Position numbers and translations under genes: made by a program
Shown here: positions 1-64,000 of the stretch, one piece after another
How positions within the stretch are numbered: the first letter of the stretch is position 1
Layout: the number at the start of each line of letters is the position of its first letter
Notes under the pieces: generated by a model
Databases searched by the model: none
Told to the model about the DNA's origin: nothing
What the model saw: the letters and a program-made list of their open reading frames with translations, nothing else
DNA from: Candidatus Cloacimonadota bacterium
GTDB taxonomy: Bacteria > Cloacimonadota > Cloacimonadia > JGIOTU-2
Reading direction: 5' to 3'
Assembly (NCBI GenBank): GCA_049903315.1
Contig: JBNGBT010000001.1
Coordinates: 224,001 to 288,000 of the forward strand
Length of the DNA stretch: 64,000 bases

Positions 1-1360
1 TGATTTTTCAGTTAATTTCTTAGATACTTTGAACATTGAATATACAAATCTCTTGGGATTCACAAAAGATAAAGGGAAAATAGTTATTTTCGACAATCCC
101 CTTAATATGCTAAGGTCAATAAAGTTAGATGCCAACTTAGAGCTGGCATCAACGAAAACAATTAAAGTTAACGAAAGTAAACTTATGACATTTATGCCAA
201 CATTTATTGATATTGATAAAAAAAAATATAATCTTCTTTTTTCAGTAGAAAAGTTTGTGTTCGATAATTCACTAAAATCAATCGCCAATTTTTATCAACA
301 GTTTAGAGATTTCACTGCGCAATCATTCAATAATAACTTATATTTCATTGATTATACTGGTGATAATTTCTATTTTTCACAAATAAAATTCATACAAAAT
401 AGAACACTTAATCCGGTGATTATAAACTTACTTATCTTTGAGTTAATCATTTTTTTATTTTTTTTGTTGATCAAACAATCAATTTCACTACCTGCATTAT
501 CAACAAAGGATAATTTTTTTGTAATCTGTTCCTTCTTCGGCTTATTATACACCTGGCGCGTAACAGGTGTCTATAGCAGGTTTTTCCGATTGCCCAAATG
601 TATGTCCTTCAATAAGCAGTTAGCATACAGATACTTATATGATATATCAGACAAGGTTCAAGAATATTATATCAATTCTGCACTTTTCATAAAAACTAAG
701 ATATATAAGTTCCACACCGAAAATGAGCTTTCAATCATCCAGAGAATTTCCCACGATCTCAAAAATCAAATTCTCATGATCAAGCTTCAAATAGATGAAT
801 ATTACAGCAATCTGAAAAAGAAACGGGCTGAAGAAGTGAGTATGATGCTTGATACGATCAAAGAAATTTCTGAAGTGGCACAAACGTTATCGAATTTCTC
901 TCAGATAAATCAATTATTCAAGGAACAAATACATATTTTGTCTTTGATAGAAGAGATCCTTGCAGAATTATACGCACATAAGAATATCAATTGTGTTCAG
1001 ATTGAATCAGATAACGATTACGCTCTATTCGTTGACAAAAAGCTACTCAAGACAGCGCTGAAAAATCTTATTTGCAATGCAATGGATGCAATAAAAAATG
1101 ATCAGCGATTTTTGATTGCCATAAAAAAAGTCGATCATGTGATTAGCATCATCCTTAAGAATCCGACAGATATAATCCAAGAAGAATTCGAGAAGATTGA
1201 AGAAATCGGATTTACAACAAAAAAAACGGGATCTGGGCTTGGTATACCAATTTCTCGGTCGATCATTGAAAAACATGATGGAAAATTTCAAATAATTTTA
1301 AAGGATAAATATTTTATAGTTGAAATATATCTGCCGTACGAACAAAGGGAGAAATCATGA
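1..1360 (+). CDS. Membrane sensor histidine kinase (5' partial; frame is open to the window edge)
   Basis: Two hydrophobic segments; H-box QRISHDLKNQI, N-box LKNLICNAMDA, G2 box GFTTKKTGSGLG; stop overlaps the response regulator start (ATGA). Confidence 0.88.
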   Translation, partial: DFSVNFLDTLNIEYTNLLGFTKDKGKIVIFDNPLNMLRSIKLDANLELASTKTIKVNESKLMTFMPTFIDIDKKKYNLLFSVEKFVFDNSLKSIANFYQQFRDFTAQSFNNNLYFIDYTGDNFYFSQIKFIQNRTLNPVIINLLIFELIIFLFFLLIKQSISLPALSTKDNFFVICSFFGLLYTWRVTGVYSRFFRLPKCMSFNKQLAYRYLYDISDKVQEYYINSALFIKTKIYKFHTENELSIIQRISHDLKNQILMIKLQIDEYYSNLKKKRAEEVSMMLDTIKEISEVAQTLSNFSQINQLFKEQIHILSLIEEILAELYAHKNINCVQIESDNDYALFVDKKLLKTALKNLICNAMDAIKNDQRFLIAIKKVDHVISIILKNPTDIIQEEFEKIEEIGFTTKKTGSGLGIPISRSIIEKHDGKFQIILKDKYFIVEIYLPYEQREKS

Positions 1361-2763
1361 GTAAGAAAATACTTATTCTCGAAGATAATGAAAAACTCGG
1401 TAAGTATTATTCCAAAATACTGAGAGAAACCGGTTTCGAAGTAGCACATGTCAAAAATAGTACAGATTTTTTTGCAAGATATCCTGTGTTTAAACCTGCA
1501 ATAATATTATTGGATATTAAGCTGAATAATAGTCCATTGAGTGGACTTGAAGTTTTTGAAGAACTCATAAAAAAAGATCAGATTAGTGCGAAGGTAATTG
1601 TCCTGTCAGGTGAGGCAAGCCGAAGTGAAATCGCACATGCAATGAAACTGGGGGCTCATACTTTTATCGAAAAAACCGGCGATTTTAATACTGATAAATT
1701 TTTATCAGATATAGAAACGGCATATCAGCTCCAAAAGCAGGAAGAAACCACGAGAGAACTGATCGAGGAGAAAAAAAATCTAACCAGTTCATTCCTTGCA
1801 CAGTACCCGCTAATAGGAGAATCGAAGTGCATTAAAGAACTCAAAAAGGAAATTCTACGTTTTGCGAAAGCGGATGTGGATGTGCTTATACTTGGTGATA
1901 CGGGAACCGGTAAGGAAGTAGTTGCACATCACCTGTACTGGAACTCAAAACGATCAGGTAAGCCCTTTATTAAAGTTAACGCAGGAGGAATGCCGGATAG
2001 TTTGGTCGATTCAGAGCTTTTCGGGCATAAGAAAGGCTCCTTCACAGATGCTCACTATGATAAAAAGGGGTATTTTGAGCAAGCAGATGGTGGATATTTA
2101 TTCCTTGATGAAATAGCAAGTATCTCCCCAGCTATACAGGCTAAGATATTACGTGCAATCGAAAATAAGGAAATTCGCGTGGTCGGCGGGGAACAAAAAA
2201 AAGTCGATGTGAAGATCATATTTGCATCAAATAAAGACCATAAACAACTCATTAAAGATAATGAATTTCGCAGTGATCTTTATTACAGAGTTGCAAGAAA
2301 TGTCATTTTTATTCCTCCACTAATTGAGCGGGATGATGATATTATCCTTTTGCTGAATTATTTTTGCGAGATGCACAGCAAAGAATTTGAAGCATTTCTC
2401 GATTTTGATCTATATAAAATAAAAGGAGAACTTTTACGTTACACCTGGCCTGGAAATGTTCGTGAACTTCATAGTTTTTGTGAAAATCTTCTTATTCGTT
2501 ACAACATAATTGATAATGATGTGATTTTGGAAGAGGTCAATAATAAGATATCTGGAAAGTTATATAAAGATGATGATTCGCTATTTAAACTTCTTCAAAT
2601 AAATAAATTGCCAGATGCGGTTGATGTATTTGAAAAAAAATATCTTCAATATCATCTTGCTTTGAATGACGAAAATATGAGTAAAACTGCTGAGAGAATT
2701 GGAATAGAAAGAACGACTCTATATCGTAAATTGAAGAAGGGAGGTGAGGAGGGTAAAAAGTAA
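1357..2763 (+). CDS. Sigma-54-type (NtrC family) response regulator: REC + AAA+ + Fis-type HTH
   Basis: REC (ILEDN, LLDIKL); Walker A GDTGTGKE; ELFGHKKGSFTDA (GAFTGA variant); Walker B LFLDEI; WPGNVREL; HTH AERIGIERTTLYRKL. Confidence 0.95.
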   Translation: MSKKILILEDNEKLGKYYSKILRETGFEVAHVKNSTDFFARYPVFKPAIILLDIKLNNSPLSGLEVFEELIKKDQISAKVIVLSGEASRSEIAHAMKLGAHTFIEKTGDFNTDKFLSDIETAYQLQKQEETTRELIEEKKNLTSSFLAQYPLIGESKCIKELKKEILRFAKADVDVLILGDTGTGKEVVAHHLYWNSKRSGKPFIKVNAGGMPDSLVDSELFGHKKGSFTDAHYDKKGYFEQADGGYLFLDEIASISPAIQAKILRAIENKEIRVVGGEQKKVDVKIIFASNKDHKQLIKDNEFRSDLYYRVARNVIFIPPLIERDDDIILLLNYFCEMHSKEFEAFLDFDLYKIKGELLRYTWPGNVRELHSFCENLLIRYNIIDNDVILEEVNNKISGKLYKDDDSLFKLLQINKLPDAVDVFEKKYLQYHLALNDENMSKTAERIGIERTTLYRKLKKGGEEGKK

Positions 2764-2825
2764 AAGTATTGCTTTGAGGGTAGAGTGATGTACAATATCT
2801 TTGCATGTTAACATGCTGCAATATA

Positions 2826-2860
2826 AATATCGAATATCCAACACGGAATATCCAATGTCC
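2826..2860 (+). repeat. Degenerate 7-bp tandem repeat, 5 units
   Basis: aatatcg aatatcc aacacgg aatatcc aatgtcc; a related aatatcg aacaccg recurs near 2907. Confidence 0.7.
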
Positions 2861-3038
2861 ATATGATAGTCTTCTTAAATCTTAAATCGTTTTTCATTGA
2901 TTTTAGAATATCGAACACCGATTTTTTATTTCTGATATTCTTAACGAGTCGGTCACGAAAGGAACGACTCTGGACATCAAGGAATCGCAAAAAAGTGGAC
3001 AAACATTTTCAGTACTCATCTTTTCGATTCGATTGCGT

Positions 3039-4247
3039 ATGAAAAATTATTACTATACTTGCTTTTCATGTGGTGAGAAGTGGTCATCCGATGAGATCGA
3101 GGAAAACGACCACTATCTCTGTCCGAATTGTGCAGATAAAAATAAACCACAATCACCCCTTGTTGGATGTTTGAGGATTCTTTACGATTATAAAGTACTG
3201 AAAACTGAATATACTCTCGATTTCTTTAAAGAATCAACCCCGGGAAATATTTTTCAGTTTCCCTTACTTTTGCCCCTGAAAAGAGAAGTTCAGGATATAC
3301 TGAAAACCAGAATGTCTTTACCTTGCAATTCTCTCAGTAAAATTGCATTTGATTCGGACAATTCGGTTTTAATTTTGGATGACACGCACAATCCAACCTT
3401 CTCTTACAAGGACAGGGCATCCGTATTGGTTTTGGCAAAATCATTCGAACTCGGCAAAGATGCTATCTGTACCGCTTCGACTGGGAATGCAGCATCCTCG
3501 ATTTCCGGGCTGTGTGCAATGGTCGGAATGACATCAAAAATATTCGTCCCTCAAAGTATTCCACACGAAAAACTTACCCAGATAAAAATGTTCGGCGCCG
3601 ATGTTGAGAAAATCAAGGGCTCTTATGACGATGCCTATGACATTTCGATCGAAGAGTCAAAAAAACATGGATGGTATAACCGCAACACTGCGTATAATCC
3701 ACTCACAACAGAGGGAAAGAAATCCGGAGCTTATGATATTTTCCTGCAAATGAACTGCGAAGCGCCGGACAAAGTATTCGTTCCAACCGGTGACGGAAGC
3801 ATAATTTCCGGAATATTCAAAGGATTTTACGATCTCAAGCAGCTTGATCTTATCGAAAAAATTCCACAACTCATTGCGGTGCAGGCAGAAGGAAGTTCAG
3901 GCATTATAGATTATTTTGAAAGCGGTACATTCCATTATAAAGAATCCAATACACTCGCAGACAGCATATCCGTGAATGCACCCCGAAATCTCTACATGGC
4001 TGCCGATGATATAAAGAGGACTGATGGATTCGGCATCAAAGTGTCAGATGATGAAATTTTAAGTGCAGAGAAATATCTCAGTCAACAACATGGCTATTTC
4101 GTAGAGCCATCTGCAGCAGCAGCATGGGCGGGATTCATAAAATACAATGAAGAGTTCCATCAGAATAATGAAAAAATAGTTATTTTACTTACAGGCAGCG
4201 GATTGAAAGATATTAAGAATGCGCAGAAAGCTTTGTTGATGAAGTGA
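3039..4247 (+). CDS. Threonine synthase-like PLP-dependent enzyme (fold type II) with N-terminal Zn ribbon
   Basis: CxxC...CxxC N-terminus; NPTFSYKDRAS (PLP Lys); ASTGNAA; VPTGDG; VEPSAAAA; LTGSGLKD. ATG at 3039. Confidence 0.85.
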   Translation: MKNYYYTCFSCGEKWSSDEIEENDHYLCPNCADKNKPQSPLVGCLRILYDYKVLKTEYTLDFFKESTPGNIFQFPLLLPLKREVQDILKTRMSLPCNSLSKIAFDSDNSVLILDDTHNPTFSYKDRASVLVLAKSFELGKDAICTASTGNAASSISGLCAMVGMTSKIFVPQSIPHEKLTQIKMFGADVEKIKGSYDDAYDISIEESKKHGWYNRNTAYNPLTTEGKKSGAYDIFLQMNCEAPDKVFVPTGDGSIISGIFKGFYDLKQLDLIEKIPQLIAVQAEGSSGIIDYFESGTFHYKESNTLADSISVNAPRNLYMAADDIKRTDGFGIKVSDDEILSAEKYLSQQHGYFVEPSAAAAWAGFIKYNEEFHQNNEKIVILLTGSGLKDIKNAQKALLMK

Positions 4248-4867
4248 ATATGGGTAATAAAATCTATGGATTGATCTTAGCAGCCGGGCTGTCCAGTAGA
4301 ATGGATGGCTTCAAACCTCTCGTACTCTTTGACCAAAAACCATTCATCATACATATTATTGATAAACTGTCTGCAGTGTGTGATGAAATCTTTGTCGTGA
4401 CTGGTTTTAACAGGTATGCACTTGAAGATAGTGTAAGAGCTCTTTATCGTGGAGATGCCATTCTAAAAAAGATTGACTTCATTCATAATCAGTACTTCGA
4501 GAAAGGGATGTTCAGCAGTATTCAAAAGGGTATGAAAGAAATCCTTCCCGAAATGAGCGAGCAAGACTATGTCATGCTTCATCTTATTGATCAGCCACAT
4601 ATTTCAGAAGATGTGTATGAGAAATTAGCCGAGAAGGCGCATAATGTGAATATGAAGGTCATTGTGCCTTCTTATAATATGAAAGCGGGACATCCAATAA
4701 TGCTATCAAAAGAAGTTGTTGAAGAAATCGTTGAAGCATCCGAGTCCGAGAATCTTCGGGATCTGCTGAGAAAACTTAATGATGAGATCATGTATGTGAA
4801 TATTTCAGATGAGTCTATTATCCAAGATGTAAATACGCCCGAAGAGAAAAATAGGTATTTAAAATAG
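4244..4867 (+). CDS. Molybdenum cofactor cytidylyltransferase-like (MocA/YgfJ family)
   Basis: LILAAGLSSRMDGFKPL, GMFSSIQKG, DQP, GHP, DVNTPEE; adjacent to xdh genes; GTGA overlap with the previous gene. Confidence 0.85.
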   Translation: MNMGNKIYGLILAAGLSSRMDGFKPLVLFDQKPFIIHIIDKLSAVCDEIFVVTGFNRYALEDSVRALYRGDAILKKIDFIHNQYFEKGMFSSIQKGMKEILPEMSEQDYVMLHLIDQPHISEDVYEKLAEKAHNVNMKVIVPSYNMKAGHPIMLSKEVVEEIVEASESENLRDLLRKLNDEIMYVNISDESIIQDVNTPEEKNRYLK

Positions 4868-4868
4868 C

Positions 4869-5684
4869 ATGGGTATAATAGAAAAAATATATCAACTCAA
4901 ACAAGACCAAAGGTCATTTATCGTCGCCACTGTGATAGAAGCTGAAGGATCGACACCCGGGAAAATTGGATTCAAAATGATCATCACATCTGATGGTGGA
5001 ACCTATGGCACAGTTGGTGGGGGAACCATTGAAAAAATGGTAGAAAAAGATGCACTTCAATTTCTAAAAAGAGGGATGAACGGCACGAAAGATTACGATT
5101 TGCAGTCCGAAGAATCTACTTCAAAAGAAGCAACCGGCATGCTGTGCGGTGGGGCAGTAAAAGTATATTTTGAAATTCATGTACCTAAAAGAAAAATATA
5201 TATATTCGGGGGAGGACATGTATCTCAGGCACTTGAAAGAATATTACCTGCGGAGAAATACTCGATCGTAATTATTGACAACCGCGAGCAGTTTGTATCA
5301 AAATCTTTACACCCTTTTGCTGATGTGAGAGTGTGCGAAGAATATTCTGATTTCTTAGAGCATTTTAATCCTGAAATCAACTCGTATGCAGTGATCGTCA
5401 CTCATGGTCATAGGTTTGACTATGATGTGTTGAGAATGATCGTAAAGAAAAAATATTCTTTTAAATATATTGGTATGATCGGATCAAAAATAAAAGTGAA
5501 AGCAACTCTGGATAAAATAATAAATGAGTTCAGCGAAGTCGATTTGGAGAATCTTTATTCACCAATAGGAATCGATCTTGGTGGTTCGTCTGCTTCCGAA
5601 ATTGCGTTGAGTATTGCCGCAGAGATGCAAGCGCTTGAATATAACAAAGAAGTACCTCACATGAGGTTGAGATATGATGAATAA
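4869..5684 (+). CDS. xdhC: XdhC/CoxF family molybdoenzyme maturation factor
   Basis: GSTPGKIG, GTVGGG, GMLCGG, IFGGGHVS, VTHGHRFD, YIGMIGS, SPIGIDLG. Confidence 0.92.
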   Translation: MGIIEKIYQLKQDQRSFIVATVIEAEGSTPGKIGFKMIITSDGGTYGTVGGGTIEKMVEKDALQFLKRGMNGTKDYDLQSEESTSKEATGMLCGGAVKVYFEIHVPKRKIYIFGGGHVSQALERILPAEKYSIVIIDNREQFVSKSLHPFADVRVCEEYSDFLEHFNPEINSYAVIVTHGHRFDYDVLRMIVKKKYSFKYIGMIGSKIKVKATLDKIINEFSEVDLENLYSPIGIDLGGSSASEIALSIAAEMQALEYNKEVPHMRLRYDE

Positions 5685-7881
5685 AAAGCAAGAAATCCGA
5701 GTCGACGCTGCTACAAAGATTGCCGGCATTGAGAAATATACAAGAGACTTTCGTATAGATAATCTCCTTTATGCAGCTACCGTTCGATCCGGAAGAGCAC
5801 ATGCACGTATCCTATCAATTGTCTTTGATGATGATTTTGATTGGTCACTAGTAACAGTTCTCTCTGCGAAAGAGATACAAAAAAATTTTGTCGCCATCAT
5901 TAAAAATGATATGCCATATCTTGCAGACGAAGAAGTGAATTATTATGGAGAGCCAATCCTTCTTCTTGCGGCAGAGAACGAGGACATTCTTCGTGAAGCA
6001 AAAAAGCATATTACGGTTGAATATGAAGACAGACAGGCATTTTGCACACTTGAAGAAGCAATACAATCGTCGTATGCAAAGGAACCCTTTGAAGAGATAT
6101 TACTGGAAAACGGTGATGTTAAAAAAGCATTTTCGGATACTGATCATATCGTTGAAGATGTTTTTAAAACCGGATTTCAGGAACATGTATATCTTGAACC
6201 TCAGGTTGTTGTCGCCATTCCGGAAGGGAAGACCATTCATGTAAAGGGTTCGATGCAATGTCCCTATTATGTGCAGAATGCAATGAATGAGCTTTTCAAA
6301 GGAACAGAAACAAAAGTGGATGTAACTCAAATAATGACTGGCGGCGCTTTTGGGGGAAAAGAAGACTTTCCATCTCTGATATGTGGACACGTCGCCCTGC
6401 TTGCTCAGAAAACGGGTAGACCGATAATCATTAGTTATAATAGGGAAGAAGATATTCAGTTCACCACCAAAAGACATCCTTCAAAAATACGTGCAAAGGC
6501 AGCAGTGAGTAAAGAAGGAAAAATTCTTGCTGTTGATATGGATATTCTCCAGGACAGTGGCGCCTATACAACATTAAGCCCTGTGGTACTTGCACGAGCT
6601 GTGCTGACTTCCTTTGGATGCTATAATCTTCCGAATGTCCGTATATACGGGAAAGCGATCAAAACAAATATTCCTCCATGCGGAGCATTCCGCGGTTTTG
6701 GAGGTCCTCAATCATTGTATGCCATGGAGATGCTGGTCGAAAAAATAGCGCAGATCATGAACGTCCCTGTGTGGGAGATCAAAAAAACAAACATGCTATC
6801 CCTTGGCGACAAATTACCAACTGGGCAACCAATCGACTATAGCTATGGATTACCTCAATGCGTGGATAAAGTTTTAAAAAGTTCGGAGTATGAGAAAAAA
6901 TACAGAGAATTCAAAAACTATAACGAAAAAGAATCAAAGCAATCAGGAATTCTTAAAGGTATTGGAATTTCTCTTGCACCTCATGGCTGCGGATTTACCG
7001 GGGTAGGTGAAAATCGCATTAAGGCAATTGCCGCACTCGAACTTCTACGAGAGGGAAAGGTGCTTGTCAAAACTGCAAATACCGAGATGGGACAGGGCGT
7101 TGATACTGCATACAAAATTATTGTTTCAGAAGCACTGCATCTGCCATTTGAAGATATTATTATCGAAGAAAAAAATACAAGTAAGGTGCCAAACAGCGGT
7201 CCGACAGTTGCGTCGCGCAGTACAATGATCGTCGGCAAACTGCTTCTCGAAAACTGCGAACAAATTCAAAGTGCTCTGCATTTAAAGAGTAAATTTTCAA
7301 TTAAAGATTTTAAAGAAGCGACAAAAAAATATTTTGAATCTCATGAATCTCTTCTCGTGCAAAAAGAGTATGAGCATCCAAAATTTATCAAATTTGATGA
7401 AAAGACCTACAAGGGATACGGCTATCCTGTGTATGCGTGGTCTGCAAATGTCGCCGAAGTAGAGATCGATCTGACATCATACCAGGTAAGTGTGAAGAAG
7501 TTCTACTCTGCTCATGATGTCGGAAAGGCGATCAATCATCAGCAGTCGGAAGGACAAATACAAGGTGGCATTATACAGGGCATCGGTTATGCAATATATG
7601 AGGATATTCGCTTAGAGAAGGGACAAGTGCTCAATAGAGGCTTTCGTGATTATATTATTCCAACAATTGAAGACGTCCCCGAATTGCATGTGGAAATCGT
7701 AGAAGATCCATACTTTAATGGACCCTTCGGCGCAAAGGCACTCGGTGAACTTCCACTTGTCGGTGCTGCCCCTGCTGTTGCTTCTGCTGTGAGTTTTGCT
7801 CTTGGAAAAACTGCAACCAAAATACCGATGACACCCGAAGTGATCGCTTCGATGATCGAGAATAAAGATTATGAATATTAA
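5674..7881 (+). CDS. Xanthine dehydrogenase family molybdopterin-binding (large) subunit
   Basis: EHVYLEP, GGAFGGK, GAFRGFG, EMGQG, GPTVASR, GQIQGG, catalytic Glu in LGELP. Substrate not determined. Confidence 0.93.
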   Translation: MMNKKQEIRVDAATKIAGIEKYTRDFRIDNLLYAATVRSGRAHARILSIVFDDDFDWSLVTVLSAKEIQKNFVAIIKNDMPYLADEEVNYYGEPILLLAAENEDILREAKKHITVEYEDRQAFCTLEEAIQSSYAKEPFEEILLENGDVKKAFSDTDHIVEDVFKTGFQEHVYLEPQVVVAIPEGKTIHVKGSMQCPYYVQNAMNELFKGTETKVDVTQIMTGGAFGGKEDFPSLICGHVALLAQKTGRPIIISYNREEDIQFTTKRHPSKIRAKAAVSKEGKILAVDMDILQDSGAYTTLSPVVLARAVLTSFGCYNLPNVRIYGKAIKTNIPPCGAFRGFGGPQSLYAMEMLVEKIAQIMNVPVWEIKKTNMLSLGDKLPTGQPIDYSYGLPQCVDKVLKSSEYEKKYREFKNYNEKESKQSGILKGIGISLAPHGCGFTGVGENRIKAIAALELLREGKVLVKTANTEMGQGVDTAYKIIVSEALHLPFEDIIIEEKNTSKVPNSGPTVASRSTMIVGKLLLENCEQIQSALHLKSKFSIKDFKEATKKYFESHESLLVQKEYEHPKFIKFDEKTYKGYGYPVYAWSANVAEVEIDLTSYQVSVKKFYSAHDVGKAINHQQSEGQIQGGIIQGIGYAIYEDIRLEKGQVLNRGFRDYIIPTIEDVPELHVEIVEDPYFNGPFGAKALGELPLVGAAPAVASAVSFALGKTATKIPMTPEVIASMIENKDYEY

Positions 7882-8362
7882 TTTGAAAGTAAATGGGAAA
7901 GCGGTTTCTGTTGAAGCTGAACCACTTGATCGGCTTCTTGATATTTTACGAGATACGCTCGGACTGACTGGCACAAAAGAAGGATGTGGAGAAGGTGAAT
8001 GCGGTGCATGCACTGTTTTTATGAACAACAAGCTTGTGAATTCGTGCCTCGTTCCGGCTATGCATCTTCAGGATGCGGATATACTAACCATAGATGGATT
8101 GCGAGACTTTGAGTTCTTTGCATCTATATCAAAATCCTATGAAGAGAACGGCGCAGTGCAATGCGGTTTTTGCACACCGGGATTTATCATGTCAACGATA
8201 GAACTGTTAAGAAAATCGAAGGGGAAAAAACTCACCGATGACGAGATCAAGAGCGCTTTTGCCGGTAATATCTGCCGATGTACCGGGTATGATAAGATAA
8301 TGAACGCAGTGCGGCAACTGTTGCATAGTGACATCAAAATACCGGAGAGATTTTATGAATAA
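7871..8362 (+). CDS. Xanthine dehydrogenase family 2x[2Fe-2S] small subunit
   Basis: GTKEGCGEGECGACTV...SC; QCGFCTPG; NICRCTGY. Confidence 0.95.
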   Translation: MNINLKVNGKAVSVEAEPLDRLLDILRDTLGLTGTKEGCGEGECGACTVFMNNKLVNSCLVPAMHLQDADILTIDGLRDFEFFASISKSYEENGAVQCGFCTPGFIMSTIELLRKSKGKKLTDDEIKSAFAGNICRCTGYDKIMNAVRQLLHSDIKIPERFYE

Positions 8363-9227
8363 GAAACAAACCTTCTCTCCAAAAACATTACATGAGTATC
8401 ATAAACTCTATTCACAGATCGAGGATTCCATAATTATCATTTTTTCTGGTGGAACCGATCTTATGGTCGGGAAAAATGAACTTCCAGAAGATTCAATTCT
8501 TGTGAATTTATCAGGTCTTGAGGTACTCAAGGGTATTGAAAAAAAGGATGATACGATTATCATCGGAGCGTGCACGACGTTGAATGAAGTTTTACATTCG
8601 ACAGTAGTACAAGAAGAATTACCGATTCTTGTTAAAGCGATACGCACAATGGCTTCGGAGCAGGTTCGTAACAGGGCAACGATCGGGGGCAATATCGGTA
8701 ATGCCTCTCCTGCAGGTGATACGATCACACCGCTTGTTGTGCTGAGTGCTGAGATTGAGATATTTGCTCCCGAATCAAATTATAGCAGAATTATATTGAT
8801 TGATGAACTCTTCTGCGGTCCCTGCACGACAACTCTTAAAAGAGGTGAGATCATTACAAAGATTATCATTCCTCTCCTTCAGGACGATGATGTTGTGTAT
8901 TATTTCAGAAAGATCGGCCAGAGAAATGCGATGACGATCACAAAAGCATCCTTGTCCGCAATAGCAAAATTAGCAGATGGAAAAGTTAAGTGGATACGTC
9001 TGGCTCCGGGAAGCGTCTCTCCCATAGTGCACAGAATGACCAAAACCGAGGAATTCCTAAAAGGGAAAGAGCTCTCTCCGCAAGTTATTGAAGAAGTAAA
9101 GAACATTCTTGAACAAGAGATAACGCCCATTACCGATATCCGTTCCACGAAAGCATTTCGTGAATTGGTGACGAAGAATCTGCTGGGGGATTGTCTTAAA
9201 TCCATAATGTTAAAAAATGAACAATAA
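8355..9227 (+). CDS. Xanthine dehydrogenase family FAD-binding (medium) subunit
   Basis: SGGTDL, QVRNRATIGGNIGNASPAGD, PITDIRST; ATG at 8355 preferred. Confidence 0.93.
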   Translation: MNKKQTFSPKTLHEYHKLYSQIEDSIIIIFSGGTDLMVGKNELPEDSILVNLSGLEVLKGIEKKDDTIIIGACTTLNEVLHSTVVQEELPILVKAIRTMASEQVRNRATIGGNIGNASPAGDTITPLVVLSAEIEIFAPESNYSRIILIDELFCGPCTTTLKRGEIITKIIIPLLQDDDVVYYFRKIGQRNAMTITKASLSAIAKLADGKVKWIRLAPGSVSPIVHRMTKTEEFLKGKELSPQVIEEVKNILEQEITPITDIRSTKAFRELVTKNLLGDCLKSIMLKNEQ

Positions 9228-10206
9228 AATCACACTACTTCAGGGCGGCACATCCGAAGAACGGGAAGTCTCGATCCATACCTGCGAAGCGGTGGAACAA
9301 GCACTTATCGCACTTGGCAAAACAGTCCTCACCTTCGATCCTTCCGACTATGTCGAAAATGGGGAAATAAACTACCTGAAGTTAATCGAAGATATTAAAA
9401 AAGCACAATGTGATATTGTATTCATCGGCTTGCATGGCGGCGATGGGGAGGACGGAACTTTCCAGAAATTATTCGAACTTGCAAGCGTACCTTACGTTGG
9501 TTCGGATGCAGATTCGAGTTGCCTTTGTATGAGTAAGAAGATGTCCAAACTGCTTGCTCGAGACCTTCTCGATGTCCCCGTTCCAAAAGCATTATTTTAT
9601 AAAAGGGGTGATGTCGTTCCCTCCTATGAAGATGTTGTTGAAATACTGGGAGCTCATCTTGTGATAAAACCTAATGCTTCCGGTTCATCTGTTGGTGTAA
9701 CAATTCTCGAAAATGAAGCTAGCTTCGACGATGCGGTGGAATATGCCTTTTCTGTCGATTCCGACATCATCATCGAGCAGTATATTCCGGGTAGGGAAAT
9801 AACTGTCGCGATGCTCGGAAGTAAAGCGCTTCCCGTAGTTGAGATCAAACCGAAAAACGGATTCTATGATTACAAAAATAAATATACTGAGAATTGCACA
9901 GTCTATGACACTCCTGCTGATCTGTCTCACGAAGAAGCTGAACTCGTCACACAATATGCGGAAAGTATTTATAAAGAATTTGGATGTTCTGACTATGCAC
10001 GAATCGACTTCAGATTTGATGGAGAAAAATTCTATTTCCTCGAAGTGAACACTCTTCCCGGTATGACATCCCTGAGTTTGGTGCCAATGGCTGCGAAAGC
10101 AGTTGGCATTTCTTTTGAAGAGCTTATCAGAAAATTAGTGGAAAAAGATATGTATCGAACCACGAAAAACACGAAAAGACACGAAAAAAGAGTATCCAAA
10201 TTTTAA
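9217..10206 (+). CDS. ddl: D-alanine--D-alanine ligase
   Basis: GGTSEEREVS, LHGGDGEDG, KPNASGSSVG, FYDYKNKY, LEVNTLPGMT. Confidence 0.95.
   Translation: MNNKITLLQGGTSEEREVSIHTCEAVEQALIALGKTVLTFDPSDYVENGEINYLKLIEDIKKAQCDIVFIGLHGGDGEDGTFQKLFELASVPYVGSDADSSCLCMSKKMSKLLARDLLDVPVPKALFYKRGDVVPSYEDVVEILGAHLVIKPNASGSSVGVTILENEASFDDAVEYAFSVDSDIIIEQYIPGREITVAMLGSKALPVVEIKPKNGFYDYKNKYTENCTVYDTPADLSHEEAELVTQYAESIYKEFGCSDYARIDFRFDGEKFYFLEVNTLPGMTSLSLVPMAAKAVGISFEELIRKLVEKDMYRTTKNTKRHEKRVSKF
10158..10189 (+). repeat. CACGAAAA triple repeat inside the 3' end of ddl
   Basis: aac cacgaaaaa cacgaaaaga cacgaaaaaa. Confidence 0.7.
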
Positions 10207-10298
10207 AATGAAGTAACCAAAGCGCGAACACTCACTAACAAAAAGAAGTTACATTGCTGTTCGTTAAAGTTCGTTGCTAAGATATAAAAAGGTATATA

Positions 10299-12215
10299 AT
10301 GAAAAAGATTAAATTTAGATTCGTCATCATTTTTTCGATCTTCGTGTTTGTCGCGGTCATGCTTTTGTCAATGACGCGAATTTATAAAAATCTCGAACTC
10401 ATCTGGATAGATACGAATTTCAACCTTCGGGGACCACTCGAAGTGTCCCAGGATATCGTTATTCTTGATGTCTCTGACGAAGCTTTCGAGGAGCTTGGAA
10501 GGTACCCGTTTCCACGGAGTTACTTTGCGCATCTAATAGAAAATCTCAACAAAGCAGGTGCTGCGGTTATTATATTTGATATTGAGTTCACAGAACCGAC
10601 ACTCGCAAAAGAGGATGTCGATCTCGGAGTGACAGCAGCAGAATATGGAAATGTTATTTTTGCTGGAAAGCTCAGTGAAATACGGAAAACCGGATCAGTT
10701 ACACTCAGAATTGTGCCGCCTATTAATGAAATTACTGATAGAGATTTGCAATGGGGACTTGTTGGTATATCTCAGGACCAGGACGGATTTGTGCGAAAAT
10801 ACACACTTTTCTCAACCTTTTCTGACCAACCGTACTACACAATTGGAGTGAAGGGACTGGAAATGCTTCTTGCTCAAAAACAGGGTGAAGAACCGAAGAT
10901 TTTTAATTCTCATGAAAATTTTATACTCGGATCATATGTTATTCCAAAATATTCCGGCAATACGGTCATTATCAATTATTATGGACCTGCAAACACATTC
11001 CCGTATTATCATATAGATACAGTGCTGGATGACAGCACGTTCCAGGTCCGCAGCGAGCAGGCATTCGGATTGGATTTCAATACATTTGAGAATTATCTGG
11101 AAACAGGCACTTTTAAGGATAAAATAGTGCTGGTAGGAGCTTCAGCTGAGGAACTTCATGATCTTTTCCCCACACCCTTTTATAATCCTGGAAAGGGACA
11201 AGGACTCACCCCTGGTGTGGAGATCCATGCGAATTTTCTTGAGATGGTACTGCATTCCAATTATTTAAGATCCTTCAGCTATCTCTACCTTGTGCTTGGC
11301 CTCCTGATCATGATCCTGATCGTCAATGTGATATTCAATTTTTTCAAACCTACTATAAATGCTGTGATCGGAGTGCTGCTCATTGCGGGATATCTGATTT
11401 TTGTTTACTTTATGTTCAAATCAAATCATACTATTGTGAACGTGACGGAAGTCCCATCTGCGATTTTGATCTCATTCCTTGGAAATCTGATCATGCAATA
11501 CTACATGGGCAGGAAAGAGAAACTTTTCGTTAAAAAGGCGTTCCAGCAGTATGTGGCAAAAGATATCGTTGATCTCATCATGAAAGATCCCAAGCGTTTA
11601 AAATTTGGGGGACAGGTTCAGGAACTCACAGTACTTTTCTCTGATCTTCGGTCATTTACAACCTATTCCGAACAACACGAAACTCAGGAAGTCGTTGATA
11701 TTCTGCGCGAGTACCTGACCGAGATGGTTGAAATCCTGAAAGATAACAGCGGAACAGTTGATAAGTTCATCGGTGATGCGATCATGGCGCTTTTCGGTGT
11801 GCCGTATTACTACGATATGCATGCATACAATGCGTGTAAGACAGCACTACTCATGGCAGAAAAATTGAAACAGTTACAAGAAAAATGGACAAAAGAAGGC
11901 AAGGACTGTGTGCAGTTCGGTATTGGTATTCATACAGGATCAGCACTTGTTGGGAACCTCGGATCGGAGCAGATCTTCGACTATACAGCAATTGGTGATA
12001 CTATTAATTCCGGTGCGCGTATCGAACCAATGAATAAAATCTATGAAACTGAAAATCATATTATAATTAGTGAAACAACATACGAAGCGGTGAAAGATAA
12101 AGTCGAAGCCCGTTACCTGGATACAAAAACACTTCGGGGAAAGGGCAAACCGCTTAAATTGTATGAATTGATCTCTCTCAAAGAAGATTTGAATGTGCAG
12201 AAGACGATAGAGTAA
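10299..12215 (+). CDS. CHASE2-domain class III adenylate cyclase
   Basis: CHASE2 (LGRYPFPRS, FDIEF, DGFVRK, PGVEIHAN), three TM helices; cyclase motifs FSDLRSFT, DKFIGDAIMA, DYTAIGDTINSGARIE (Lys/Asp pair typical of ATP specificity). Confidence 0.93.
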   Translation: MKKIKFRFVIIFSIFVFVAVMLLSMTRIYKNLELIWIDTNFNLRGPLEVSQDIVILDVSDEAFEELGRYPFPRSYFAHLIENLNKAGAAVIIFDIEFTEPTLAKEDVDLGVTAAEYGNVIFAGKLSEIRKTGSVTLRIVPPINEITDRDLQWGLVGISQDQDGFVRKYTLFSTFSDQPYYTIGVKGLEMLLAQKQGEEPKIFNSHENFILGSYVIPKYSGNTVIINYYGPANTFPYYHIDTVLDDSTFQVRSEQAFGLDFNTFENYLETGTFKDKIVLVGASAEELHDLFPTPFYNPGKGQGLTPGVEIHANFLEMVLHSNYLRSFSYLYLVLGLLIMILIVNVIFNFFKPTINAVIGVLLIAGYLIFVYFMFKSNHTIVNVTEVPSAILISFLGNLIMQYYMGRKEKLFVKKAFQQYVAKDIVDLIMKDPKRLKFGGQVQELTVLFSDLRSFTTYSEQHETQEVVDILREYLTEMVEILKDNSGTVDKFIGDAIMALFGVPYYYDMHAYNACKTALLMAEKLKQLQEKWTKEGKDCVQFGIGIHTGSALVGNLGSEQIFDYTAIGDTINSGARIEPMNKIYETENHIIISETTYEAVKDKVEARYLDTKTLRGKGKPLKLYELISLKEDLNVQKTIE

Positions 12216-12222
12216 GTTCGGC

Positions 12223-12861
12223 TTACTTCAAATATTGAAATATATCGCTTAAAGTAGTAAGATAGTAATCCGCTCCTTTGAGATATTCTTTGGGGAGCGT
12301 TGTTGCGATTGCTGCAACTTTTATTCCTGCATTCTTCCCTGATTCGATGCCAAGTGGCGCATTTTCAATAACCAGACATTCATCCTTTTTTAAGCCAAGC
12401 TTTTTTCTGGCAATGTCGTAAGGATCGGGATTGGGCTTTGCTCGGGGAATGTCATCTCCAGTGATGATCACATCAAAATATTTTAACTCATTTTCCGAGA
12501 GTGCGTGGTTCATGTTCTTCTTAGCACAAGCGGTTACCAAAGCCAGAGTATATCCCTCTTTATGAAGTTTCTTTAAGGTTTCTTTTGCTTCAGGATAGAA
12601 TTGTACATCAACGATAGAGCGGTAATATGCGCGTTTGGTCTCAATAAAATCATGACGCTGATCTTCGGGAATGTCAATACCTGCTTCTTCAATCAGGAGG
12701 GGAAGGATTTCTCGTGAACTTCTTCCTTCATGAAGGAGGACGGTGAGTTCTTGGACCTCACCGCCCCATTTGCGAAACATTTCCTGCCAGGCAAGAAAGT
12801 GAAAATGAAGAGTGTCAACAATTACACCATCAAGATCAAATAGAATGGCTTTAACAGGCAT
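12223..12861 (-). CDS. HAD family phosphatase, beta-phosphoglucomutase-like
   Basis: LFDLDGVIVDT motif I, ALVT, KPNPDPY, VIENAPLG. Confidence 0.85.
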   Translation of the reverse strand: MPVKAILFDLDGVIVDTLHFHFLAWQEMFRKWGGEVQELTVLLHEGRSSREILPLLIEEAGIDIPEDQRHDFIETKRAYYRSIVDVQFYPEAKETLKKLHKEGYTLALVTACAKKNMNHALSENELKYFDVIITGDDIPRAKPNPDPYDIARKKLGLKKDECLVIENAPLGIESGKNAGIKVAAIATTLPKEYLKGADYYLTTLSDIFQYLK

Positions 12862-12872
12862 CTACGTCTGTG

Positions 12873-13058
12873 CTACTCCTTTTTCTTATCAGCGAGAAGG
12901 AACGCAATGGAGAAAAGAATAAGGAGAGTAGCAACATGGATGAAGTTGATACCTTTGGTAACACCAAGGAATGGAACAACGCCAAATAGCCACATGATAT
13001 CACCAAAGATGAATAAGATCACAGCGAGAATACCGCAAATCCATGCAAGTATTTTCAT
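12873..13058 (-). CDS. Small membrane protein (2 TM helices), unknown function
   Basis: 61 aa, two hydrophobic helices, strong RBS (taaggggg) upstream, co-oriented with its neighbours. Confidence 0.7.
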   Translation of the reverse strand: MKILAWICGILAVILFIFGDIMWLFGVVPFLGVTKGINFIHVATLLILFSIAFLLADKKKE

Positions 13059-13096
13059 GTGTCCCCCTTATGTTTTTTTTGATGCTTCTGCACCAT

Positions 13097-14062
13097 CTAT
13101 TTATTTAACATCTGCTTTGCAAGATTGAGGAATTGCTGAGCTTCTGCGCTGTCTGGCTCAACGTCGAGCCATTTCTGCGCATAAATGACCAGATCAGTAT
13201 AGTTCTTTGTATTACTCAGGCAATAGCAAAGATACTTGAGCGCTTCAAGCTCTGTAGGATCAACCGCGACAACTTTTTCATAATATATTGCTGCCTCAGT
13301 ATAATTTTTTTGATTGAACTGCATGTCCGCAATATTATAAAGTAATTCCTTATTACTCGGATCGATTGTAATAGCTTTTAATGCAAACTCCATGGCAGCT
13401 TCAGTATTTCCAAGTTTAATTTCTCCAACCCAGACATTATAAAGCCAGTCAATGTTTTGAGGATCCAAATTATGAAGAACTAAAAAATATTCAACAGATT
13501 TTTCGTAGTCACCTTGATTAAAGTAGGTTGTGGCAATTCTATTGAGGGCAAAAACGCTTTCGGGATCCTTATCATAGATTTGAAGATACACATCCAGGGC
13601 TTTATCAATATCACCTGAACGAATGTAGGTATCACCAAGCAATTCGAATGTGATCATGCTATCGGGTTGTATTTCGTGGGCTTGATTCAGTTTGATTAAA
13701 GCTTCTGAATAATTATCTTCTTTCAGCTCTTCAAGTCCCTGATTGTGGAGTTGGCTCCAGGTCGCAAGTTTTATTACGTTAACTTCTTTTTCCTTACCCG
13801 GATCAGCTTTTAATGCTTTCATTGCATATTGATAAGCTGTGTAATATTCTTCCTTATATTGACCGTAAATTTGAGACATGAAGAGGTATGCATCTGCATT
13901 TCCGGGATTTGCTTCGATCTCTTTTTGAAGATTTTCAATAGCTTTATCCGGATCGTCTTCGTCACGAATAGCAAGCTTTGCAGTTCTCATATACATGCTC
14001 TCACATGCAACAAGAACCAACACCGCAACAATAACCAAGAATATTGGAAGATATTTTTTCAT
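13097..14062 (-). CDS. TPR-repeat lipoprotein
   Basis: Lipobox LVAC; repeated TPR-like helices ending ...DP/NP; RBS aggag. Confidence 0.85.
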   Translation of the reverse strand: MKKYLPIFLVIVAVLVLVACESMYMRTAKLAIRDEDDPDKAIENLQKEIEANPGNADAYLFMSQIYGQYKEEYYTAYQYAMKALKADPGKEKEVNVIKLATWSQLHNQGLEELKEDNYSEALIKLNQAHEIQPDSMITFELLGDTYIRSGDIDKALDVYLQIYDKDPESVFALNRIATTYFNQGDYEKSVEYFLVLHNLDPQNIDWLYNVWVGEIKLGNTEAAMEFALKAITIDPSNKELLYNIADMQFNQKNYTEAAIYYEKVVAVDPTELEALKYLCYCLSNTKNYTDLVIYAQKWLDVEPDSAEAQQFLNLAKQMLNK

Positions 14063-14116
14063 TTGTTCTCCTTTTTAAGAAAAATTTTCAGAAAAATCCG
14101 AGAGCTGGAGAGTTCG

Positions 14117-15412
14117 TCAAGAATTTTCATACTGTGACGATACTCTTTTAACCCATAGAGTGAGATTATCAATTTTCACCACTTCGATTGGTTCATTCTT
14201 TTCAATTTTACCATCTGTAGAGATTGCTTTCCAAAGCTCGCCACGAACAAAAACCTGCCCCTCTGGATTGAGAATAGTTTTTGTAAGTCCTCTCTCACCA
14301 ATCTCGCCTTCACGTCCTGTGGTTATCTTGCTTTTATGAACCTTGAGCACAAGTGTGACAAGAAGCAGAAAGAAGAGTATTGTAAATATCGCAACCCCAA
14401 TGATGAGTGAAATTGAAATTCGCAGGAAAGGAGCTTTGGACTGGATTAACATCATTGAGCCAAGTATGATGCCCACGACACCTCCTATTCCTAATATTCC
14501 TGAGGATTGCACCTTGAGTTCAAGAAAAAGCAAGATGAATCCCACGACAATAAGTAATAATCCCACAATGTTGACTGGCAGATTTGAAAGAGCAAAGAAA
14601 GCGAGCAGGAGAGAAATCGCGCCGAAAACTCCCGCAAAGCCAATTCCCGGTGATGAAAATTCTGCAATAAGTCCGTAGATGCCAAGCATCAGGAGTATAT
14701 AGGCAATATTGGGATTTGTTATATAAAATAAAAATTTTTCTATGAAATTCATGCGATGCGGAATGATATCAGCATGGGCAGTACTCATGATGAAGACTTC
14801 GTCATTTTTGATAATTTCAGAAGAGTCTATCTGTTTGAAAAGGTCATTTCTTGAGGAAGCCATATAATTAATGATGTTCTCTTCCAGTGCTTCTCTTGCA
14901 TGAAGTGAAATACTTTCGGAGACCATCTTTTGTGCAATTTCCTCGTTTCTGCCTGTTTTCTGTGCAATAGAAGCAACATAGGAAAGCATGTCGTTGACCA
15001 CTTTTTTTTCCATTGTTGAATCAATTTTTGCTCCCATAGAAACAGGATGGGCAGCACCGATGCTCGAGGTGGGGGTCATCGCATTTATATCGCATGCAAG
15101 CATTATGATAGCGCCTGCGGAAGCAGCACGAGCGCCTTCCGGAGTAACATATCCTATAACGGGAACATCTGCATTCATGATCTTTTGAATGATCTCCCTC
15201 ATAGAAGTATCAAGACCACCTGGTGTGTTGATTTCAATGAGTACTGCCGCATTGTGTGCTTCGGCTGTTTCGATTCTATCTATTATATAATTTGCAATTG
15301 GGGGTCCGATCGTTCCGTCAACAGTGAGGAGATAAATTTCATCAATAGTTGTTTGTGCGTGAATAATAAAAGGAAGAAATAAAATAAAAACTAAAATTAT
15401 TACTTTTTTCAT
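14117..15412 (-). CDS. nfeD: NfeD long form (membrane-bound ClpP-class serine protease + OB fold)
   Basis: INTPGGL, GARAASAG, IGAAHPV, KVVNDM, TM region, C-terminal GQVFVRGELWKA. ATG 15412 with ggag RBS. Confidence 0.92.
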   Translation of the reverse strand: MKKVIILVFILFLPFIIHAQTTIDEIYLLTVDGTIGPPIANYIIDRIETAEAHNAAVLIEINTPGGLDTSMREIIQKIMNADVPVIGYVTPEGARAASAGAIIMLACDINAMTPTSSIGAAHPVSMGAKIDSTMEKKVVNDMLSYVASIAQKTGRNEEIAQKMVSESISLHAREALEENIINYMASSRNDLFKQIDSSEIIKNDEVFIMSTAHADIIPHRMNFIEKFLFYITNPNIAYILLMLGIYGLIAEFSSPGIGFAGVFGAISLLLAFFALSNLPVNIVGLLLIVVGFILLFLELKVQSSGILGIGGVVGIILGSMMLIQSKAPFLRISISLIIGVAIFTILFFLLLVTLVLKVHKSKITTGREGEIGERGLTKTILNPEGQVFVRGELWKAISTDGKIEKNEPIEVVKIDNLTLWVKRVSSQYENS

Positions 15413-15480
15413 TTGAGACTCCACTGATAAAGAAAATATCTATTTTTGAATGTCAACTATTTCTAAAATAAATATTATTA

Positions 15481-15605
15481 ACCACCAGTCTTCTCCGCCC
15501 AGAATTGTGCCATATGACGCATATTTGGCTAGGGGACACCCCCGGGCAGGCGAAATGATACACGGCTTCGCACACTACGCCGCTGCAAGCGAAAGGACGC
15601 GAAAA
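15481..15605. other. GC-rich structured intergenic island, possible ncRNA or cis-element (unassigned)
   Basis: Sharp GC rise within an AT-rich divergent intergenic region; local hairpins atatg-acg-catat and gggg-aca-cccc; no known RNA family recognised. Confidence 0.3.
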
Positions 15606-15749
15606 TAAAAATAATTTATATTGAGTACTCGAAATTGTTCTCAAATCTCAAATTTTCAATCAAGAGTATTTTTTTCTCTGTGTTCTCTGTGGTGTTAAGG
15701 GCTACTACTTAACCTTACAAATCAAATCCAATACTACTCGCTGAAAATC

Positions 15750-15755
15750 TTGACA
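15750..15755 (+). promoter_or_regulatory. Putative -35 element upstream of glgE
   Basis: TTGACA starting 35 nt before the ATG; no canonical -10. Confidence 0.45.
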
Positions 15756-15784
15756 GCATAACCTTAAAACGGTGCAAGAGTCAA

Positions 15785-17482
15785 ATGAAAAACAATGAAA
15801 TAACCTTTTCAAATATATCTCCACTTGTAGATAATGGGCAGTATTATTGCAAGGGGGAAACCGACCTTCTATTCAAAGTATCTGTTACTATCTCAGGACT
15901 GAATGAAAACTCGAAAGTCTTTCTGAATTACCGAAGAACAGAAGAAAAGGGCTGGCAGCAGATTTTAATGAATTCGGTCGAGTCAAACCGATTTGAAGCA
16001 GAGATCAAAACTGACCAAACCGGATTGTATGAATATACTTTTAATGTTGAAATTGATGAGCTTAGCATTACTCATGATCGGATTTATCAGGTTTATTTCG
16101 ACAGACCGAGAGCTCGATTCGCAGCTTGGTATGAGATGTGGCCGCGTTCTCAAGGAAAAATTGAAGGCAAAAGTGCGACCTTCGATAATATGATCAATCG
16201 ACTCCCTTATGTACACGATCTCGGATTCGATACGATCTATCTCGCACCGATCTATCCAGTAGGAAGAACAAATAAAAAGGGACCAAACAACTCATTAAAT
16301 GCAGGACCCAATGACCCGGGAAGTTTGTATTCGATAGGCAATGAGCATGGAGGGCATACAGCAGTCAATCCGGACTTCGGCACTATGGGAGATTTCCATC
16401 GCTTTATAAAAGAAGCGGCAAATTTCGGAATTGAACTCGTAATTGATATTGTGTTTACCTGCTCACCAGACCATCCATGGATAAAGCAACATCCCGAATG
16501 GTTTTATCACAATCCAGACGGCTCGATAAAGTATGCAGAAAATCCACCCAAAAAATATGAGGATGTACATCCGCTTAATTTTGAATGTGAGAACTATCAG
16601 GAGTTGTGGAATGAGTTAAGGGACATTTTTTTATTCTGGATAGACCAGGGAATTAGAACCTTCCGTGTGGACAATCCTCATACAAAGCCAGTCAAATTCT
16701 GGGAGTGGGTCATAGAGGAAATCCATGAAAAAGATTCAGGCGCAATCCTGCTTGCAGAAGCATTCACAGAACCCAAAATGATGAAGCTGCTTGCAAAAAC
16801 AGGCTTTACGCAATCATACACCTATTTCACATGGCGGTATAATAAGCACGATTTCACAGAATATCTCACCGAACTTACTATGACTGATATGCAGTATTAT
16901 TTTCGAGGGAACTTCTTCACCAATACTCCGGATATTCTCATGCCCCTTTTACAGGAAGCAGGCAGACCTGCATTTTTACAGAGAATCGTCCTTGCTGCAA
17001 CACTTTCTTCAGTGTACGGTATGTATAACGGGTATGAGCTCTGTGAAAATCGAGCAATCCCCGGCACCGAAGATTATCTGAATTCAGAAAAATATGAATA
17101 CAAAGTCTGGGATTGGGATCGACCCGGCAACATCAAATCATATATAAAAAACATAAATCAAATCCGCAAAGAAAACAAAGCACTTCATTATTACAGAAAT
17201 CTCACATTTTATGAATCCAGCGACGACAATATTCTCTTTTATGGTAAGACATCTTATGATAAAGAAAGCACAGTTCTCGTTGCTGTAAATATGGATGCAT
17301 ATAATGAACATTCCTGTATCCTGAATCTGCCTGTTGAGAAATTTGGAATCGAGGATGACGAAGAATATACTTTCGAAGAATTGCTGTCCGGAAAAACCTT
17401 TACACAAAAAGGCACGGAACTCTCAATTACTTTATCCAATGAAGATCCGGCATGGATTTTCACAATATATAAAAAGTATTAG
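15785..17482 (+). CDS. glgE: Alpha-1,4-glucan:maltose-1-phosphate maltosyltransferase (GH13_3)
   Basis: AWYEMWPRS, KKGPNNSL, CSPDHPW, YAENPPKKYEDVHP, FRVDNPHTKP, LAEAFT, QSYTYFTWR, NTPDIL, SEKYE. Confidence 0.95.
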   Translation: MKNNEITFSNISPLVDNGQYYCKGETDLLFKVSVTISGLNENSKVFLNYRRTEEKGWQQILMNSVESNRFEAEIKTDQTGLYEYTFNVEIDELSITHDRIYQVYFDRPRARFAAWYEMWPRSQGKIEGKSATFDNMINRLPYVHDLGFDTIYLAPIYPVGRTNKKGPNNSLNAGPNDPGSLYSIGNEHGGHTAVNPDFGTMGDFHRFIKEAANFGIELVIDIVFTCSPDHPWIKQHPEWFYHNPDGSIKYAENPPKKYEDVHPLNFECENYQELWNELRDIFLFWIDQGIRTFRVDNPHTKPVKFWEWVIEEIHEKDSGAILLAEAFTEPKMMKLLAKTGFTQSYTYFTWRYNKHDFTEYLTELTMTDMQYYFRGNFFTNTPDILMPLLQEAGRPAFLQRIVLAATLSSVYGMYNGYELCENRAIPGTEDYLNSEKYEYKVWDWDRPGNIKSYIKNINQIRKENKALHYYRNLTFYESSDDNILFYGKTSYDKESTVLVAVNMDAYNEHSCILNLPVEKFGIEDDEEYTFEELLSGKTFTQKGTELSITLSNEDPAWIFTIYKKY

Positions 17483-17492
17483 AAAGGTTTGT

Positions 17493-18632
17493 ATGAAAGT
17501 TACATTTATTTCAAAAGAATACCCGCCGAATGTCTATGGCGGTGCAGGAGTGCATGTACGCTATCTCGTACAGGAACTTCGCAAAATGATAGATATTGAA
17601 GTGAGAAGTTTTGGTGATCAGGACATCAAAGAGGAAGGCTATCGCGTCAAAGGGTACTCCTCACTTGGTAAATTGGAAGGTGATCCCCGCATCAGTAAAG
17701 CCCTCGACACACTTGGCATCGATCTCTCGATCGTCAATGATGTGATGGACTCCGACATTGTCCATACCCATACATGGTATGCAGCGTTTGCCGGATTTCT
17801 CGCAAAGATCCTATATAATAACAAATTCGTGATTACATCGCACAGTCTCGAACCGCTTCGTCCCTGGAAAGAGGAGCAGCTTGGAGCAGGTTATCGGCTC
17901 AGCAGTTGGGTGGAAAAACTCGGCATCGAAAATGCAGATAGAGTCGTAGCGGTTTCCAACATGATGAAAGCCGATATCCTTAAGTATTTTAATATCGACG
18001 AGAAAAAGATTGCAGTTATTTATAATGGAATTGATACAAGAAAATGGAAACAAACACTCACCGATTACACACTCAAAGAATACGGCATTGATGAGGAATA
18101 TGTGCTTTTTGTGGGCAGAACTACTCAGCAGAAAGGAATGGTCTATCTCATTGAAGCAGCGAAAGATATAAAAGCAAAGGTGGTATTTTGCACAAGCGCA
18201 CCCGATACACAAGAAATCGAGCAGTTACTCACTGAAAAGATGAATGAAACCACGAATACCTTGTGGATAAACAAACTCCTGAAGGAAGAGCAATATATCG
18301 AGTTGTACAGCAATGCATCGGTCTTTGCCTGTCCTTCGATCTACGAACCATTTGGCATAATAAATCTAGAAGCGATGGCGTGCAAGACACCGGTCGTTGC
18401 AAGCAGGGTTGGGGGAATAAAAGAAGTTGTTGTCGAAGGAGAAACAGGGTTCTTCGTCGAACCTAAAAAGCCAAAGCAGCTTGCGGAGAAGATCAATATT
18501 TTGCTTGAAGACAAAGAGTTAGCAAAGAAATTCGGCGATAACGGACGTAAAAGAGTTGAAGAGTTCTTTGACTGGAGGATCATTGCAAAGCAGACAAAAG
18601 AGATGTACGAGAAACTTCTTAAAGAAAAGTAA
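17493..18632 (+). CDS. glgM: GT4 glycosyltransferase of the GlgM (actinobacterial 'GlgA') type, maltose-1-phosphate synthase-like
   Basis: EYPPNVYGGAGVHV, HTHTWYA, HSLEPLRPWKEEQLG, CPSIYEPFGIINLEAMAC; true start ATG 17493 after aaagg. Confidence 0.88.
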   Translation: MKVTFISKEYPPNVYGGAGVHVRYLVQELRKMIDIEVRSFGDQDIKEEGYRVKGYSSLGKLEGDPRISKALDTLGIDLSIVNDVMDSDIVHTHTWYAAFAGFLAKILYNNKFVITSHSLEPLRPWKEEQLGAGYRLSSWVEKLGIENADRVVAVSNMMKADILKYFNIDEKKIAVIYNGIDTRKWKQTLTDYTLKEYGIDEEYVLFVGRTTQQKGMVYLIEAAKDIKAKVVFCTSAPDTQEIEQLLTEKMNETTNTLWINKLLKEEQYIELYSNASVFACPSIYEPFGIINLEAMACKTPVVASRVGGIKEVVVEGETGFFVEPKKPKQLAEKINILLEDKELAKKFGDNGRKRVEEFFDWRIIAKQTKEMYEKLLKEK

Positions 18633-18666
18633 CTGAAATCTCCTGCACTTCATGAAATCGATTTAA

Positions 18667-18672
18667 TTGACA
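18667..18672 (+). promoter_or_regulatory. Putative -35 element upstream of the ABC transporter genes
   Basis: Perfect TTGACA about 60 nt before the ATG. Confidence 0.5.
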
Positions 18673-18728
18673 AAACTTTGCGCGAATCTTGTATTTATTT
18701 GATAAAATTAATGGACTTGAGTATATAA

Positions 18729-21017
18729 ATGAAAAGAACAATACTAATTTTTCTTATCTTAGTTATTTCTTTCGCATTCATGGGATGTGAAAAAACTGAG
18801 GAAGGGAAAACAGTTGTTCATCTCTGGCATCAAATGGAGCCGGAGAAGCGACCTCTTCTGCATGAGGTCATCACAGAATTTGAGCAGAATAATCCTGATA
18901 TAGAGATTGTTGTTCTTGCAAAAGGAACTGAGGAACTCCGTACCGGATACCAGGCAGCAGCAGCATTCACAGGCGGAGGTCCGGAGCTGGTTTATGGTCC
19001 GATGGATCAGATTGGTCCTTTTGAGGTAATGAAGGAGAAAAACAGCGACGCGAGCATTATTATGCCAATTGAGGATCTCTATCCCCCGGAATTTTTCGAT
19101 AAATTTGTAGATCAGGGATTGGTAACTTATAAAGGACACATCTATCAGATCGCTGACCGGCTTGGTAACCATCTTGCTCTCGTGTATAATAAAAGATTGT
19201 TTGAAGAAGCCGGCTTGACCGAAGCCCCTCAGACAATCGATGAATTGATTGAGTTCGGAAAAAAACTTACCATTGATAAAAACGGTGACGGCACAGTCGA
19301 TCAATGGGGATTTGTCTGGAATTATACGGAACCTTTCTGGTATATCCCATTCTTTGGAGGGTACGGAGGAAAAGTTTTTGATGAAAATAACAATCCTGAG
19401 CTTGATACTCCTGCTGCCGAGAAGGCATTTCAGTTGATTCTCGATATGCGTAATAAATCAAAGATCATGCCGCCGGAATGTGATTATGACATTGCTGATA
19501 ATATGTTCAACCAAGGCAATGCAGCAATGATCATAAATGGAGACTGGTCGTGGAATAAATATATTGCTTCACCTCATGTCGATTTTGGATTGGCGCGTAT
19601 TCCGTATGTGGAAGAAACACAAATGTGGTGCTCTCCAATGGTTTCTGCAACAGGTTATTCTGTGAACGGTTCGGCAGAAGGTGAGGTTCTGGAAGCAACC
19701 AAACGGGTGCTTGACTACCTTACATCTGAGGAAGTACAGGAGCAGTTTGTAGAAAAATTTAAATCAATTCCAAGTTTGAAATCTCTGCAGGAAAGACCAG
19801 CTATTGCAAATGATCCTATTATGATGATGTCTGCCAAACAGATTGAAGTAGGCCAGCTCATGCCGATCATACCGGAGATGAGAGCTGCGTGGGATGCGAT
19901 GCGTCCTGCACTTCAAAATGTCATAGGTGGCAATATGTCGCCCAAGCAGGCAGCAGAATATCAGCAGGAACTATGCATTCAGAAAATTGCAGCAATGTAT
20001 GAAGGTTCTGAAGAAGGTGTTGAACAAAAAACTGCACTTGCATCGACAATTTTTATGATCCTCGGCATTGCACTTGGGCTGTATTTTACGTATGTGCTCG
20101 TGTTCAAATTTATTCTCGCTTTGATGAGAAAACCGAATTCCTTTGAAACCAAGAATGCCAGGTTTGCTGTGATCATGGCAGTTCCCGCATCGGTAATTCT
20201 ATTCGGCGTAGTAATCTACCCATTTTTCTATAATATAGTACTCTCCTTTTCCAACATGAACATGACGAATGTGAATTCATGGACCATTATCGGATTTGGG
20301 CAATATGTAAAAGTCTTTGCAGAAAAGATATTCTATTCTGTATTTTTTAAAACAGTGATATGGACTGTCGTGAATGTATTCTTCCATGTTACATTAGGTG
20401 TATTTCTTGCAGTATTGCTTAATCGGCATTTACCCGGAAAAGCAATTATACGAGTGCTTCTCGTGCTCCCATGGGCTGTTCCAGAATATATAACTGCTCT
20501 CACATGGCGAGGTATGTTCATGTACGATACCGGCGCGATAAATCTGCTTCTGCATAAACTTGGAATACCTGCAGTTCACTGGCTTTCAGGAGCAACAACA
20601 GCTTTTATTGCGAGCATGGTCACAAATATCTGGCTTGGTGTTCCCTTCATGATGATCATTGCGCTTGGCGGATTGCAATCCATACCAAAAGAACTGTACG
20701 AAGCAGCAGAAATAGACGGTGCTTCTGCATGGAAGAAATTCTGGAGAGTGACCGTGCCGCTTCTCAAACCTGTTATGATACCTGCGATTACATTGGGAAT
20801 TGTGTGGACGTTCAATAAACTGACAGTAATATGGTTAGTCACAAATGGCGGTCAACCCGCAGATAAATCTCATATTCTTGTTTCCTACGTGTACCGGGCA
20901 GCATTTAACCTGTACCGGTACGGATATGCAGCAGCATTTTCCATGATAATCTTCCTGATTTTAGTGGTGTTCAGCGTAACGTTCATGAAGCGGTCGCAAG
21001 TCGCAGATAAGGTATAA
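18729..21017 (+). CDS. Fused sugar ABC substrate-binding protein (MalE-like) + permease (MalF-like)
   Basis: Lipobox FMGC; SBP motifs (VHLWH, ALVYNKRLF, AAMIINGDW); then TM helices, LPWAVP and EAA loop ELYEAAEIDGASAWKKFW in one uninterrupted frame. Confidence 0.92.
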   Translation: MKRTILIFLILVISFAFMGCEKTEEGKTVVHLWHQMEPEKRPLLHEVITEFEQNNPDIEIVVLAKGTEELRTGYQAAAAFTGGGPELVYGPMDQIGPFEVMKEKNSDASIIMPIEDLYPPEFFDKFVDQGLVTYKGHIYQIADRLGNHLALVYNKRLFEEAGLTEAPQTIDELIEFGKKLTIDKNGDGTVDQWGFVWNYTEPFWYIPFFGGYGGKVFDENNNPELDTPAAEKAFQLILDMRNKSKIMPPECDYDIADNMFNQGNAAMIINGDWSWNKYIASPHVDFGLARIPYVEETQMWCSPMVSATGYSVNGSAEGEVLEATKRVLDYLTSEEVQEQFVEKFKSIPSLKSLQERPAIANDPIMMMSAKQIEVGQLMPIIPEMRAAWDAMRPALQNVIGGNMSPKQAAEYQQELCIQKIAAMYEGSEEGVEQKTALASTIFMILGIALGLYFTYVLVFKFILALMRKPNSFETKNARFAVIMAVPASVILFGVVIYPFFYNIVLSFSNMNMTNVNSWTIIGFGQYVKVFAEKIFYSVFFKTVIWTVVNVFFHVTLGVFLAVLLNRHLPGKAIIRVLLVLPWAVPEYITALTWRGMFMYDTGAINLLLHKLGIPAVHWLSGATTAFIASMVTNIWLGVPFMMIIALGGLQSIPKELYEAAEIDGASAWKKFWRVTVPLLKPVMIPAITLGIVWTFNKLTVIWLVTNGGQPADKSHILVSYVYRAAFNLYRYGYAAAFSMIIFLILVVFSVTFMKRSQVADKV

Positions 21018-21025
21018 GGTGAAAA

Positions 21026-21862
21026 ATGAATAAAACAAGGCATTGGTATCAGTATGTAATTATTTATTCGATCCTGCTCCTTTTTGTTGCGATCTCAATT
21101 TTCCCGATCCTCCGTGTATTCACGATTTCCCTTCGTCCTGGAGATAACCTTCTCAATACATCTCTACGGATTATTCCCGAAGATGCAAGTTGGGCAAATT
21201 ATGTTCAACTCTTCACAGAAAAACCTTTCCTCACTTGGATACGAAACAGTTTGCTTGTTACTCTGGCAGTGACGGTAATTGGAGTTGCTCTCTCTTCAAC
21301 TGCCGGGTATGCCTTTTCCCGATATAAATTTCCGGGTCGGAGAGCAGGTTTGCTTGCCCTTCTTGTCACGCAGATGTTCCCGGCAACTATGCTTTTACTT
21401 CCTTTATATATTATGATCTCCAAATTGGGACTGGTAAATAGTTTTGTCGGATTGATAATTATGTACAGCGCATCGGCATTGCCTTTCTGTATCTGGCTTA
21501 TGAAAGGATATTACGATACGATCCCTTCAAGTCTGGAAGAATCGGCAACAGTTGATGGTGCAAGCAAATTTTATGCTTTCTGGAAAATTATTATTCCTCT
21601 TGCATCTCCAGCTCTTGTTATTACTGCCCTTTTCTCTTTCATGGCTGCGTGGAACGAATATGTGGTTGCGGCTCAGGTACTCTGGTATGAAGATATGTTC
21701 ACGATTCCTCTTGGACTGAAGAGTCTGCAGGGTAATATGACCACGCAATGGGGGATGTATGCAGCAGGAGCTTTGATAATAAGCATTCCTGTAATTGTTG
21801 TATTTTTAGTCCTCAGCAAATGGCTCGTTTCGGGCTTAACGCTGGGAAGTGTCAAAGGATAA
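21026..21862 (+). CDS. malG: Sugar ABC transporter permease (MalG-like)
   Basis: TQMFP, GYYDTIPSSLEESATVDGAS, AWNEY, C-terminal GLTLGSVKG. Confidence 0.9.
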   Translation: MNKTRHWYQYVIIYSILLLFVAISIFPILRVFTISLRPGDNLLNTSLRIIPEDASWANYVQLFTEKPFLTWIRNSLLVTLAVTVIGVALSSTAGYAFSRYKFPGRRAGLLALLVTQMFPATMLLLPLYIMISKLGLVNSFVGLIIMYSASALPFCIWLMKGYYDTIPSSLEESATVDGASKFYAFWKIIIPLASPALVITALFSFMAAWNEYVVAAQVLWYEDMFTIPLGLKSLQGNMTTQWGMYAAGALIISIPVIVVFLVLSKWLVSGLTLGSVKG

Positions 21863-21889
21863 ATTTTTGAAAAAATTAAGGAGTTCTCA

Positions 21890-24571
21890 ATGAAAAAATA
21901 TCTTATAATTTTAGTAATGATGCTCGTATTTGCAGGCTCTCTGCATGCAGCGATTGGCTGGAGTGGCGGTATCTGGCCGAATTCCTCTACCGATCAAACA
22001 AATGGTTTTGATATTACAGTATATTATCAAATCTGGAAAGATGGAGTGACAAGTCTCCCTGGAAGAGGGGACAGTCTTTCCGCAACGATCTTCTATAAAA
22101 CGCAATCACAACCTTCCTTCTCATCAGAAGCGATGACGTTCAATGTCGATGTTGGGAATAATGATGAATATTTTGGCATCATACCCAACGCTATTTTCAG
22201 TGCAGGAGACACAGTATTTTTCTATTGTGAAGGGTATGATTCCACAGACGCAACCTATTCTTATGGAAATGATCAAAATGGAGTGGGTCCATTTACAGAT
22301 ACTACTCCCGGAAGTTATAATATCGTTGCCGGATTAAATCAGGATGTAACAGTTACATTTCAGGTAGATATGACGATTGTTGATCCTGTGTATACCGTAT
22401 CCGTTGCCGGTTCTTTCAATGGCTGGACAGCAGGTGTCGATACGTTAAATGATGTCGGAAATAACATCTATTCTGGTGATGTGCTTTTCACTGCCGGAAC
22501 CAATCCATACCAGGAATACAAATTCGTGAATGGCTCGATCTGGGAAGATTATATATCAAACCGTATACTAAATATTGATGACTCTTCTCCAACAATGATC
22601 CTGCCGCCAGTGTATTTTAATGACATCCCACCTGATGAGATTTTTGTGACATTCCAGGTTGATATGACATTGCAGATATGGAATGACTGGTTTGTACCCG
22701 GTGTGGATACCGCAGCAGTAAGCGGTTCCATGAACGGATGGAATAAGTGGGAGCTGACTGATATAGACGGAGATGATATCTATACTGGTGAATATTCATT
22801 TTATGGATGTGTCAGCGATGTGATCGAATATAAATTCAGAATTAATGATAATTTTGAATTGTTTGATCTGCCGAATAGAAGTTTTACGATTGATGATACC
22901 GTAACCACAATACCTGTCGTATTCTATGATGATTTCAATCCTAATACTCCGACTAATCTTACCGCAGTTGTAGATGAATGGGACGTTGATCTTGCATGGG
23001 ATGCACCAGCAACCCGTGATGTTGATTATTATAATCTCTATCGTGATGATTCTGTTATTGCTCTTGTGTATCATCCAACCACGATTTTCACAGATACATC
23101 AGTGCCTTTTGGAAATCATGTATACTATGTTACTGCAGTGTATCCTGAAGGGCAATCACTTCCATCCAACACACAAACTGTTTTTGTCGGAACGAACACA
23201 CCTCCGGTCGCAGTTGCAGGTGATGATAAGACTGTGATCGAAGACCATGCAGTATATTTGGACGGCTCCGGCTCTTATGATCCTGATGGACTTCCAATAA
23301 CGTATCACTGGAGTGCTCCTGCAGATATTGTGCTTTCTGATTCCACTGCGGTCGATCCTTCTTTTGTAGCCCCAATGGTAGATGAGGATACTATTTTCAC
23401 ACTTTCTCTTATTGTGTTTGATGGAGAGCTTTACTCGGATCCCGATTATGTCGATATTACCGTTCTGAACAGTGTGCCTCCTACTGCTGATTTTTCTGCA
23501 TTTCCTTTAACGGGTTCCATTCCTCTTGAGGTAACTTTTACAGATGAATCCTATTCTAATATTACAGACTGGAATTGGAATTTTGGTGATGGTGAAACGA
23601 GCGAAGAGCAGAATCCGGTTCACACCTATACTTCAGCCGGAACATTCTCTGTAATTCTCACTGTTACCAATTTCTTTGGATCAGATACTATCACAAAATG
23701 GAATTACATTCATGTTACTTCAGTTCCTCTTGATCCTCCTACAAATCTTACTTACACGGTCAATGTCGATGATGTCACCCTTGACTGGGATGCACCAACA
23801 TCAGATGAACGGGATTTAACTTTTTATAAGTTGTACCGCGATGATGTCGTGATTGTTGTGATTTATCCTCCTACAACAATGTACACTGACACGAATCTAC
23901 CATTAGGCGAATATGCATACTTCGTGACTGCGATGTATCCAGAAGGCGAATCTGCACCCACCAATCCAGTGACAGTTTCTATTATAAATAATCCTCCTGT
24001 AGCAAATGCTGGTCCCGATCAAACAGTTGATGAAGGTGATTTTGTTCAGCTTGACGGCTCCGGATCATATGATCCTGAAGGGCTAACCTTGACCTATAGC
24101 TGGACTGCTCCTGCTCAGATAACCCTTGATGATCCTGCAATTGTCGATCCTAGTTTTACCGCACCTCTTGTGACGCAGGATGAGGTATTCCCAATTGAGC
24201 TCCTGGTGTTTGACGGCAATTCATGGTCTGAGCCTGACACAGTATTTATCACTGTTCGTGAGCTTATGGATGCAGGTGATCAACCTCAAAATTTCGAGAC
24301 AGCACTTCATGCAAATCATCCCAATCCCTTTACTACTTCCACATTAATTTCTTTCTCTCTAAAGGAAAATGCTCACGTAGAAATTGAAATATATAATATA
24401 AAAGGAGCGCATGTTGCATCACTGATTCGTGAAACATTGGAGACTGGAAATTATGAAATTGAATGGGATGGTACTGACCAGTTTGGGCATAATGTGTCAC
24501 CCGGAATTTATTTCTGTAGGATTTCTGCTGGTCAATACGTTTCCACGAATAAGATGATATTAATGAAATAA
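21890..24571 (+). CDS. Secreted non-catalytic protein: unnamed N-domain, 2x CBM20-like, FN3/PKD repeats, T9SS/FlgD-like CTD
   Basis: Signal peptide; VTFQVDM...VAGSFNGW...YKF twice; FN3 PTNLT...WDAP twice; PKD-type PVAxAG...LDGSGSYDP twice and WNWNFGDG once; CTD NHPNPF...IYNIKG...WDG...GIYF. Confidence 0.8.
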   Translation: MKKYLIILVMMLVFAGSLHAAIGWSGGIWPNSSTDQTNGFDITVYYQIWKDGVTSLPGRGDSLSATIFYKTQSQPSFSSEAMTFNVDVGNNDEYFGIIPNAIFSAGDTVFFYCEGYDSTDATYSYGNDQNGVGPFTDTTPGSYNIVAGLNQDVTVTFQVDMTIVDPVYTVSVAGSFNGWTAGVDTLNDVGNNIYSGDVLFTAGTNPYQEYKFVNGSIWEDYISNRILNIDDSSPTMILPPVYFNDIPPDEIFVTFQVDMTLQIWNDWFVPGVDTAAVSGSMNGWNKWELTDIDGDDIYTGEYSFYGCVSDVIEYKFRINDNFELFDLPNRSFTIDDTVTTIPVVFYDDFNPNTPTNLTAVVDEWDVDLAWDAPATRDVDYYNLYRDDSVIALVYHPTTIFTDTSVPFGNHVYYVTAVYPEGQSLPSNTQTVFVGTNTPPVAVAGDDKTVIEDHAVYLDGSGSYDPDGLPITYHWSAPADIVLSDSTAVDPSFVAPMVDEDTIFTLSLIVFDGELYSDPDYVDITVLNSVPPTADFSAFPLTGSIPLEVTFTDESYSNITDWNWNFGDGETSEEQNPVHTYTSAGTFSVILTVTNFFGSDTITKWNYIHVTSVPLDPPTNLTYTVNVDDVTLDWDAPTSDERDLTFYKLYRDDVVIVVIYPPTTMYTDTNLPLGEYAYFVTAMYPEGESAPTNPVTVSIINNPPVANAGPDQTVDEGDFVQLDGSGSYDPEGLTLTYSWTAPAQITLDDPAIVDPSFTAPLVTQDEVFPIELLVFDGNSWSEPDTVFITVRELMDAGDQPQNFETALHANHPNPFTTSTLISFSLKENAHVEIEIYNIKGAHVASLIRETLETGNYEIEWDGTDQFGHNVSPGIYFCRISAGQYVSTNKMILMK

Positions 24572-24576
24572 AAGAC

Positions 24577-24609
24577 GGCGCTCATTTCATTGCGGAGTGG
24601 GCGTCTTTT
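24577..24609 (+). terminator. Intrinsic terminator
   Basis: cgctcatttc/ggagtgggcg stem (with GU pairs) followed by tctttt, directly after the stop. Confidence 0.6.
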
Positions 24610-24614
24610 AAAAC

Positions 24615-24620
24615 TTGACA
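24615..24620 (+). promoter_or_regulatory. Putative -35 element
   Basis: TTGACA 55 nt before ATG 24670, with strong RBS ggagg. Confidence 0.5.
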
Positions 24621-24669
24621 TAAAATGAAAATAATTATGCTAAAATTAAAGACTTACTTGGAGGAACAC

Positions 24670-26064
24670 ATGAAAAAAATTATTATTTTTTCAGTTCTTA
24701 TTTTATTTGCCTTCTCCACTCTTCACGCAGTAATTGGATGGAGTGGAAATATTTGGCCAAATTCAGGATCAAATCAAACGAACGGTTCTGATATTACTGT
24801 GTACTATCAGATGTGGAAAGATGGAGCTACCGGTCCCGGCGGTCCAGCTCCCATGCTTTCAGCAACGATCTTTTATAAGAAATCAACAGAAACTACGTAT
24901 CAAGATCTCGCAATGACTTATAACGCACCTGTTGGAAATAATGACGAATACATGGGCGCAATTCCGGATACGTATTTTGGTTCCGGCGACATTATTCATT
25001 TCTATTGCGAGGGCTATGACTCCACTGACGCAACATATTCATACGGAACTGACCAGTCCGGCGCAGGTCCTTTTGATGCAGGAAATCCAGGTTCATATAA
25101 TATCGTAGGCGGCATAAGCCAGGATGTCACGGTTACCTTCCAGGTTGATATGAGCGTTGTGGGCCCAGTCGAACCAGTAACAGTAGCAGGTAGTTTCAAT
25201 GGCTGGAACGCCAGTGCTAATGAACTCACAGCACAGGGCGATGACATCTATGCAGGTGATGTACTGTTTACGGCAGGTACCAATCCAAGCCAGGAATATA
25301 AATATGTAAATGGCGGCAATTGGGAAGACCAGATCGGTAATCGAACACTTACTGTTGATGATTCATCACCCACAATGATACTACCGGTTGTATATTTCAA
25401 CGATCAGAACCCCAATGACTATACCGATATCGATGTCACTGTCACGATCAGCGTTGATGTAGCAGATTCTGTTGGTGCTGGTTATGTGTTTGACTCACTC
25501 GGTGTGTATGGGAATGTTGCTCCACTTGATTGGGATTTCGGTATCATACATAATGGATTGATAGAGATCATAACCGATGAACTGTGGACTGGAGAATTTC
25601 TTTTCCCTGCAGGATCATGGAAACATGTAGAGTTTAAACTTGGAAGAAATGGACTCGATCTCGAAGCCGGATTTGGAGAAAATCATACCTTTGATATTGA
25701 TGATTCAAGCCCAACCCAGCTCATAAGCTGCGTGTATGGAACAATGGGACCAGTCACCTCGATTGACGATCCACAAATGCAGGGTGACATATCTATGAAG
25801 AATGTTCCCAATCCCTTTATCAATGGCACGACAATTTCATTTTCTTTGAAATCACATGAATTCAAGAATGCTACTGTATCGATCTTCAACCTCAAAGGAC
25901 AACTTGTGAATGAGTTCAACACACAAACAAATCCTTTTGGACAGGGAGAAATTCATTGGAACGGAAAAGATCTTCAGGGCAAAGAACTGAATAGCGGTAT
26001 CTATTTCTATAAGGTTTCAACAGACGATGCATCCGAAATTCATAAAATGATAATGATGAGATAG
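24670..26064 (+). CDS. Secreted non-catalytic protein: unnamed N-domain, 2x CBM20-like, CTD
   Basis: Start MKKIIIF after ggagg; IGWSGNIWPNS domain; VTFQVDM..VAGSFNGW; GVYGNVAPLDW...VEFK; CTD NVPNPF...IFNLKGQ...SGIYFY. Confidence 0.8.
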   Translation: MKKIIIFSVLILFAFSTLHAVIGWSGNIWPNSGSNQTNGSDITVYYQMWKDGATGPGGPAPMLSATIFYKKSTETTYQDLAMTYNAPVGNNDEYMGAIPDTYFGSGDIIHFYCEGYDSTDATYSYGTDQSGAGPFDAGNPGSYNIVGGISQDVTVTFQVDMSVVGPVEPVTVAGSFNGWNASANELTAQGDDIYAGDVLFTAGTNPSQEYKYVNGGNWEDQIGNRTLTVDDSSPTMILPVVYFNDQNPNDYTDIDVTVTISVDVADSVGAGYVFDSLGVYGNVAPLDWDFGIIHNGLIEIITDELWTGEFLFPAGSWKHVEFKLGRNGLDLEAGFGENHTFDIDDSSPTQLISCVYGTMGPVTSIDDPQMQGDISMKNVPNPFINGTTISFSLKSHEFKNATVSIFNLKGQLVNEFNTQTNPFGQGEIHWNGKDLQGKELNSGIYFYKVSTDDASEIHKMIMMR

Positions 26065-26074
26065 AAGCCATATT

Positions 26075-27208
26075 ATGAGAAATTATTTAAATGCGAGATC
26101 CCGATTTTTACATCGGGGTCTCTTCTTTCTAATATTATTAACATTTTCTGTAAGCTCGCTGTATGCCACCACAGGTGATGATCTGAGTGACCGTATCATT
26201 ATAGACGGCTTTAGTGATGACTTTGCAGATAATGAGCGACTCTTTATTAAAACACCTCTTGCCGAATCTCAAGAGCTGGATGACGATTCCTGGTGGGGTG
26301 AATACAATGACGTCAAACAGATCGACCTTACGTGGGATCTCACCTATCTCTATGTCGCGATAGATGCCTGCTGCTGGGATAACAATGTGATCTATTACCT
26401 TGACGTGTATCCCGCTTACGGTATCCAGAATATGCTGGACTTGAATACATGGATGAGAGCATTCAAATTTTATGGTACTAATCCGGATTTCTTCCTTGCC
26501 ACATGGGATACCAATGATAATCCGCAGTTCTGGAAAATGCGGGAAGGTTCGTCTTTGCAGGCGGATGAAGTCTCTGTAAATGATTACTCGGCTTATAATA
26601 CAGGAAATCTCGGCAGGGCAATGGAAGCTGCAATTCCGTGGGAAGTTATCTATTATGATTCCCTTCACACAATGAAGGATTTTCCCACTCTGAAAATGCT
26701 CGCAGTGATCACCACCGGCTCAGATAATCTCGGCGGACCTGATGTCATACCGAATAATCTTGGCGGTATGCCAAGCGACGGCATCTCCACAGCAGTGCTC
26801 GATAATTATCTCGAGATATGTGTTGATTCTACGGGAGATGGGAGTCCGGATATTGGAATAAGCCCGAAAGAGCGGGTACACTTTTATAAAATCCCTCCCT
26901 TTGAAGAGCTTCCCCTTTCCGTCAGAAAGGTAATTTTTCCAGATGGGAAAGTCTTTGCTCCTTCCAAAGGGGAGAAGCTCTCATTCCAGATCGATCCCAA
27001 TCGTGTCAGTGCCTTCAATGTGGAAATATATGATGCACGAGGTGCCTATATCAGCAATGCTGAGCTTGTCGATCTCGAAACACAGGCATGGGAATGGGAC
27101 GGCACAAATAAGAATGGGAAGAGCGTTCCCTTCGGCATATACATCTTGAGAGTGGTCTCGGACTCTCAAGAGGTCAGCCATAATGAAGCGATTTCGGTAA
27201 TTAAATAA
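26075..27208 (+). CDS. Secreted DOMON/CBM9-like protein with FlgD-like C-terminal domain
   Basis: Signal peptide; IIIDG..DDF...LTWDLTYLYVAI...EAAIPW DOMON-like pattern; C-terminal VEIYDARG...WEWDGTNKNGKSVPFGIYILRV. Confidence 0.6.
   Translation: MRNYLNARSRFLHRGLFFLILLTFSVSSLYATTGDDLSDRIIIDGFSDDFADNERLFIKTPLAESQELDDDSWWGEYNDVKQIDLTWDLTYLYVAIDACCWDNNVIYYLDVYPAYGIQNMLDLNTWMRAFKFYGTNPDFFLATWDTNDNPQFWKMREGSSLQADEVSVNDYSAYNTGNLGRAMEAAIPWEVIYYDSLHTMKDFPTLKMLAVITTGSDNLGGPDVIPNNLGGMPSDGISTAVLDNYLEICVDSTGDGSPDIGISPKERVHFYKIPPFEELPLSVRKVIFPDGKVFAPSKGEKLSFQIDPNRVSAFNVEIYDARGAYISNAELVDLETQAWEWDGTNKNGKSVPFGIYILRVVSDSQEVSHNEAISVIK
26095..26130 (+). terminator. Terminator-like hairpin inside the 5' end of ORF 26075
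   Basis: gagatcccgat/atcggggtctc 11-bp stem followed by ttctttct. Confidence 0.55.
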
Positions 27209-27209
27209 T

Positions 27210-28058
27210 ATGAAAAAATGTAGAAATAAACGAATCGGATTTTTAGCTCTCTTTTTATTATTGATCCCAATCGGATTGCAGGCAGATTTTATTGGTATGA
27301 ACTGGGGGGCACGCCCCATGGCATTGGGTGAAGCGTATGTGGGTCTTGCAAACGATCCCTCAGCAGTTTTCTGGAATCCTGCAGGGCTTTCTTATGTGAG
27401 CCGTTATTCAGTTATAGCATCGCATCAAAATTTGTATGGCGTCAAAGACCTGTATAATGAAATGGTGGCAGTGTCCATTCCCCTGAAATTCGTGCACCTC
27501 GGACTGGGTTGGACCCAGATGAATCTTCTTCATGAATATTCCGAACAAAACATTGCGCTTTCTGCCGCAAGTATTATATGGTATAAGAACATCGCGATCA
27601 GGTTTGGTCTGAGTCTGGATAATTACTTCGTCAGTGTTCCGGGATATGATGATGCCAAGAATACCTCAACATTTGATGTCGATGCAGGTCTGATCACAAC
27701 TCCGCTGAAAAATTTGTCTTTCGGATTCACAGCCCGCAATCTTATTGAACGGAGTGTCACACTTGTGTCTGAAAGCGAGAAGATCAAAAGAAATTTTGCT
27801 CTTGGTGCACATTACCAATGGCGGGACGTGGTGAATTTCCTTTTAGATTATAATTGGGATAATGACGAGAGCAGTCTCCATTTTGGATGGGAGATATGGT
27901 TCTTTGATGTGTTCGCACCACGTATGGGATTAAATAGAGATTATTTGACTGTTGGCTTCGGTATTAAATCAAAGAACTGGACGCTCGACGGCGCAGTGTA
28001 TTCACACGAAGAGCTTGGCAGTACATACCGTCTTTCTTTTGGCGTTCAATTCAAATAG
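27210..28058 (+). CDS. PorV/PorQ-like (FadL superfamily) outer-membrane beta-barrel
   Basis: GARPMALGEAYVGLANDPSAVFWNPAGL signature; alternating beta-strand pattern; C-terminal YRLSFGVQF. Confidence 0.78.
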   Translation: MKKCRNKRIGFLALFLLLIPIGLQADFIGMNWGARPMALGEAYVGLANDPSAVFWNPAGLSYVSRYSVIASHQNLYGVKDLYNEMVAVSIPLKFVHLGLGWTQMNLLHEYSEQNIALSAASIIWYKNIAIRFGLSLDNYFVSVPGYDDAKNTSTFDVDAGLITTPLKNLSFGFTARNLIERSVTLVSESEKIKRNFALGAHYQWRDVVNFLLDYNWDNDESSLHFGWEIWFFDVFAPRMGLNRDYLTVGFGIKSKNWTLDGAVYSHEELGSTYRLSFGVQFK

Positions 28059-28080
28059 CATAAATGTACAGGTATTTATA

Positions 28081-29592
28081 GTGAAAAAAAGTATATTATT
28101 TATTATTAGTTTTCTTGTGGTCTGTTCATTCTCCCTTCATGCACAGATACGGCTGGAAGGTTATCTCGAAAGTTCATTCGGCACGAAATATGAATCCGAC
28201 AGCTTCCATTGGAATATTTGGGATCCCGATTTCAAGGTTGAGTTCCGGTTATTTGCTCATCCTATTGCTAATTCTGAAGCGTATGTGAAATTCTATGGTG
28301 ATAAATGGAACGAGCATGGGCAGATGACGGATCATTCTGAAGCGATCCTTGCAGAAGCCCACCTTTCCTACAGGCAGGAAAAGAACGGATTCGGATTCAA
28401 TACGGTTTTGTTCACCCGGGAAAATAATCACTATTGGACGGATGGTTCTCTACTCAATGTACTAAATTCGGGCTCGGTCAATAATGACGGCAACGGGCAA
28501 GGTGTGAGGTTCGATCTCTGGGAACCCTGGGGCGGAAGCGCAACGTATGTGTTTTCAGATTTCTCGCAAGGAGACAGTGACGATATCCATCTTGTCAGAC
28601 TTAGGCAGAATTTGTTGAAGGATAAGCTCAAAACCGGAATGTTCTATCAGAGAAAAAATTATGGGATCGGTGATAAAAATTCCTACAATGAAGTATTTGC
28701 ATTTGATGAACATGCTGAGATCGGTAAATACCAAGTCAACTTTGAAATGGCTTTCTCCAGCGTTCCCTCAGAGCAGGATGTTAAGGATACCCTAAAATAC
28801 TACAGAGATCAAAGCAGTAAGTATTTTGAAGATGGCGATTACATCAGCGGACTTCGAGAATTTTTCAAAGGAAATGTCGCAGCAAAAATGGAGTTCCGCG
28901 GCTTCAGGGTTGGTCATCCCAATTTTGGCTACTGGTTTATCAATCCCGGCGTATGGACATATGGAAAATGCTATAAGAACTATATGGGTGAGAACAAATC
29001 AGATGAATTTGGCATCTGGGTGAATACCTACTATTTTGTTCCTCAAAGAGCTATAACGCTTACTTTGAATTACTCGCAAAACCAGAAGCTTGAAGGTGAA
29101 CAATATTCCACAGGAGTGAGTCTCGATCCTGTGAGAAATCTTTATGGAGAAGCATATATTGAATTTGTGAACGGCTTCAAGGGTAAGGTTTACTATAATA
29201 TGAAGGACGAGGTCTGGCACGGGAAAAATTATAAACATAATGATTTTTTTGCTGAGCTTTCTGTAGAAAACCGCTTGGCAAAATTACTGACACAGTTCAA
29301 AATAAAAGATATTGGTGAAACCTGGGAAAAACAAATTGCAGGTATTGAATGTGCTGTGAATCTCTCTGACCGCTGGCGGGCTTTTGCCCGTGGTCTTGTC
29401 GTGAATGACAGGGTCGGTTCTCGCATGAGCTTTTTCGGAGAGCTTCAATACCGCATCGGCGGCAATTCTGAAATTTATCTTCAATATGGTCCGAGCTGGT
29501 ATGGCGGATACGGACTCGTAAATGACGACAGTTTTGTGTCCGGCGGCACAATGCAGGATGAGATCAGAGTCGTTTTCAAAGCATGGTTTTAA
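28081..29592 (+). CDS. Putative outer-membrane beta-barrel protein, unknown family
   Basis: GTG start 28081 gives a signal peptide (..SLHA/Q); aromatic-rich amphipathic strands; C-terminal IRVVFKAWF beta-signal. Confidence 0.65.
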   Translation: MKKSILFIISFLVVCSFSLHAQIRLEGYLESSFGTKYESDSFHWNIWDPDFKVEFRLFAHPIANSEAYVKFYGDKWNEHGQMTDHSEAILAEAHLSYRQEKNGFGFNTVLFTRENNHYWTDGSLLNVLNSGSVNNDGNGQGVRFDLWEPWGGSATYVFSDFSQGDSDDIHLVRLRQNLLKDKLKTGMFYQRKNYGIGDKNSYNEVFAFDEHAEIGKYQVNFEMAFSSVPSEQDVKDTLKYYRDQSSKYFEDGDYISGLREFFKGNVAAKMEFRGFRVGHPNFGYWFINPGVWTYGKCYKNYMGENKSDEFGIWVNTYYFVPQRAITLTLNYSQNQKLEGEQYSTGVSLDPVRNLYGEAYIEFVNGFKGKVYYNMKDEVWHGKNYKHNDFFAELSVENRLAKLLTQFKIKDIGETWEKQIAGIECAVNLSDRWRAFARGLVVNDRVGSRMSFFGELQYRIGGNSEIYLQYGPSWYGGYGLVNDDSFVSGGTMQDEIRVVFKAWF

Positions 29593-29611
29593 CAGGATAT
29601 AAGGAGTAATA

Positions 29612-31555
29612 GTGAGAAAAGTAATACTTTTCATAATAATGTTTTGTTGGGTCAGCATGGCTTTTGCCGGTGTCTCGATAACAAAAAAAGGTGTGGAATT
29701 CTTTTATGAAGCACCGAATGCAGGTACGGTGTCCGTTGCTGGTGAATTCAATGAGTGGAACACGTCAGCACATGTCATGAAACTTGGTGATGACGGTGTG
29801 TGGAGAATTGTCATTCCGCTTTCTTCAGGTTCCTATATGTACAAGTTCGTTGCAGATGACAACTGGATTACTGATCCGGACAATCCCAAACAGAAGGATG
29901 ACGGCTATGGCGGTATGAACTCTCTTGTCGAAGTTACTGCTGGTGGTGAACTTATTGTGAGCAGCGAACCGGTGAAACAGGAAGGAATACGAACTTTGCT
30001 TAATCCGAAAGTGCTGTTTGACGGACGGATGTATTCACAAAATCTCTTTAATAAAGAAGATTATAATGACAAGCTGATGCTCGACAAACCCTTGTTCGAT
30101 ATCAATCTCGGCGTGAAGGTCAAATTCAATTCGCAGGTCGAGGGCTATACGGTCATGAATATCAACAACATCGCTGAAGGTGTTGATATGTGGAAAACCC
30201 ATCTGAATTTCAAACGAAGCTACCTCAAACTCGATACGCAATATTTTCTGGTGCAGGCATTCGATAAATACGGATTTCTTACCTTTGATGATCCTCTTCA
30301 CCTCGTGGGTGATATCGGCTGTAGAAGTTATAATTTCGGTTACGATGTGATGGGCATATATGGTCGCTCTAACCTGCCGATGTTCATGCTTCCAATTGTT
30401 GGAATTCCTATGCAATTTCAGGCAGAAGGAGTTTTTGCAGATAACGCAGGCGATGATGATACCGACATAAGTGCATTCAGGGGAAAAGTGTTCTTTGATG
30501 TGATACCGGAAACAACTTCTGTAAGGTTCGGATTCGGTGAATATCATGCACAAATGCCTGTGAGTACGACTTCTTCAAAGGAACATACAAGTAATGAATT
30601 TGATATACAGGCTTCTTATTCGATGGATCAACCCGGGTGGCAAAATCCGATGGAGTTCGTTTTATCTGGTGAATATTACCAATTCAAAGATACCGATAAT
30701 GTCAATATGGATTCATTGAAAACAGACTTTGCAAAAGGTGACAGAATATTTGCCGGGCTGGAAGTAAATTTCCCCGCAGCATTGAAGGTCTTTGCTCATT
30801 TCCAAAGAAACAAGCTTGAGTTCGCAAGAGATATCACAAAGAACCGGCTTACGCTTGGTGGAGAATTTTCTACAGAAAAGCTTGTTGCCAAAGTTGCAAT
30901 GAGTACGTGGAAAACAGATTTTGCGGACAGTCTTGTCACATGGAATGATTACTTTGTGTACATGGAAAAGACAGACGGAAACGGTCGTTGGTTCCAGAAA
31001 TATACAAATGTGCCTTATGCGCAGTATACACTTATGGGTTATGAAACTGCAATGTATTGGGATTTTCTGTTCGGGTATGATTTTGAACTCCTGAATCAGA
31101 AATTCCATGCCGGTTATGAAGGCAAAATAGCACAGCAGGATATCAAATACGAGCCCAAGTTGATCGAGAACATTGCAACTCTTCAATGGGATATATCACC
31201 TCAATGGTCACTCTATACCGATCTCCGTGTGCCGATATATAACGATCCATTCCTACAGGTTAAAACTGATTTCAGTGAGTGGAAGGATGTGTTCTGGTGC
31301 AATTTTACCAGTTTGACCTACCATCTGAGCAGAAGCATTGACCTCTCATTATACTGGGGCGTGAATCCCATAGCGCTCAGCAATGTGACCGATGAGTTTT
31401 TGCCGATCGGCAGATTCGAATATATGAATGAAATTGGAAATTTCGAGAACTATCTTGAAAACAGTTATACAGGACTCGGTGAACAGATACGAGAAGCTGA
31501 AAAGTCACTCACGGAAAAGCAGCGCATCGGCGTCGAAGCTGTATTGAGATTTTAA
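29612..31555 (+). CDS. CBM48-like glycogen-binding domain fused to a putative outer-membrane beta-barrel
   Basis: Signal peptide; VSVAGEFNEW...GVW...YMYKFVADDNWITDPDNP..DDGYGGMNS; then amphipathic strands ending IGVEAVLRF. Confidence 0.72.
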   Translation: MRKVILFIIMFCWVSMAFAGVSITKKGVEFFYEAPNAGTVSVAGEFNEWNTSAHVMKLGDDGVWRIVIPLSSGSYMYKFVADDNWITDPDNPKQKDDGYGGMNSLVEVTAGGELIVSSEPVKQEGIRTLLNPKVLFDGRMYSQNLFNKEDYNDKLMLDKPLFDINLGVKVKFNSQVEGYTVMNINNIAEGVDMWKTHLNFKRSYLKLDTQYFLVQAFDKYGFLTFDDPLHLVGDIGCRSYNFGYDVMGIYGRSNLPMFMLPIVGIPMQFQAEGVFADNAGDDDTDISAFRGKVFFDVIPETTSVRFGFGEYHAQMPVSTTSSKEHTSNEFDIQASYSMDQPGWQNPMEFVLSGEYYQFKDTDNVNMDSLKTDFAKGDRIFAGLEVNFPAALKVFAHFQRNKLEFARDITKNRLTLGGEFSTEKLVAKVAMSTWKTDFADSLVTWNDYFVYMEKTDGNGRWFQKYTNVPYAQYTLMGYETAMYWDFLFGYDFELLNQKFHAGYEGKIAQQDIKYEPKLIENIATLQWDISPQWSLYTDLRVPIYNDPFLQVKTDFSEWKDVFWCNFTSLTYHLSRSIDLSLYWGVNPIALSNVTDEFLPIGRFEYMNEIGNFENYLENSYTGLGEQIREAEKSLTEKQRIGVEAVLRF

Positions 31556-31567
31556 GGAGTCCGCATC

Positions 31568-31993
31568 ATGAAAAAAATAGTTGCATTTATCCTAGTTATT
31601 TCACTGCTTTTCCTTTCAGCATGTTCAATGAACTTCATCAAGAAGCGTTTGCCTGCTCCTCATCAAATACCGGGTGGAGGAATCCTGTTCCAGTTTGACG
31701 CTCCGTCTGCACGTATTGTCACTCTTTCGGGAAGTTTCCCTGATAATATGTGGAGTGGAACTGCATCTTCATCTGGAAGTTTCAATGAGAATATTGATAA
31801 GATGTATGATGACGGCACACATGGTGACAGGATCGCTGAAGACGGTATCTGGTCTATCGTGAAGCAGCTTGCTCCCGGCAGATATGAATATAAATATGTT
31901 ATTGACAGAAACACCTGGGTGAAAGACCCCAATGCGTTCGAAGTGATCGATGATGGTTACGGCGGAAGCAATTCTGTCCTGATCATAAATTAA
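31568..31993 (+). CDS. Small lipoprotein, single CBM48-like domain with DDGxxGDxxAxDG insert
   Basis: Lipobox LSAC; MYDDGTHGDRIAEDGIWS; YEYKYVIDRNTWVKDPN..DDGYGGSNS. Confidence 0.75.
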   Translation: MKKIVAFILVISLLFLSACSMNFIKKRLPAPHQIPGGGILFQFDAPSARIVTLSGSFPDNMWSGTASSSGSFNENIDKMYDDGTHGDRIAEDGIWSIVKQLAPGRYEYKYVIDRNTWVKDPNAFEVIDDGYGGSNSVLIIN

Positions 31994-32006
31994 TTTTGAG
32001 GTACAT

Positions 32007-32714
32007 ATGAAAAAAATATTTTTATTACTTTCCTTATTCGCAATCCTGTTCTATCTCGGGTGTGATAAAACACCCTATGAAATACCCTTCGATTCAATAC
32101 GAGCAGTTATTTTTGACGTTAATATGAAACTAAAAATTGATGATGGAACTTTCAATCCCGATACCGACACTTTAAGTATCAACGGCACTTTTAATAATTG
32201 GACTGCCCACGAAATGTACGACATAGATGATGACAGCATCTATACAAGTACTTTCCCGAACTTGATCAATGGAGGTACATATGAGTATAGATATGGTATT
32301 AATGGTGTTTTGGAAGATCTCGGTGGTGATAATAGGGTTTATACTGTAAAATCAGAAGATAATATTACAGCTGATTTCTATGGTGAGTTAGATCCAACAA
32401 TCGTTACATTTCAAGTTAATATGAATTATCAAGTCGAATTAGGATACTTCGTATTTGGTAGTGATTTTCTTGATGTCGCAGGAAATTTCAATAATTGGGA
32501 AGGTTCTGCCCATCTCGTCGATCTCGAAGGTGACGGCATCTATGAAATTACATATTATAACATGGTTCCTGATCAGCAATTAGAATTTAAATTCCGCATA
32601 AATGGTAGTTGGGACACAGCAGAATTTCCTGGAGGTGGTCCTAATAGAACATATACTGTTGTAGCCGGAGAGAATATTCCATATTATTGGTATAACGATG
32701 AACAACCTGAGTAA
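32007..32714 (+). CDS. Lipoprotein with two CBM20-like domains
   Basis: Lipobox YLGC; two copies of V.F.VNM...GxFNNW...DxDxDxIY...(Y/F).(Y/F).ING...NR. Confidence 0.75.
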   Translation: MKKIFLLLSLFAILFYLGCDKTPYEIPFDSIRAVIFDVNMKLKIDDGTFNPDTDTLSINGTFNNWTAHEMYDIDDDSIYTSTFPNLINGGTYEYRYGINGVLEDLGGDNRVYTVKSEDNITADFYGELDPTIVTFQVNMNYQVELGYFVFGSDFLDVAGNFNNWEGSAHLVDLEGDGIYEITYYNMVPDQQLEFKFRINGSWDTAEFPGGGPNRTYTVVAGENIPYYWYNDEQPE

Positions 32715-32768
32715 AAATATAACCCAATATAATATTATGAAATAGAAAATATATACGGAGGAACATAC

Positions 32769-35687
32769 ATGAAACGTATACACTTTTTACTCCTTATCAT
32801 TCCGCTCATCCTCACAGGATGCGGAACACTGGGATTTGGCTCTTTCGAAGGTAAGCCACCTCAGACAGCGACAATAGCCCAAGCAGAGGGTGGCACAACT
32901 TTTTCATATGAAGCACCCGATGCAGCAAGTGTCTTTGTCGCAGGTGATTTTAATTCCTGGGATCCCCAGGCTGATCCTATGATCAAGCAGGACGATGTAT
33001 GGGTGATCACACTCGACCTAGAACCAGAATCATATCAATATAAATTTGTTGTGAATGGCTCGGAATGGATGCCTGATCCCAACAATCCCACGACTGCTGA
33101 TGACGGATATGGGGGACAAAATTCAGTAATAACAATTGGAGAGAAACCAATGGCAACTTTTGTTCAAGAAGAAACGAAACCACAAAGCGGTGTTTTTCCT
33201 GTCACCTTTGAATATCAACCTCTTACCGGTGGCAAACATGACGTGTACCTTGCTGGCGAATTTAATAACTGGTCAGACAAGGATATACAACTTAAAGAAG
33301 ATAACGGAATATACAAAACCACAGTTCAACTTCCCAAAGGTAAATTCACCTATAAGTTCGTTGTGGACGGCAACTGGGTAACTGATGAGAATGCAGCAGA
33401 ATTTATCGGCGATGGATTTGGCGGACAAAATTCCGTTGTATTCGTGGGTAAAAAAGAGGATATAGAAGCTCTTTATAAAGTAGAATTCTCATATCGTCCC
33501 GATAAAGAAGGTGTGAATGATGTGTATCTTGCAGGCTCTTTCAATGGCTGGAATCAGAAAGCCAATATGATGGAAGAAACTGAAGATGGGCTTTTTGAAA
33601 CGACCCTCCTTCTCAAGGGTGGAGAATATCAGTACAAATTCGTGGTGAACGGAACGGACTGGATCACAGATTTGAGCGTGTCCCGTTTTGGCGACGACGG
33701 ATTCGGTGGTCAGAATTCCATTTTAGACGTAGATGAACGCTATCCAAAAGTTCAGATAGAAATGAGCGACGGAAACGTTATGACGTATGGAATCCCGACC
33801 GATCAATCTCTGGAAACGATCAATCCGCTTTCCGATACAAAAATAGAATTCAAAGCCCGTGCACATCGCAACGACCTTGAAAATATTTATTTGTGGAAAG
33901 ACGGAGAAAAGATCGAGATGGATTTTGTGGATGCGGATGACACCTTTGATTATTATCATAAAATAATTGAACTTAGTTCACCTGATGATGAGTTTGATTA
34001 CTACTTCATTTATGTAGATGGCGGCAAGGAATTCTATCTTCTTAACGGCGCTTTGACCGAGAACTTTGATGAAGATATGGTATTTCATTATTCCAAGGAA
34101 GCAGTGGAGCCCTTCTTTACACCGGACTGGGTAAAGAACGGAGTTATTTACCAGATATTCTGTGACAGATTCTACAATGGCGACAAGTCAAATGACCAGG
34201 ATTTCACAGAATGGTATTATAAAGGCGTGAACCAGCCGCCAGCACCCGGAAAAAAATTACCGGCGAACAAACAATATTTCCACCTTGTTGATGACTGGTA
34301 TGATATTTCCAGTTTGAAAAGCAATCCATACAGACATGACGGCAAACCGGATTGGTGGTCATTTTACGGTGGTGACATCGAAGGTGTGCGTCAAAAGCTT
34401 GGCTACCTTGAAGACCTTGGAGTGACGATTATATATTTCAATCCACTCTTTGAAGCAAAGTCAAATCATAAGTACGATGCAGTGGATTATATGAAACTCG
34501 ATCCTCATTTCGGCACTCCGGAAGAGTTCAAGAAGTTTGTACAAGAAGCACATGAGCGTGGCATTCATGTGATCATCGACTGTGCTTTCAATCATACAGG
34601 CGAGACATTCTGGGCATTTCAGGATGCACTTGAAAAAGGACCCGATTCGCCCTACTGGCACTGGTACGAGATAAAGAAGTGGCCCCTGCCCGATCCTGTT
34701 CCTGCAAACTATAATCCCGCAGATTATTATGAATGCTGGTGGGGTGTAGGTGAGATGCCGGATCTCAACTGGGATCTGACACTTCCTAATCCTGCTGAAA
34801 ATAGTATTAAAAATATAGATGATGCCGATCCTAACTGGGATGTGGTGAACTATGTCCTCGATGTCGCAGATTACTGGATCAAAGACATGGATTGTGATGG
34901 TTTCCGTTTGGATGTACCGAATGAAGTTCCTTTCTGGTTCTGGGAGTTGTTCCGCGATAAAGTAAAATCTATCAAACCAGATGCATATCTCGTTGGCGAA
35001 CTCTGGGGCAATGCCACAGATTGGGTGAACAGCCACTATTTTGATGCAGTGATGAACTACGCCTTCTTCAAAGATCCTGTGATGCGTTTCTTCGCGATGA
35101 GAAGCTGCAGCGCTAAGACCTTTGACAGAGACATCAAGCAGGGCTTGCTTGCATATCCTATCCAGGCAGTGCAATGTATGATGAACCTCATAGACAGCCA
35201 TGATACATTCCGTTATCTTGAATCCATTAAAGGTGATCTTGGCAAATTAAGACTCACCATGCTTTTCTCTATGACCTATGTCGGTGCTCCCCATATCTGG
35301 TATGGCGATGAGATCGGCATGATGGGTGCTCATGATCCGGACTGCCGCAGACCAATGAACTGGAAATATACCGAAGATAAAGAAAAGGTCGCCCTGCGAG
35401 ACTGGTATAAAAAACTGATACAGATCAGGAAAAAATTCTCATGCCTACGCACAGGCGACTTCCATACAGTGCTTACGGACGGCATGGTCTATGCATATAA
35501 ACGAAGTGATGATAACTGCTCTATAACGGTGGTGATCAACAATGATACACAAGCTCATACAGTAAAAATTCCTTTCAATGAAGGACAGAAATCTGCAATA
35601 AATCTTCTGGATGATATGTCATTTCAAATTACTGATGGCGAAATCGAGATCACTCTCAAGCCAATGAGTGGTGCGATACTTAAATAA
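32769..35687 (+). CDS. GH13 neopullulanase/cyclomaltodextrinase-like lipoprotein with three N-terminal CBM48-like domains
   Basis: Lipobox LTGC; 3x AGxFNxW...YKFVV...DGxGGQNS; catalytic motifs DCAFNH, MPDLN, GFRLDVPNE, GELWG, IDSHDT, YGDEIG. Confidence 0.92.
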   Translation: MKRIHFLLLIIPLILTGCGTLGFGSFEGKPPQTATIAQAEGGTTFSYEAPDAASVFVAGDFNSWDPQADPMIKQDDVWVITLDLEPESYQYKFVVNGSEWMPDPNNPTTADDGYGGQNSVITIGEKPMATFVQEETKPQSGVFPVTFEYQPLTGGKHDVYLAGEFNNWSDKDIQLKEDNGIYKTTVQLPKGKFTYKFVVDGNWVTDENAAEFIGDGFGGQNSVVFVGKKEDIEALYKVEFSYRPDKEGVNDVYLAGSFNGWNQKANMMEETEDGLFETTLLLKGGEYQYKFVVNGTDWITDLSVSRFGDDGFGGQNSILDVDERYPKVQIEMSDGNVMTYGIPTDQSLETINPLSDTKIEFKARAHRNDLENIYLWKDGEKIEMDFVDADDTFDYYHKIIELSSPDDEFDYYFIYVDGGKEFYLLNGALTENFDEDMVFHYSKEAVEPFFTPDWVKNGVIYQIFCDRFYNGDKSNDQDFTEWYYKGVNQPPAPGKKLPANKQYFHLVDDWYDISSLKSNPYRHDGKPDWWSFYGGDIEGVRQKLGYLEDLGVTIIYFNPLFEAKSNHKYDAVDYMKLDPHFGTPEEFKKFVQEAHERGIHVIIDCAFNHTGETFWAFQDALEKGPDSPYWHWYEIKKWPLPDPVPANYNPADYYECWWGVGEMPDLNWDLTLPNPAENSIKNIDDADPNWDVVNYVLDVADYWIKDMDCDGFRLDVPNEVPFWFWELFRDKVKSIKPDAYLVGELWGNATDWVNSHYFDAVMNYAFFKDPVMRFFAMRSCSAKTFDRDIKQGLLAYPIQAVQCMMNLIDSHDTFRYLESIKGDLGKLRLTMLFSMTYVGAPHIWYGDEIGMMGAHDPDCRRPMNWKYTEDKEKVALRDWYKKLIQIRKKFSCLRTGDFHTVLTDGMVYAYKRSDDNCSITVVINNDTQAHTVKIPFNEGQKSAINLLDDMSFQITDGEIEITLKPMSGAILK

Positions 35688-35712
35688 ATTTTCCCTGCGA
35701 AATGGGGTACCT

Positions 35713-38700
35713 ATGAATAAAAAATGTACAGCGGTGTTGATAGGATTTCTTCTTGTTGCGGTCAATGCATTCGCTTTTACGATAACAGGAGACATCTCGA
35801 GCTGGCAAAAAGAAGATTTTATCAGCTTTGATGAAGTGGGGGACTGCGTAGCATCCTGCGGAGATATTACATCCGTATTCTCACGAGTCGAAAATGGAAC
35901 ACTCTTTTTAAGGATTACTTTTGATGACATGGTCCAGCGATCGCAAAACCATATCGTGAAAGATAATTTCCATGAGAAAGATATTGCTGCTATCGTCACT
36001 ATCTATGCAGGCAAGGAGAAGAAAGCACTCTTTCATAAGGAATTTTCTATGCAAGCTCTTGAGCAGAAAAATGGAGATGAGAAAATTCTTAGAACACGTG
36101 AATGCAATACCGTAGAGCACTCTATTCCTTTCGTGACCGAATTTGCCAAAGAAGACCTGACCTACAAAATCGATGTCATTATTGATGGCACAATTGTGGA
36201 CAATTTTATCGGAAAAGGGCAGACGCTCTTTCGAGGTGGCAACTGTGCATTTGTTCATCACGGCAACCAGGGGTTGACCTATACCGAGGTTTTTTATGGA
36301 CAGTATCCCCAGGAAACAAGCGGTTTCGATGAAGTGCTTGAAGTGCATGAAGCGACAAATATTCCCGGCAATTTTCACATGTCCGGAACACTCATGCCTG
36401 CTGCAGAATGGCATAATCCTGAATTTAATGATTGGCTGGAAACAGGAGCTGCAAGCGGATGGGTGGCTATGATGACCTCTGCGCTCGGACAGCACATGAT
36501 GCCCTTTGTGCAGAATGATATGAATAACTGGTCTGTGAACATCGAATGCGATATGGTGGATTACAGGTATAACTATATTCCACGTGTTGCATGGGTTCCT
36601 GAGCGCGTATGGCTTAATCCCGGGCAGTATCCTGATGCGGGTGTAATCGACTGGCTTGGTGATAACTGGCAGCAGTACGGTGTCGATGCAGTTATTCTTG
36701 ATGACAGTCCCCATTGCTGGAATGTGAATAAGAACAAGATCCACTGGATGAATAACGGCAGCGGTGTGACGCTTCGCGTGATTCCTATTGATAATGAATT
36801 CGTAGGAAAAATGCACTATGATGCGGACGGTGCAAAAAACTATATAAATTCACAAGGACAATACGAAATTGTCGTGTATGGCACTGACTGGGAAGTTGCC
36901 GCAGAAATGAACGAGCACCACAACTCATTCTTCCTGGATAACTATGAAAGTGTGCTCTGGTACTGCCATGACAACTATCCTGCAATAAATGTATGGAAGC
37001 TTGATGCTGCTTTGGCAAACGCAGACTTCAATGGCAGCAGCTTCGATATTACTCCCGGAACATACGGGCTTCTCGGCGGTGGCGACGGATATGGAGGAAG
37101 TAATAATAGCTGGTACACCCAATGGGCTGGTGCAGAATCTCATTCGGATTATCACTCGCCGAAATGGACCTACGGATATATATGGAATGATGTCTATAAC
37201 AATATCATAACATGTCCCGATAATGGTCTTTCTCAGCTTGCATGGTACACGCTCATGATCAATCTTCATGAAACCGGATGGCATACAAGCGGCGAGATCG
37301 CTGATTGGGAGCATCGCTATTCTGCACATATGAAAAATGCAAATGTCTATGCAGAAGCATCTCGATGGGCAAATGGTGACTATGTAGAAACAACTGCATC
37401 CTATCTTTCTGATATTGATAAAGATGGTGTCGATGAACTCATTATGTATAATGATAACGCATTTTATGTATTTGAAACAATTGGAGGAAAAGCAAACTGG
37501 ATATTCGTCAAAGATGGTTCGGGTAATGGCTATTCTGTGGTCGGTTCGGATGTGGCATATTGGTCGGAATCCGACGGTGATTATAATGAGAGCTCCAATA
37601 ATCACGTTGCAGCACTTTCGGATGTGTCACCCAATTATCAGAACGATCTCTATGCAATGGTCGTAAATACAGGCACTGGTGACAGCGTACAGGCAACACT
37701 TACAAAAAATGAAGTGAGCAAAGTAATATCTCTTCAAACCGGCGATTCTCACCTCGAAGTTCAGTACAGTTTTGGCAATGAAACAGGATACGTGAAATCC
37801 GGCTGGTCTTCCGATCTTCTCGATCTTATCTGGTCGGGAAAATCCAATCTGCAAAGAATGTGGGGGGACTGGGGAGAATATTGCGGACAAAGAAATTCTT
37901 CTTCCGGCGCAACAGGTGCGATCGTGATCGGTGATGCAGGTGCAGAATTCAATACAGAATTCGAAGGTACACTTGTCAAAGGAGATGAGATAAAAGGACA
38001 GGGTAGCTTTGTCGTGTATCTTTTTGCAGGATTTACCAGTGCGCCCTATGATCCAAATAATAACAAAGTTGTAGAGCTTGATGCACTCGCGGATGAACTT
38101 CAGGATAGCTATGCACCGCGCATTGTGAACGAAGCAGCATACCTCGTGGGTGACAGTAAACTTCAGATCATTTATAACGAACCCGTTCAAGAATTAAGTG
38201 CGATTGACCCCGGTCATTATTCATTTCAGAATTTCACAGGTTCATATTCAATAAATAATATTCAATTTTCACATGAGCGAAAAGTGACAATCACAATTAA
38301 TGAAAGCTTCCAGCCCGGCGATCTTGGTGATGTCGTTGTCTCTAATGTGCTTGATCTGCATGGAAATCTCATTGATCCTGATTACGATACCGGAGCAGTC
38401 ACAGAAATTATTACACCACATGTTGTCGGCTCGATGAACGGATGGACACCCGGCAATCATGATTATGATTTCTTATTGATGGATAATGGTGTATGGCAGT
38501 CAGTGCTCTCGCTTCCCACAGGCAGTTATGAGTACAAGGTCATAGAAAGCAATAGCTGGAACGGCAATGACTGGCCCGGAGAAAATCAATCATTTGTTCT
38601 GGGAGAAGCATCGGTCATAACGATCTACGCGAATTGCGGTATTATGGTTGGAGAACAGAACTATGACGAGTATGTTTTCCACAGTCCAAATCCGCCTGTG

Positions 38701-39306
38701 GTCGTGGGGAATTTCCTCTCCGAGATCGGGGGAACCGACTGGAATGTGCAGACAACTCTCACCCTGATGAATGATGAAGGTATTGATGGTGATTCTGTTG
38801 CATTTGACGGCATTTACACCTACTTTGGCTCAATCCCGGCTGGTGAATACGAATACAAGATCGTACTCAATAATAACTGGGATCAAAATACCACTGGAGA
38901 GAACCTATATTTAAGCTTGAATGCGAACAGCGATGTGTATTTTTATTATAATATGGCACAAAACATAATATGGGCAGAGAATGCCGGTGTATCGGTCGAT
39001 GAGCCGGATCAACCGCAGTATGAGATCAATATCACTCTTGCTCCCCCTCATCCATCACCTTTTAAAGACCAGCTTACGATCGATTATTATGTACGCCAGC
39101 CATCAAAAGTAACTTTGGAAATTTTTAATATAAAAGGACAAAAAATTCTTACTCTTATTGATAATGAACTGAAACAAGGAGCGAACTCGGTCACCTGGAA
39201 CGGTCGTAATAATACGAACAATAAAATTCCTTCGGGAGTGTATCTTATTCAGCTTTCCACTTCTTATGAATTCTGTACAGAAAAAGCAGTGTTTTTACAT
39301 AAATAA
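35713..39306 (+). CDS. Secreted GH57-family glycoside hydrolase with C-terminal Ig/starch-binding-like modules and CTD
   Basis: Start MNKKCT at 35713; HHGNQ, WVPERVW (nucleophile Glu), YGTDWE (acid/base Asp); VVGSMNGW...YEYK twice; MNDEGIDGDSVAFDGIYT; CTD IFNIKGQ..WNG..SGVY. Confidence 0.75.
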   Translation: MNKKCTAVLIGFLLVAVNAFAFTITGDISSWQKEDFISFDEVGDCVASCGDITSVFSRVENGTLFLRITFDDMVQRSQNHIVKDNFHEKDIAAIVTIYAGKEKKALFHKEFSMQALEQKNGDEKILRTRECNTVEHSIPFVTEFAKEDLTYKIDVIIDGTIVDNFIGKGQTLFRGGNCAFVHHGNQGLTYTEVFYGQYPQETSGFDEVLEVHEATNIPGNFHMSGTLMPAAEWHNPEFNDWLETGAASGWVAMMTSALGQHMMPFVQNDMNNWSVNIECDMVDYRYNYIPRVAWVPERVWLNPGQYPDAGVIDWLGDNWQQYGVDAVILDDSPHCWNVNKNKIHWMNNGSGVTLRVIPIDNEFVGKMHYDADGAKNYINSQGQYEIVVYGTDWEVAAEMNEHHNSFFLDNYESVLWYCHDNYPAINVWKLDAALANADFNGSSFDITPGTYGLLGGGDGYGGSNNSWYTQWAGAESHSDYHSPKWTYGYIWNDVYNNIITCPDNGLSQLAWYTLMINLHETGWHTSGEIADWEHRYSAHMKNANVYAEASRWANGDYVETTASYLSDIDKDGVDELIMYNDNAFYVFETIGGKANWIFVKDGSGNGYSVVGSDVAYWSESDGDYNESSNNHVAALSDVSPNYQNDLYAMVVNTGTGDSVQATLTKNEVSKVISLQTGDSHLEVQYSFGNETGYVKSGWSSDLLDLIWSGKSNLQRMWGDWGEYCGQRNSSSGATGAIVIGDAGAEFNTEFEGTLVKGDEIKGQGSFVVYLFAGFTSAPYDPNNNKVVELDALADELQDSYAPRIVNEAAYLVGDSKLQIIYNEPVQELSAIDPGHYSFQNFTGSYSINNIQFSHERKVTITINESFQPGDLGDVVVSNVLDLHGNLIDPDYDTGAVTEIITPHVVGSMNGWTPGNHDYDFLLMDNGVWQSVLSLPTGSYEYKVIESNSWNGNDWPGENQSFVLGEASVITIYANCGIMVGEQNYDEYVFHSPNPPVVVGNFLSEIGGTDWNVQTTLTLMNDEGIDGDSVAFDGIYTYFGSIPAGEYEYKIVLNNNWDQNTTGENLYLSLNANSDVYFYYNMAQNIIWAENAGVSVDEPDQPQYEINITLAPPHPSPFKDQLTIDYYVRQPSKVTLEIFNIKGQKILTLIDNELKQGANSVTWNGRNNTNNKIPSGVYLIQLSTSYEFCTEKAVFLHK

Positions 39307-39414
39307 ACTGAAAATATCTTAGATAGGTAGAGAGGAATGTTACTTTCTTTGGAAGGTTTATGATCTAAATGTATTAACCCACAAAAAAACAATATAATTC
39401 TAAGGAGAATTACA

Positions 39415-40806
39415 ATGAAAAAAATTAGTATTTTAGTTGTGTTATTATTTGTTGCTGCAAGCTTGAATGCCGCAATTGGTTGGAGCGGAAATATTTGGCC
39501 AAATTCCGGTACTGACCAAACAAACGGAAGTGATATAACTGTATATTATCAGATGTGGAAAGATGGCACGACTGGTCCCGCAGGTCCAGATCCAAATCTT
39601 TCAGCAACTTTGTATTATAAATTATCAACTCAGGGAACATACCAGTCAGTTGCAATGTCATATCTTGGAGCTGTTGGTAACAATGATGAGTATTCCGGTG
39701 CAATACCAAACACCTTTTTTTACACAGGTGATGTTGTAAATTTCTATTGTGAAGGATATGACAATACCGATGCCTCATATTCATATGGAACAGACCAAAA
39801 TATGGCTGGTCCATTCACAGATGTAGCACCTGGAAGTTATAATATCGTTGCTGGATTAAATCAAGATGTTACTGTTACTTTCAATGTATATCTTGGCTAT
39901 CAGGAAGCTTCAAGTTATGCTGGTGGTGTATCTGTTCAGGGTAGTTTGCTTCCTCTTGATTGGACACCCGGTTCAACCTTACTTACAGATGTTGATGTAG
40001 ATCTGATCTATACATGTGATGTTTTATTTCCAGCGGGAACGAATCCAAACTTAGAATTCAAGTTTACAAAGAGTGCTGATGGCTCAGCCTGGGATTGGGA
40101 GAGTCTTCCAAACAGACCTCTTACAATTGATGACTCATCACCTACACAAATAATTGATCCTCCGCTTTTATTCGATGCAGAAGGAACCCTTCCTGTCGAG
40201 CTTTCCGCTTTCACTGCAGTGTACATGAACGAATTTGTAACCGTCTCTTGGCAGACAGCGACAGAGACAGATGTGATCGGGTATAATATTTTCCGTTCCG
40301 AAGAGGATGATTTCTCGACCGTACAAAAAGTGAACACTTCGATCATACCCGGACACGGTACCACAACCACACCTCAATCTTATGAATTCACAGACGTCAC
40401 TGCTGATCCTTATTACACAACTTACTATTACTGGCTCGAGGTCGTGAACTTTGGTGGAACCAATAATATTTACGGCTCGATCGAGTTTGAGCCGGTGGAT
40501 GTTGATCAAAATGGTGAGATGAATATAATAACCTCTAATCTGCTTCCTAGTTTCCCGAATCCTGTGCATGTTGGTCAGTCCGTGAAATTCAGCTTCTGCC
40601 TTGGTGGACTTGAAGGAACAGTTCGTCCTGTTCAGCTGAGTATATATAATGTGCTCGGACAGCGTATTGCAGATGTCGTGAATGACGAGCGTGTGGTGAA
40701 TAACTACACTGCTGAATGGAATACAGAAAATGTTGGACGCGGTATATATTTCTATCAGCTTAAGACCGAAGATTATCAAGAAACCAAAAAATTAATGATC
40801 GACTGA
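39415..40806 (+). CDS. Secreted non-catalytic protein: unnamed N-domain, CBM20-like, LPVEL Ig-like domain, CTD
   Basis: IGWSGNIWPNS domain; VQGSLLPLDW...LEFKF...WES..NR; LPVELSAFTA; FPNP...IYNVLGQ...GIYFYQL. Confidence 0.8.
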   Translation: MKKISILVVLLFVAASLNAAIGWSGNIWPNSGTDQTNGSDITVYYQMWKDGTTGPAGPDPNLSATLYYKLSTQGTYQSVAMSYLGAVGNNDEYSGAIPNTFFYTGDVVNFYCEGYDNTDASYSYGTDQNMAGPFTDVAPGSYNIVAGLNQDVTVTFNVYLGYQEASSYAGGVSVQGSLLPLDWTPGSTLLTDVDVDLIYTCDVLFPAGTNPNLEFKFTKSADGSAWDWESLPNRPLTIDDSSPTQIIDPPLLFDAEGTLPVELSAFTAVYMNEFVTVSWQTATETDVIGYNIFRSEEDDFSTVQKVNTSIIPGHGTTTTPQSYEFTDVTADPYYTTYYYWLEVVNFGGTNNIYGSIEFEPVDVDQNGEMNIITSNLLPSFPNPVHVGQSVKFSFCLGGLEGTVRPVQLSIYNVLGQRIADVVNDERVVNNYTAEWNTENVGRGIYFYQLKTEDYQETKKLMID

Positions 40807-40821
40807 TAATTATACAAACAG

Positions 40822-40853
40822 ACCTGGCTGCTGCTTGAAGTGGCAGCCGGGTT
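40822..40853 (+). terminator. GC-rich hairpin after the 39415 gene (terminator or stabiliser)
   Basis: acctggctgctgct / agtggcagccgggt stem; U-tract is weak. Confidence 0.55.
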
Positions 40854-40917
40854 GATACTTGTAATATATCTTTGAGTCGACAATGCTGATTAACATGTCA
40901 TCCCGACCCAATCCATT

Positions 40918-41036
40918 TTGTCATTCTGAGCAAAATGAAATGACGCGAAGAATCTATTCGATAAAAACGAACTCACGTCTTAAGAAGTTACTGATGTTTA
41001 TAATAAATAGATTCTTCACTGCGTTCAGAATGACAA
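40918..41036. repeat. 119-bp palindromic REP-like element, copy 1
   Basis: Terminal IR ttgtcattctga/tcagaatgacaa; inner IR gaagaatctat/atagattcttc. Confidence 0.9.
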
Positions 41037-41100
41037 CGCCCTTTAACCTGAGAGAGATGCACTTTACTTTCTGCAACGCATCTGAAAAGCTTGTGTGATA

Positions 41101-41400
41101 ATGGTCTATACAAAGAATTACTACGTATACATCATGACAAATCATTCTGGAACATTATACACAGGAGTTACTAACAACCTTGAAAGAAGAGTCTACCAAC
41201 ACAAGCAAAAAGTGTTTGAAGGATTTACAAAGAAATACAATATAGATCGTCTTGTGTACTTCGAACATACTCATGATGTAAGAGTTGCGATCCTCAGAGA
41301 AAAGGAGATCAAGGGTTGGTTGCGCCAGAAGAAAATCAAGTTGATCGAAACAATGAATCCAGAATGGAACGACCTTAGCAAAGATTGGTTCGATGAATAA
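41101..41400 (+). CDS. Small GIY-YIG nuclease family protein
   Basis: YYVYIMTN..GTLYTGVTNNLERRVYQH, FTKKY, LVYFE, REKEIKGW.R.KK..LIE..NPEW.DL. Confidence 0.93.
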   Translation: MVYTKNYYVYIMTNHSGTLYTGVTNNLERRVYQHKQKVFEGFTKKYNIDRLVYFEHTHDVRVAILREKEIKGWLRQKKIKLIETMNPEWNDLSKDWFDE

Positions 41401-41406
41401 TAAAAA

Positions 41407-41525
41407 TTGTCATTCTGAGCGGAATGAAGTGAAGCGAAGAATCTATTCGTTCAAAACGAGCCCTAAGCTTGAGAAATTGCTATCAGCTATAGTACATAGA
41501 TTCTTCACTGCGTTAAGAATGACAA
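41407..41525. repeat. 119-bp palindromic REP-like element, copy 2
   Basis: Same length and orientation as copy 1; arms conserved, central spacer diverged. Confidence 0.9.
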
Positions 41526-41580
41526 AGTGTATAAAGTATGTAGAGAAAATATTTGTGTTGTCAAATCCATGCACATTATT

Positions 41581-44500
41581 ATGAAAAAAGCAATTCTCTT
41601 TGTACTGCTGGTCATTATATCAAACATCGGAGTATCCGCTCCGGTACATACTACCTATCTATGGCACCTGCAGCAGCCGATCTACTGGCCCGACAAAGGC
41701 ACATGGAATGCCTTCCGTTATCAAACCTGCTGGGAGTCCCAGTGGCTGAAGAACAATAATGGCAACTGGTATTCCGACGGGCTGCAACATCCTTTGAATG
41801 ACCTCGAGGATATATTTAATAAAGCAGATAGAGTTGCTGCATATCAATGGCGCTCAAAAGACGCAGTACAAACCCTTCTCAGTCTCTCTGATGCTGGAGC
41901 TCAAGTGAATTATTCCGGTTGTCTTATCGAAAACGTGCAGTCTCTCGCAGATGGAGGACAATGGGGTTACAGTTCCGGCTGGCAGGGAAATTTCCAGACT
42001 GCCCGTTCCTGGCAAACCTCGGGTGGTAATCCACGAATGGATATCACTGCTTTCACTTTTCATCATGCACTCGCACCCCTCATCGATGAGAACGCACTGC
42101 ATAAAGAAATTCAAACTCATCGTTATATTTACAACCAGTTCTTTGGAAATACTCCCGTATATTCAAAGGGATTCTGGCCTGCCGAATGCTCTTTCTCTGA
42201 GAGAATTATTCAAACGCTTGTTGAAGAAGGAATCGAGTGGTCAGTTATCGCAAACAGCCATCTGGCGAGAACCTGTCAGGATTATCCGCTGAGCTATGGC
42301 ACATCCGGTTGCAATATCGATCCGCCAAATCCGGCAGACATTCTCGGACCCATAGGCAGCAACTGGTGGAGTGGTCAGATCGATGGCAGGGGAGGTACGT
42401 TCGCAGCTCCTTTCTGCTATCAGGCGCACAAAGCCAATTTTGTCGATCCTGAAACCGAACAGGTATATACGATCGATGTCATCCCAATGGCTGATGTCCT
42501 CAGCTATACGAATGGCTACGGCACAATGGGAACCGGCGAGATCGATTCGCACATTGCTCCTTATAATAATCCCTCCCAACCCTCGATAGTGCTCATGGCA
42601 CATGACGGAGACAATGCATGGGGCGGCGGATATGATTACTATATGAATTCTGTGCCGAACTTTGCGAATGCAGCAGCATCGCAGGGATATATTCCCTCGA
42701 CCGTTCAGCAATTTCTGGATAATAATCCTGTTCCTGCAGATGACATCGTGCACGTGGAAGATGGAAGTTGGGTAAATGCCGCTATTGATTGGGGACATCC
42801 GCAGTTCATAAACTGGATCTGGCCCATGTATGACGGCAATTACCAATTTGATCCATTTGGCTGGACTGAGGACGTGCGCAATTGGGCAGTGATAACCGCT
42901 GCGCAGAACAGAGTGGAAACTGCAGAGGATCTGGTCGGATCGGTTGATGTCAGCAAAATAGTATTTCCTGATGCAAGCGCAAATAATGCCGAACTGGCAT
43001 GGCACTTTTTCCTGCCTTCACTCACAAGCGGGTATATGTATTACGGCACATCGCTGGATATGGAAGTCAAGCAGACAATTGCATGCAACAATGCCGCAGA
43101 ATATGCAGATTATGAGATCGATGCTCATCCGGGGGAAGACGATGTTGCTCCCACACTTTTCATTCCACAGAGATTCCCGTACAATCCGGGCGGCGAGGGC
43201 TTTGGTCCTCTGTTTGGCTATCAAACTCATCAGAATTCCAGTGATTTCTATGTGTGGACTTTTGTCTATGATGTTTCAGGACTTTCCTCAGTCGAGTTGA
43301 AATACCGCATTGATAACGACGGAACGAATCCACTTGATTCTTATGATAATGAAACCTATGCAGGCGGCTCGGAAGTGGGAACCTGGCACTCGATAACCAT
43401 GTCTATGAGAAATTTTCCCACAGGAAATGTGACCGGGAATCCTGCAGTTGATTTCTTTGTGCTGCCGGATTACATTTCTGATGAATATTATGCAGAAATA
43501 AGCGGGTATACAGACTGTCTGATGGATTACTATGTCCAAGCTGAAGATAATCATGGCAATGTGAAGAAGTCCCCGATACAGCATGTGTATGTTGGTTCTG
43601 GTGGAGGTTCTACGCAAAGCTATGTGCAGTGGACACCGGAAGAACCGCAAGTCGGAGATGAACTCACGATTTCGTATGGTCCGGATGGTTCATTGTATGA
43701 TGCAGCACAGCTTCAGATACATCTTGGTAGGAATGGCTGGCAGAATGTCGACGATCATGCCATGACACTTAATGCTCAGGATACCGTGTGGACGTACACC
43801 TACACTATTGAAAATGGTACAACAGTTATTGATTTCTGTTTCCATGACGGACAGGGCAATTGGGACAATAACAATGGACAGGACTGGCATGTGCAGGTGC
43901 AGGGAGCAAGCGTTCCCTTTATTATGGATGGCGTGGTCGATGCACAGGCAGAACTTGTGGCATTTACTTCTGAATTAGAACTCTGGGCAGCAGTTGATAA
44001 TGACTGGTGCTATGTGGCGTGCACTCCTGCAGGAAGTACGACCGACCTCTTTATGATGATCACAAGTGAGCTCTCTCAGATGACGTCAGCACCGTGGGCA
44101 AAAGCTGGGCAGGTTGCACAGTGGGATCTTTTCCTTGCACAGGAAGGTTCAAACGGCTACAATGCCTGGTATGATAATGAAGGCACGACCGGTGTAGCAT
44201 TCAATTCTGTTTTGGAAGGATACTTCTCAATTGCTATGGAACTCGGTGCAGTTGACAGCTTCTATATAGCCATTGGAGAATACGGCACAAATGATGGAGG
44301 AGCACTCCAAGAGCAGCTTCCCACCGGTAATGGAGATGGAGATATCAACTTTGATGAGTATTTCACCTACAATATTCCAGTTGTCTCAATTGATCCTCAA
44401 AATCCACAACCTACAATCCATACATGGAATTATCCAAATCCTTTTAACAATTCGACTAAGATATTTTTCAATATTGATTCATCGCAAAAAGTTAAGAGTG

Positions 44501-44688
44501 TTGAAGTTTACAATGTTAAAGGTCAATTAGTAAGGTCATTAGAAATTAGAAATTTGAAATTTGAAATTAGTTCTGTGACTTGGGATGGTTGTGATAATAA
44601 CAACAACGCTGTATCCCCGGGTGTTTATTTCTATAAGGTAGAAGCAAAAAATGAAAGCTTCATACATAAAATGTTATTAGTAAAATGA
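41581..44688 (+). CDS. Secreted GH119/GH57-like alpha-amylase with CBM25-like module and CTD
   Basis: Start MKKAIL at 41581; WHLQQP, SKGFWPAECSFSERII (Glu), SHLART..DYP, MAHDGDN (Asp); IHLGRNGW...FCFHDG..WDNNNGQDW; CTD NYPNPFN..VYNVKGQ. Confidence 0.72.
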   Translation: MKKAILFVLLVIISNIGVSAPVHTTYLWHLQQPIYWPDKGTWNAFRYQTCWESQWLKNNNGNWYSDGLQHPLNDLEDIFNKADRVAAYQWRSKDAVQTLLSLSDAGAQVNYSGCLIENVQSLADGGQWGYSSGWQGNFQTARSWQTSGGNPRMDITAFTFHHALAPLIDENALHKEIQTHRYIYNQFFGNTPVYSKGFWPAECSFSERIIQTLVEEGIEWSVIANSHLARTCQDYPLSYGTSGCNIDPPNPADILGPIGSNWWSGQIDGRGGTFAAPFCYQAHKANFVDPETEQVYTIDVIPMADVLSYTNGYGTMGTGEIDSHIAPYNNPSQPSIVLMAHDGDNAWGGGYDYYMNSVPNFANAAASQGYIPSTVQQFLDNNPVPADDIVHVEDGSWVNAAIDWGHPQFINWIWPMYDGNYQFDPFGWTEDVRNWAVITAAQNRVETAEDLVGSVDVSKIVFPDASANNAELAWHFFLPSLTSGYMYYGTSLDMEVKQTIACNNAAEYADYEIDAHPGEDDVAPTLFIPQRFPYNPGGEGFGPLFGYQTHQNSSDFYVWTFVYDVSGLSSVELKYRIDNDGTNPLDSYDNETYAGGSEVGTWHSITMSMRNFPTGNVTGNPAVDFFVLPDYISDEYYAEISGYTDCLMDYYVQAEDNHGNVKKSPIQHVYVGSGGGSTQSYVQWTPEEPQVGDELTISYGPDGSLYDAAQLQIHLGRNGWQNVDDHAMTLNAQDTVWTYTYTIENGTTVIDFCFHDGQGNWDNNNGQDWHVQVQGASVPFIMDGVVDAQAELVAFTSELELWAAVDNDWCYVACTPAGSTTDLFMMITSELSQMTSAPWAKAGQVAQWDLFLAQEGSNGYNAWYDNEGTTGVAFNSVLEGYFSIAMELGAVDSFYIAIGEYGTNDGGALQEQLPTGNGDGDINFDEYFTYNIPVVSIDPQNPQPTIHTWNYPNPFNNSTKIFFNIDSSQKVKSVEVYNVKGQLVRSLEIRNLKFEISSVTWDGCDNNNNAVSPGVYFYKVEAKNESFIHKMLLVK
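44538..44570 (+). repeat. 7-bp tandem repeat ATTWGAA inside CTD coding sequence
   Basis: attagaa attagaa atttgaa atttgaa attag, encoding LEIRNLKFEIS. Confidence 0.75.
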
Positions 44689-44709
44689 ACAAAAGTCATT
44701 TTAAAATTC

Positions 44710-44715
44710 TTGACA
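44710..44715 (+). promoter_or_regulatory. Putative -35 element
   Basis: TTGACA upstream of gene 44787 (RBS ggaggt). Confidence 0.45.
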
Positions 44716-44786
44716 TAATTATGGTAAAATTAGAGAAAATATTAAAAAATAAAAAATTATTAATCCAGAATATTTTGGAGGTATAG

Positions 44787-45905
44787 ATGAAGAAAATAGT
44801 AATAATTTTAGTTTTATTATTACCGAGTATTGTATATGCCGCAACTGGTTGGTTTGATGATTACATAACAATTAGTAAGAATGGTACACCTAACACCTAT
44901 TATCTGGTTGGTTCAGGAACTGATTTAAATGGATATGATTTTGGCACTGTATTAAGCTTGGTAATAACCAGTACTGATATGAAATACTGGAGTGATACTC
45001 AGGATCGTACGGGGGGAGCTTTCTATTGGCAAATTACATTAACTAACGATACAGTAGTCAATGGGCCAAATGAAGTAATCTGGTCTCATGCTTCTATTGG
45101 AGGTAATGATTACCAAGGTACTTGGAGTGGCAGTATCAATACTTTAGAAGGTCTTTCTGCCAGTACTGATTATAAGTTAAAAATTTGGGCAAAAAGTTGG
45201 GGTACAGAGCAAGGTGATAGTTGGCTTTCTAATGGTGGAGCAAATTATGTGGCTACTTTTCATACAGACGCTACTCTTCCTGTAACCCTCTCAGCCTTCA
45301 CTGCTCAATACTTAGCAGGTAAACCACTGCTGTATTGGACCACACAATCCGAGACTGACAACATGGGCTGGTTCGTGTATCGTAATCAAGAAGAAGATTT
45401 CACTTCAGCTACAAAAGTTTCCGGCATGATAGAGGGACATGGCACAACTACTCAAACACAGTCCTATGTATATGAAGATGTCATTGCACATCCTCAAGTT
45501 GACGATGTGTATTATTACTGGTTAGAGAGTGTTGACTACAGCGGGACGATCCATCATTTTGATAAAGTGGCAATGATCACTATTCCTGATATTAATAATC
45601 CAAATCCAAACATTACTCCTCCTCAAGTATACGACCTGATCTCCTCACCAAATCCATTCAATGAGACAACATGCATTAAATTTATGCTTACGCAGACAGC
45701 ATTTGTCGATGTTGCTATCTATGACGTCAAAGGCGCTCTCGTAAAATCATTTGATACACAGCATGTCACTGCTGATGATGAAGTATCAATGCAATGGGAT
45801 GGTAGAGATGAGAATGGCAAATCCTTATCTAATGGCATTTACCTCTACTCAGTAAAAGTGAATGGGCAGGATTATTCGACAAAGCAAGTTATCCTGATGA
45901 AGTAA
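44787..45905 (+). CDS. Secreted protein: unknown Trp-rich N-domain, LPVTL Ig-like domain, CTD
   Basis: Signal peptide; ...SNGGANYVATF; LPVTLSAFTA domain paralogous to that of gene 39415; SPNPFN..IYDVKG..WDGRDENG..GIYLY. Confidence 0.75.
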   Translation: MKKIVIILVLLLPSIVYAATGWFDDYITISKNGTPNTYYLVGSGTDLNGYDFGTVLSLVITSTDMKYWSDTQDRTGGAFYWQITLTNDTVVNGPNEVIWSHASIGGNDYQGTWSGSINTLEGLSASTDYKLKIWAKSWGTEQGDSWLSNGGANYVATFHTDATLPVTLSAFTAQYLAGKPLLYWTTQSETDNMGWFVYRNQEEDFTSATKVSGMIEGHGTTTQTQSYVYEDVIAHPQVDDVYYYWLESVDYSGTIHHFDKVAMITIPDINNPNPNITPPQVYDLISSPNPFNETTCIKFMLTQTAFVDVAIYDVKGALVKSFDTQHVTADDEVSMQWDGRDENGKSLSNGIYLYSVKVNGQDYSTKQVILMK

Positions 45906-45964
45906 AATTATAATAACCTCGTTCCTGTCCGCCAGCTGGCTGATGGGAACGTAATACACATTTC

Positions 45965-45991
45965 GGGGCTGATTTTTCAGCCCCCTTTTTT
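45965..45991 (+). terminator. Intrinsic terminator ending the + strand glucan cluster
   Basis: ggggctga-tttt-tcagcccc followed by ctttttt. Confidence 0.8.
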
Positions 45992-45993
45992 GT

Positions 45994-46275
45994 AACCTCA
46001 CCCTACCCCTCTCCTTCATAAGGAGAGGGAATAAAGGGAGAGGTTTTATTTTCATTTTCAAACCTTGAACAGTTTATAATAAGAAGGTGTTACCCAAAAG
46101 GGATTTGGTAACGAGGTGCGGAATGAAAATGATTTAAACCTGGAGTCTTCTGAAGTATATTTTTGTTATTCTCTACCTTCCCAAATCCCCCCTATTAAGG
46201 AGGGAGATGATAGTGACATTGCATTGGAAGGAAGTCCCGTCTCCTCTGTACTATAGGGAATTAAAGGGAGAGGTT
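45994..46275. repeat. Cluster of palindromic REP-like elements
   Basis: aacctcaccct..ccctctcctt-cat-aaggagaggg..agggagaggtt (45994-46045); degenerate second copy 46175-46275 with the same taaagggagaggtt end. Confidence 0.65.
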
Positions 46276-46288
46276 AGAAATTATAATG

Positions 46289-47779
46289 CTATCTCTTGTA
46301 CTTCTCAACCAATTTCTGAAGCCTCTCACTCACATCATCCGGAACCATATCCCATGTAAATCTCCACACCCAATTATTTTCAACAGTGCCGGGTCGATTC
46401 ATGCGTGCTTCATGTCCCAGGCAGAGAATATCCTGTAACTGAATGATCGTCCAATTTGAAGGAGTCGAATACGCACACTCGATCATCTGCCAGCAGAAAG
46501 AATCTTTTTCATTATATTTAATATACTCGGTGAGGGTTTTGTAAATCTTGGGCTCATACTTTTTCAGATTTTCAAACCAGGTCTTCATGGTATCATTATC
46601 ATGTGTGCCGGGATACGTGATGGAATTCTCTTGAAATTCATGAGGACGCTGGTCGTGCTCCGCAAAGGAGTATTGCAGTATTTTCATTCCAGGGAAACCA
46701 AACTCATTCCGCAGCTCATTCACACGCGGAATAATGATCCCGAGATCTTCTGCAATAATAGGAAGCTCTCCAAGATGTTTCTTGATCGTAGAAAAGAAAT
46801 GTGCATCCGGTCCTTTGCCCCACTCACCTTTTTGAGCAGTTTTTGAGCCCGGCTTCACTTTCCAATAACGAATGAATCCGATAAAATGATCGATTCGTAT
46901 ATAATCTACAAGATCAAGCAAATGTGAAATCCGCTCACGCCACCAGAGGTAGTTATTCTGCTTCATTTTATCCCAATCATACAGAGGATTTCCCCAGAGC
47001 TGACCTTCTTTGGAGAATTCGTCGGGAGGTACTCCGGAAATCACAGTTGGATTTCCATCCTCATCAAGATAAAAAAGGTTTTGATGCACCCACACATCTG
47101 CGCTGTCATAAGCGACAAAAATAGGTATATCTCCAACGATCTGCACATTCTTTTTATAAGCATAATCACGCAACTCATGCCACTGAGTAGAGAAAAGATA
47201 CTGCACGAATTTGTAGTATCGTATCTGCTCTGCCAGTTTATTTCTGCATAAAATGAGTGCTTTTTCTTTTCTCATTCGCACATCTTTTTCCCATGTGTTC
47301 CATGAACGAAAGTCGTTTTGCTCTCGGATTGCAGCAAACAAACTAAAATCCTCGAGCCACGAAGAGTTCTCATAGCAGAAGGTGTCAAAATCTGATAAAC
47401 TTTTATGAGGTGCTCTATTCTGAAAAATCTGAAAAGCTTTTTTAAAAAGCGAATCTTTATACTCAATAACTTTATAAAAAACAACTTTGTGGTTGTCAAA
47501 TCCGAGATGATCTTCGATGTATTCTGGGGTCAGATATCCATGCTCTGAGAGTTTCTCCGGGCTTATCAAATAGGGATTGCCTGCGAAAGCCGAAATCGGG
47601 TTGTACGGCGAATTTCCGTAACCGGGATAATTGAGCGGAAGTATCTGCCAGAGTTTTTGCCCTGAAGCAGAGAGAAAATCTATGAATCTGTATGCTTCTG
47701 GTCCCATATCTCCAATACCGAATGTGCCCGGAAGAGAAGTAGGATGCAGTAAAATACCGCACGAACGTTTAAATTTCAT
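46289..47779 (-). CDS. malQ: 4-alpha-glucanotransferase (amylomaltase, GH77)
   Basis: RSCGILLHPTSLP, WQILPL, GDIPIFV..DSADVW, GVPPD.FS..GQLWGNP, RIDHF, IAEDLG, GTHDNDT. Confidence 0.97.
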   Translation of the reverse strand: MKFKRSCGILLHPTSLPGTFGIGDMGPEAYRFIDFLSASGQKLWQILPLNYPGYGNSPYNPISAFAGNPYLISPEKLSEHGYLTPEYIEDHLGFDNHKVVFYKVIEYKDSLFKKAFQIFQNRAPHKSLSDFDTFCYENSSWLEDFSLFAAIREQNDFRSWNTWEKDVRMRKEKALILCRNKLAEQIRYYKFVQYLFSTQWHELRDYAYKKNVQIVGDIPIFVAYDSADVWVHQNLFYLDEDGNPTVISGVPPDEFSKEGQLWGNPLYDWDKMKQNNYLWWRERISHLLDLVDYIRIDHFIGFIRYWKVKPGSKTAQKGEWGKGPDAHFFSTIKKHLGELPIIAEDLGIIIPRVNELRNEFGFPGMKILQYSFAEHDQRPHEFQENSITYPGTHDNDTMKTWFENLKKYEPKIYKTLTEYIKYNEKDSFCWQMIECAYSTPSNWTIIQLQDILCLGHEARMNRPGTVENNWVWRFTWDMVPDDVSERLQKLVEKYKR

Positions 47780-47830
47780 GGTAACCTCTTGAAATTAAGT
47801 TGGTTAGGAATTCAAAGAATGGGTATCAAA

Positions 47831-47861
47831 TGTCAATATTTCTTTTTTATGAAAATTGACA
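47831..47861. promoter_or_regulatory. Back-to-back divergent -35 elements (malQ and the 47917 gene)
   Basis: TGTCAA at 47831-47836 and TTGACA at 47856-47861. Confidence 0.5.
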
Positions 47862-47916
47862 ATCATTGGCTGGATATATGCATTCGAATTACTGATTAAA
47901 AACGGGAGCTAAAAAT

Positions 47917-48744
47917 ATGAAAAAATTACTAAGCTGTTGTATGATCTTAAGTTTGATGATTATCCTCATCTCATGCACCAATACTGATAAAAAATCTGAA
48001 CAGAGTTTCTGGATCGAAAACTATTTTAAGCAGGACTGCGTAATCACGCCTTTGCCTGGTGAATCGGTTATAAAAGCCCGTGTAGATGGAGAATGGAAAG
48101 AGTTCAATCTTGTGGAATTTCCAGAGAAGTTCATGGAATGGGATGCAGGAAAAAGGATTGAAACCCTGGATAGATTCTTGCAGATGAAACCACCAGAACT
48201 TGCCGGACCACACAACGGTATCGTTGCGACATATGGATATAAACGGGATGATTCTCAATTCAAACTGAACAACGCTGTCAAAGGAATGGGATTTTTGCCG
48301 AAAGCGGAAAAACTCCCGGAACTCATCCAATTAATGAAAGATACTTCTGATTCAACATTTGTACAAAAACTGGAAGTGCTCCGCTATTTTTATACAAATG
48401 TCGATTCATTGTTTGATCTTGATAGGCAGGTTTCGCTCGAATTATATGCAACTCCCGAATTCGAAACGCAAACATTCCTCAACCAGATGACTGATCCTTC
48501 CTCAACGATTGTATTCCTGGATATACCCTCTTATAAACTGAAAACGATTGCACGTTTGCTTCATCCTGATGATCCTGATTTGACAGAATATGAGAAACTG
48601 GTTGTGCGTTATATCAATGATGTGCACAGCTATTTTCATGGAAAATTCCCACGGGATTATCCTGCAGTAATATATTATGTTTCAGAAATTTATGATAATT
48701 CTCCAGGCAGAAATGATGCAATGGGCAGGAGGATCGTACCGTAA
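47917..48744 (+). CDS. Lipoprotein, possibly pyridoxamine-5'-phosphate-oxidase-like split barrel
   Basis: Lipobox LISC; TQTFLNQM..P...IVF...PSY pattern only loosely recalls the PNPOx-like fold. Confidence 0.45.
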   Translation: MKKLLSCCMILSLMIILISCTNTDKKSEQSFWIENYFKQDCVITPLPGESVIKARVDGEWKEFNLVEFPEKFMEWDAGKRIETLDRFLQMKPPELAGPHNGIVATYGYKRDDSQFKLNNAVKGMGFLPKAEKLPELIQLMKDTSDSTFVQKLEVLRYFYTNVDSLFDLDRQVSLELYATPEFETQTFLNQMTDPSSTIVFLDIPSYKLKTIARLLHPDDPDLTEYEKLVVRYINDVHSYFHGKFPRDYPAVIYYVSEIYDNSPGRNDAMGRRIVP

Positions 48745-48761
48745 TATCGATTTTGGATGAC

Positions 48762-48803
48762 AAAAAAAAGAAGGTTCGATTGGCAAATCGAACCTTTGGT
48801 TTT
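48762..48803. terminator. Bidirectional terminator between convergent genes
   Basis: aaggttcgatt-ggca-aatcgaacctt flanked by an A-run and a T-run. Confidence 0.8.
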
Positions 48804-48818
48804 ATAAAAATAGAGTAA

Positions 48819-50087
48819 CTACTCAATCACTTTCACATAAATTTCGGTTTTCAGTTTCGTTATCCATTCATCGATCGCTTCTTGCTGTTTCTGCTGAAAC
48901 ACGATCTGCTCTAATTGTGGCGCTATTTCTTCATAGGTGTATGGGCGCGGCTCTGCATATCCGATATTTTTAAAGATATAATAAGTATCATCAATTTCAA
49001 GTGGTTCGGTAAATTCACCCTCTTGCAGATTCTCAATATATGCACCGATCTGGGGTATTTGTGCCAATTGGTCAATAGGATATTCATCAATGATAACCTC
49101 TTCACCAGTTTCTTCATTCGGTGTGGAATATTGTATCGCACATTCCATGAAATCTGCGCCATTTTGCAGTTTTTGATACACTTCATCTATAAGTTCAGTG
49201 ATCTTCGCTTTATCACTATCGGACATTGCTGCTTCGATAAGAATATGCCGTGCTTTTATCTCGCCGTCTCGTTTATCATCAACTCTAATAAGATGGTAGC
49301 CAAATTCCGTAAGCACTAGTTCACTGACTTCACCAACCTCGAGCGCAAAAGCAGCTTCCTCAAATTCGGGAACCATTTGTCCTCGTGAGAAATACCCGAG
49401 ATCACCACCCTGGGCTGCCGAAGGACAGTCAGAATAAGTCTGCGCAAGAGTCTCAAAATCAGCGCCTTTATTCAACTCGTCCTGGATATCCTCGATTTTT
49501 TTCAGTGCTTGATCAAGACTCTCGGTGCCTTTTGCCGGTTTAATAGATATTTCTGCGATCCTCACCATTTTGGGTCTGTTTGGAAAGCTATCCAGATGAG
49601 TCTCGTAGTACTGTCTCTTTTCGTATTCGGAGACATCGATTTGAGAAAAAACCTCTTGCTGAAGTAGTTTATCCCGCACAACCTGTTTTGCGATTTGATC
49701 TCTATAGCGTTCTTTTAATTCATCTACAGAGAGTCCTTCCTTTTGGAGTACTTGCAGGAAATCCTGATACGTGGGAAACTGTGCAATTATATTTTGCATA
49801 ACTCGTTCAAGCTGCATCTCAATCTCACCATCTGATGCAGTGATATCATCCCGTTCTGCTTTTTCCGTTATGAGTTTTTCCTCGATCAGCAAGCGCAGAA
49901 TGTTCTCTTTTGTCACATTCTCTCCAAGTGCTGAGGATGCTTTCAGTTCCTGGTAATTTGACTCAATTTCTGATTTCAGAATTATCTGGTTACCAACGAT
50001 CGCAGCGATGCCGTCCACTTCTTCTGCTGAGAGGACACTACTGATGGTCAGAATAAAAATGAATAAGAGAGTGTGTAAAAATTTCAT
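48819..50087 (-). CDS. surA: SurA-like chaperone/peptidyl-prolyl isomerase
   Basis: VDGIAAIVG..IILKSE; parvulin GADFETLA..YSDCPSAAQGGDLG...MVPEFE...TEFGYHLI; ATG 50087. Confidence 0.85.
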   Translation of the reverse strand: MKFLHTLLFIFILTISSVLSAEEVDGIAAIVGNQIILKSEIESNYQELKASSALGENVTKENILRLLIEEKLITEKAERDDITASDGEIEMQLERVMQNIIAQFPTYQDFLQVLQKEGLSVDELKERYRDQIAKQVVRDKLLQQEVFSQIDVSEYEKRQYYETHLDSFPNRPKMVRIAEISIKPAKGTESLDQALKKIEDIQDELNKGADFETLAQTYSDCPSAAQGGDLGYFSRGQMVPEFEEAAFALEVGEVSELVLTEFGYHLIRVDDKRDGEIKARHILIEAAMSDSDKAKITELIDEVYQKLQNGADFMECAIQYSTPNEETGEEVIIDEYPIDQLAQIPQIGAYIENLQEGEFTEPLEIDDTYYIFKNIGYAEPRPYTYEEIAPQLEQIVFQQKQQEAIDEWITKLKTEIYVKVIE

Positions 50088-50094
50088 ATTTTTC

Positions 50095-50886
50095 CTAATA
50101 AATCTTAACTTTGTAACTGATTTCAAGACTATCCAGGGCATTAGCTAAAAACTCTTCGCGTTTGATCTCGAGAAGTTGTATAAGAAGAGTGTCGCTTATT
50201 TCCTGGAAAGGTACAGGGGCACTTTCTTCCACAACATCAAGAAGCTGGACGATCTTAAGTTTCGCTTCATCTTCAATAATTCGGATATGCCATTTCTTCA
50301 TGCCCGAAACGAACTCCCAGAATGGTGATGTGACCTCGTTTCTTGATATTGTTCTTACAAGATAATTGGACCCAAAATTTTTTGCAACGGTATAAAAAGC
50401 TTCACCTTCGTTAAAGAGTTTTATGGCAGAGTCGGCAATAGCCCAGGTTGGTACAATGAATTGCTGGATTTTGTATAACGTTCTATCTTCCAGAAAATCA
50501 TTTCTATGCAGGTTGTAGTATTCCAGAACTTCATCTCGAGACACAGAAACATCCTTGAGTTTTTTAGCAAGGACTTCATTTGCAAGAAGTGTTCTTTCCG
50601 CATATTTGATGTTGAATTTCACTTCCGGGATTTTATCCAATCCGAGTTTTTCCGCTTCCTGTGCAAGAAGGGTGATCTCTATCCAATCATTGATAACATT
50701 ATTCTTTTCTTCAGGAGTAGCTCTTAACCATTCTTCTTCTGTGAAAAGAGAGCGGAATTCGTGTTCATAGAGTTTATCATTGTTCACCTCCGCTACAACG
50801 ATGCCCTTCTTACTCTCCTCTTGATTGCATTGGAGGATCAATAAGATAAGAATCAGACACAGCAATAAACTAAAAATTTTCTTCAT
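50095..50886 (-). CDS. PPIase/SurA-N-like exported protein (degenerate parvulin)
   Basis: VVAEVN...LLAQEAEKLGL...EVLEYYNLH...F; possible lipoprotein. Confidence 0.65.
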   Translation of the reverse strand: MKKIFSLLLCLILILLILQCNQEESKKGIVVAEVNNDKLYEHEFRSLFTEEEWLRATPEEKNNVINDWIEITLLAQEAEKLGLDKIPEVKFNIKYAERTLLANEVLAKKLKDVSVSRDEVLEYYNLHRNDFLEDRTLYKIQQFIVPTWAIADSAIKLFNEGEAFYTVAKNFGSNYLVRTISRNEVTSPFWEFVSGMKKWHIRIIEDEAKLKIVQLLDVVEESAPVPFQEISDTLLIQLLEIKREEFLANALDSLEISYKVKIY

Positions 50887-52213
50887 ATTTTTCAATAATT
50901 ATGTCATATTCATTGATAACATTATTGAACCAGTCCATATACTTTTGATTGGTCAGTTCAATATTAATATCATAATGAACTTCGGAAAGAGGTTGCTGAA
51001 CATTGTTCACCATAAATTCACCTTTATGAGCATCATAGAAATTTTGTATCTCAGCTTCGCTGACCTGCATTGCGGGATTGATAACATTATTATAAACCTG
51101 CTGAACGACGTAATCGTCCCAATTCGTGTCGAATTCCTGTGACTGTGCTTCCCATTGAGAGATGAAACTCATTGATGACTCATAGTTTTCATTGAGCGCG
51201 GTTCTGTAGAGGAATTCCTGGAGGGCGATCTGTGTGGTGATATCTCTATAGTCGAGAAATGCAAGATTCACCCTTTGTTCTGGGGTGAGGAAGAAGTCGA
51301 GATATTTTTTGAGCATGCCGAAGAGAAGCTGCATGTTACCTTTTGTGGCAACGACAAGTTCATCATTTGCGGCGGTTTGAGAAGCAAGCCCTTTCTCAAG
51401 ATTTGTATCATTAATAATGATGTCCTCTTTGAAGGTTTCAAGATAATCATTTAAATAAGATTGCTCTTTTTCATTTTGAATTGTTGTTCCAGATTCCTCT
51501 CTTATTTCTTCAAGAGTAGGATCATCATATCGTTTGATAATGTAAAAGCCGTAGTTTGTCAGCACTGGCTCGGTAAATTCACCAATCTCCGGAACAGTAC
51601 TTTCATAGGGTATGATATTCTGCAAAATTTCCAATTTGAGCAATTCTGCTTTATTGTTCGGTGTGCGATATGCCTTATCCGTATATTTTTTTTGCAGATT
51701 TTCAAAATCAGCACCATTCTGAAGTTTTTCGAACGCCTGGTAAATTTCTGTTTCTGCTTTTACCGTGTCATCCTTGACTGGTATGAAGATCGTCCTGATC
51801 TTCACATAAGGATTTTCATCAAGATATTCCAGCAGCTCGTCATCAGAAATAGTGATGTTGGTTTTTACAATATCCTCGAGCATTGTGTTGATAAGTAATT
51901 CCTTGCGGAGCTCGTTTTTTTGCCAGTCGAAATCTGTATTGAATCCTGGCTCATTAACCATTCCGGTTTTCTGTGCATATATCTGAGCAATATTATTATT
52001 GATAAGTTGGTCGAGAATGAGAACGGCATCATTCTGAGTGAGTTCCATGTTATACATGGCGGCTGTATTTTCCACCTCAGATAAATAAATCGGTTTATCA
52101 TTTACTTTTGCAAGAAGCACATCTGTATCTTTTCGCACGAAATTATTGATTATAATGAGTGCGGCAGCGACGATAACAATGACAATGAGAATAATTTTGG
52201 TAGATTTTTTCAT
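50870..52213 (-). CDS. PrsA/PpiC-type peptidyl-prolyl isomerase-like protein
   Basis: N-terminal anchor, LAKVN, GADFENL, EPVLTNYGFYIIK. Confidence 0.7.
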   Translation of the reverse strand: MKKSTKIILIVIVIVAAALIIINNFVRKDTDVLLAKVNDKPIYLSEVENTAAMYNMELTQNDAVLILDQLINNNIAQIYAQKTGMVNEPGFNTDFDWQKNELRKELLINTMLEDIVKTNITISDDELLEYLDENPYVKIRTIFIPVKDDTVKAETEIYQAFEKLQNGADFENLQKKYTDKAYRTPNNKAELLKLEILQNIIPYESTVPEIGEFTEPVLTNYGFYIIKRYDDPTLEEIREESGTTIQNEKEQSYLNDYLETFKEDIIINDTNLEKGLASQTAANDELVVATKGNMQLLFGMLKKYLDFFLTPEQRVNLAFLDYRDITTQIALQEFLYRTALNENYESSMSFISQWEAQSQEFDTNWDDYVVQQVYNNVINPAMQVSEAEIQNFYDAHKGEFMVNNVQQPLSEVHYDINIELTNQKYMDWFNNVINEYDIIIEKYEENF

Positions 52214-52224
52214 GTAAATCCTTC

Positions 52225-55200
52225 TTATGTTTGATCAGGTTTTTTCTTACCTAATATTTTAATCATTTGAATGCAAACCTCAAAGTTCTCCTTGAAACTG
52301 TCAATTTTATTGTGGGAGAGCTTGATCGTGATTTTTGCCCCTTTTGTCATGTTGAATTGGACGTCATGTGGCATATTTTTTATGATATCTTCGATCTTGG
52401 TTTTCGTCAGCACTGTGGAATCTACTTCTATCGTGATCTTTCTTTTTCCGATAAATAAGGAGGAGATGGAAGACTTTGCTACCCAGTACGACACATGAAA
52501 GTAGAAAAAAACATATTGTGCAGATTGTGGGAGCGGACCAAACCGGTCGCGCATTTCTTCCTGTAAAGATTGAAAATTTGCTTCGTCATCAGCAATATTC
52601 AGGCGTTTATAAAAATCAAGACGTGTCGCATCATCCTCGATATAATATTCCGGCAAAGAAAAGGGGATTTCGCATTGTATTTTTGTGTGAAAGCGCTCTG
52701 TATCAAAAATGTCTTTATCCTCACCTTTTTTGATCTTCTCGATAGCTCGTTTCAGAAGCTGGTTATAGAAGTTCATACCGATCGTGTTCATGATACCATG
52801 CTGTTTTTTGCCGAGAATATTGCCTGCACCGCGTATTTCAAGATCGCGCATTGCGATATGTAAACCCGAGCCGAGAGCTTCATGCTGTTCAATAGTTCTC
52901 AATCGTTCATCCGCAGTTTTTGTTGTCTTCTTAGGCACAATGAGATAGGCATATGCCTGGTGATCCGAACGCCCGACACGACCCCGCAATTGATAGAGTT
53001 GTGCAAGTCCGAATTTATCAGCACGGTTTATTATGATTGTATTCACGTTGGGAATATCGATGCCCGATTCAATAATTGTGGTGCACACAAGCACATCAAA
53101 TGTGTGATGATAAAAATCCATCATGACCTGCTCGAGCTCTCTTGCAGACATCTGTGCATGAGCAACACGGAAACTGACATCCTTCATAAGCGCACTGAGC
53201 TTTTCTTCCATGCCATATATTGTTTCAACTCTGTTATGAAGAAAGAAAACCTGCCCCTGCCTGTCGATCTCTCTGCGGATCGAGGAGATGATCAGCTCCT
53301 CATTGTATTCGATCACAGCAGTACGCACGGGAAGACGGTTTTCGGGAGGTACGTTCATGATCGTCATGTCCTTGACGCCTGTAAGAGCCATATTCAGCGT
53401 TCTGGGAATTGGTGTTGCAGAGAGCATGAGCACATCCACATTATGTTTGAGCGCTTTCAGCCGTTCTTTATGACGTACTCCGAAGCGCTGTTCTTCGTCG
53501 ATAATAATAAGCCCGAGTTCTTTGAATTGTATATCCTTAGAAAGCAGGCGGTGTGTACCGATAATGATATCAACTTCCCCGTATTTGATCCTGTCTATGA
53601 TAACTTTCTGTTTGTTGGGCGTGACAAATCTGCTCAACATCTCGATGCGAACCGGATAGTCCTTCAGGCGTTCAGAAAACGTCACATAATGCTGCTCTGC
53701 GAGAATCGTGGTTGGGACGAGGAATGCAACCTGTTTGCTGTCCATTACTGCTTTAAATGCTGCCCGTATTGCAACTTCTGTTTTTCCAAATCCTACATCA
53801 CCGCAGATAAGCCGTTCCATCGGGATTGCAGTTTCCATATCTGCTTTTACTTCTTCTGTGGCTTTGATCTGGTCTATTGTATCTTCGTAAATGAAAGAAG
53901 ATTCCACATCTTTTTGCCACTCGGTATCATCAGAAAATGCGTAGCCAGCAGCAATTTTTCTCTGGGCATAAAGATACAGCAGTTCTGCTGCGATCTGCTC
54001 GACATCCTTTTTGAGTTTCTTCTTGGTTGTTTCCCAACGGGTGCTGTCCAGCTTATGCAACTCGGGAATGATGCCTTCCTGAGTAACAAATTTGGCAACC
54101 TGCTGAAGCTGATCAGTCGGAACATAGACCTTATCATTGTCTGCATATTGAAGCAGAAGGCAGTCCATATTTCGTTCCTGTACCGAGATATTCTCGATAC
54201 CTTGAAAAATCCCGATACCATAATCTATATGAACGATATAATCACCAGGCTTAAGGGCTTCGTAGTCGGAAAGCGCTTCTGCCTTTTTAAAATGCGCAAA
54301 CCTGCGTTTTTGCCTGTATCGGTTAAAAATTTCATGATCTGTGAAAACTGCGAGCGCTGCATCTTCAAGAATAAAACCTTTCTGAAATACCCCGACATGG
54401 AATTGAATCCTATCCTCAAAATCAGAAAGCATTGTCTGCATTCGGTTGCTCTGGCTCAGGTTATCGGACTGGATGAAGATTGAAAAATTATTTTTCAGAA
54501 GTTGTTCAATATCAGCAGTAAGCAGTTCCAATTTGCTGTTATAGTTCATTTGAGCTTTGCACGAGAAGTCTATATACGATCTTACTTCGATAATATCAGC
54601 TTGCGTAAGATGAAGTGTGTGGAAGTTGTTCAATTCCAGATCAGCTTGCTTTTTGAAAAGAGTGTGCGGTTCCGGGACGGGTACATTTTTTACATGTGAG
54701 ATCTTTTTCTCATAATTCTCTTGAACTTCATCAAGGAGATGTGCCTGGGCACCTGCAAATTTTTCTTCATCATCCAGAGCTACAATACAATTTTCCGGAG
54801 TAAAGTAGGATAGAAACGACGATGTATTCTCAAGAAGCATTGAAATATCATGCTCGATTCCCTCATAAAAGCCGTTCTCTGCGATTCTATTCTGAAGGCG
54901 TTCGGGAATATCTGATTTTAAGTATTCCAAAGAAAGTTCGCGTATTGGTTGTGCGATTATCTCAGTAAGTTTTTCTCTCAATGAAAGCTGGGAAGAAAGG
55001 TCGAATTCTCGTATCGAAGTTATCTCATCGCCCCAGAATTCCAACCTGAGAGGATTTATATATTGCGGTGAGAAAATATCAAGAATGCCGCCGCGTTTGC
55101 TTATCTCGCCTGCCTGCGTGACTTGTGAAGTATTCTGGTAACCAGCGGATACAAGATGCGAGAGGATTGCATCGATATTATATTCTTTATTTTTTTCAAG

Positions 55201-55626
55201 TTTGAGAAGAAGTTTCCTGTATGTTTCAGAATGACTGATTGTTCGAAGAAGTTCTTTTATTGAAACAACATACATGCCGATCTTTCCCGAAGCTGCTGCC
55301 GAAAGAGTGTTGCTTCGTTCGAGCTGTACTGTTTTTCTTGGAGAGAATGGCTCATAGGGAAGTAACTCATAGCCCGAGAGGTGGAATATTTTTTCCCTTC
55401 CAAGAAGTACTTCAAGGTCGTCACAGGCATTTTGGGCAATGGAATCATTTTCCGCAACAAGAAATATAGATTTTTCAGAATTGCTGAAAACGTGACTGAG
55501 TGCAAGTGCTTTTGCCGAGTTGTTCAAACCGGAAATACGGAATTTTTGCGCAGTATCTGCCAGTTGAAGCAATCTCGTAAATTGTCTCGATCTGTTGAGA
55601 TACGTTTTTATTTTATTATAAAGCAT
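52225..55626 (-). CDS. mfd: Transcription-repair coupling factor
   Basis: RGGILDIFS, GDYIVHIDYGIG, CGDVGFGKTEVA, DEEQRFGV, SATPIPRTL, QLRGRVGR, RDLEIRGAGN. Confidence 0.98.
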   Translation of the reverse strand: MLYNKIKTYLNRSRQFTRLLQLADTAQKFRISGLNNSAKALALSHVFSNSEKSIFLVAENDSIAQNACDDLEVLLGREKIFHLSGYELLPYEPFSPRKTVQLERSNTLSAAASGKIGMYVVSIKELLRTISHSETYRKLLLKLEKNKEYNIDAILSHLVSAGYQNTSQVTQAGEISKRGGILDIFSPQYINPLRLEFWGDEITSIREFDLSSQLSLREKLTEIIAQPIRELSLEYLKSDIPERLQNRIAENGFYEGIEHDISMLLENTSSFLSYFTPENCIVALDDEEKFAGAQAHLLDEVQENYEKKISHVKNVPVPEPHTLFKKQADLELNNFHTLHLTQADIIEVRSYIDFSCKAQMNYNSKLELLTADIEQLLKNNFSIFIQSDNLSQSNRMQTMLSDFEDRIQFHVGVFQKGFILEDAALAVFTDHEIFNRYRQKRRFAHFKKAEALSDYEALKPGDYIVHIDYGIGIFQGIENISVQERNMDCLLLQYADNDKVYVPTDQLQQVAKFVTQEGIIPELHKLDSTRWETTKKKLKKDVEQIAAELLYLYAQRKIAAGYAFSDDTEWQKDVESSFIYEDTIDQIKATEEVKADMETAIPMERLICGDVGFGKTEVAIRAAFKAVMDSKQVAFLVPTTILAEQHYVTFSERLKDYPVRIEMLSRFVTPNKQKVIIDRIKYGEVDIIIGTHRLLSKDIQFKELGLIIIDEEQRFGVRHKERLKALKHNVDVLMLSATPIPRTLNMALTGVKDMTIMNVPPENRLPVRTAVIEYNEELIISSIRREIDRQGQVFFLHNRVETIYGMEEKLSALMKDVSFRVAHAQMSARELEQVMMDFYHHTFDVLVCTTIIESGIDIPNVNTIIINRADKFGLAQLYQLRGRVGRSDHQAYAYLIVPKKTTKTADERLRTIEQHEALGSGLHIAMRDLEIRGAGNILGKKQHGIMNTIGMNFYNQLLKRAIEKIKKGEDKDIFDTERFHTKIQCEIPFSLPEYYIEDDATRLDFYKRLNIADDEANFQSLQEEMRDRFGPLPQSAQYVFFYFHVSYWVAKSSISSLFIGKRKITIEVDSTVLTKTKIEDIIKNMPHDVQFNMTKGAKITIKLSHNKIDSFKENFEVCIQMIKILGKKKPDQT

Positions 55627-55855
55627 GAGTGAATATTTTATATTTTAGGTTGCATTTCTGATGAACAATATTTCGGGGTGGAGTTATTTATTCGCAAGTT
55701 TTCTGATAGAATGATAAAAAAAGTGTATGAAAAGTTTGACAGAATAATGAAGGGACCTTTTTACGATTTTGGAGTTAAAATGTTAAGGATTTATAATCAT
55801 CAAAGAACAAATTTCTTTAAGACAGGAGCAGTTTATTTGTATATATAGGGGTATT

Positions 55856-58345
55856 ATGAAAAAGACAACTATTCTATCACTTTTAATTTTATTGGCGTTA
55901 ACAGCAACGCTATTCTCAAGTGACAAATACCTTACTAACACACAAACTTTTCCCTGGATAGGGCCGGATGGTGAAGATCCGGAAGTCGTCTTTGCAGATT
56001 TGATTGAACAGGAAAAACTTGTATCTGTTCATCATTCCGAATGTATGTTTTGGTATGATAATTTTACATGGCAAAACGAAATTGGGAAAATTAGAAATGA
56101 CTGTTTATACAAAATAAAAATTCTTCGTGATACTCCAAATAATCATAAAGAACATGTTGTCCAAGTACCTCAAAACAGAGACCCAACCACAATTGTTATC
56201 GATGTCAACGGTACCGGCAATTATACAACCATCCAGGAAGGTATCGACAACTCTGTAAATGGAGATACAGTTTTAGTCTATCCCGGAATATACTTTGAGA
56301 ACATCAATTATAACGGAAAAAATATTACTGTTGCGAGTTTATATATTCAGACACAAAAAGACTCGTTTATTCATAAAACCACAATTGATGGCAATCACAG
56401 CGGGAGTGTGGTGACATTTAGTAATGGTGAAGATAGCACTGCAATATTATGCGGTTTTACCATTCAGAATGGGAGTGGAACAATATATCATCATATTTTT
56501 ACTTGTGGAGGAGGTATTTATTGTTATTGTGTAAATCCAATAATAACCGATTGTATTATTAAAAACAATACTGCTCAATGGGGCGGTGGTATACAATGCT
56601 TATCATCTAATATAACTCTAATAAATGTAACTGTCAATAATAATCATGCTATTAGTATTGGTGGGGGAATATGTTTTAGAGATGATTCGACAGTAAATTT
56701 TGACTTTAACAACAGATGCAATATCTATCTCAATTATGCTGCAGCAGGAAGTGATATTTTATTGTTTGATTGTAATGAGATTACAGAAATAGTTGCAGAT
56801 ACCTTTACTGTTCTTAATCCAGACCAGGATTTCGTTAATACATTTTTTAGTTATGATGTAAGTTTTAATATATTTAATGCTAAAATTGAACCAGTTAATC
56901 AAGATTTATATGTAGGTCCTACCGGTAATAATATTAATAGTGGGTTAAGTGAAGAATATCCACTTAAAACTATATCTTATGCTTTATTAAAAATTGCTTC
57001 AGACAGCACTCAATTTAATAACATCCACCTTGATGAAGGTACATATTCTTCATCATTAACTGGAGAAAGATTCCCCCTTAATGCACGTAGTTATGTTGGA
57101 ATAATCGGAGAATCAGAACAACGTACTATTCTTGATGGTGATAGTTTGATTTACTTGGTAAATTGTTGTTTTTATGATAAAAGTATACATTTGGAAAATA
57201 TTACAATCCAAAACGGCAGGACAGAATACGGAGAAGGTAATGGTACAGGAATAAGATTTGAGTATTGTTCTAATGGAATAGTTAAAAATGCAACAATAAA
57301 AGATAATATCGCGATAGAAGGAGATGCTGGTGGTATATTTTGTATGGAAAATAGCAATCCTACATTTGATAATGTTACAATTATAGGTAATACTGCTGAA
57401 GTTGGTGGAGGAGTAAAAGTGGTAGAGAGTAACCCTATTTTTTTAAATTGCATCATTTCTTATAACTCTGCAGATCCAACATATATCGGAACGGCTGGTA
57501 TTTCATGTATTAACGAATCTTCAATAATACTAATTAATACTTTGCTTAATAAAAATTCTGGAAATGAAACTGCTGGTATATATTTAGGGACAAATTGTCA
57601 TTCTACTACAATAAACAATTCATTCGTAGACAATAATGGTAATAATACAATATATTTACGAGAAAATGGGAACATAGAATTGGTGAATTCAATTATTTGG
57701 AATAATACTAACAAAGAGATTGTCTTTTATGGAAATTATGCCCCAAACTATGCTGAAATCTTTTACACAGACATCAAGGGTGGTGAATCAGGAATAAATA
57801 CAAATAACAATGGCACTTACTACTGGGGTCCTGGTAATATAAATCAAGCTCCTCTTTTTGTAGATTCACTCAACGATAATTATCAATTACTTCAAGGTTC
57901 TCCTTGTATCGATGCAGGCACACCGGACACAAGCGGTCTCAATCTTCCAGCAACGGACTTGGCAGCCAATCCAAGAATATTTAATGGAAGAATCGATATA
58001 GGCGCGTATGAATATCAAGGATATGGCATAGACGAACCGGATACTTCGTTTATTCATAATCTGTATTTATTCAATAATACCCCAAACCCTTTTAGGGAAT
58101 CCACCACAATATCCTTTATCTCAGCAGATTATGAAAGGATAAAGGAATACACGCTTTCTATATACAATACCAAAGGTCAGCTCGTACGAAGATATGAAGG
58201 GAACAAAGATAATTTTTGGGTAAAAACCGAAATTGTGTGGAATGGCACTGACGAATATGGGAAACAAGTAGCTCCGGGAGCATATTTCTATAAATTAGAG
58301 TATAATGGCCATGCGGTGGTAAGGAAAATGACATTGCTTCGTTAG
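55856..58345 (+). CDS. Secreted right-handed beta-helix repeat protein with CTD
   Basis: YTTIQEGID...GDTVLVYPGIY.ENI; GGGI repeats; SPCIDAG...RIDIGAYE; CTD NTPNPF..IYNTKGQ. Confidence 0.8.
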   Translation: MKKTTILSLLILLALTATLFSSDKYLTNTQTFPWIGPDGEDPEVVFADLIEQEKLVSVHHSECMFWYDNFTWQNEIGKIRNDCLYKIKILRDTPNNHKEHVVQVPQNRDPTTIVIDVNGTGNYTTIQEGIDNSVNGDTVLVYPGIYFENINYNGKNITVASLYIQTQKDSFIHKTTIDGNHSGSVVTFSNGEDSTAILCGFTIQNGSGTIYHHIFTCGGGIYCYCVNPIITDCIIKNNTAQWGGGIQCLSSNITLINVTVNNNHAISIGGGICFRDDSTVNFDFNNRCNIYLNYAAAGSDILLFDCNEITEIVADTFTVLNPDQDFVNTFFSYDVSFNIFNAKIEPVNQDLYVGPTGNNINSGLSEEYPLKTISYALLKIASDSTQFNNIHLDEGTYSSSLTGERFPLNARSYVGIIGESEQRTILDGDSLIYLVNCCFYDKSIHLENITIQNGRTEYGEGNGTGIRFEYCSNGIVKNATIKDNIAIEGDAGGIFCMENSNPTFDNVTIIGNTAEVGGGVKVVESNPIFLNCIISYNSADPTYIGTAGISCINESSIILINTLLNKNSGNETAGIYLGTNCHSTTINNSFVDNNGNNTIYLRENGNIELVNSIIWNNTNKEIVFYGNYAPNYAEIFYTDIKGGESGINTNNNGTYYWGPGNINQAPLFVDSLNDNYQLLQGSPCIDAGTPDTSGLNLPATDLAANPRIFNGRIDIGAYEYQGYGIDEPDTSFIHNLYLFNNTPNPFRESTTISFISADYERIKEYTLSIYNTKGQLVRRYEGNKDNFWVKTEIVWNGTDEYGKQVAPGAYFYKLEYNGHAVVRKMTLLR

Positions 58346-58353
58346 CGCTACGC

Positions 58354-58395
58354 AATGAAAAATTTAAAATAGAAAAGTAAAAATGGAAAATGTGG
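58354..58395 (+). repeat. Degenerate 7-bp tandem repeat, 6 units
   Basis: aatgaaa aatttaa aatagaa aagtaaa aatggaa aatgtgg. Confidence 0.6.
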
Positions 58396-58547
58396 AGTCG
58401 ACGGCTCCGGCGTCGTATAATCACAATAATCATTACTATAATTACTAAGTACTTTCTTCTAATTAATATCCCTTTTTCCGATAACATTGACAAAACTTAT
58501 ATGAGTAAAAGAATTTTTTATGTGTTACATTAAGCTATGGAGATGCA

Positions 58548-59198
58548 ATGAAAAAAATAATTATTCCATTGATTTTAGTCATGATTATAGTATGCTCGTG
58601 CGCGAACGAGCCAAAACGTCAATCACAATATGTGCGCAAAATACCTTCTGATAATGTATTTGTCTTTGAGTGTGAGAAAGATGAATATTACACAGTTCAT
58701 TACCAGGATGACATGGCATTTCTGTATCACGGTTATGATGTGTACAAATTGCCCCGTGCAATCTCAGCCGATGGTGCACGCTTCAGCGACGGGGTAAATG
58801 AATTCTGGAATAAGGGTGATATGGCAATGATCACAATCGGAGAGAAATCCTATCAAAACTGCCAGCTGGTTGATCCCAGTAAAGTTAAACTTAAAATTCC
58901 TGAAGATTATTTCTGGGGTATGAGTAATGATTCAGGTTGGTCACTCTCAATTTTTAATTCAGAAATCGGCGTATTCTTTCATAAGAACAACAAAACATAT
59001 AGATTTGACTCTTCTTCATGCATGGATTCTGGAAAAGATGAGAAAGTCTACACCGCACAAACTGATGATCATACGGTAAAAGTTGTGATCTCAAAGCAGG
59101 ATTGTTATGATAAAAAAAGCGATCAACACTTCCCATACCATGTCACTCTATTTCTTGATGGAAAAGAATATAATGGATGCGGAAATTCCCCTGAATAA
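58548..59198 (+). CDS. Lipoprotein with MliC-like lysozyme-inhibitor domain plus a second small domain
   Basis: Lipobox region VCSC; LPRAISADGARF...FWNKGD.A; C-terminal C.D.......V........GC pattern. Confidence 0.7.
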   Translation: MKKIIIPLILVMIIVCSCANEPKRQSQYVRKIPSDNVFVFECEKDEYYTVHYQDDMAFLYHGYDVYKLPRAISADGARFSDGVNEFWNKGDMAMITIGEKSYQNCQLVDPSKVKLKIPEDYFWGMSNDSGWSLSIFNSEIGVFFHKNNKTYRFDSSSCMDSGKDEKVYTAQTDDHTVKVVISKQDCYDKKSDQHFPYHVTLFLDGKEYNGCGNSPE

Positions 59199-59274
59199 AA
59201 TGCATAATTCTAAAAAAGTTGACTTTGCTTCACGTTTCAAATGTTTGTAAATATGATTTTACATAGGAAAAAAT

Positions 59275-59736
59275 ATGTCTAAAGAACAAAATGCAATCGC
59301 ATATTGTGGATTATACTGTGCTGAATGTTTTAGTTACAAGGGTACTGTTGCGGATTTAGCCCGTGATTTACGAAAAGAGCTAAGAGTTTATAGATTTGAC
59401 AAAATTGCCCAAGTTTTTTCGAAGATTTCATTCTTCAAAGATTTCGAAGATTATGATATATGTTACAAGGTCTTGGGAGCAATGGTCAAAGTGCGATGCA
59501 GAAAGTTATGTAGAGATGGTGGCGGAAATCCCTATTGCAAGGTCAGGATCTGTTGCGAGAAAAAAGGTATTGTCGGATGCTGGGAGTGCGAGGATTTCAT
59601 TATATGTGAGAAACTCACATTTCTTAAAGAGAACCACGGCGATGCACATATTCAAAACATGAAGATCATAAAGAAAAAGGGTGTTTCAGAATTCTTGAAA
59701 GGGAAGAAACACTGGTATTTAAAACCAAAAGAATAA
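59275..59736 (+). CDS. DUF3795-like Cys-rich protein
   Basis: IAYCGLYCAEC...C...CR....C.VR.CC......CWEC..F..C. Confidence 0.75.
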   Translation: MSKEQNAIAYCGLYCAECFSYKGTVADLARDLRKELRVYRFDKIAQVFSKISFFKDFEDYDICYKVLGAMVKVRCRKLCRDGGGNPYCKVRICCEKKGIVGCWECEDFIICEKLTFLKENHGDAHIQNMKIIKKKGVSEFLKGKKHWYLKPKE

Positions 59737-59760
59737 ATATAAAAATGTAGAGAGGAAAAA

Positions 59761-60591
59761 ATGGATCCGATTCAAACAACAAAACCGTATTTGGACAAGG
59801 CAATCGAACTCATAATGGAGTATGGTCCCAAACTGATCTTGGCAATTGTAGTCCTGATCATTGGTATGTGGATCATAAAAGGGATCAAAAAACTCATTAT
59901 AAAAGCAATGGATAAAGGCAAGGTTGATGTCTCTTTACAGAGATTTTTGATCAGTCTGATCATTATTACTTTTAAAGTATTGCTTCTGATAAGTGTCGCA
60001 TCGATGATTGGAATAGCCACCACATCCTTCGTGGCAATTCTCGGAGCTGCCACCTTTGCAGTCGGCCTTGCGCTGCAGGGCAGTCTGTCAAACTTTGCCG
60101 GTGGTGTCCTCATACTCCTGCTCAAACCCTTCAAGGTTGGAGACACAATAGAGGCGCAGGGATTTGTCGGGAAAGTTCATGCGATTCAGATCTTTAACAC
60201 GTTGATGAAAACCTTCGATAATAAGATGATATATATCCCGAACGGCTCTCTTTCAAATGGCAATATCACAAACTATTCCCATGAACCGATACGCAGGGTT
60301 GACATGACTTTTGGCGTCAGCTATGGTGACGATATAAAGAAAACAAAAGAAGTTTTGGTCAAACTGGTCAATGAGGACAAGCGAATACTGAAAGACCCGG
60401 CACCACTTATTGCTGTATCAAATCTTGGAGATAGTTCTGTAGATTTTGCTGTCAAAGTGTGGTGCGAAACTGCTGAATATTGGAATGTATATTTCGCTAT
60501 GCAAGAAAACGTAAAAATGACGTTTGATAAAGAAGGTATCTCGATCCCCTTCCCGCAAACAGATGTGCATTTTTTCAAAGAAGAAAAGTAA
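59761..60591 (+). CDS. mscS: Small-conductance mechanosensitive channel
   Basis: AVGLALQGSLSNFAGG, PFKVGD, IPNG...ITNYS, RRVD, GISIPFPQ. Confidence 0.95.
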   Translation: MDPIQTTKPYLDKAIELIMEYGPKLILAIVVLIIGMWIIKGIKKLIIKAMDKGKVDVSLQRFLISLIIITFKVLLLISVASMIGIATTSFVAILGAATFAVGLALQGSLSNFAGGVLILLLKPFKVGDTIEAQGFVGKVHAIQIFNTLMKTFDNKMIYIPNGSLSNGNITNYSHEPIRRVDMTFGVSYGDDIKKTKEVLVKLVNEDKRILKDPAPLIAVSNLGDSSVDFAVKVWCETAEYWNVYFAMQENVKMTFDKEGISIPFPQTDVHFFKEEK

Positions 60592-60622
60592 ACAGCGTTT
60601 TAGAAATAAAGAGGTATAAGAA

Positions 60623-61375
60623 ATGAGAAAAATATTAATATTTTGTGCAGTAATTTTTTTGACTCTCACCCCGGTCGTTCATGCTCAGTTCGTGACTGAT
60701 CTGGAAACAGGACTCAATCTTAGTGGATATAATGATGTCAGGATACCGGGGGATACAGGGACACCCTTCTCGCTCGCGGATATCGGCTCAAATGCCTCTC
60801 TCTTTTTCCGTGCAAAATTCAACTATACTATTGCAGAAAGACACACAATTTCCATTCTGCTTGCACCTTTTACAAAAACGTATCAAGGTAAACTGAGCAC
60901 AAATATTGCAGATTTTGCAGGACAAAGTTACTCTTCGATTTATGAAGTGAAAGCAAAGTACAAATTCAATTCCTGGCGGCTTTCCTACAGGTGGGATTTC
61001 GTAAAATCTAAACACTTTCAGATTGGCATCGGTCTTACCGGCAAGATCAGAGATGCAAAGATCAGCATGAAGGGCAAGGATAATATGGGCACAATAGTGG
61101 AATCATCAAAGAAAAATGTGGGATTTGTTCCGCTTATAAATTTCCTCTTTGCGTGGAAGATAACTCCCTGTATGAATCTGCGTATAGAAGGGGATGCGCT
61201 TGCTGCTCCACAAGGACGTGCTGAAGATGTATTTTTCGGATGGACAGGATGCATTTCAGATAAAGTAAGAATAAAACTCGGCTACAGATTCCTGGAAGGT
61301 GGCGCAGACAATAATGCAGTATATAATTTTGCACTGTTCCATTACATTGTCTTTGGATTGTCATTTCAGATATAA
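60623..61375 (+). CDS. Putative outer-membrane beta-barrel protein
   Basis: Signal peptide, amphipathic strands, C-terminal FGLSFQI. Confidence 0.55.
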   Translation: MRKILIFCAVIFLTLTPVVHAQFVTDLETGLNLSGYNDVRIPGDTGTPFSLADIGSNASLFFRAKFNYTIAERHTISILLAPFTKTYQGKLSTNIADFAGQSYSSIYEVKAKYKFNSWRLSYRWDFVKSKHFQIGIGLTGKIRDAKISMKGKDNMGTIVESSKKNVGFVPLINFLFAWKITPCMNLRIEGDALAAPQGRAEDVFFGWTGCISDKVRIKLGYRFLEGGADNNAVYNFALFHYIVFGLSFQI

Positions 61376-61398
61376 GTAAAGTACATTAATTGTTGTAA

Positions 61399-61433
61399 TG
61401 TAGAAGGCGATAATGGCATTATCGCCTTCTGTA
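61399..61433. repeat. Near-perfect palindrome between convergent genes (REP-like or terminator)
   Basis: tgtagaaggcgataatg-g-cattatcgccttctgta. Confidence 0.7.
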
Positions 61434-61473
61434 TATTGTGTTATCACGGGCTGTTCCATGAAACGAATGTTTT

Positions 61474-63009
61474 CTACAACTCAAAATCCAATTTCTTTGC
61501 CCACAGCGCTGTCCGATCTCTATTTCTCAGGAAATTATCAGTCATAAATTCACGGTCTATCTCGATAACTTCATCAAATACAACTTCATCATTAATAATT
61601 ACTTTTACAGGATTATCAAAATTTACCATATCGGGATGCAGGAAAAGTGCCAGTTTTTTTACTCGCGATGTTTCTAGTACAAACTCATTCCCAAAATATT
61701 TTGCCTGCACTGCACCCGAAGGTTCGGAATAGACGATCGCATCATAATAAGTAGTGTCCGGGAATTGACCATAAAGTCTGATCTCTTCATCGTATCTTTT
61801 CACAGTAAGACTGACTGAATCTCCGCGGTGCTTGAAGGTTTTCAGACTATCCATCTCATCTAGAGAATGAATCGTAATTCCATCCATTTTTATGATAAGA
61901 TCCTGCTGCTGAAGTCCCATTTCACGTGCTGTGGTTTCACCGTCGACGAGATTATAAACCATGATGCCGTCGTAATCAAAGTCATCATCTGGAAAGAAGC
62001 CGAAGCTGATACGGTCATCAGGAAGCTGGGTTTGATATTCTTTATGCCAATCTGTAAGTGACATCGTAGAGTCTATTTCGAGGATTTCAAGCCAGTCACA
62101 TTTGCCATAATCCGGCGTCCAGGTTTCCCAGTATATACTCGGCTGGAAAATATTTCTCGGCTGCACCTTCATACTTTCTATCATAATCGGAACTTCTTTT
62201 TCTGCATAATCAAAGGAATGCCCGATTCCGTAGTATTCTTTGTAGAGCATATTGGCTCCTGCATCAACAGCGAGATCCATTAAAAGCCGCGTTCTGCGTG
62301 CTGGATATAGTTGATCTAGGTCGGTATTTATGACATTCGATCTTCTGTTCCTGAGATTCGGTAAATAAGATGGAGTGTTTGTCACTCGTGATCCCACAGA
62401 GAGAAATCCGTTCAGGGGATAGAACGATGCAAAATCATCGGGAGTGCTCAATGCCATATAGAAAGAGCCCGAACCTCCGTCAGAAAATCCGGTTACAAAT
62501 ATTCGATCATCATCAATATTGTAATATGTTTTAAGTGTTCTGATCTGGGTTTGAATATTTCTCACTCCTGCCAGATCCCACCAGGATGTGTCTATATTTC
62601 CAAAGGGGAAAAGCATCAGCCAGTTGTTATCTTCAGCATAATGAATGAAATAGTTTTCTGCTATGATAGCCTCTTCAATTGAATAGAAATCCCTTGTGCT
62701 CACTCCGCCATGGAGATAGACGAGTAACGGCGTCTTTTTTGAGGAATCATAATCGGATGGGATATACAACACATATGGTGCAGCCAAAGTATCATTTATC
62801 TGGTTGTAATAGGTAATGTACACGCCGGTTGAATCCGGTTCTGGATATTCGTTCCATTGAGAGAGGATTGTATAAAGTGAGTCGTCCGAGATAGCGTTGT
62901 CCACAGCATATCTATTGATCATATTTAACCAATTCTCATCCTGGGAAAGCAGCGAGGTTGAAATGCCCAGCAAAATCACTAATAAAATAAGAATTGCATA
63001 TTTTATCAT
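61474..63009 (-). CDS. Exported alpha/beta-hydrolase (esterase/peptidase-like) with PDZ domain
   Basis: Start MIKYAIL at 63009; LLVYLHGG, IDDDRIFVTGFSDGG (nucleophile elbow), GIGHS; PDZ-like GLQQQDLIIKMDG. Confidence 0.75.
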   Translation of the reverse strand: MIKYAILILLVILLGISTSLLSQDENWLNMINRYAVDNAISDDSLYTILSQWNEYPEPDSTGVYITYYNQINDTLAAPYVLYIPSDYDSSKKTPLLVYLHGGVSTRDFYSIEEAIIAENYFIHYAEDNNWLMLFPFGNIDTSWWDLAGVRNIQTQIRTLKTYYNIDDDRIFVTGFSDGGSGSFYMALSTPDDFASFYPLNGFLSVGSRVTNTPSYLPNLRNRRSNVINTDLDQLYPARRTRLLMDLAVDAGANMLYKEYYGIGHSFDYAEKEVPIMIESMKVQPRNIFQPSIYWETWTPDYGKCDWLEILEIDSTMSLTDWHKEYQTQLPDDRISFGFFPDDDFDYDGIMVYNLVDGETTAREMGLQQQDLIIKMDGITIHSLDEMDSLKTFKHRGDSVSLTVKRYDEEIRLYGQFPDTTYYDAIVYSEPSGAVQAKYFGNEFVLETSRVKKLALFLHPDMVNFDNPVKVIINDEVVFDEVIEIDREFMTDNFLRNRDRTALWAKKLDFEL

Positions 63010-63011
63010 TG

Positions 63012-64000
63012 TTACTCCTCTGTCTTTTTTTGCAAGATGTCGTTGATGGTTATACATCTATTCATCATTGAATTTTTTCTGCACATCATGTAATGATCGC
63101 AGTAGGTGCATGGTTTTCCATACAATTCACGTTCCCTGATATTGAAATTTCCGAGTATTACTTTTTCACCATACGTCAGAAGAAACTGCGAAAATTCATC
63201 CCGTAAGACGAGATGTTCTTTATACTCATTACGGCTCTTCCACTTGATCAGGAAACCATCATTTGCAAACTGAATCGTAAATTGATTCTTTGACGTTGCG
63301 ATATCTTTTGTACTCTCATAAACGAATAACGGATCTTTACCATTATAGTGATTTTCAAGAGTGAGCAGATAGACGAGTGGCTGCACATCCCAAAACTCAA
63401 CGATGTCTTTTACTGCGGGAGCTGCACCGGTTTTATAATCACTTGCAAGAATACCTCCATCATGATGTTGAGAAATCTTATCGATGATCCCTCTGAAATG
63501 TAACTTTACAACTTCATTTTTCATTTCAAAGATCTTCCATGAACTAAGACTATGTTCGCCAAAATCCTGTTCGAAAAGCAATGGCGTATATGCTGCAAAG
63601 TTATCAATATTGAATCGAAGCAAGGAGACTAGCAGGTTATTCTCATAACATTCTGTAAGTCCTTCTATGTATGGCGCATAAAGCCGTTGAAGGAAAAGAT
63701 CGTTTTCAAGATGAATATGATTTTTCTGTAATACCTGTTTCAATTGTTTATCAAGCATCGAACATGCATGCTCGAAATTGTTTCTTAGAATGGTAAATCC
63801 ATCGGCTTTGCCAAATTCTTCCAGTGCTTTATGAATATGATTTCCGAGCGATTTTCTCAACTCACCATCTTCATTATATTCTAATGGTTTAATCTTGAGT
63901 ATGTCACGGAATAGGTACTGCATTGGACATTGGATGAGTGTATTCATTCCACTTGCTGAGATCAACACTCTATCCGATCCGTCCGGATTGACCTGTCCCT
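63012..64000 (-). CDS. PD-(D/E)XK nuclease, AddB/RecB-like C-terminal domain (5' partial)
   Basis: ISASGMN...QCP; GNHIH; FEQ.F; RGIIDKI; DYKTG; Q...Y; CTYCDHYMMC Fe-S staple; frame is open to the window edge. Confidence 0.85.
   Translation of the reverse strand, partial: GQVNPDGSDRVLISASGMNTLIQCPMQYLFRDILKIKPLEYNEDGELRKSLGNHIHKALEEFGKADGFTILRNNFEHACSMLDKQLKQVLQKNHIHLENDLFLQRLYAPYIEGLTECYENNLLVSLLRFNIDNFAAYTPLLFEQDFGEHSLSSWKIFEMKNEVVKLHFRGIIDKISQHHDGGILASDYKTGAAPAVKDIVEFWDVQPLVYLLTLENHYNGKDPLFVYESTKDIATSKNQFTIQFANDGFLIKWKSRNEYKEHLVLRDEFSQFLLTYGEKVILGNFNIRERELYGKPCTYCDHYMMCRKNSMMNRCITINDILQKKTEE

Follow-up and report, generated by a model that had tools for sequence, protein, structure and literature searches.

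The E. coli mal system combines GH13 enzymes and an ABC importer (MalE/MalF/MalG/MalK) with LamB, a plug-less outer-membrane barrel. LamB, a homotrimer, is a passive channel that maltodextrin blocks; its barrel has 18 strands, strand 5 is followed by a long loop, and the lumen is lined by aromatic residues (the "greasy slide") and a polar track. The Bacteroides Sus system (SusC/SusD, SusE/F/G) handles starch with enzymes on the cell surface, lipoproteins that carry CBMs and a large barrel; SusC, a TonB-dependent transporter, has 22 strands and an N-terminal plug with a TonB box, and susD lies next to its gene. The fimbrial ushers PapC and FimD are 24-stranded barrels plugged by a beta-sandwich. 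Barrels of the DUF6029 type are about 480 aa long, and a role in polysaccharide secretion has been suggested for DUF6029-like barrels (PMC9603273). In F. johnsoniae a cargo gene directly followed by a PorP/SprF shuttle gene has been described (PMC12618676; PMC9143113), and Mal ABC uptake in diderms is reported to depend on a porin (PMC13543919).

We analyzed a window of 64,000 nucleotides (the whole stretch of DNA under study) from a Candidatus Cloacimonadota bacterium, in which an earlier reading of the sequence, hereafter the original prediction, had singled out two tandem outer-membrane barrel genes, A and B. Comparison with related loci revealed that the conserved unit consists of five genes: A and B are preceded by the genes for a T9SS-type cargo and a PorV/PorP-like barrel, and followed by that for a CBM48 lipoprotein. 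The features of the locus are:

18729-21017, + strand: MalE-MalF-like sugar-binding protein fused to an ABC permease (SBP_bac_1 and BPD_transp_1)
21026-21862, + strand: MalG-like ABC permease (BPD_transp_1), kept in related loci
21890-26064, + strand: two secreted proteins with T9SS-type C-terminal domains (Por_Secre_tail / FlgD_ig) and putative starch-binding repeats
26075-27208, + strand: core gene 1, T9SS-type cargo; its N-domain of 260 aa is highly conserved and unclassified, its C-terminal domain FlgD/CHU_C-like
27210-28058, + strand: core gene 2, PorV/PorP-like barrel (NF033709, E 2e-17; 63.6 bits against a cut-off of 90)
28081-29592, + strand: core gene 3, barrel A, plug-less, about 24 strands (AlphaFold2 pLDDT 93, pTM 0.83)
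29612-31555, + strand: core gene 4, barrel B, in which a flexible linker joins a CBM48 to a barrel of about 22 strands that has two long helical loops
29669-29938, + strand: N-terminal CBM48 of B, of the AMPK-beta glycogen-binding type; W49, K78, W85, Y99 and N103 nearly invariant
31568-31993, + strand: core gene 5, small CBM48-like lipoprotein (AMPK1_CBM, E 1.5e-4)
32007-32714, + strand: lipoprotein with two CBM48/X25-like domains; other lipoproteins occupy this position in other loci
32769-35687, + strand: GH13 lipoprotein with three N-terminal CBM48 domains (Pfam)
35716-39306, + strand: GH57-like enzyme (GH57, E 3e-4) carrying X25 domains; C-terminal domain of T9SS type
41527-44688, + strand: second GH57 enzyme (GH57, E 4e-13) with a T9SS-type C-terminal domain

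The alpha-glucan context that had been proposed is evident from the GH13, GH57 and CBM48 proteins and the Mal ABC genes. The label "maltodextrin" for the sugar-binding protein comes from gene context and not from specificity. The region 21890-26064, whose second protein has a weak CBM_48 match, is the variable part of the locus, its presence differing between loci. A GT4 glycosyltransferase gene lies upstream in the window, outside the conserved cassette. A scan of the locus for promoters and terminators gave results at chance level.

Like the mal system, the locus pairs a plug-less barrel with a Mal-type ABC importer and GH13 enzymes, and in A, as in LamB, strand 5 is followed by a long loop; the conserved aromatics predicted to face the lumen of A may be a counterpart of the greasy slide. 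Unlike LamB, A and B have about 24 and about 22 strands and no match to PF02264, and the cassette contains two different barrels, a fused CBM48 and a T9SS cargo with its anchor. It resembles Sus in bringing surface enzymes and CBM lipoproteins together with a large barrel at a starch locus, and in B about 22 predicted strands follow an N-terminal domain; however, the cassette has no plug domain, SusC match or SusD, no TonB or ExbBD genes were seen in it, and it has an ABC importer and T9SS parts for surface display. As in the T9SS type B pairs SprB-SprF and PG1035-PorP, the cargo gene is directly followed by a PorV/PorP-like barrel gene, but here the pair heads a putative sugar-uptake set and the cargo C-terminal domain fits FlgD_ig better than CHU_C. 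DUF6029 barrels are similar to A in length and probably homologous to it in a colinear way, although both A and B fall outside PF19494. Ushers match A in size and strand number (Z up to 18.9), whereas A lacks a plug insertion and periplasmic N- or C-domains, identity is 7-10%, and no chaperone or pilin genes were recognised near it. A literature search, mostly of open-access texts, found no description of the cassette.

Structural features of barrels A and B

The A open reading frame has a GTG start and codes for 503 aa ending in ...KAWF. A TTG start at 27952 was rejected, since it overlaps the upstream gene and homologues start at the position of 28081. The B open reading frame, with a GTG start behind an AAGGAG site, codes for 647 aa ending in ...VLRF. 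As originally predicted, both proteins end in Phe and begin with a putative signal peptide, recognised by eye as a basic/hydrophobic stretch. AlphaFold2 monomer models agree with the assignment of both as barrels; strand counts were read by eye from the DSSP strings of the models. A is a barrel from first to last residue, with strand 1 starting right after the signal peptide. The B model (pLDDT 83, pTM 0.69) contains 21 barrel strands, and a first strand was inferred from alignment with A; pLDDT of the linker and this strand is below 50. No plug family, PF07715 included, was found in A or B at E<=0.1, in line with the prediction that a plug is lacking.

The nearest solved folds of A are protein-exporting ushers (Z 17-19, rmsd 4-6 Å, identity 7-10%), and AlgE is among its fold matches (Z 14.3). 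Over its full length B aligns with the barrels of TonB receptors (2hdf: 320 aligned, Z 13.5, rmsd 4.0). Foldseek and VIA-align returned generic barrel matches with no standout family, and families absent from the lists may still match. The ESM Atlas gave unnamed clusters, plus leads to DUF6029 and Treponema Msp.

Inward and outward faces of the A strands were assigned from hydrophobicity alternation rather than coordinates, the assignment being ambiguous on strands 5, 7, 8 and 13. On 23 of the 24 strands the inward face is more conserved than the outward one, and 13 predicted lumen-facing aromatic columns are at least 70% conserved, 8 of them also in the diverse set. Conserved charged columns are likewise predicted to face inward; together with the aromatic ones they are candidates for an aromatic slide and polar track. 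In B, outward conservation is concentrated on strands 18-22 and 1-5 (entropy 1.3-1.8 versus 2.2-2.9 elsewhere).

The module ascribed to one of the barrels proved to be an intact CBM48 on B: residues 20-109 match CBM_48 (PF02922, 43 bits, E 6e-11) and AMPK1_CBM (PF16561, 49.5 bits, E 5e-13), both above cut-off. Residues W49, K78, W85 and N103 align with identical residues of AMPK beta-2 and Y99 with Leu; all five are near-invariant in 51 B homologues, and we take the four, with Y99, to be the glucan-binding residues of the AMPK-beta type. PF02922 or PF16561 is present in 57 of 58 B homologues, and one homologue (G218) has two CBM48 copies. With an even number of strands and a final Phe facing the periplasm, standard outer-membrane protein topology would put the CBM48 at the N-terminus of B either in the periplasm or within the lumen. 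The original prediction had the module capture or gate glucans; by this topology it would be a trap or plug, and capture at the surface is disfavoured.

Homology between A and B

A and B are homologous, judging from profile comparisons. Single-sequence BLASTP of A against B gave nothing significant, first-round HMM cross-searches were weak (best E 0.008 among 315 proteins), and hhalign with profiles of close homologues gave 19% probability only. With diverse profiles the probability was 95% over 400 columns and, separately, 97.1% (E 5e-11). Controls stayed low: reversed profiles gave 0.4% and 1.2%, and none of 20 block shuffles exceeded 8.3%. All eight motifs quoted in the original prediction are present in the sequence, and their pairs are in register in the diverse-profile alignment.

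A is probably also related to DUF6029-like barrels (profile-profile HH 85%, E 6.5e-6, 365 colinear columns), the corresponding value for B being 0.3%. The A HMM scored above 15 bits on 9 of 29 DUF6029-like proteins, a level similar to that for B barrels. Because A rates the two groups alike, origin of A and B by tandem duplication is unproven; of the proposal that they are tandem paralogues, the homology stands, and the duplication is a possibility. The Pfam model PF19494 had no matches among 92 A-family and 37 B-family members; the PF19494 match in the source genome is a separate gene elsewhere, present in 55 of 61 genomes of the phylum. Neither barrel matched Pfam families or PDB sequences, nor A any NCBIfam family, consistent with the prediction that they belong to no characterised porin family. 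A scan of viral contigs found no relatives. Distant A homologues (MEW6555853.1, RMH58479.1 and UCE03941.1 are examples) carry Elusimicrobiota, Hydrogenedentota and Latescibacterota names.

Conservation and distribution of the cassette

The order of the five genes is near-invariant across Cloacimonadota and high-GC lineages. The PorV-like barrel gene is immediately upstream of A in 57/57 distinct loci, B immediately downstream in 59/60, the core cargo at most two genes upstream in 47/47 with room, and the CBM48 lipoprotein, with a conserved N-terminal tether behind its lipidated Cys, downstream in 41/42. In one genome, G140, A is frameshifted and apart from B. The PorV-like barrel and the cargo, linked to A as tightly as B, had been overlooked in the original prediction.

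The profile of core gene 2 matches PorV (6h3i_F, E 2.6e-8); PorP_SprF matches weakly in 14 of 39 members, and the barrel scores below all family cut-offs. Its probable role is to serve the cargo encoded upstream, as a shuttle or anchor dedicated to it. The N-domain of the cargo matched nothing in Pfam or among PDB sequences, and its C-terminal domain matches FlgD_ig in 26 of 37 members and, weakly, CHU_C in 14; the cargo is a candidate surface glycan binder or lid.

Among 232 Cloacimonadota genomes, which are related and not independent observations, A is present in 27, B in 26, the core cargo in 26 (all A-positive) and an orthologue of the operon's MalE in 28. A and MalE occur together in 26 genomes and are both absent from 203; in both MalE-only genomes the contigs stop inside the operon. 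SprA of the T9SS is present in 205 genomes, the source genome included. Thus, A tracks the MalE of the operon and not the T9SS. Of the 30 distinct loci that span 12 kb or more, 25 contain a Mal gene or a catalytic domain of GH13 or GH57, and the other 5 have none within the sequence available; the high-GC loci L057 and L059, near-duplicates, run on into unrelated genes.

LamB (PF02264) was found in 0/232 genomes, the E. coli control being positive. SusD (PF07980) is present in 6, one of them A-positive with SusD on another contig from A, and was not found in the source genome, which also has no SusC above cut-off; its three plug-domain matches are all on other contigs.

A possible route for alpha-glucans and alternative explanations

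We lean towards the view that the cassette brings starch or glycogen fragments through the outer membrane without energy input and so feeds MalEFG(K). With an ABC system of the MalEFG(K) kind as partner, the functional slot would be that of LamB rather than SusC; the proposed import role is kept, with LamB a likelier counterpart than SusC/D. T9SS-secreted GH57 enzymes and binding proteins would cut and hold the polymer outside, the core cargo being kept on the surface, beside the pore, by its own PorV/PorP-like barrel. Maltodextrins would diffuse through the wide lumen of A, narrowed by conserved loops and lined with conserved aromatic and charged residues. One conserved face of B may dock on A, which would give the hetero-oligomer of the original prediction, with the CBM48 held in the periplasm, where it and the CBM48 lipoprotein would trap emerging chains, a sink or ratchet replacing TonB energy. 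By family knowledge, the CBM48-GH13 lipoprotein would then trim the chains for import by MalEFG(K). Transport, substrate, direction and complex are proposals; they build on the folds, homology, intact CBM48, gene order and co-occurrence that the analysis showed.

The same import role could be fulfilled in another way, with the CBM48 of B or of the lipoprotein plugging the 22- or 24-stranded lumen until displaced by glucan, as in a TonB receptor without TonB. The layout of B (a small N-domain and about 22 strands, aligning full-length with TonB-receptor barrels such as 2hdf), the usher size of A and the conserved tether peptide of the lipoprotein are consistent with such plugging. The position of the CBM48 is, however, undefined in the B model, given the pLDDT below 50 of linker and first strand and the pTM of 0.69, two CBM48 copies in the G218 homologue suit a tether better than a single plug, and the long conserved loops could already constrict both lumens. 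We consider this variant unlikely. It is rather improbable that A and B handle proteins, exporting the CBM lipoproteins and enzymes of the locus or scaffolding them on the surface as accessories of the T9SS. Ushers as the best structural matches, SprA in the genome and the invariable proximity of A to a PorV-like barrel (57/57 loci) and its cargo (47/47) would fit, but the presence of SprA in 205 and A in 27 of 232 genomes argues against A and B being general T9SS parts, and usher likeness at 7-10% identity reflects barrel size. Moreover, protein handling would leave the near-invariant predicted sugar-binding site of B unexplained and the Mal ABC system without an identified outer-membrane entry.

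Least probable, and in our view very unlikely, is secretion of an alpha-glucan (capsule or slime) in the manner of AlgE/Wzi, with a periplasmic CBM48 feeding the polymer into the pore. The probable homology of A to DUF6029-like barrels (HH 85%), AlgE among its fold matches (Z 14.3) and the upstream GT4 gene point that way; against this, the GT4 gene is outside the conserved cassette, the linked transporter has a solute-binding protein, a mark of import, the linked enzymes are hydrolases, and a BLAST comparison with the window genes, together with Pfam on 16 selected ORFs, revealed neither an OPX nor a polymerase gene in the loci.

If the import reading is extended, the cassette may conceivably represent a third class of outer-membrane glycan importer, next to SusCD and porins of the LamB type, a suggestion that we make tentatively. 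Such an importer would be a heteromer of 24- and 22-stranded barrels, with a T9SS-delivered glycan-binding lid on a dedicated PorV-like barrel and a CBM48 gate or ratchet inside, taking up large or branched alpha-glucans without TonB.

Implications

Anaerobic degraders from Cloacimonadota and related uncultured phyla are common. For this phylum, in which LamB was not found and SusD was almost absent from the genomes searched, the cassette is a concrete, expressible candidate for the route of starch fragments across the outer membrane. If the proposal is true, it would establish a new channel family for sugars, with very large barrels and no plug domain, in which a carbohydrate-binding module does the job of a plug or an energy source, and would show the shuttle-cargo principle of the T9SS at work in the import of nutrients. 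A barrel that is both wide and selective for sugars could find use as a glycan nanopore, too.

Two barrel genes and their predicted folds

Two adjacent genes were analyzed:

28081-29592, + strand: barrel A, 503 aa
29612-31555, + strand: barrel B, 647 aa, with an N-terminal CBM48

Both products begin with a stretch like a signal peptide and end in Phe, the termini described in the original prediction, and the AlphaFold2 monomers of both are barrels, as it had proposed. The A model (pLDDT 93, pTM 0.83) has 24 barrel strands, counted by eye from its DSSP string. Strand 5 is followed by a loop of 27 residues and strand 11 by a helical loop, and a further loop, of 24 residues, leads into the last strand; by analogy with porin topology, the loops would fold inward. 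The B model (pLDDT 83, pTM 0.69) has a well-formed CBM48, a linker and a first strand that fall below pLDDT 50, and 21 further strands; alignment with strand 1 of A suggests a total of 22. Structure searches matched A to ushers (best Z 18.9, rmsd 4.1, 375 aligned, 8% identity), the N-terminal two-thirds of B to 16- to 18-stranded porins (Z 14-15), and B along its length to TonB receptors (Z 13.5). These matches are generic and mirror barrel size, not family.

No meaningful family match was found for A. Pfam searches with 92 diverse members of the A family and 37 B barrels returned nothing beyond scattered single matches and Porin_4 in 2 of the 37; A-family sequences had no match in NCBIfam, and neither profile found a PDB sequence. 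Each gene is single-copy in the genome of the window (96% complete), and contigs bearing close relatives are titled Candidatus Cloacimonadota. A is frameshifted in two genomes, at L052 (G140:C31) and L170 (G172:C64), through either decay or assembly error; in G140 a DUF3160 gene follows it and B lies on another contig. At two loci, L049 (4777-5444) and L050 (5378-6053), one or two genes are inserted between A and B along with a duplicate of the last 42 codons of A; we take this small cassette to resemble a DUF4258/MqsA-type toxin-antitoxin pair.

Barrels A and B are related

BLASTP between A and B detected nothing, and profiles of close homologues scored 19% in profile-profile comparison. With 93 A sequences, filtered to <55% identity out of 185 near-full-length matches, hhalign gave 95% over 400 columns, and a more diverse B set raised this to 97.1% (E 5e-11). 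The three colinear motif pairs on which the original prediction had based this homology fall in register: in the loop after strand 5, across strands 7-8, and in the strands preceding the last long loop. Scores of reversed or block-shuffled profiles did not exceed 8%. The result is tempered by a real-barrel control, since DUF6029 (PF19494)-like proteins of the same phylum scored 85% when compared with A and 0.3% with B. An A HMM placed 12 of 65 B barrels above 15 bits (maximum 31.5), none of the 65 reversed B barrels, and 9 of 29 DUF6029-like proteins (maximum 30.1). Homology of A and B is supported; a tandem duplication is a plausible, though unproven, source of the pair.

Nearly all genomes of the phylum (55 of 61) carry the DUF6029-like barrel, whose last loop contains a CxxxxC motif. 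In the genome of the window its gene (L135, G000:C22:35056-38718) follows a thioredoxin-like gene with, by eye, a TonB-C-like tail.

A conserved five-gene unit

Among 232 genomes of the phylum, A was found in 27, B in 26 and the upstream T9SS-type cargo gene in 26, every B-positive and cargo-positive genome being also A-positive. A metagenome scan with a distant clade added 80 loci, among them high-GC ones whose identity to a protein assigned by name to Candidatus Eisenbacteria is ~40-50%. Of the 103 loci examined, 76 were kept after removal of loci whose A shared 90% identity or more, and gene order was counted where flanking DNA sufficed. A PorV-like anchor barrel lies directly upstream of A in 57/57 distinct loci (high-GC subset 20/20), the cargo gene upstream in 47/47 (15/15), B directly downstream in 59/60 (19/19) and a CBM48 lipoprotein downstream in 41/42 (11/11). 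The conserved unit therefore consists of five genes. Among 30 distinct loci that span 12 kb or more, 25 contain a Mal gene or a catalytic domain of GH13 or GH57, and a MalK-like ATPase closes several loci.

Distant A homologues form 208 clusters at E≤0.001, with Krumholzibacteriota, Latescibacterota, Elusimicrobiota and Hydrogenedentota among their names. Two such barrels, P0214 and P0215, have an N-terminal domain of 170-200 aa, CsgG-like in P0214 (Elusimicrobiota); the barrel family thus accepts different periplasmic modules.

The order cargo then barrel is the one given for T9SS cargo-shuttle pairs (PMC12618676, PMC9143113), but family scores here are below cut-off. At least 13 PorV/PorP-like barrel genes of the genome match the anchor-barrel profile, which suggests many dedicated cargo-shuttle pairs. 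At 41095-41400, between secreted-protein genes, lies a 101-aa ORF resembling, by eye, a GIY-YIG nuclease.

CBM48 and conserved surfaces

The CBM48 occupies residues 20-109 of B and, by standard barrel topology, would be periplasmic or luminal. Residues W49, K78, W85, Y99 and N103, kept almost without exception in 51 homologues, align with the AMPK beta-2 glycogen-binding domain. Of 58 B homologues, 57 carry the domain; the one that lacks it is 539 aa long and covers 86% of the barrel. The homologue at L169 (G218:C68) has two such domains in tandem.

In/out faces were assigned from hydrophobic alternation, with four A strands uncertain, and since alignment depths differ, patterns are compared within each protein only. 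The predicted lumen face of A has 13 conserved aromatic, ~20 basic and ~17 acidic columns, and inward positions are more conserved than outward on 23 of 24 strands. In B, outward conservation is found on strands 18-22 and 1-5, as would be expected of a docking face, while strands 6-17 are variable on both faces. The N-terminal tether of the lipoprotein (31568-31660; consensus C-S-L/M-N-F-I/V-K-K/R-R-L) is conserved in both lineages, which is unusual for a lipoprotein linker and suggests a docking peptide.

Proposed function

The operon's MalE orthologue is present in 28 of 232 genomes, 26 of them shared with A, and 203 have neither. Relatedness makes these genomes non-independent, and membership in one operon is by itself enough to yield co-occurrence. 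In the two MalE-only genomes the sequence breaks inside the operon. SprA is found in 205 of the 232 genomes, SusD in 6 and LamB in none; the genome of the window has three TonB-plug genes, all elsewhere, and no SusC over cut-off. The barrels thus travel with sugar import and not with secretion in general. They occupy the slot where a maltoporin would be expected with such uptake (PMC13543919). The sugar-binding protein is fused to a MalF-like permease in Cloacimonadota loci (18729-21017 in the window), whereas high-GC loci encode it separately.

On balance, the cassette probably serves passive alpha-glucan import. The glucan would pass inward through A, B and the lipoprotein would place CBM48 traps on the periplasmic side, the surface cargo would act as binder or lid, and GH13 with MalEFG(K) would be the sink. 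A CBM48 acting as a ligand-gated plug is rather unlikely. That A and B export or display protein for the locus is unlikely, the T9SS-like neighbors notwithstanding, given the distribution of SprA. Export of alpha-glucan, by analogy with the polysaccharide-export role suggested for DUF6029 (PMC9603273), is very unlikely for barrels that travel with import genes.

Literature searches turned up no account of the A/B barrels, although supplements may hold annotations of these genes. One paper on Cloacimonadota genomes (PMC8542988) mentions starch use and a Mal permease with binding protein, and the word 'porin' is absent from its searched portion; a T9SS paper places Cloacimonadota among possible carriers (PMC11285876). 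A and B are a real and conserved pair of barrels, apparently undescribed, in a probable starch-uptake cassette of five genes. There is a fair chance that this variant on the porin-plus-ABC arrangement represents a new class.
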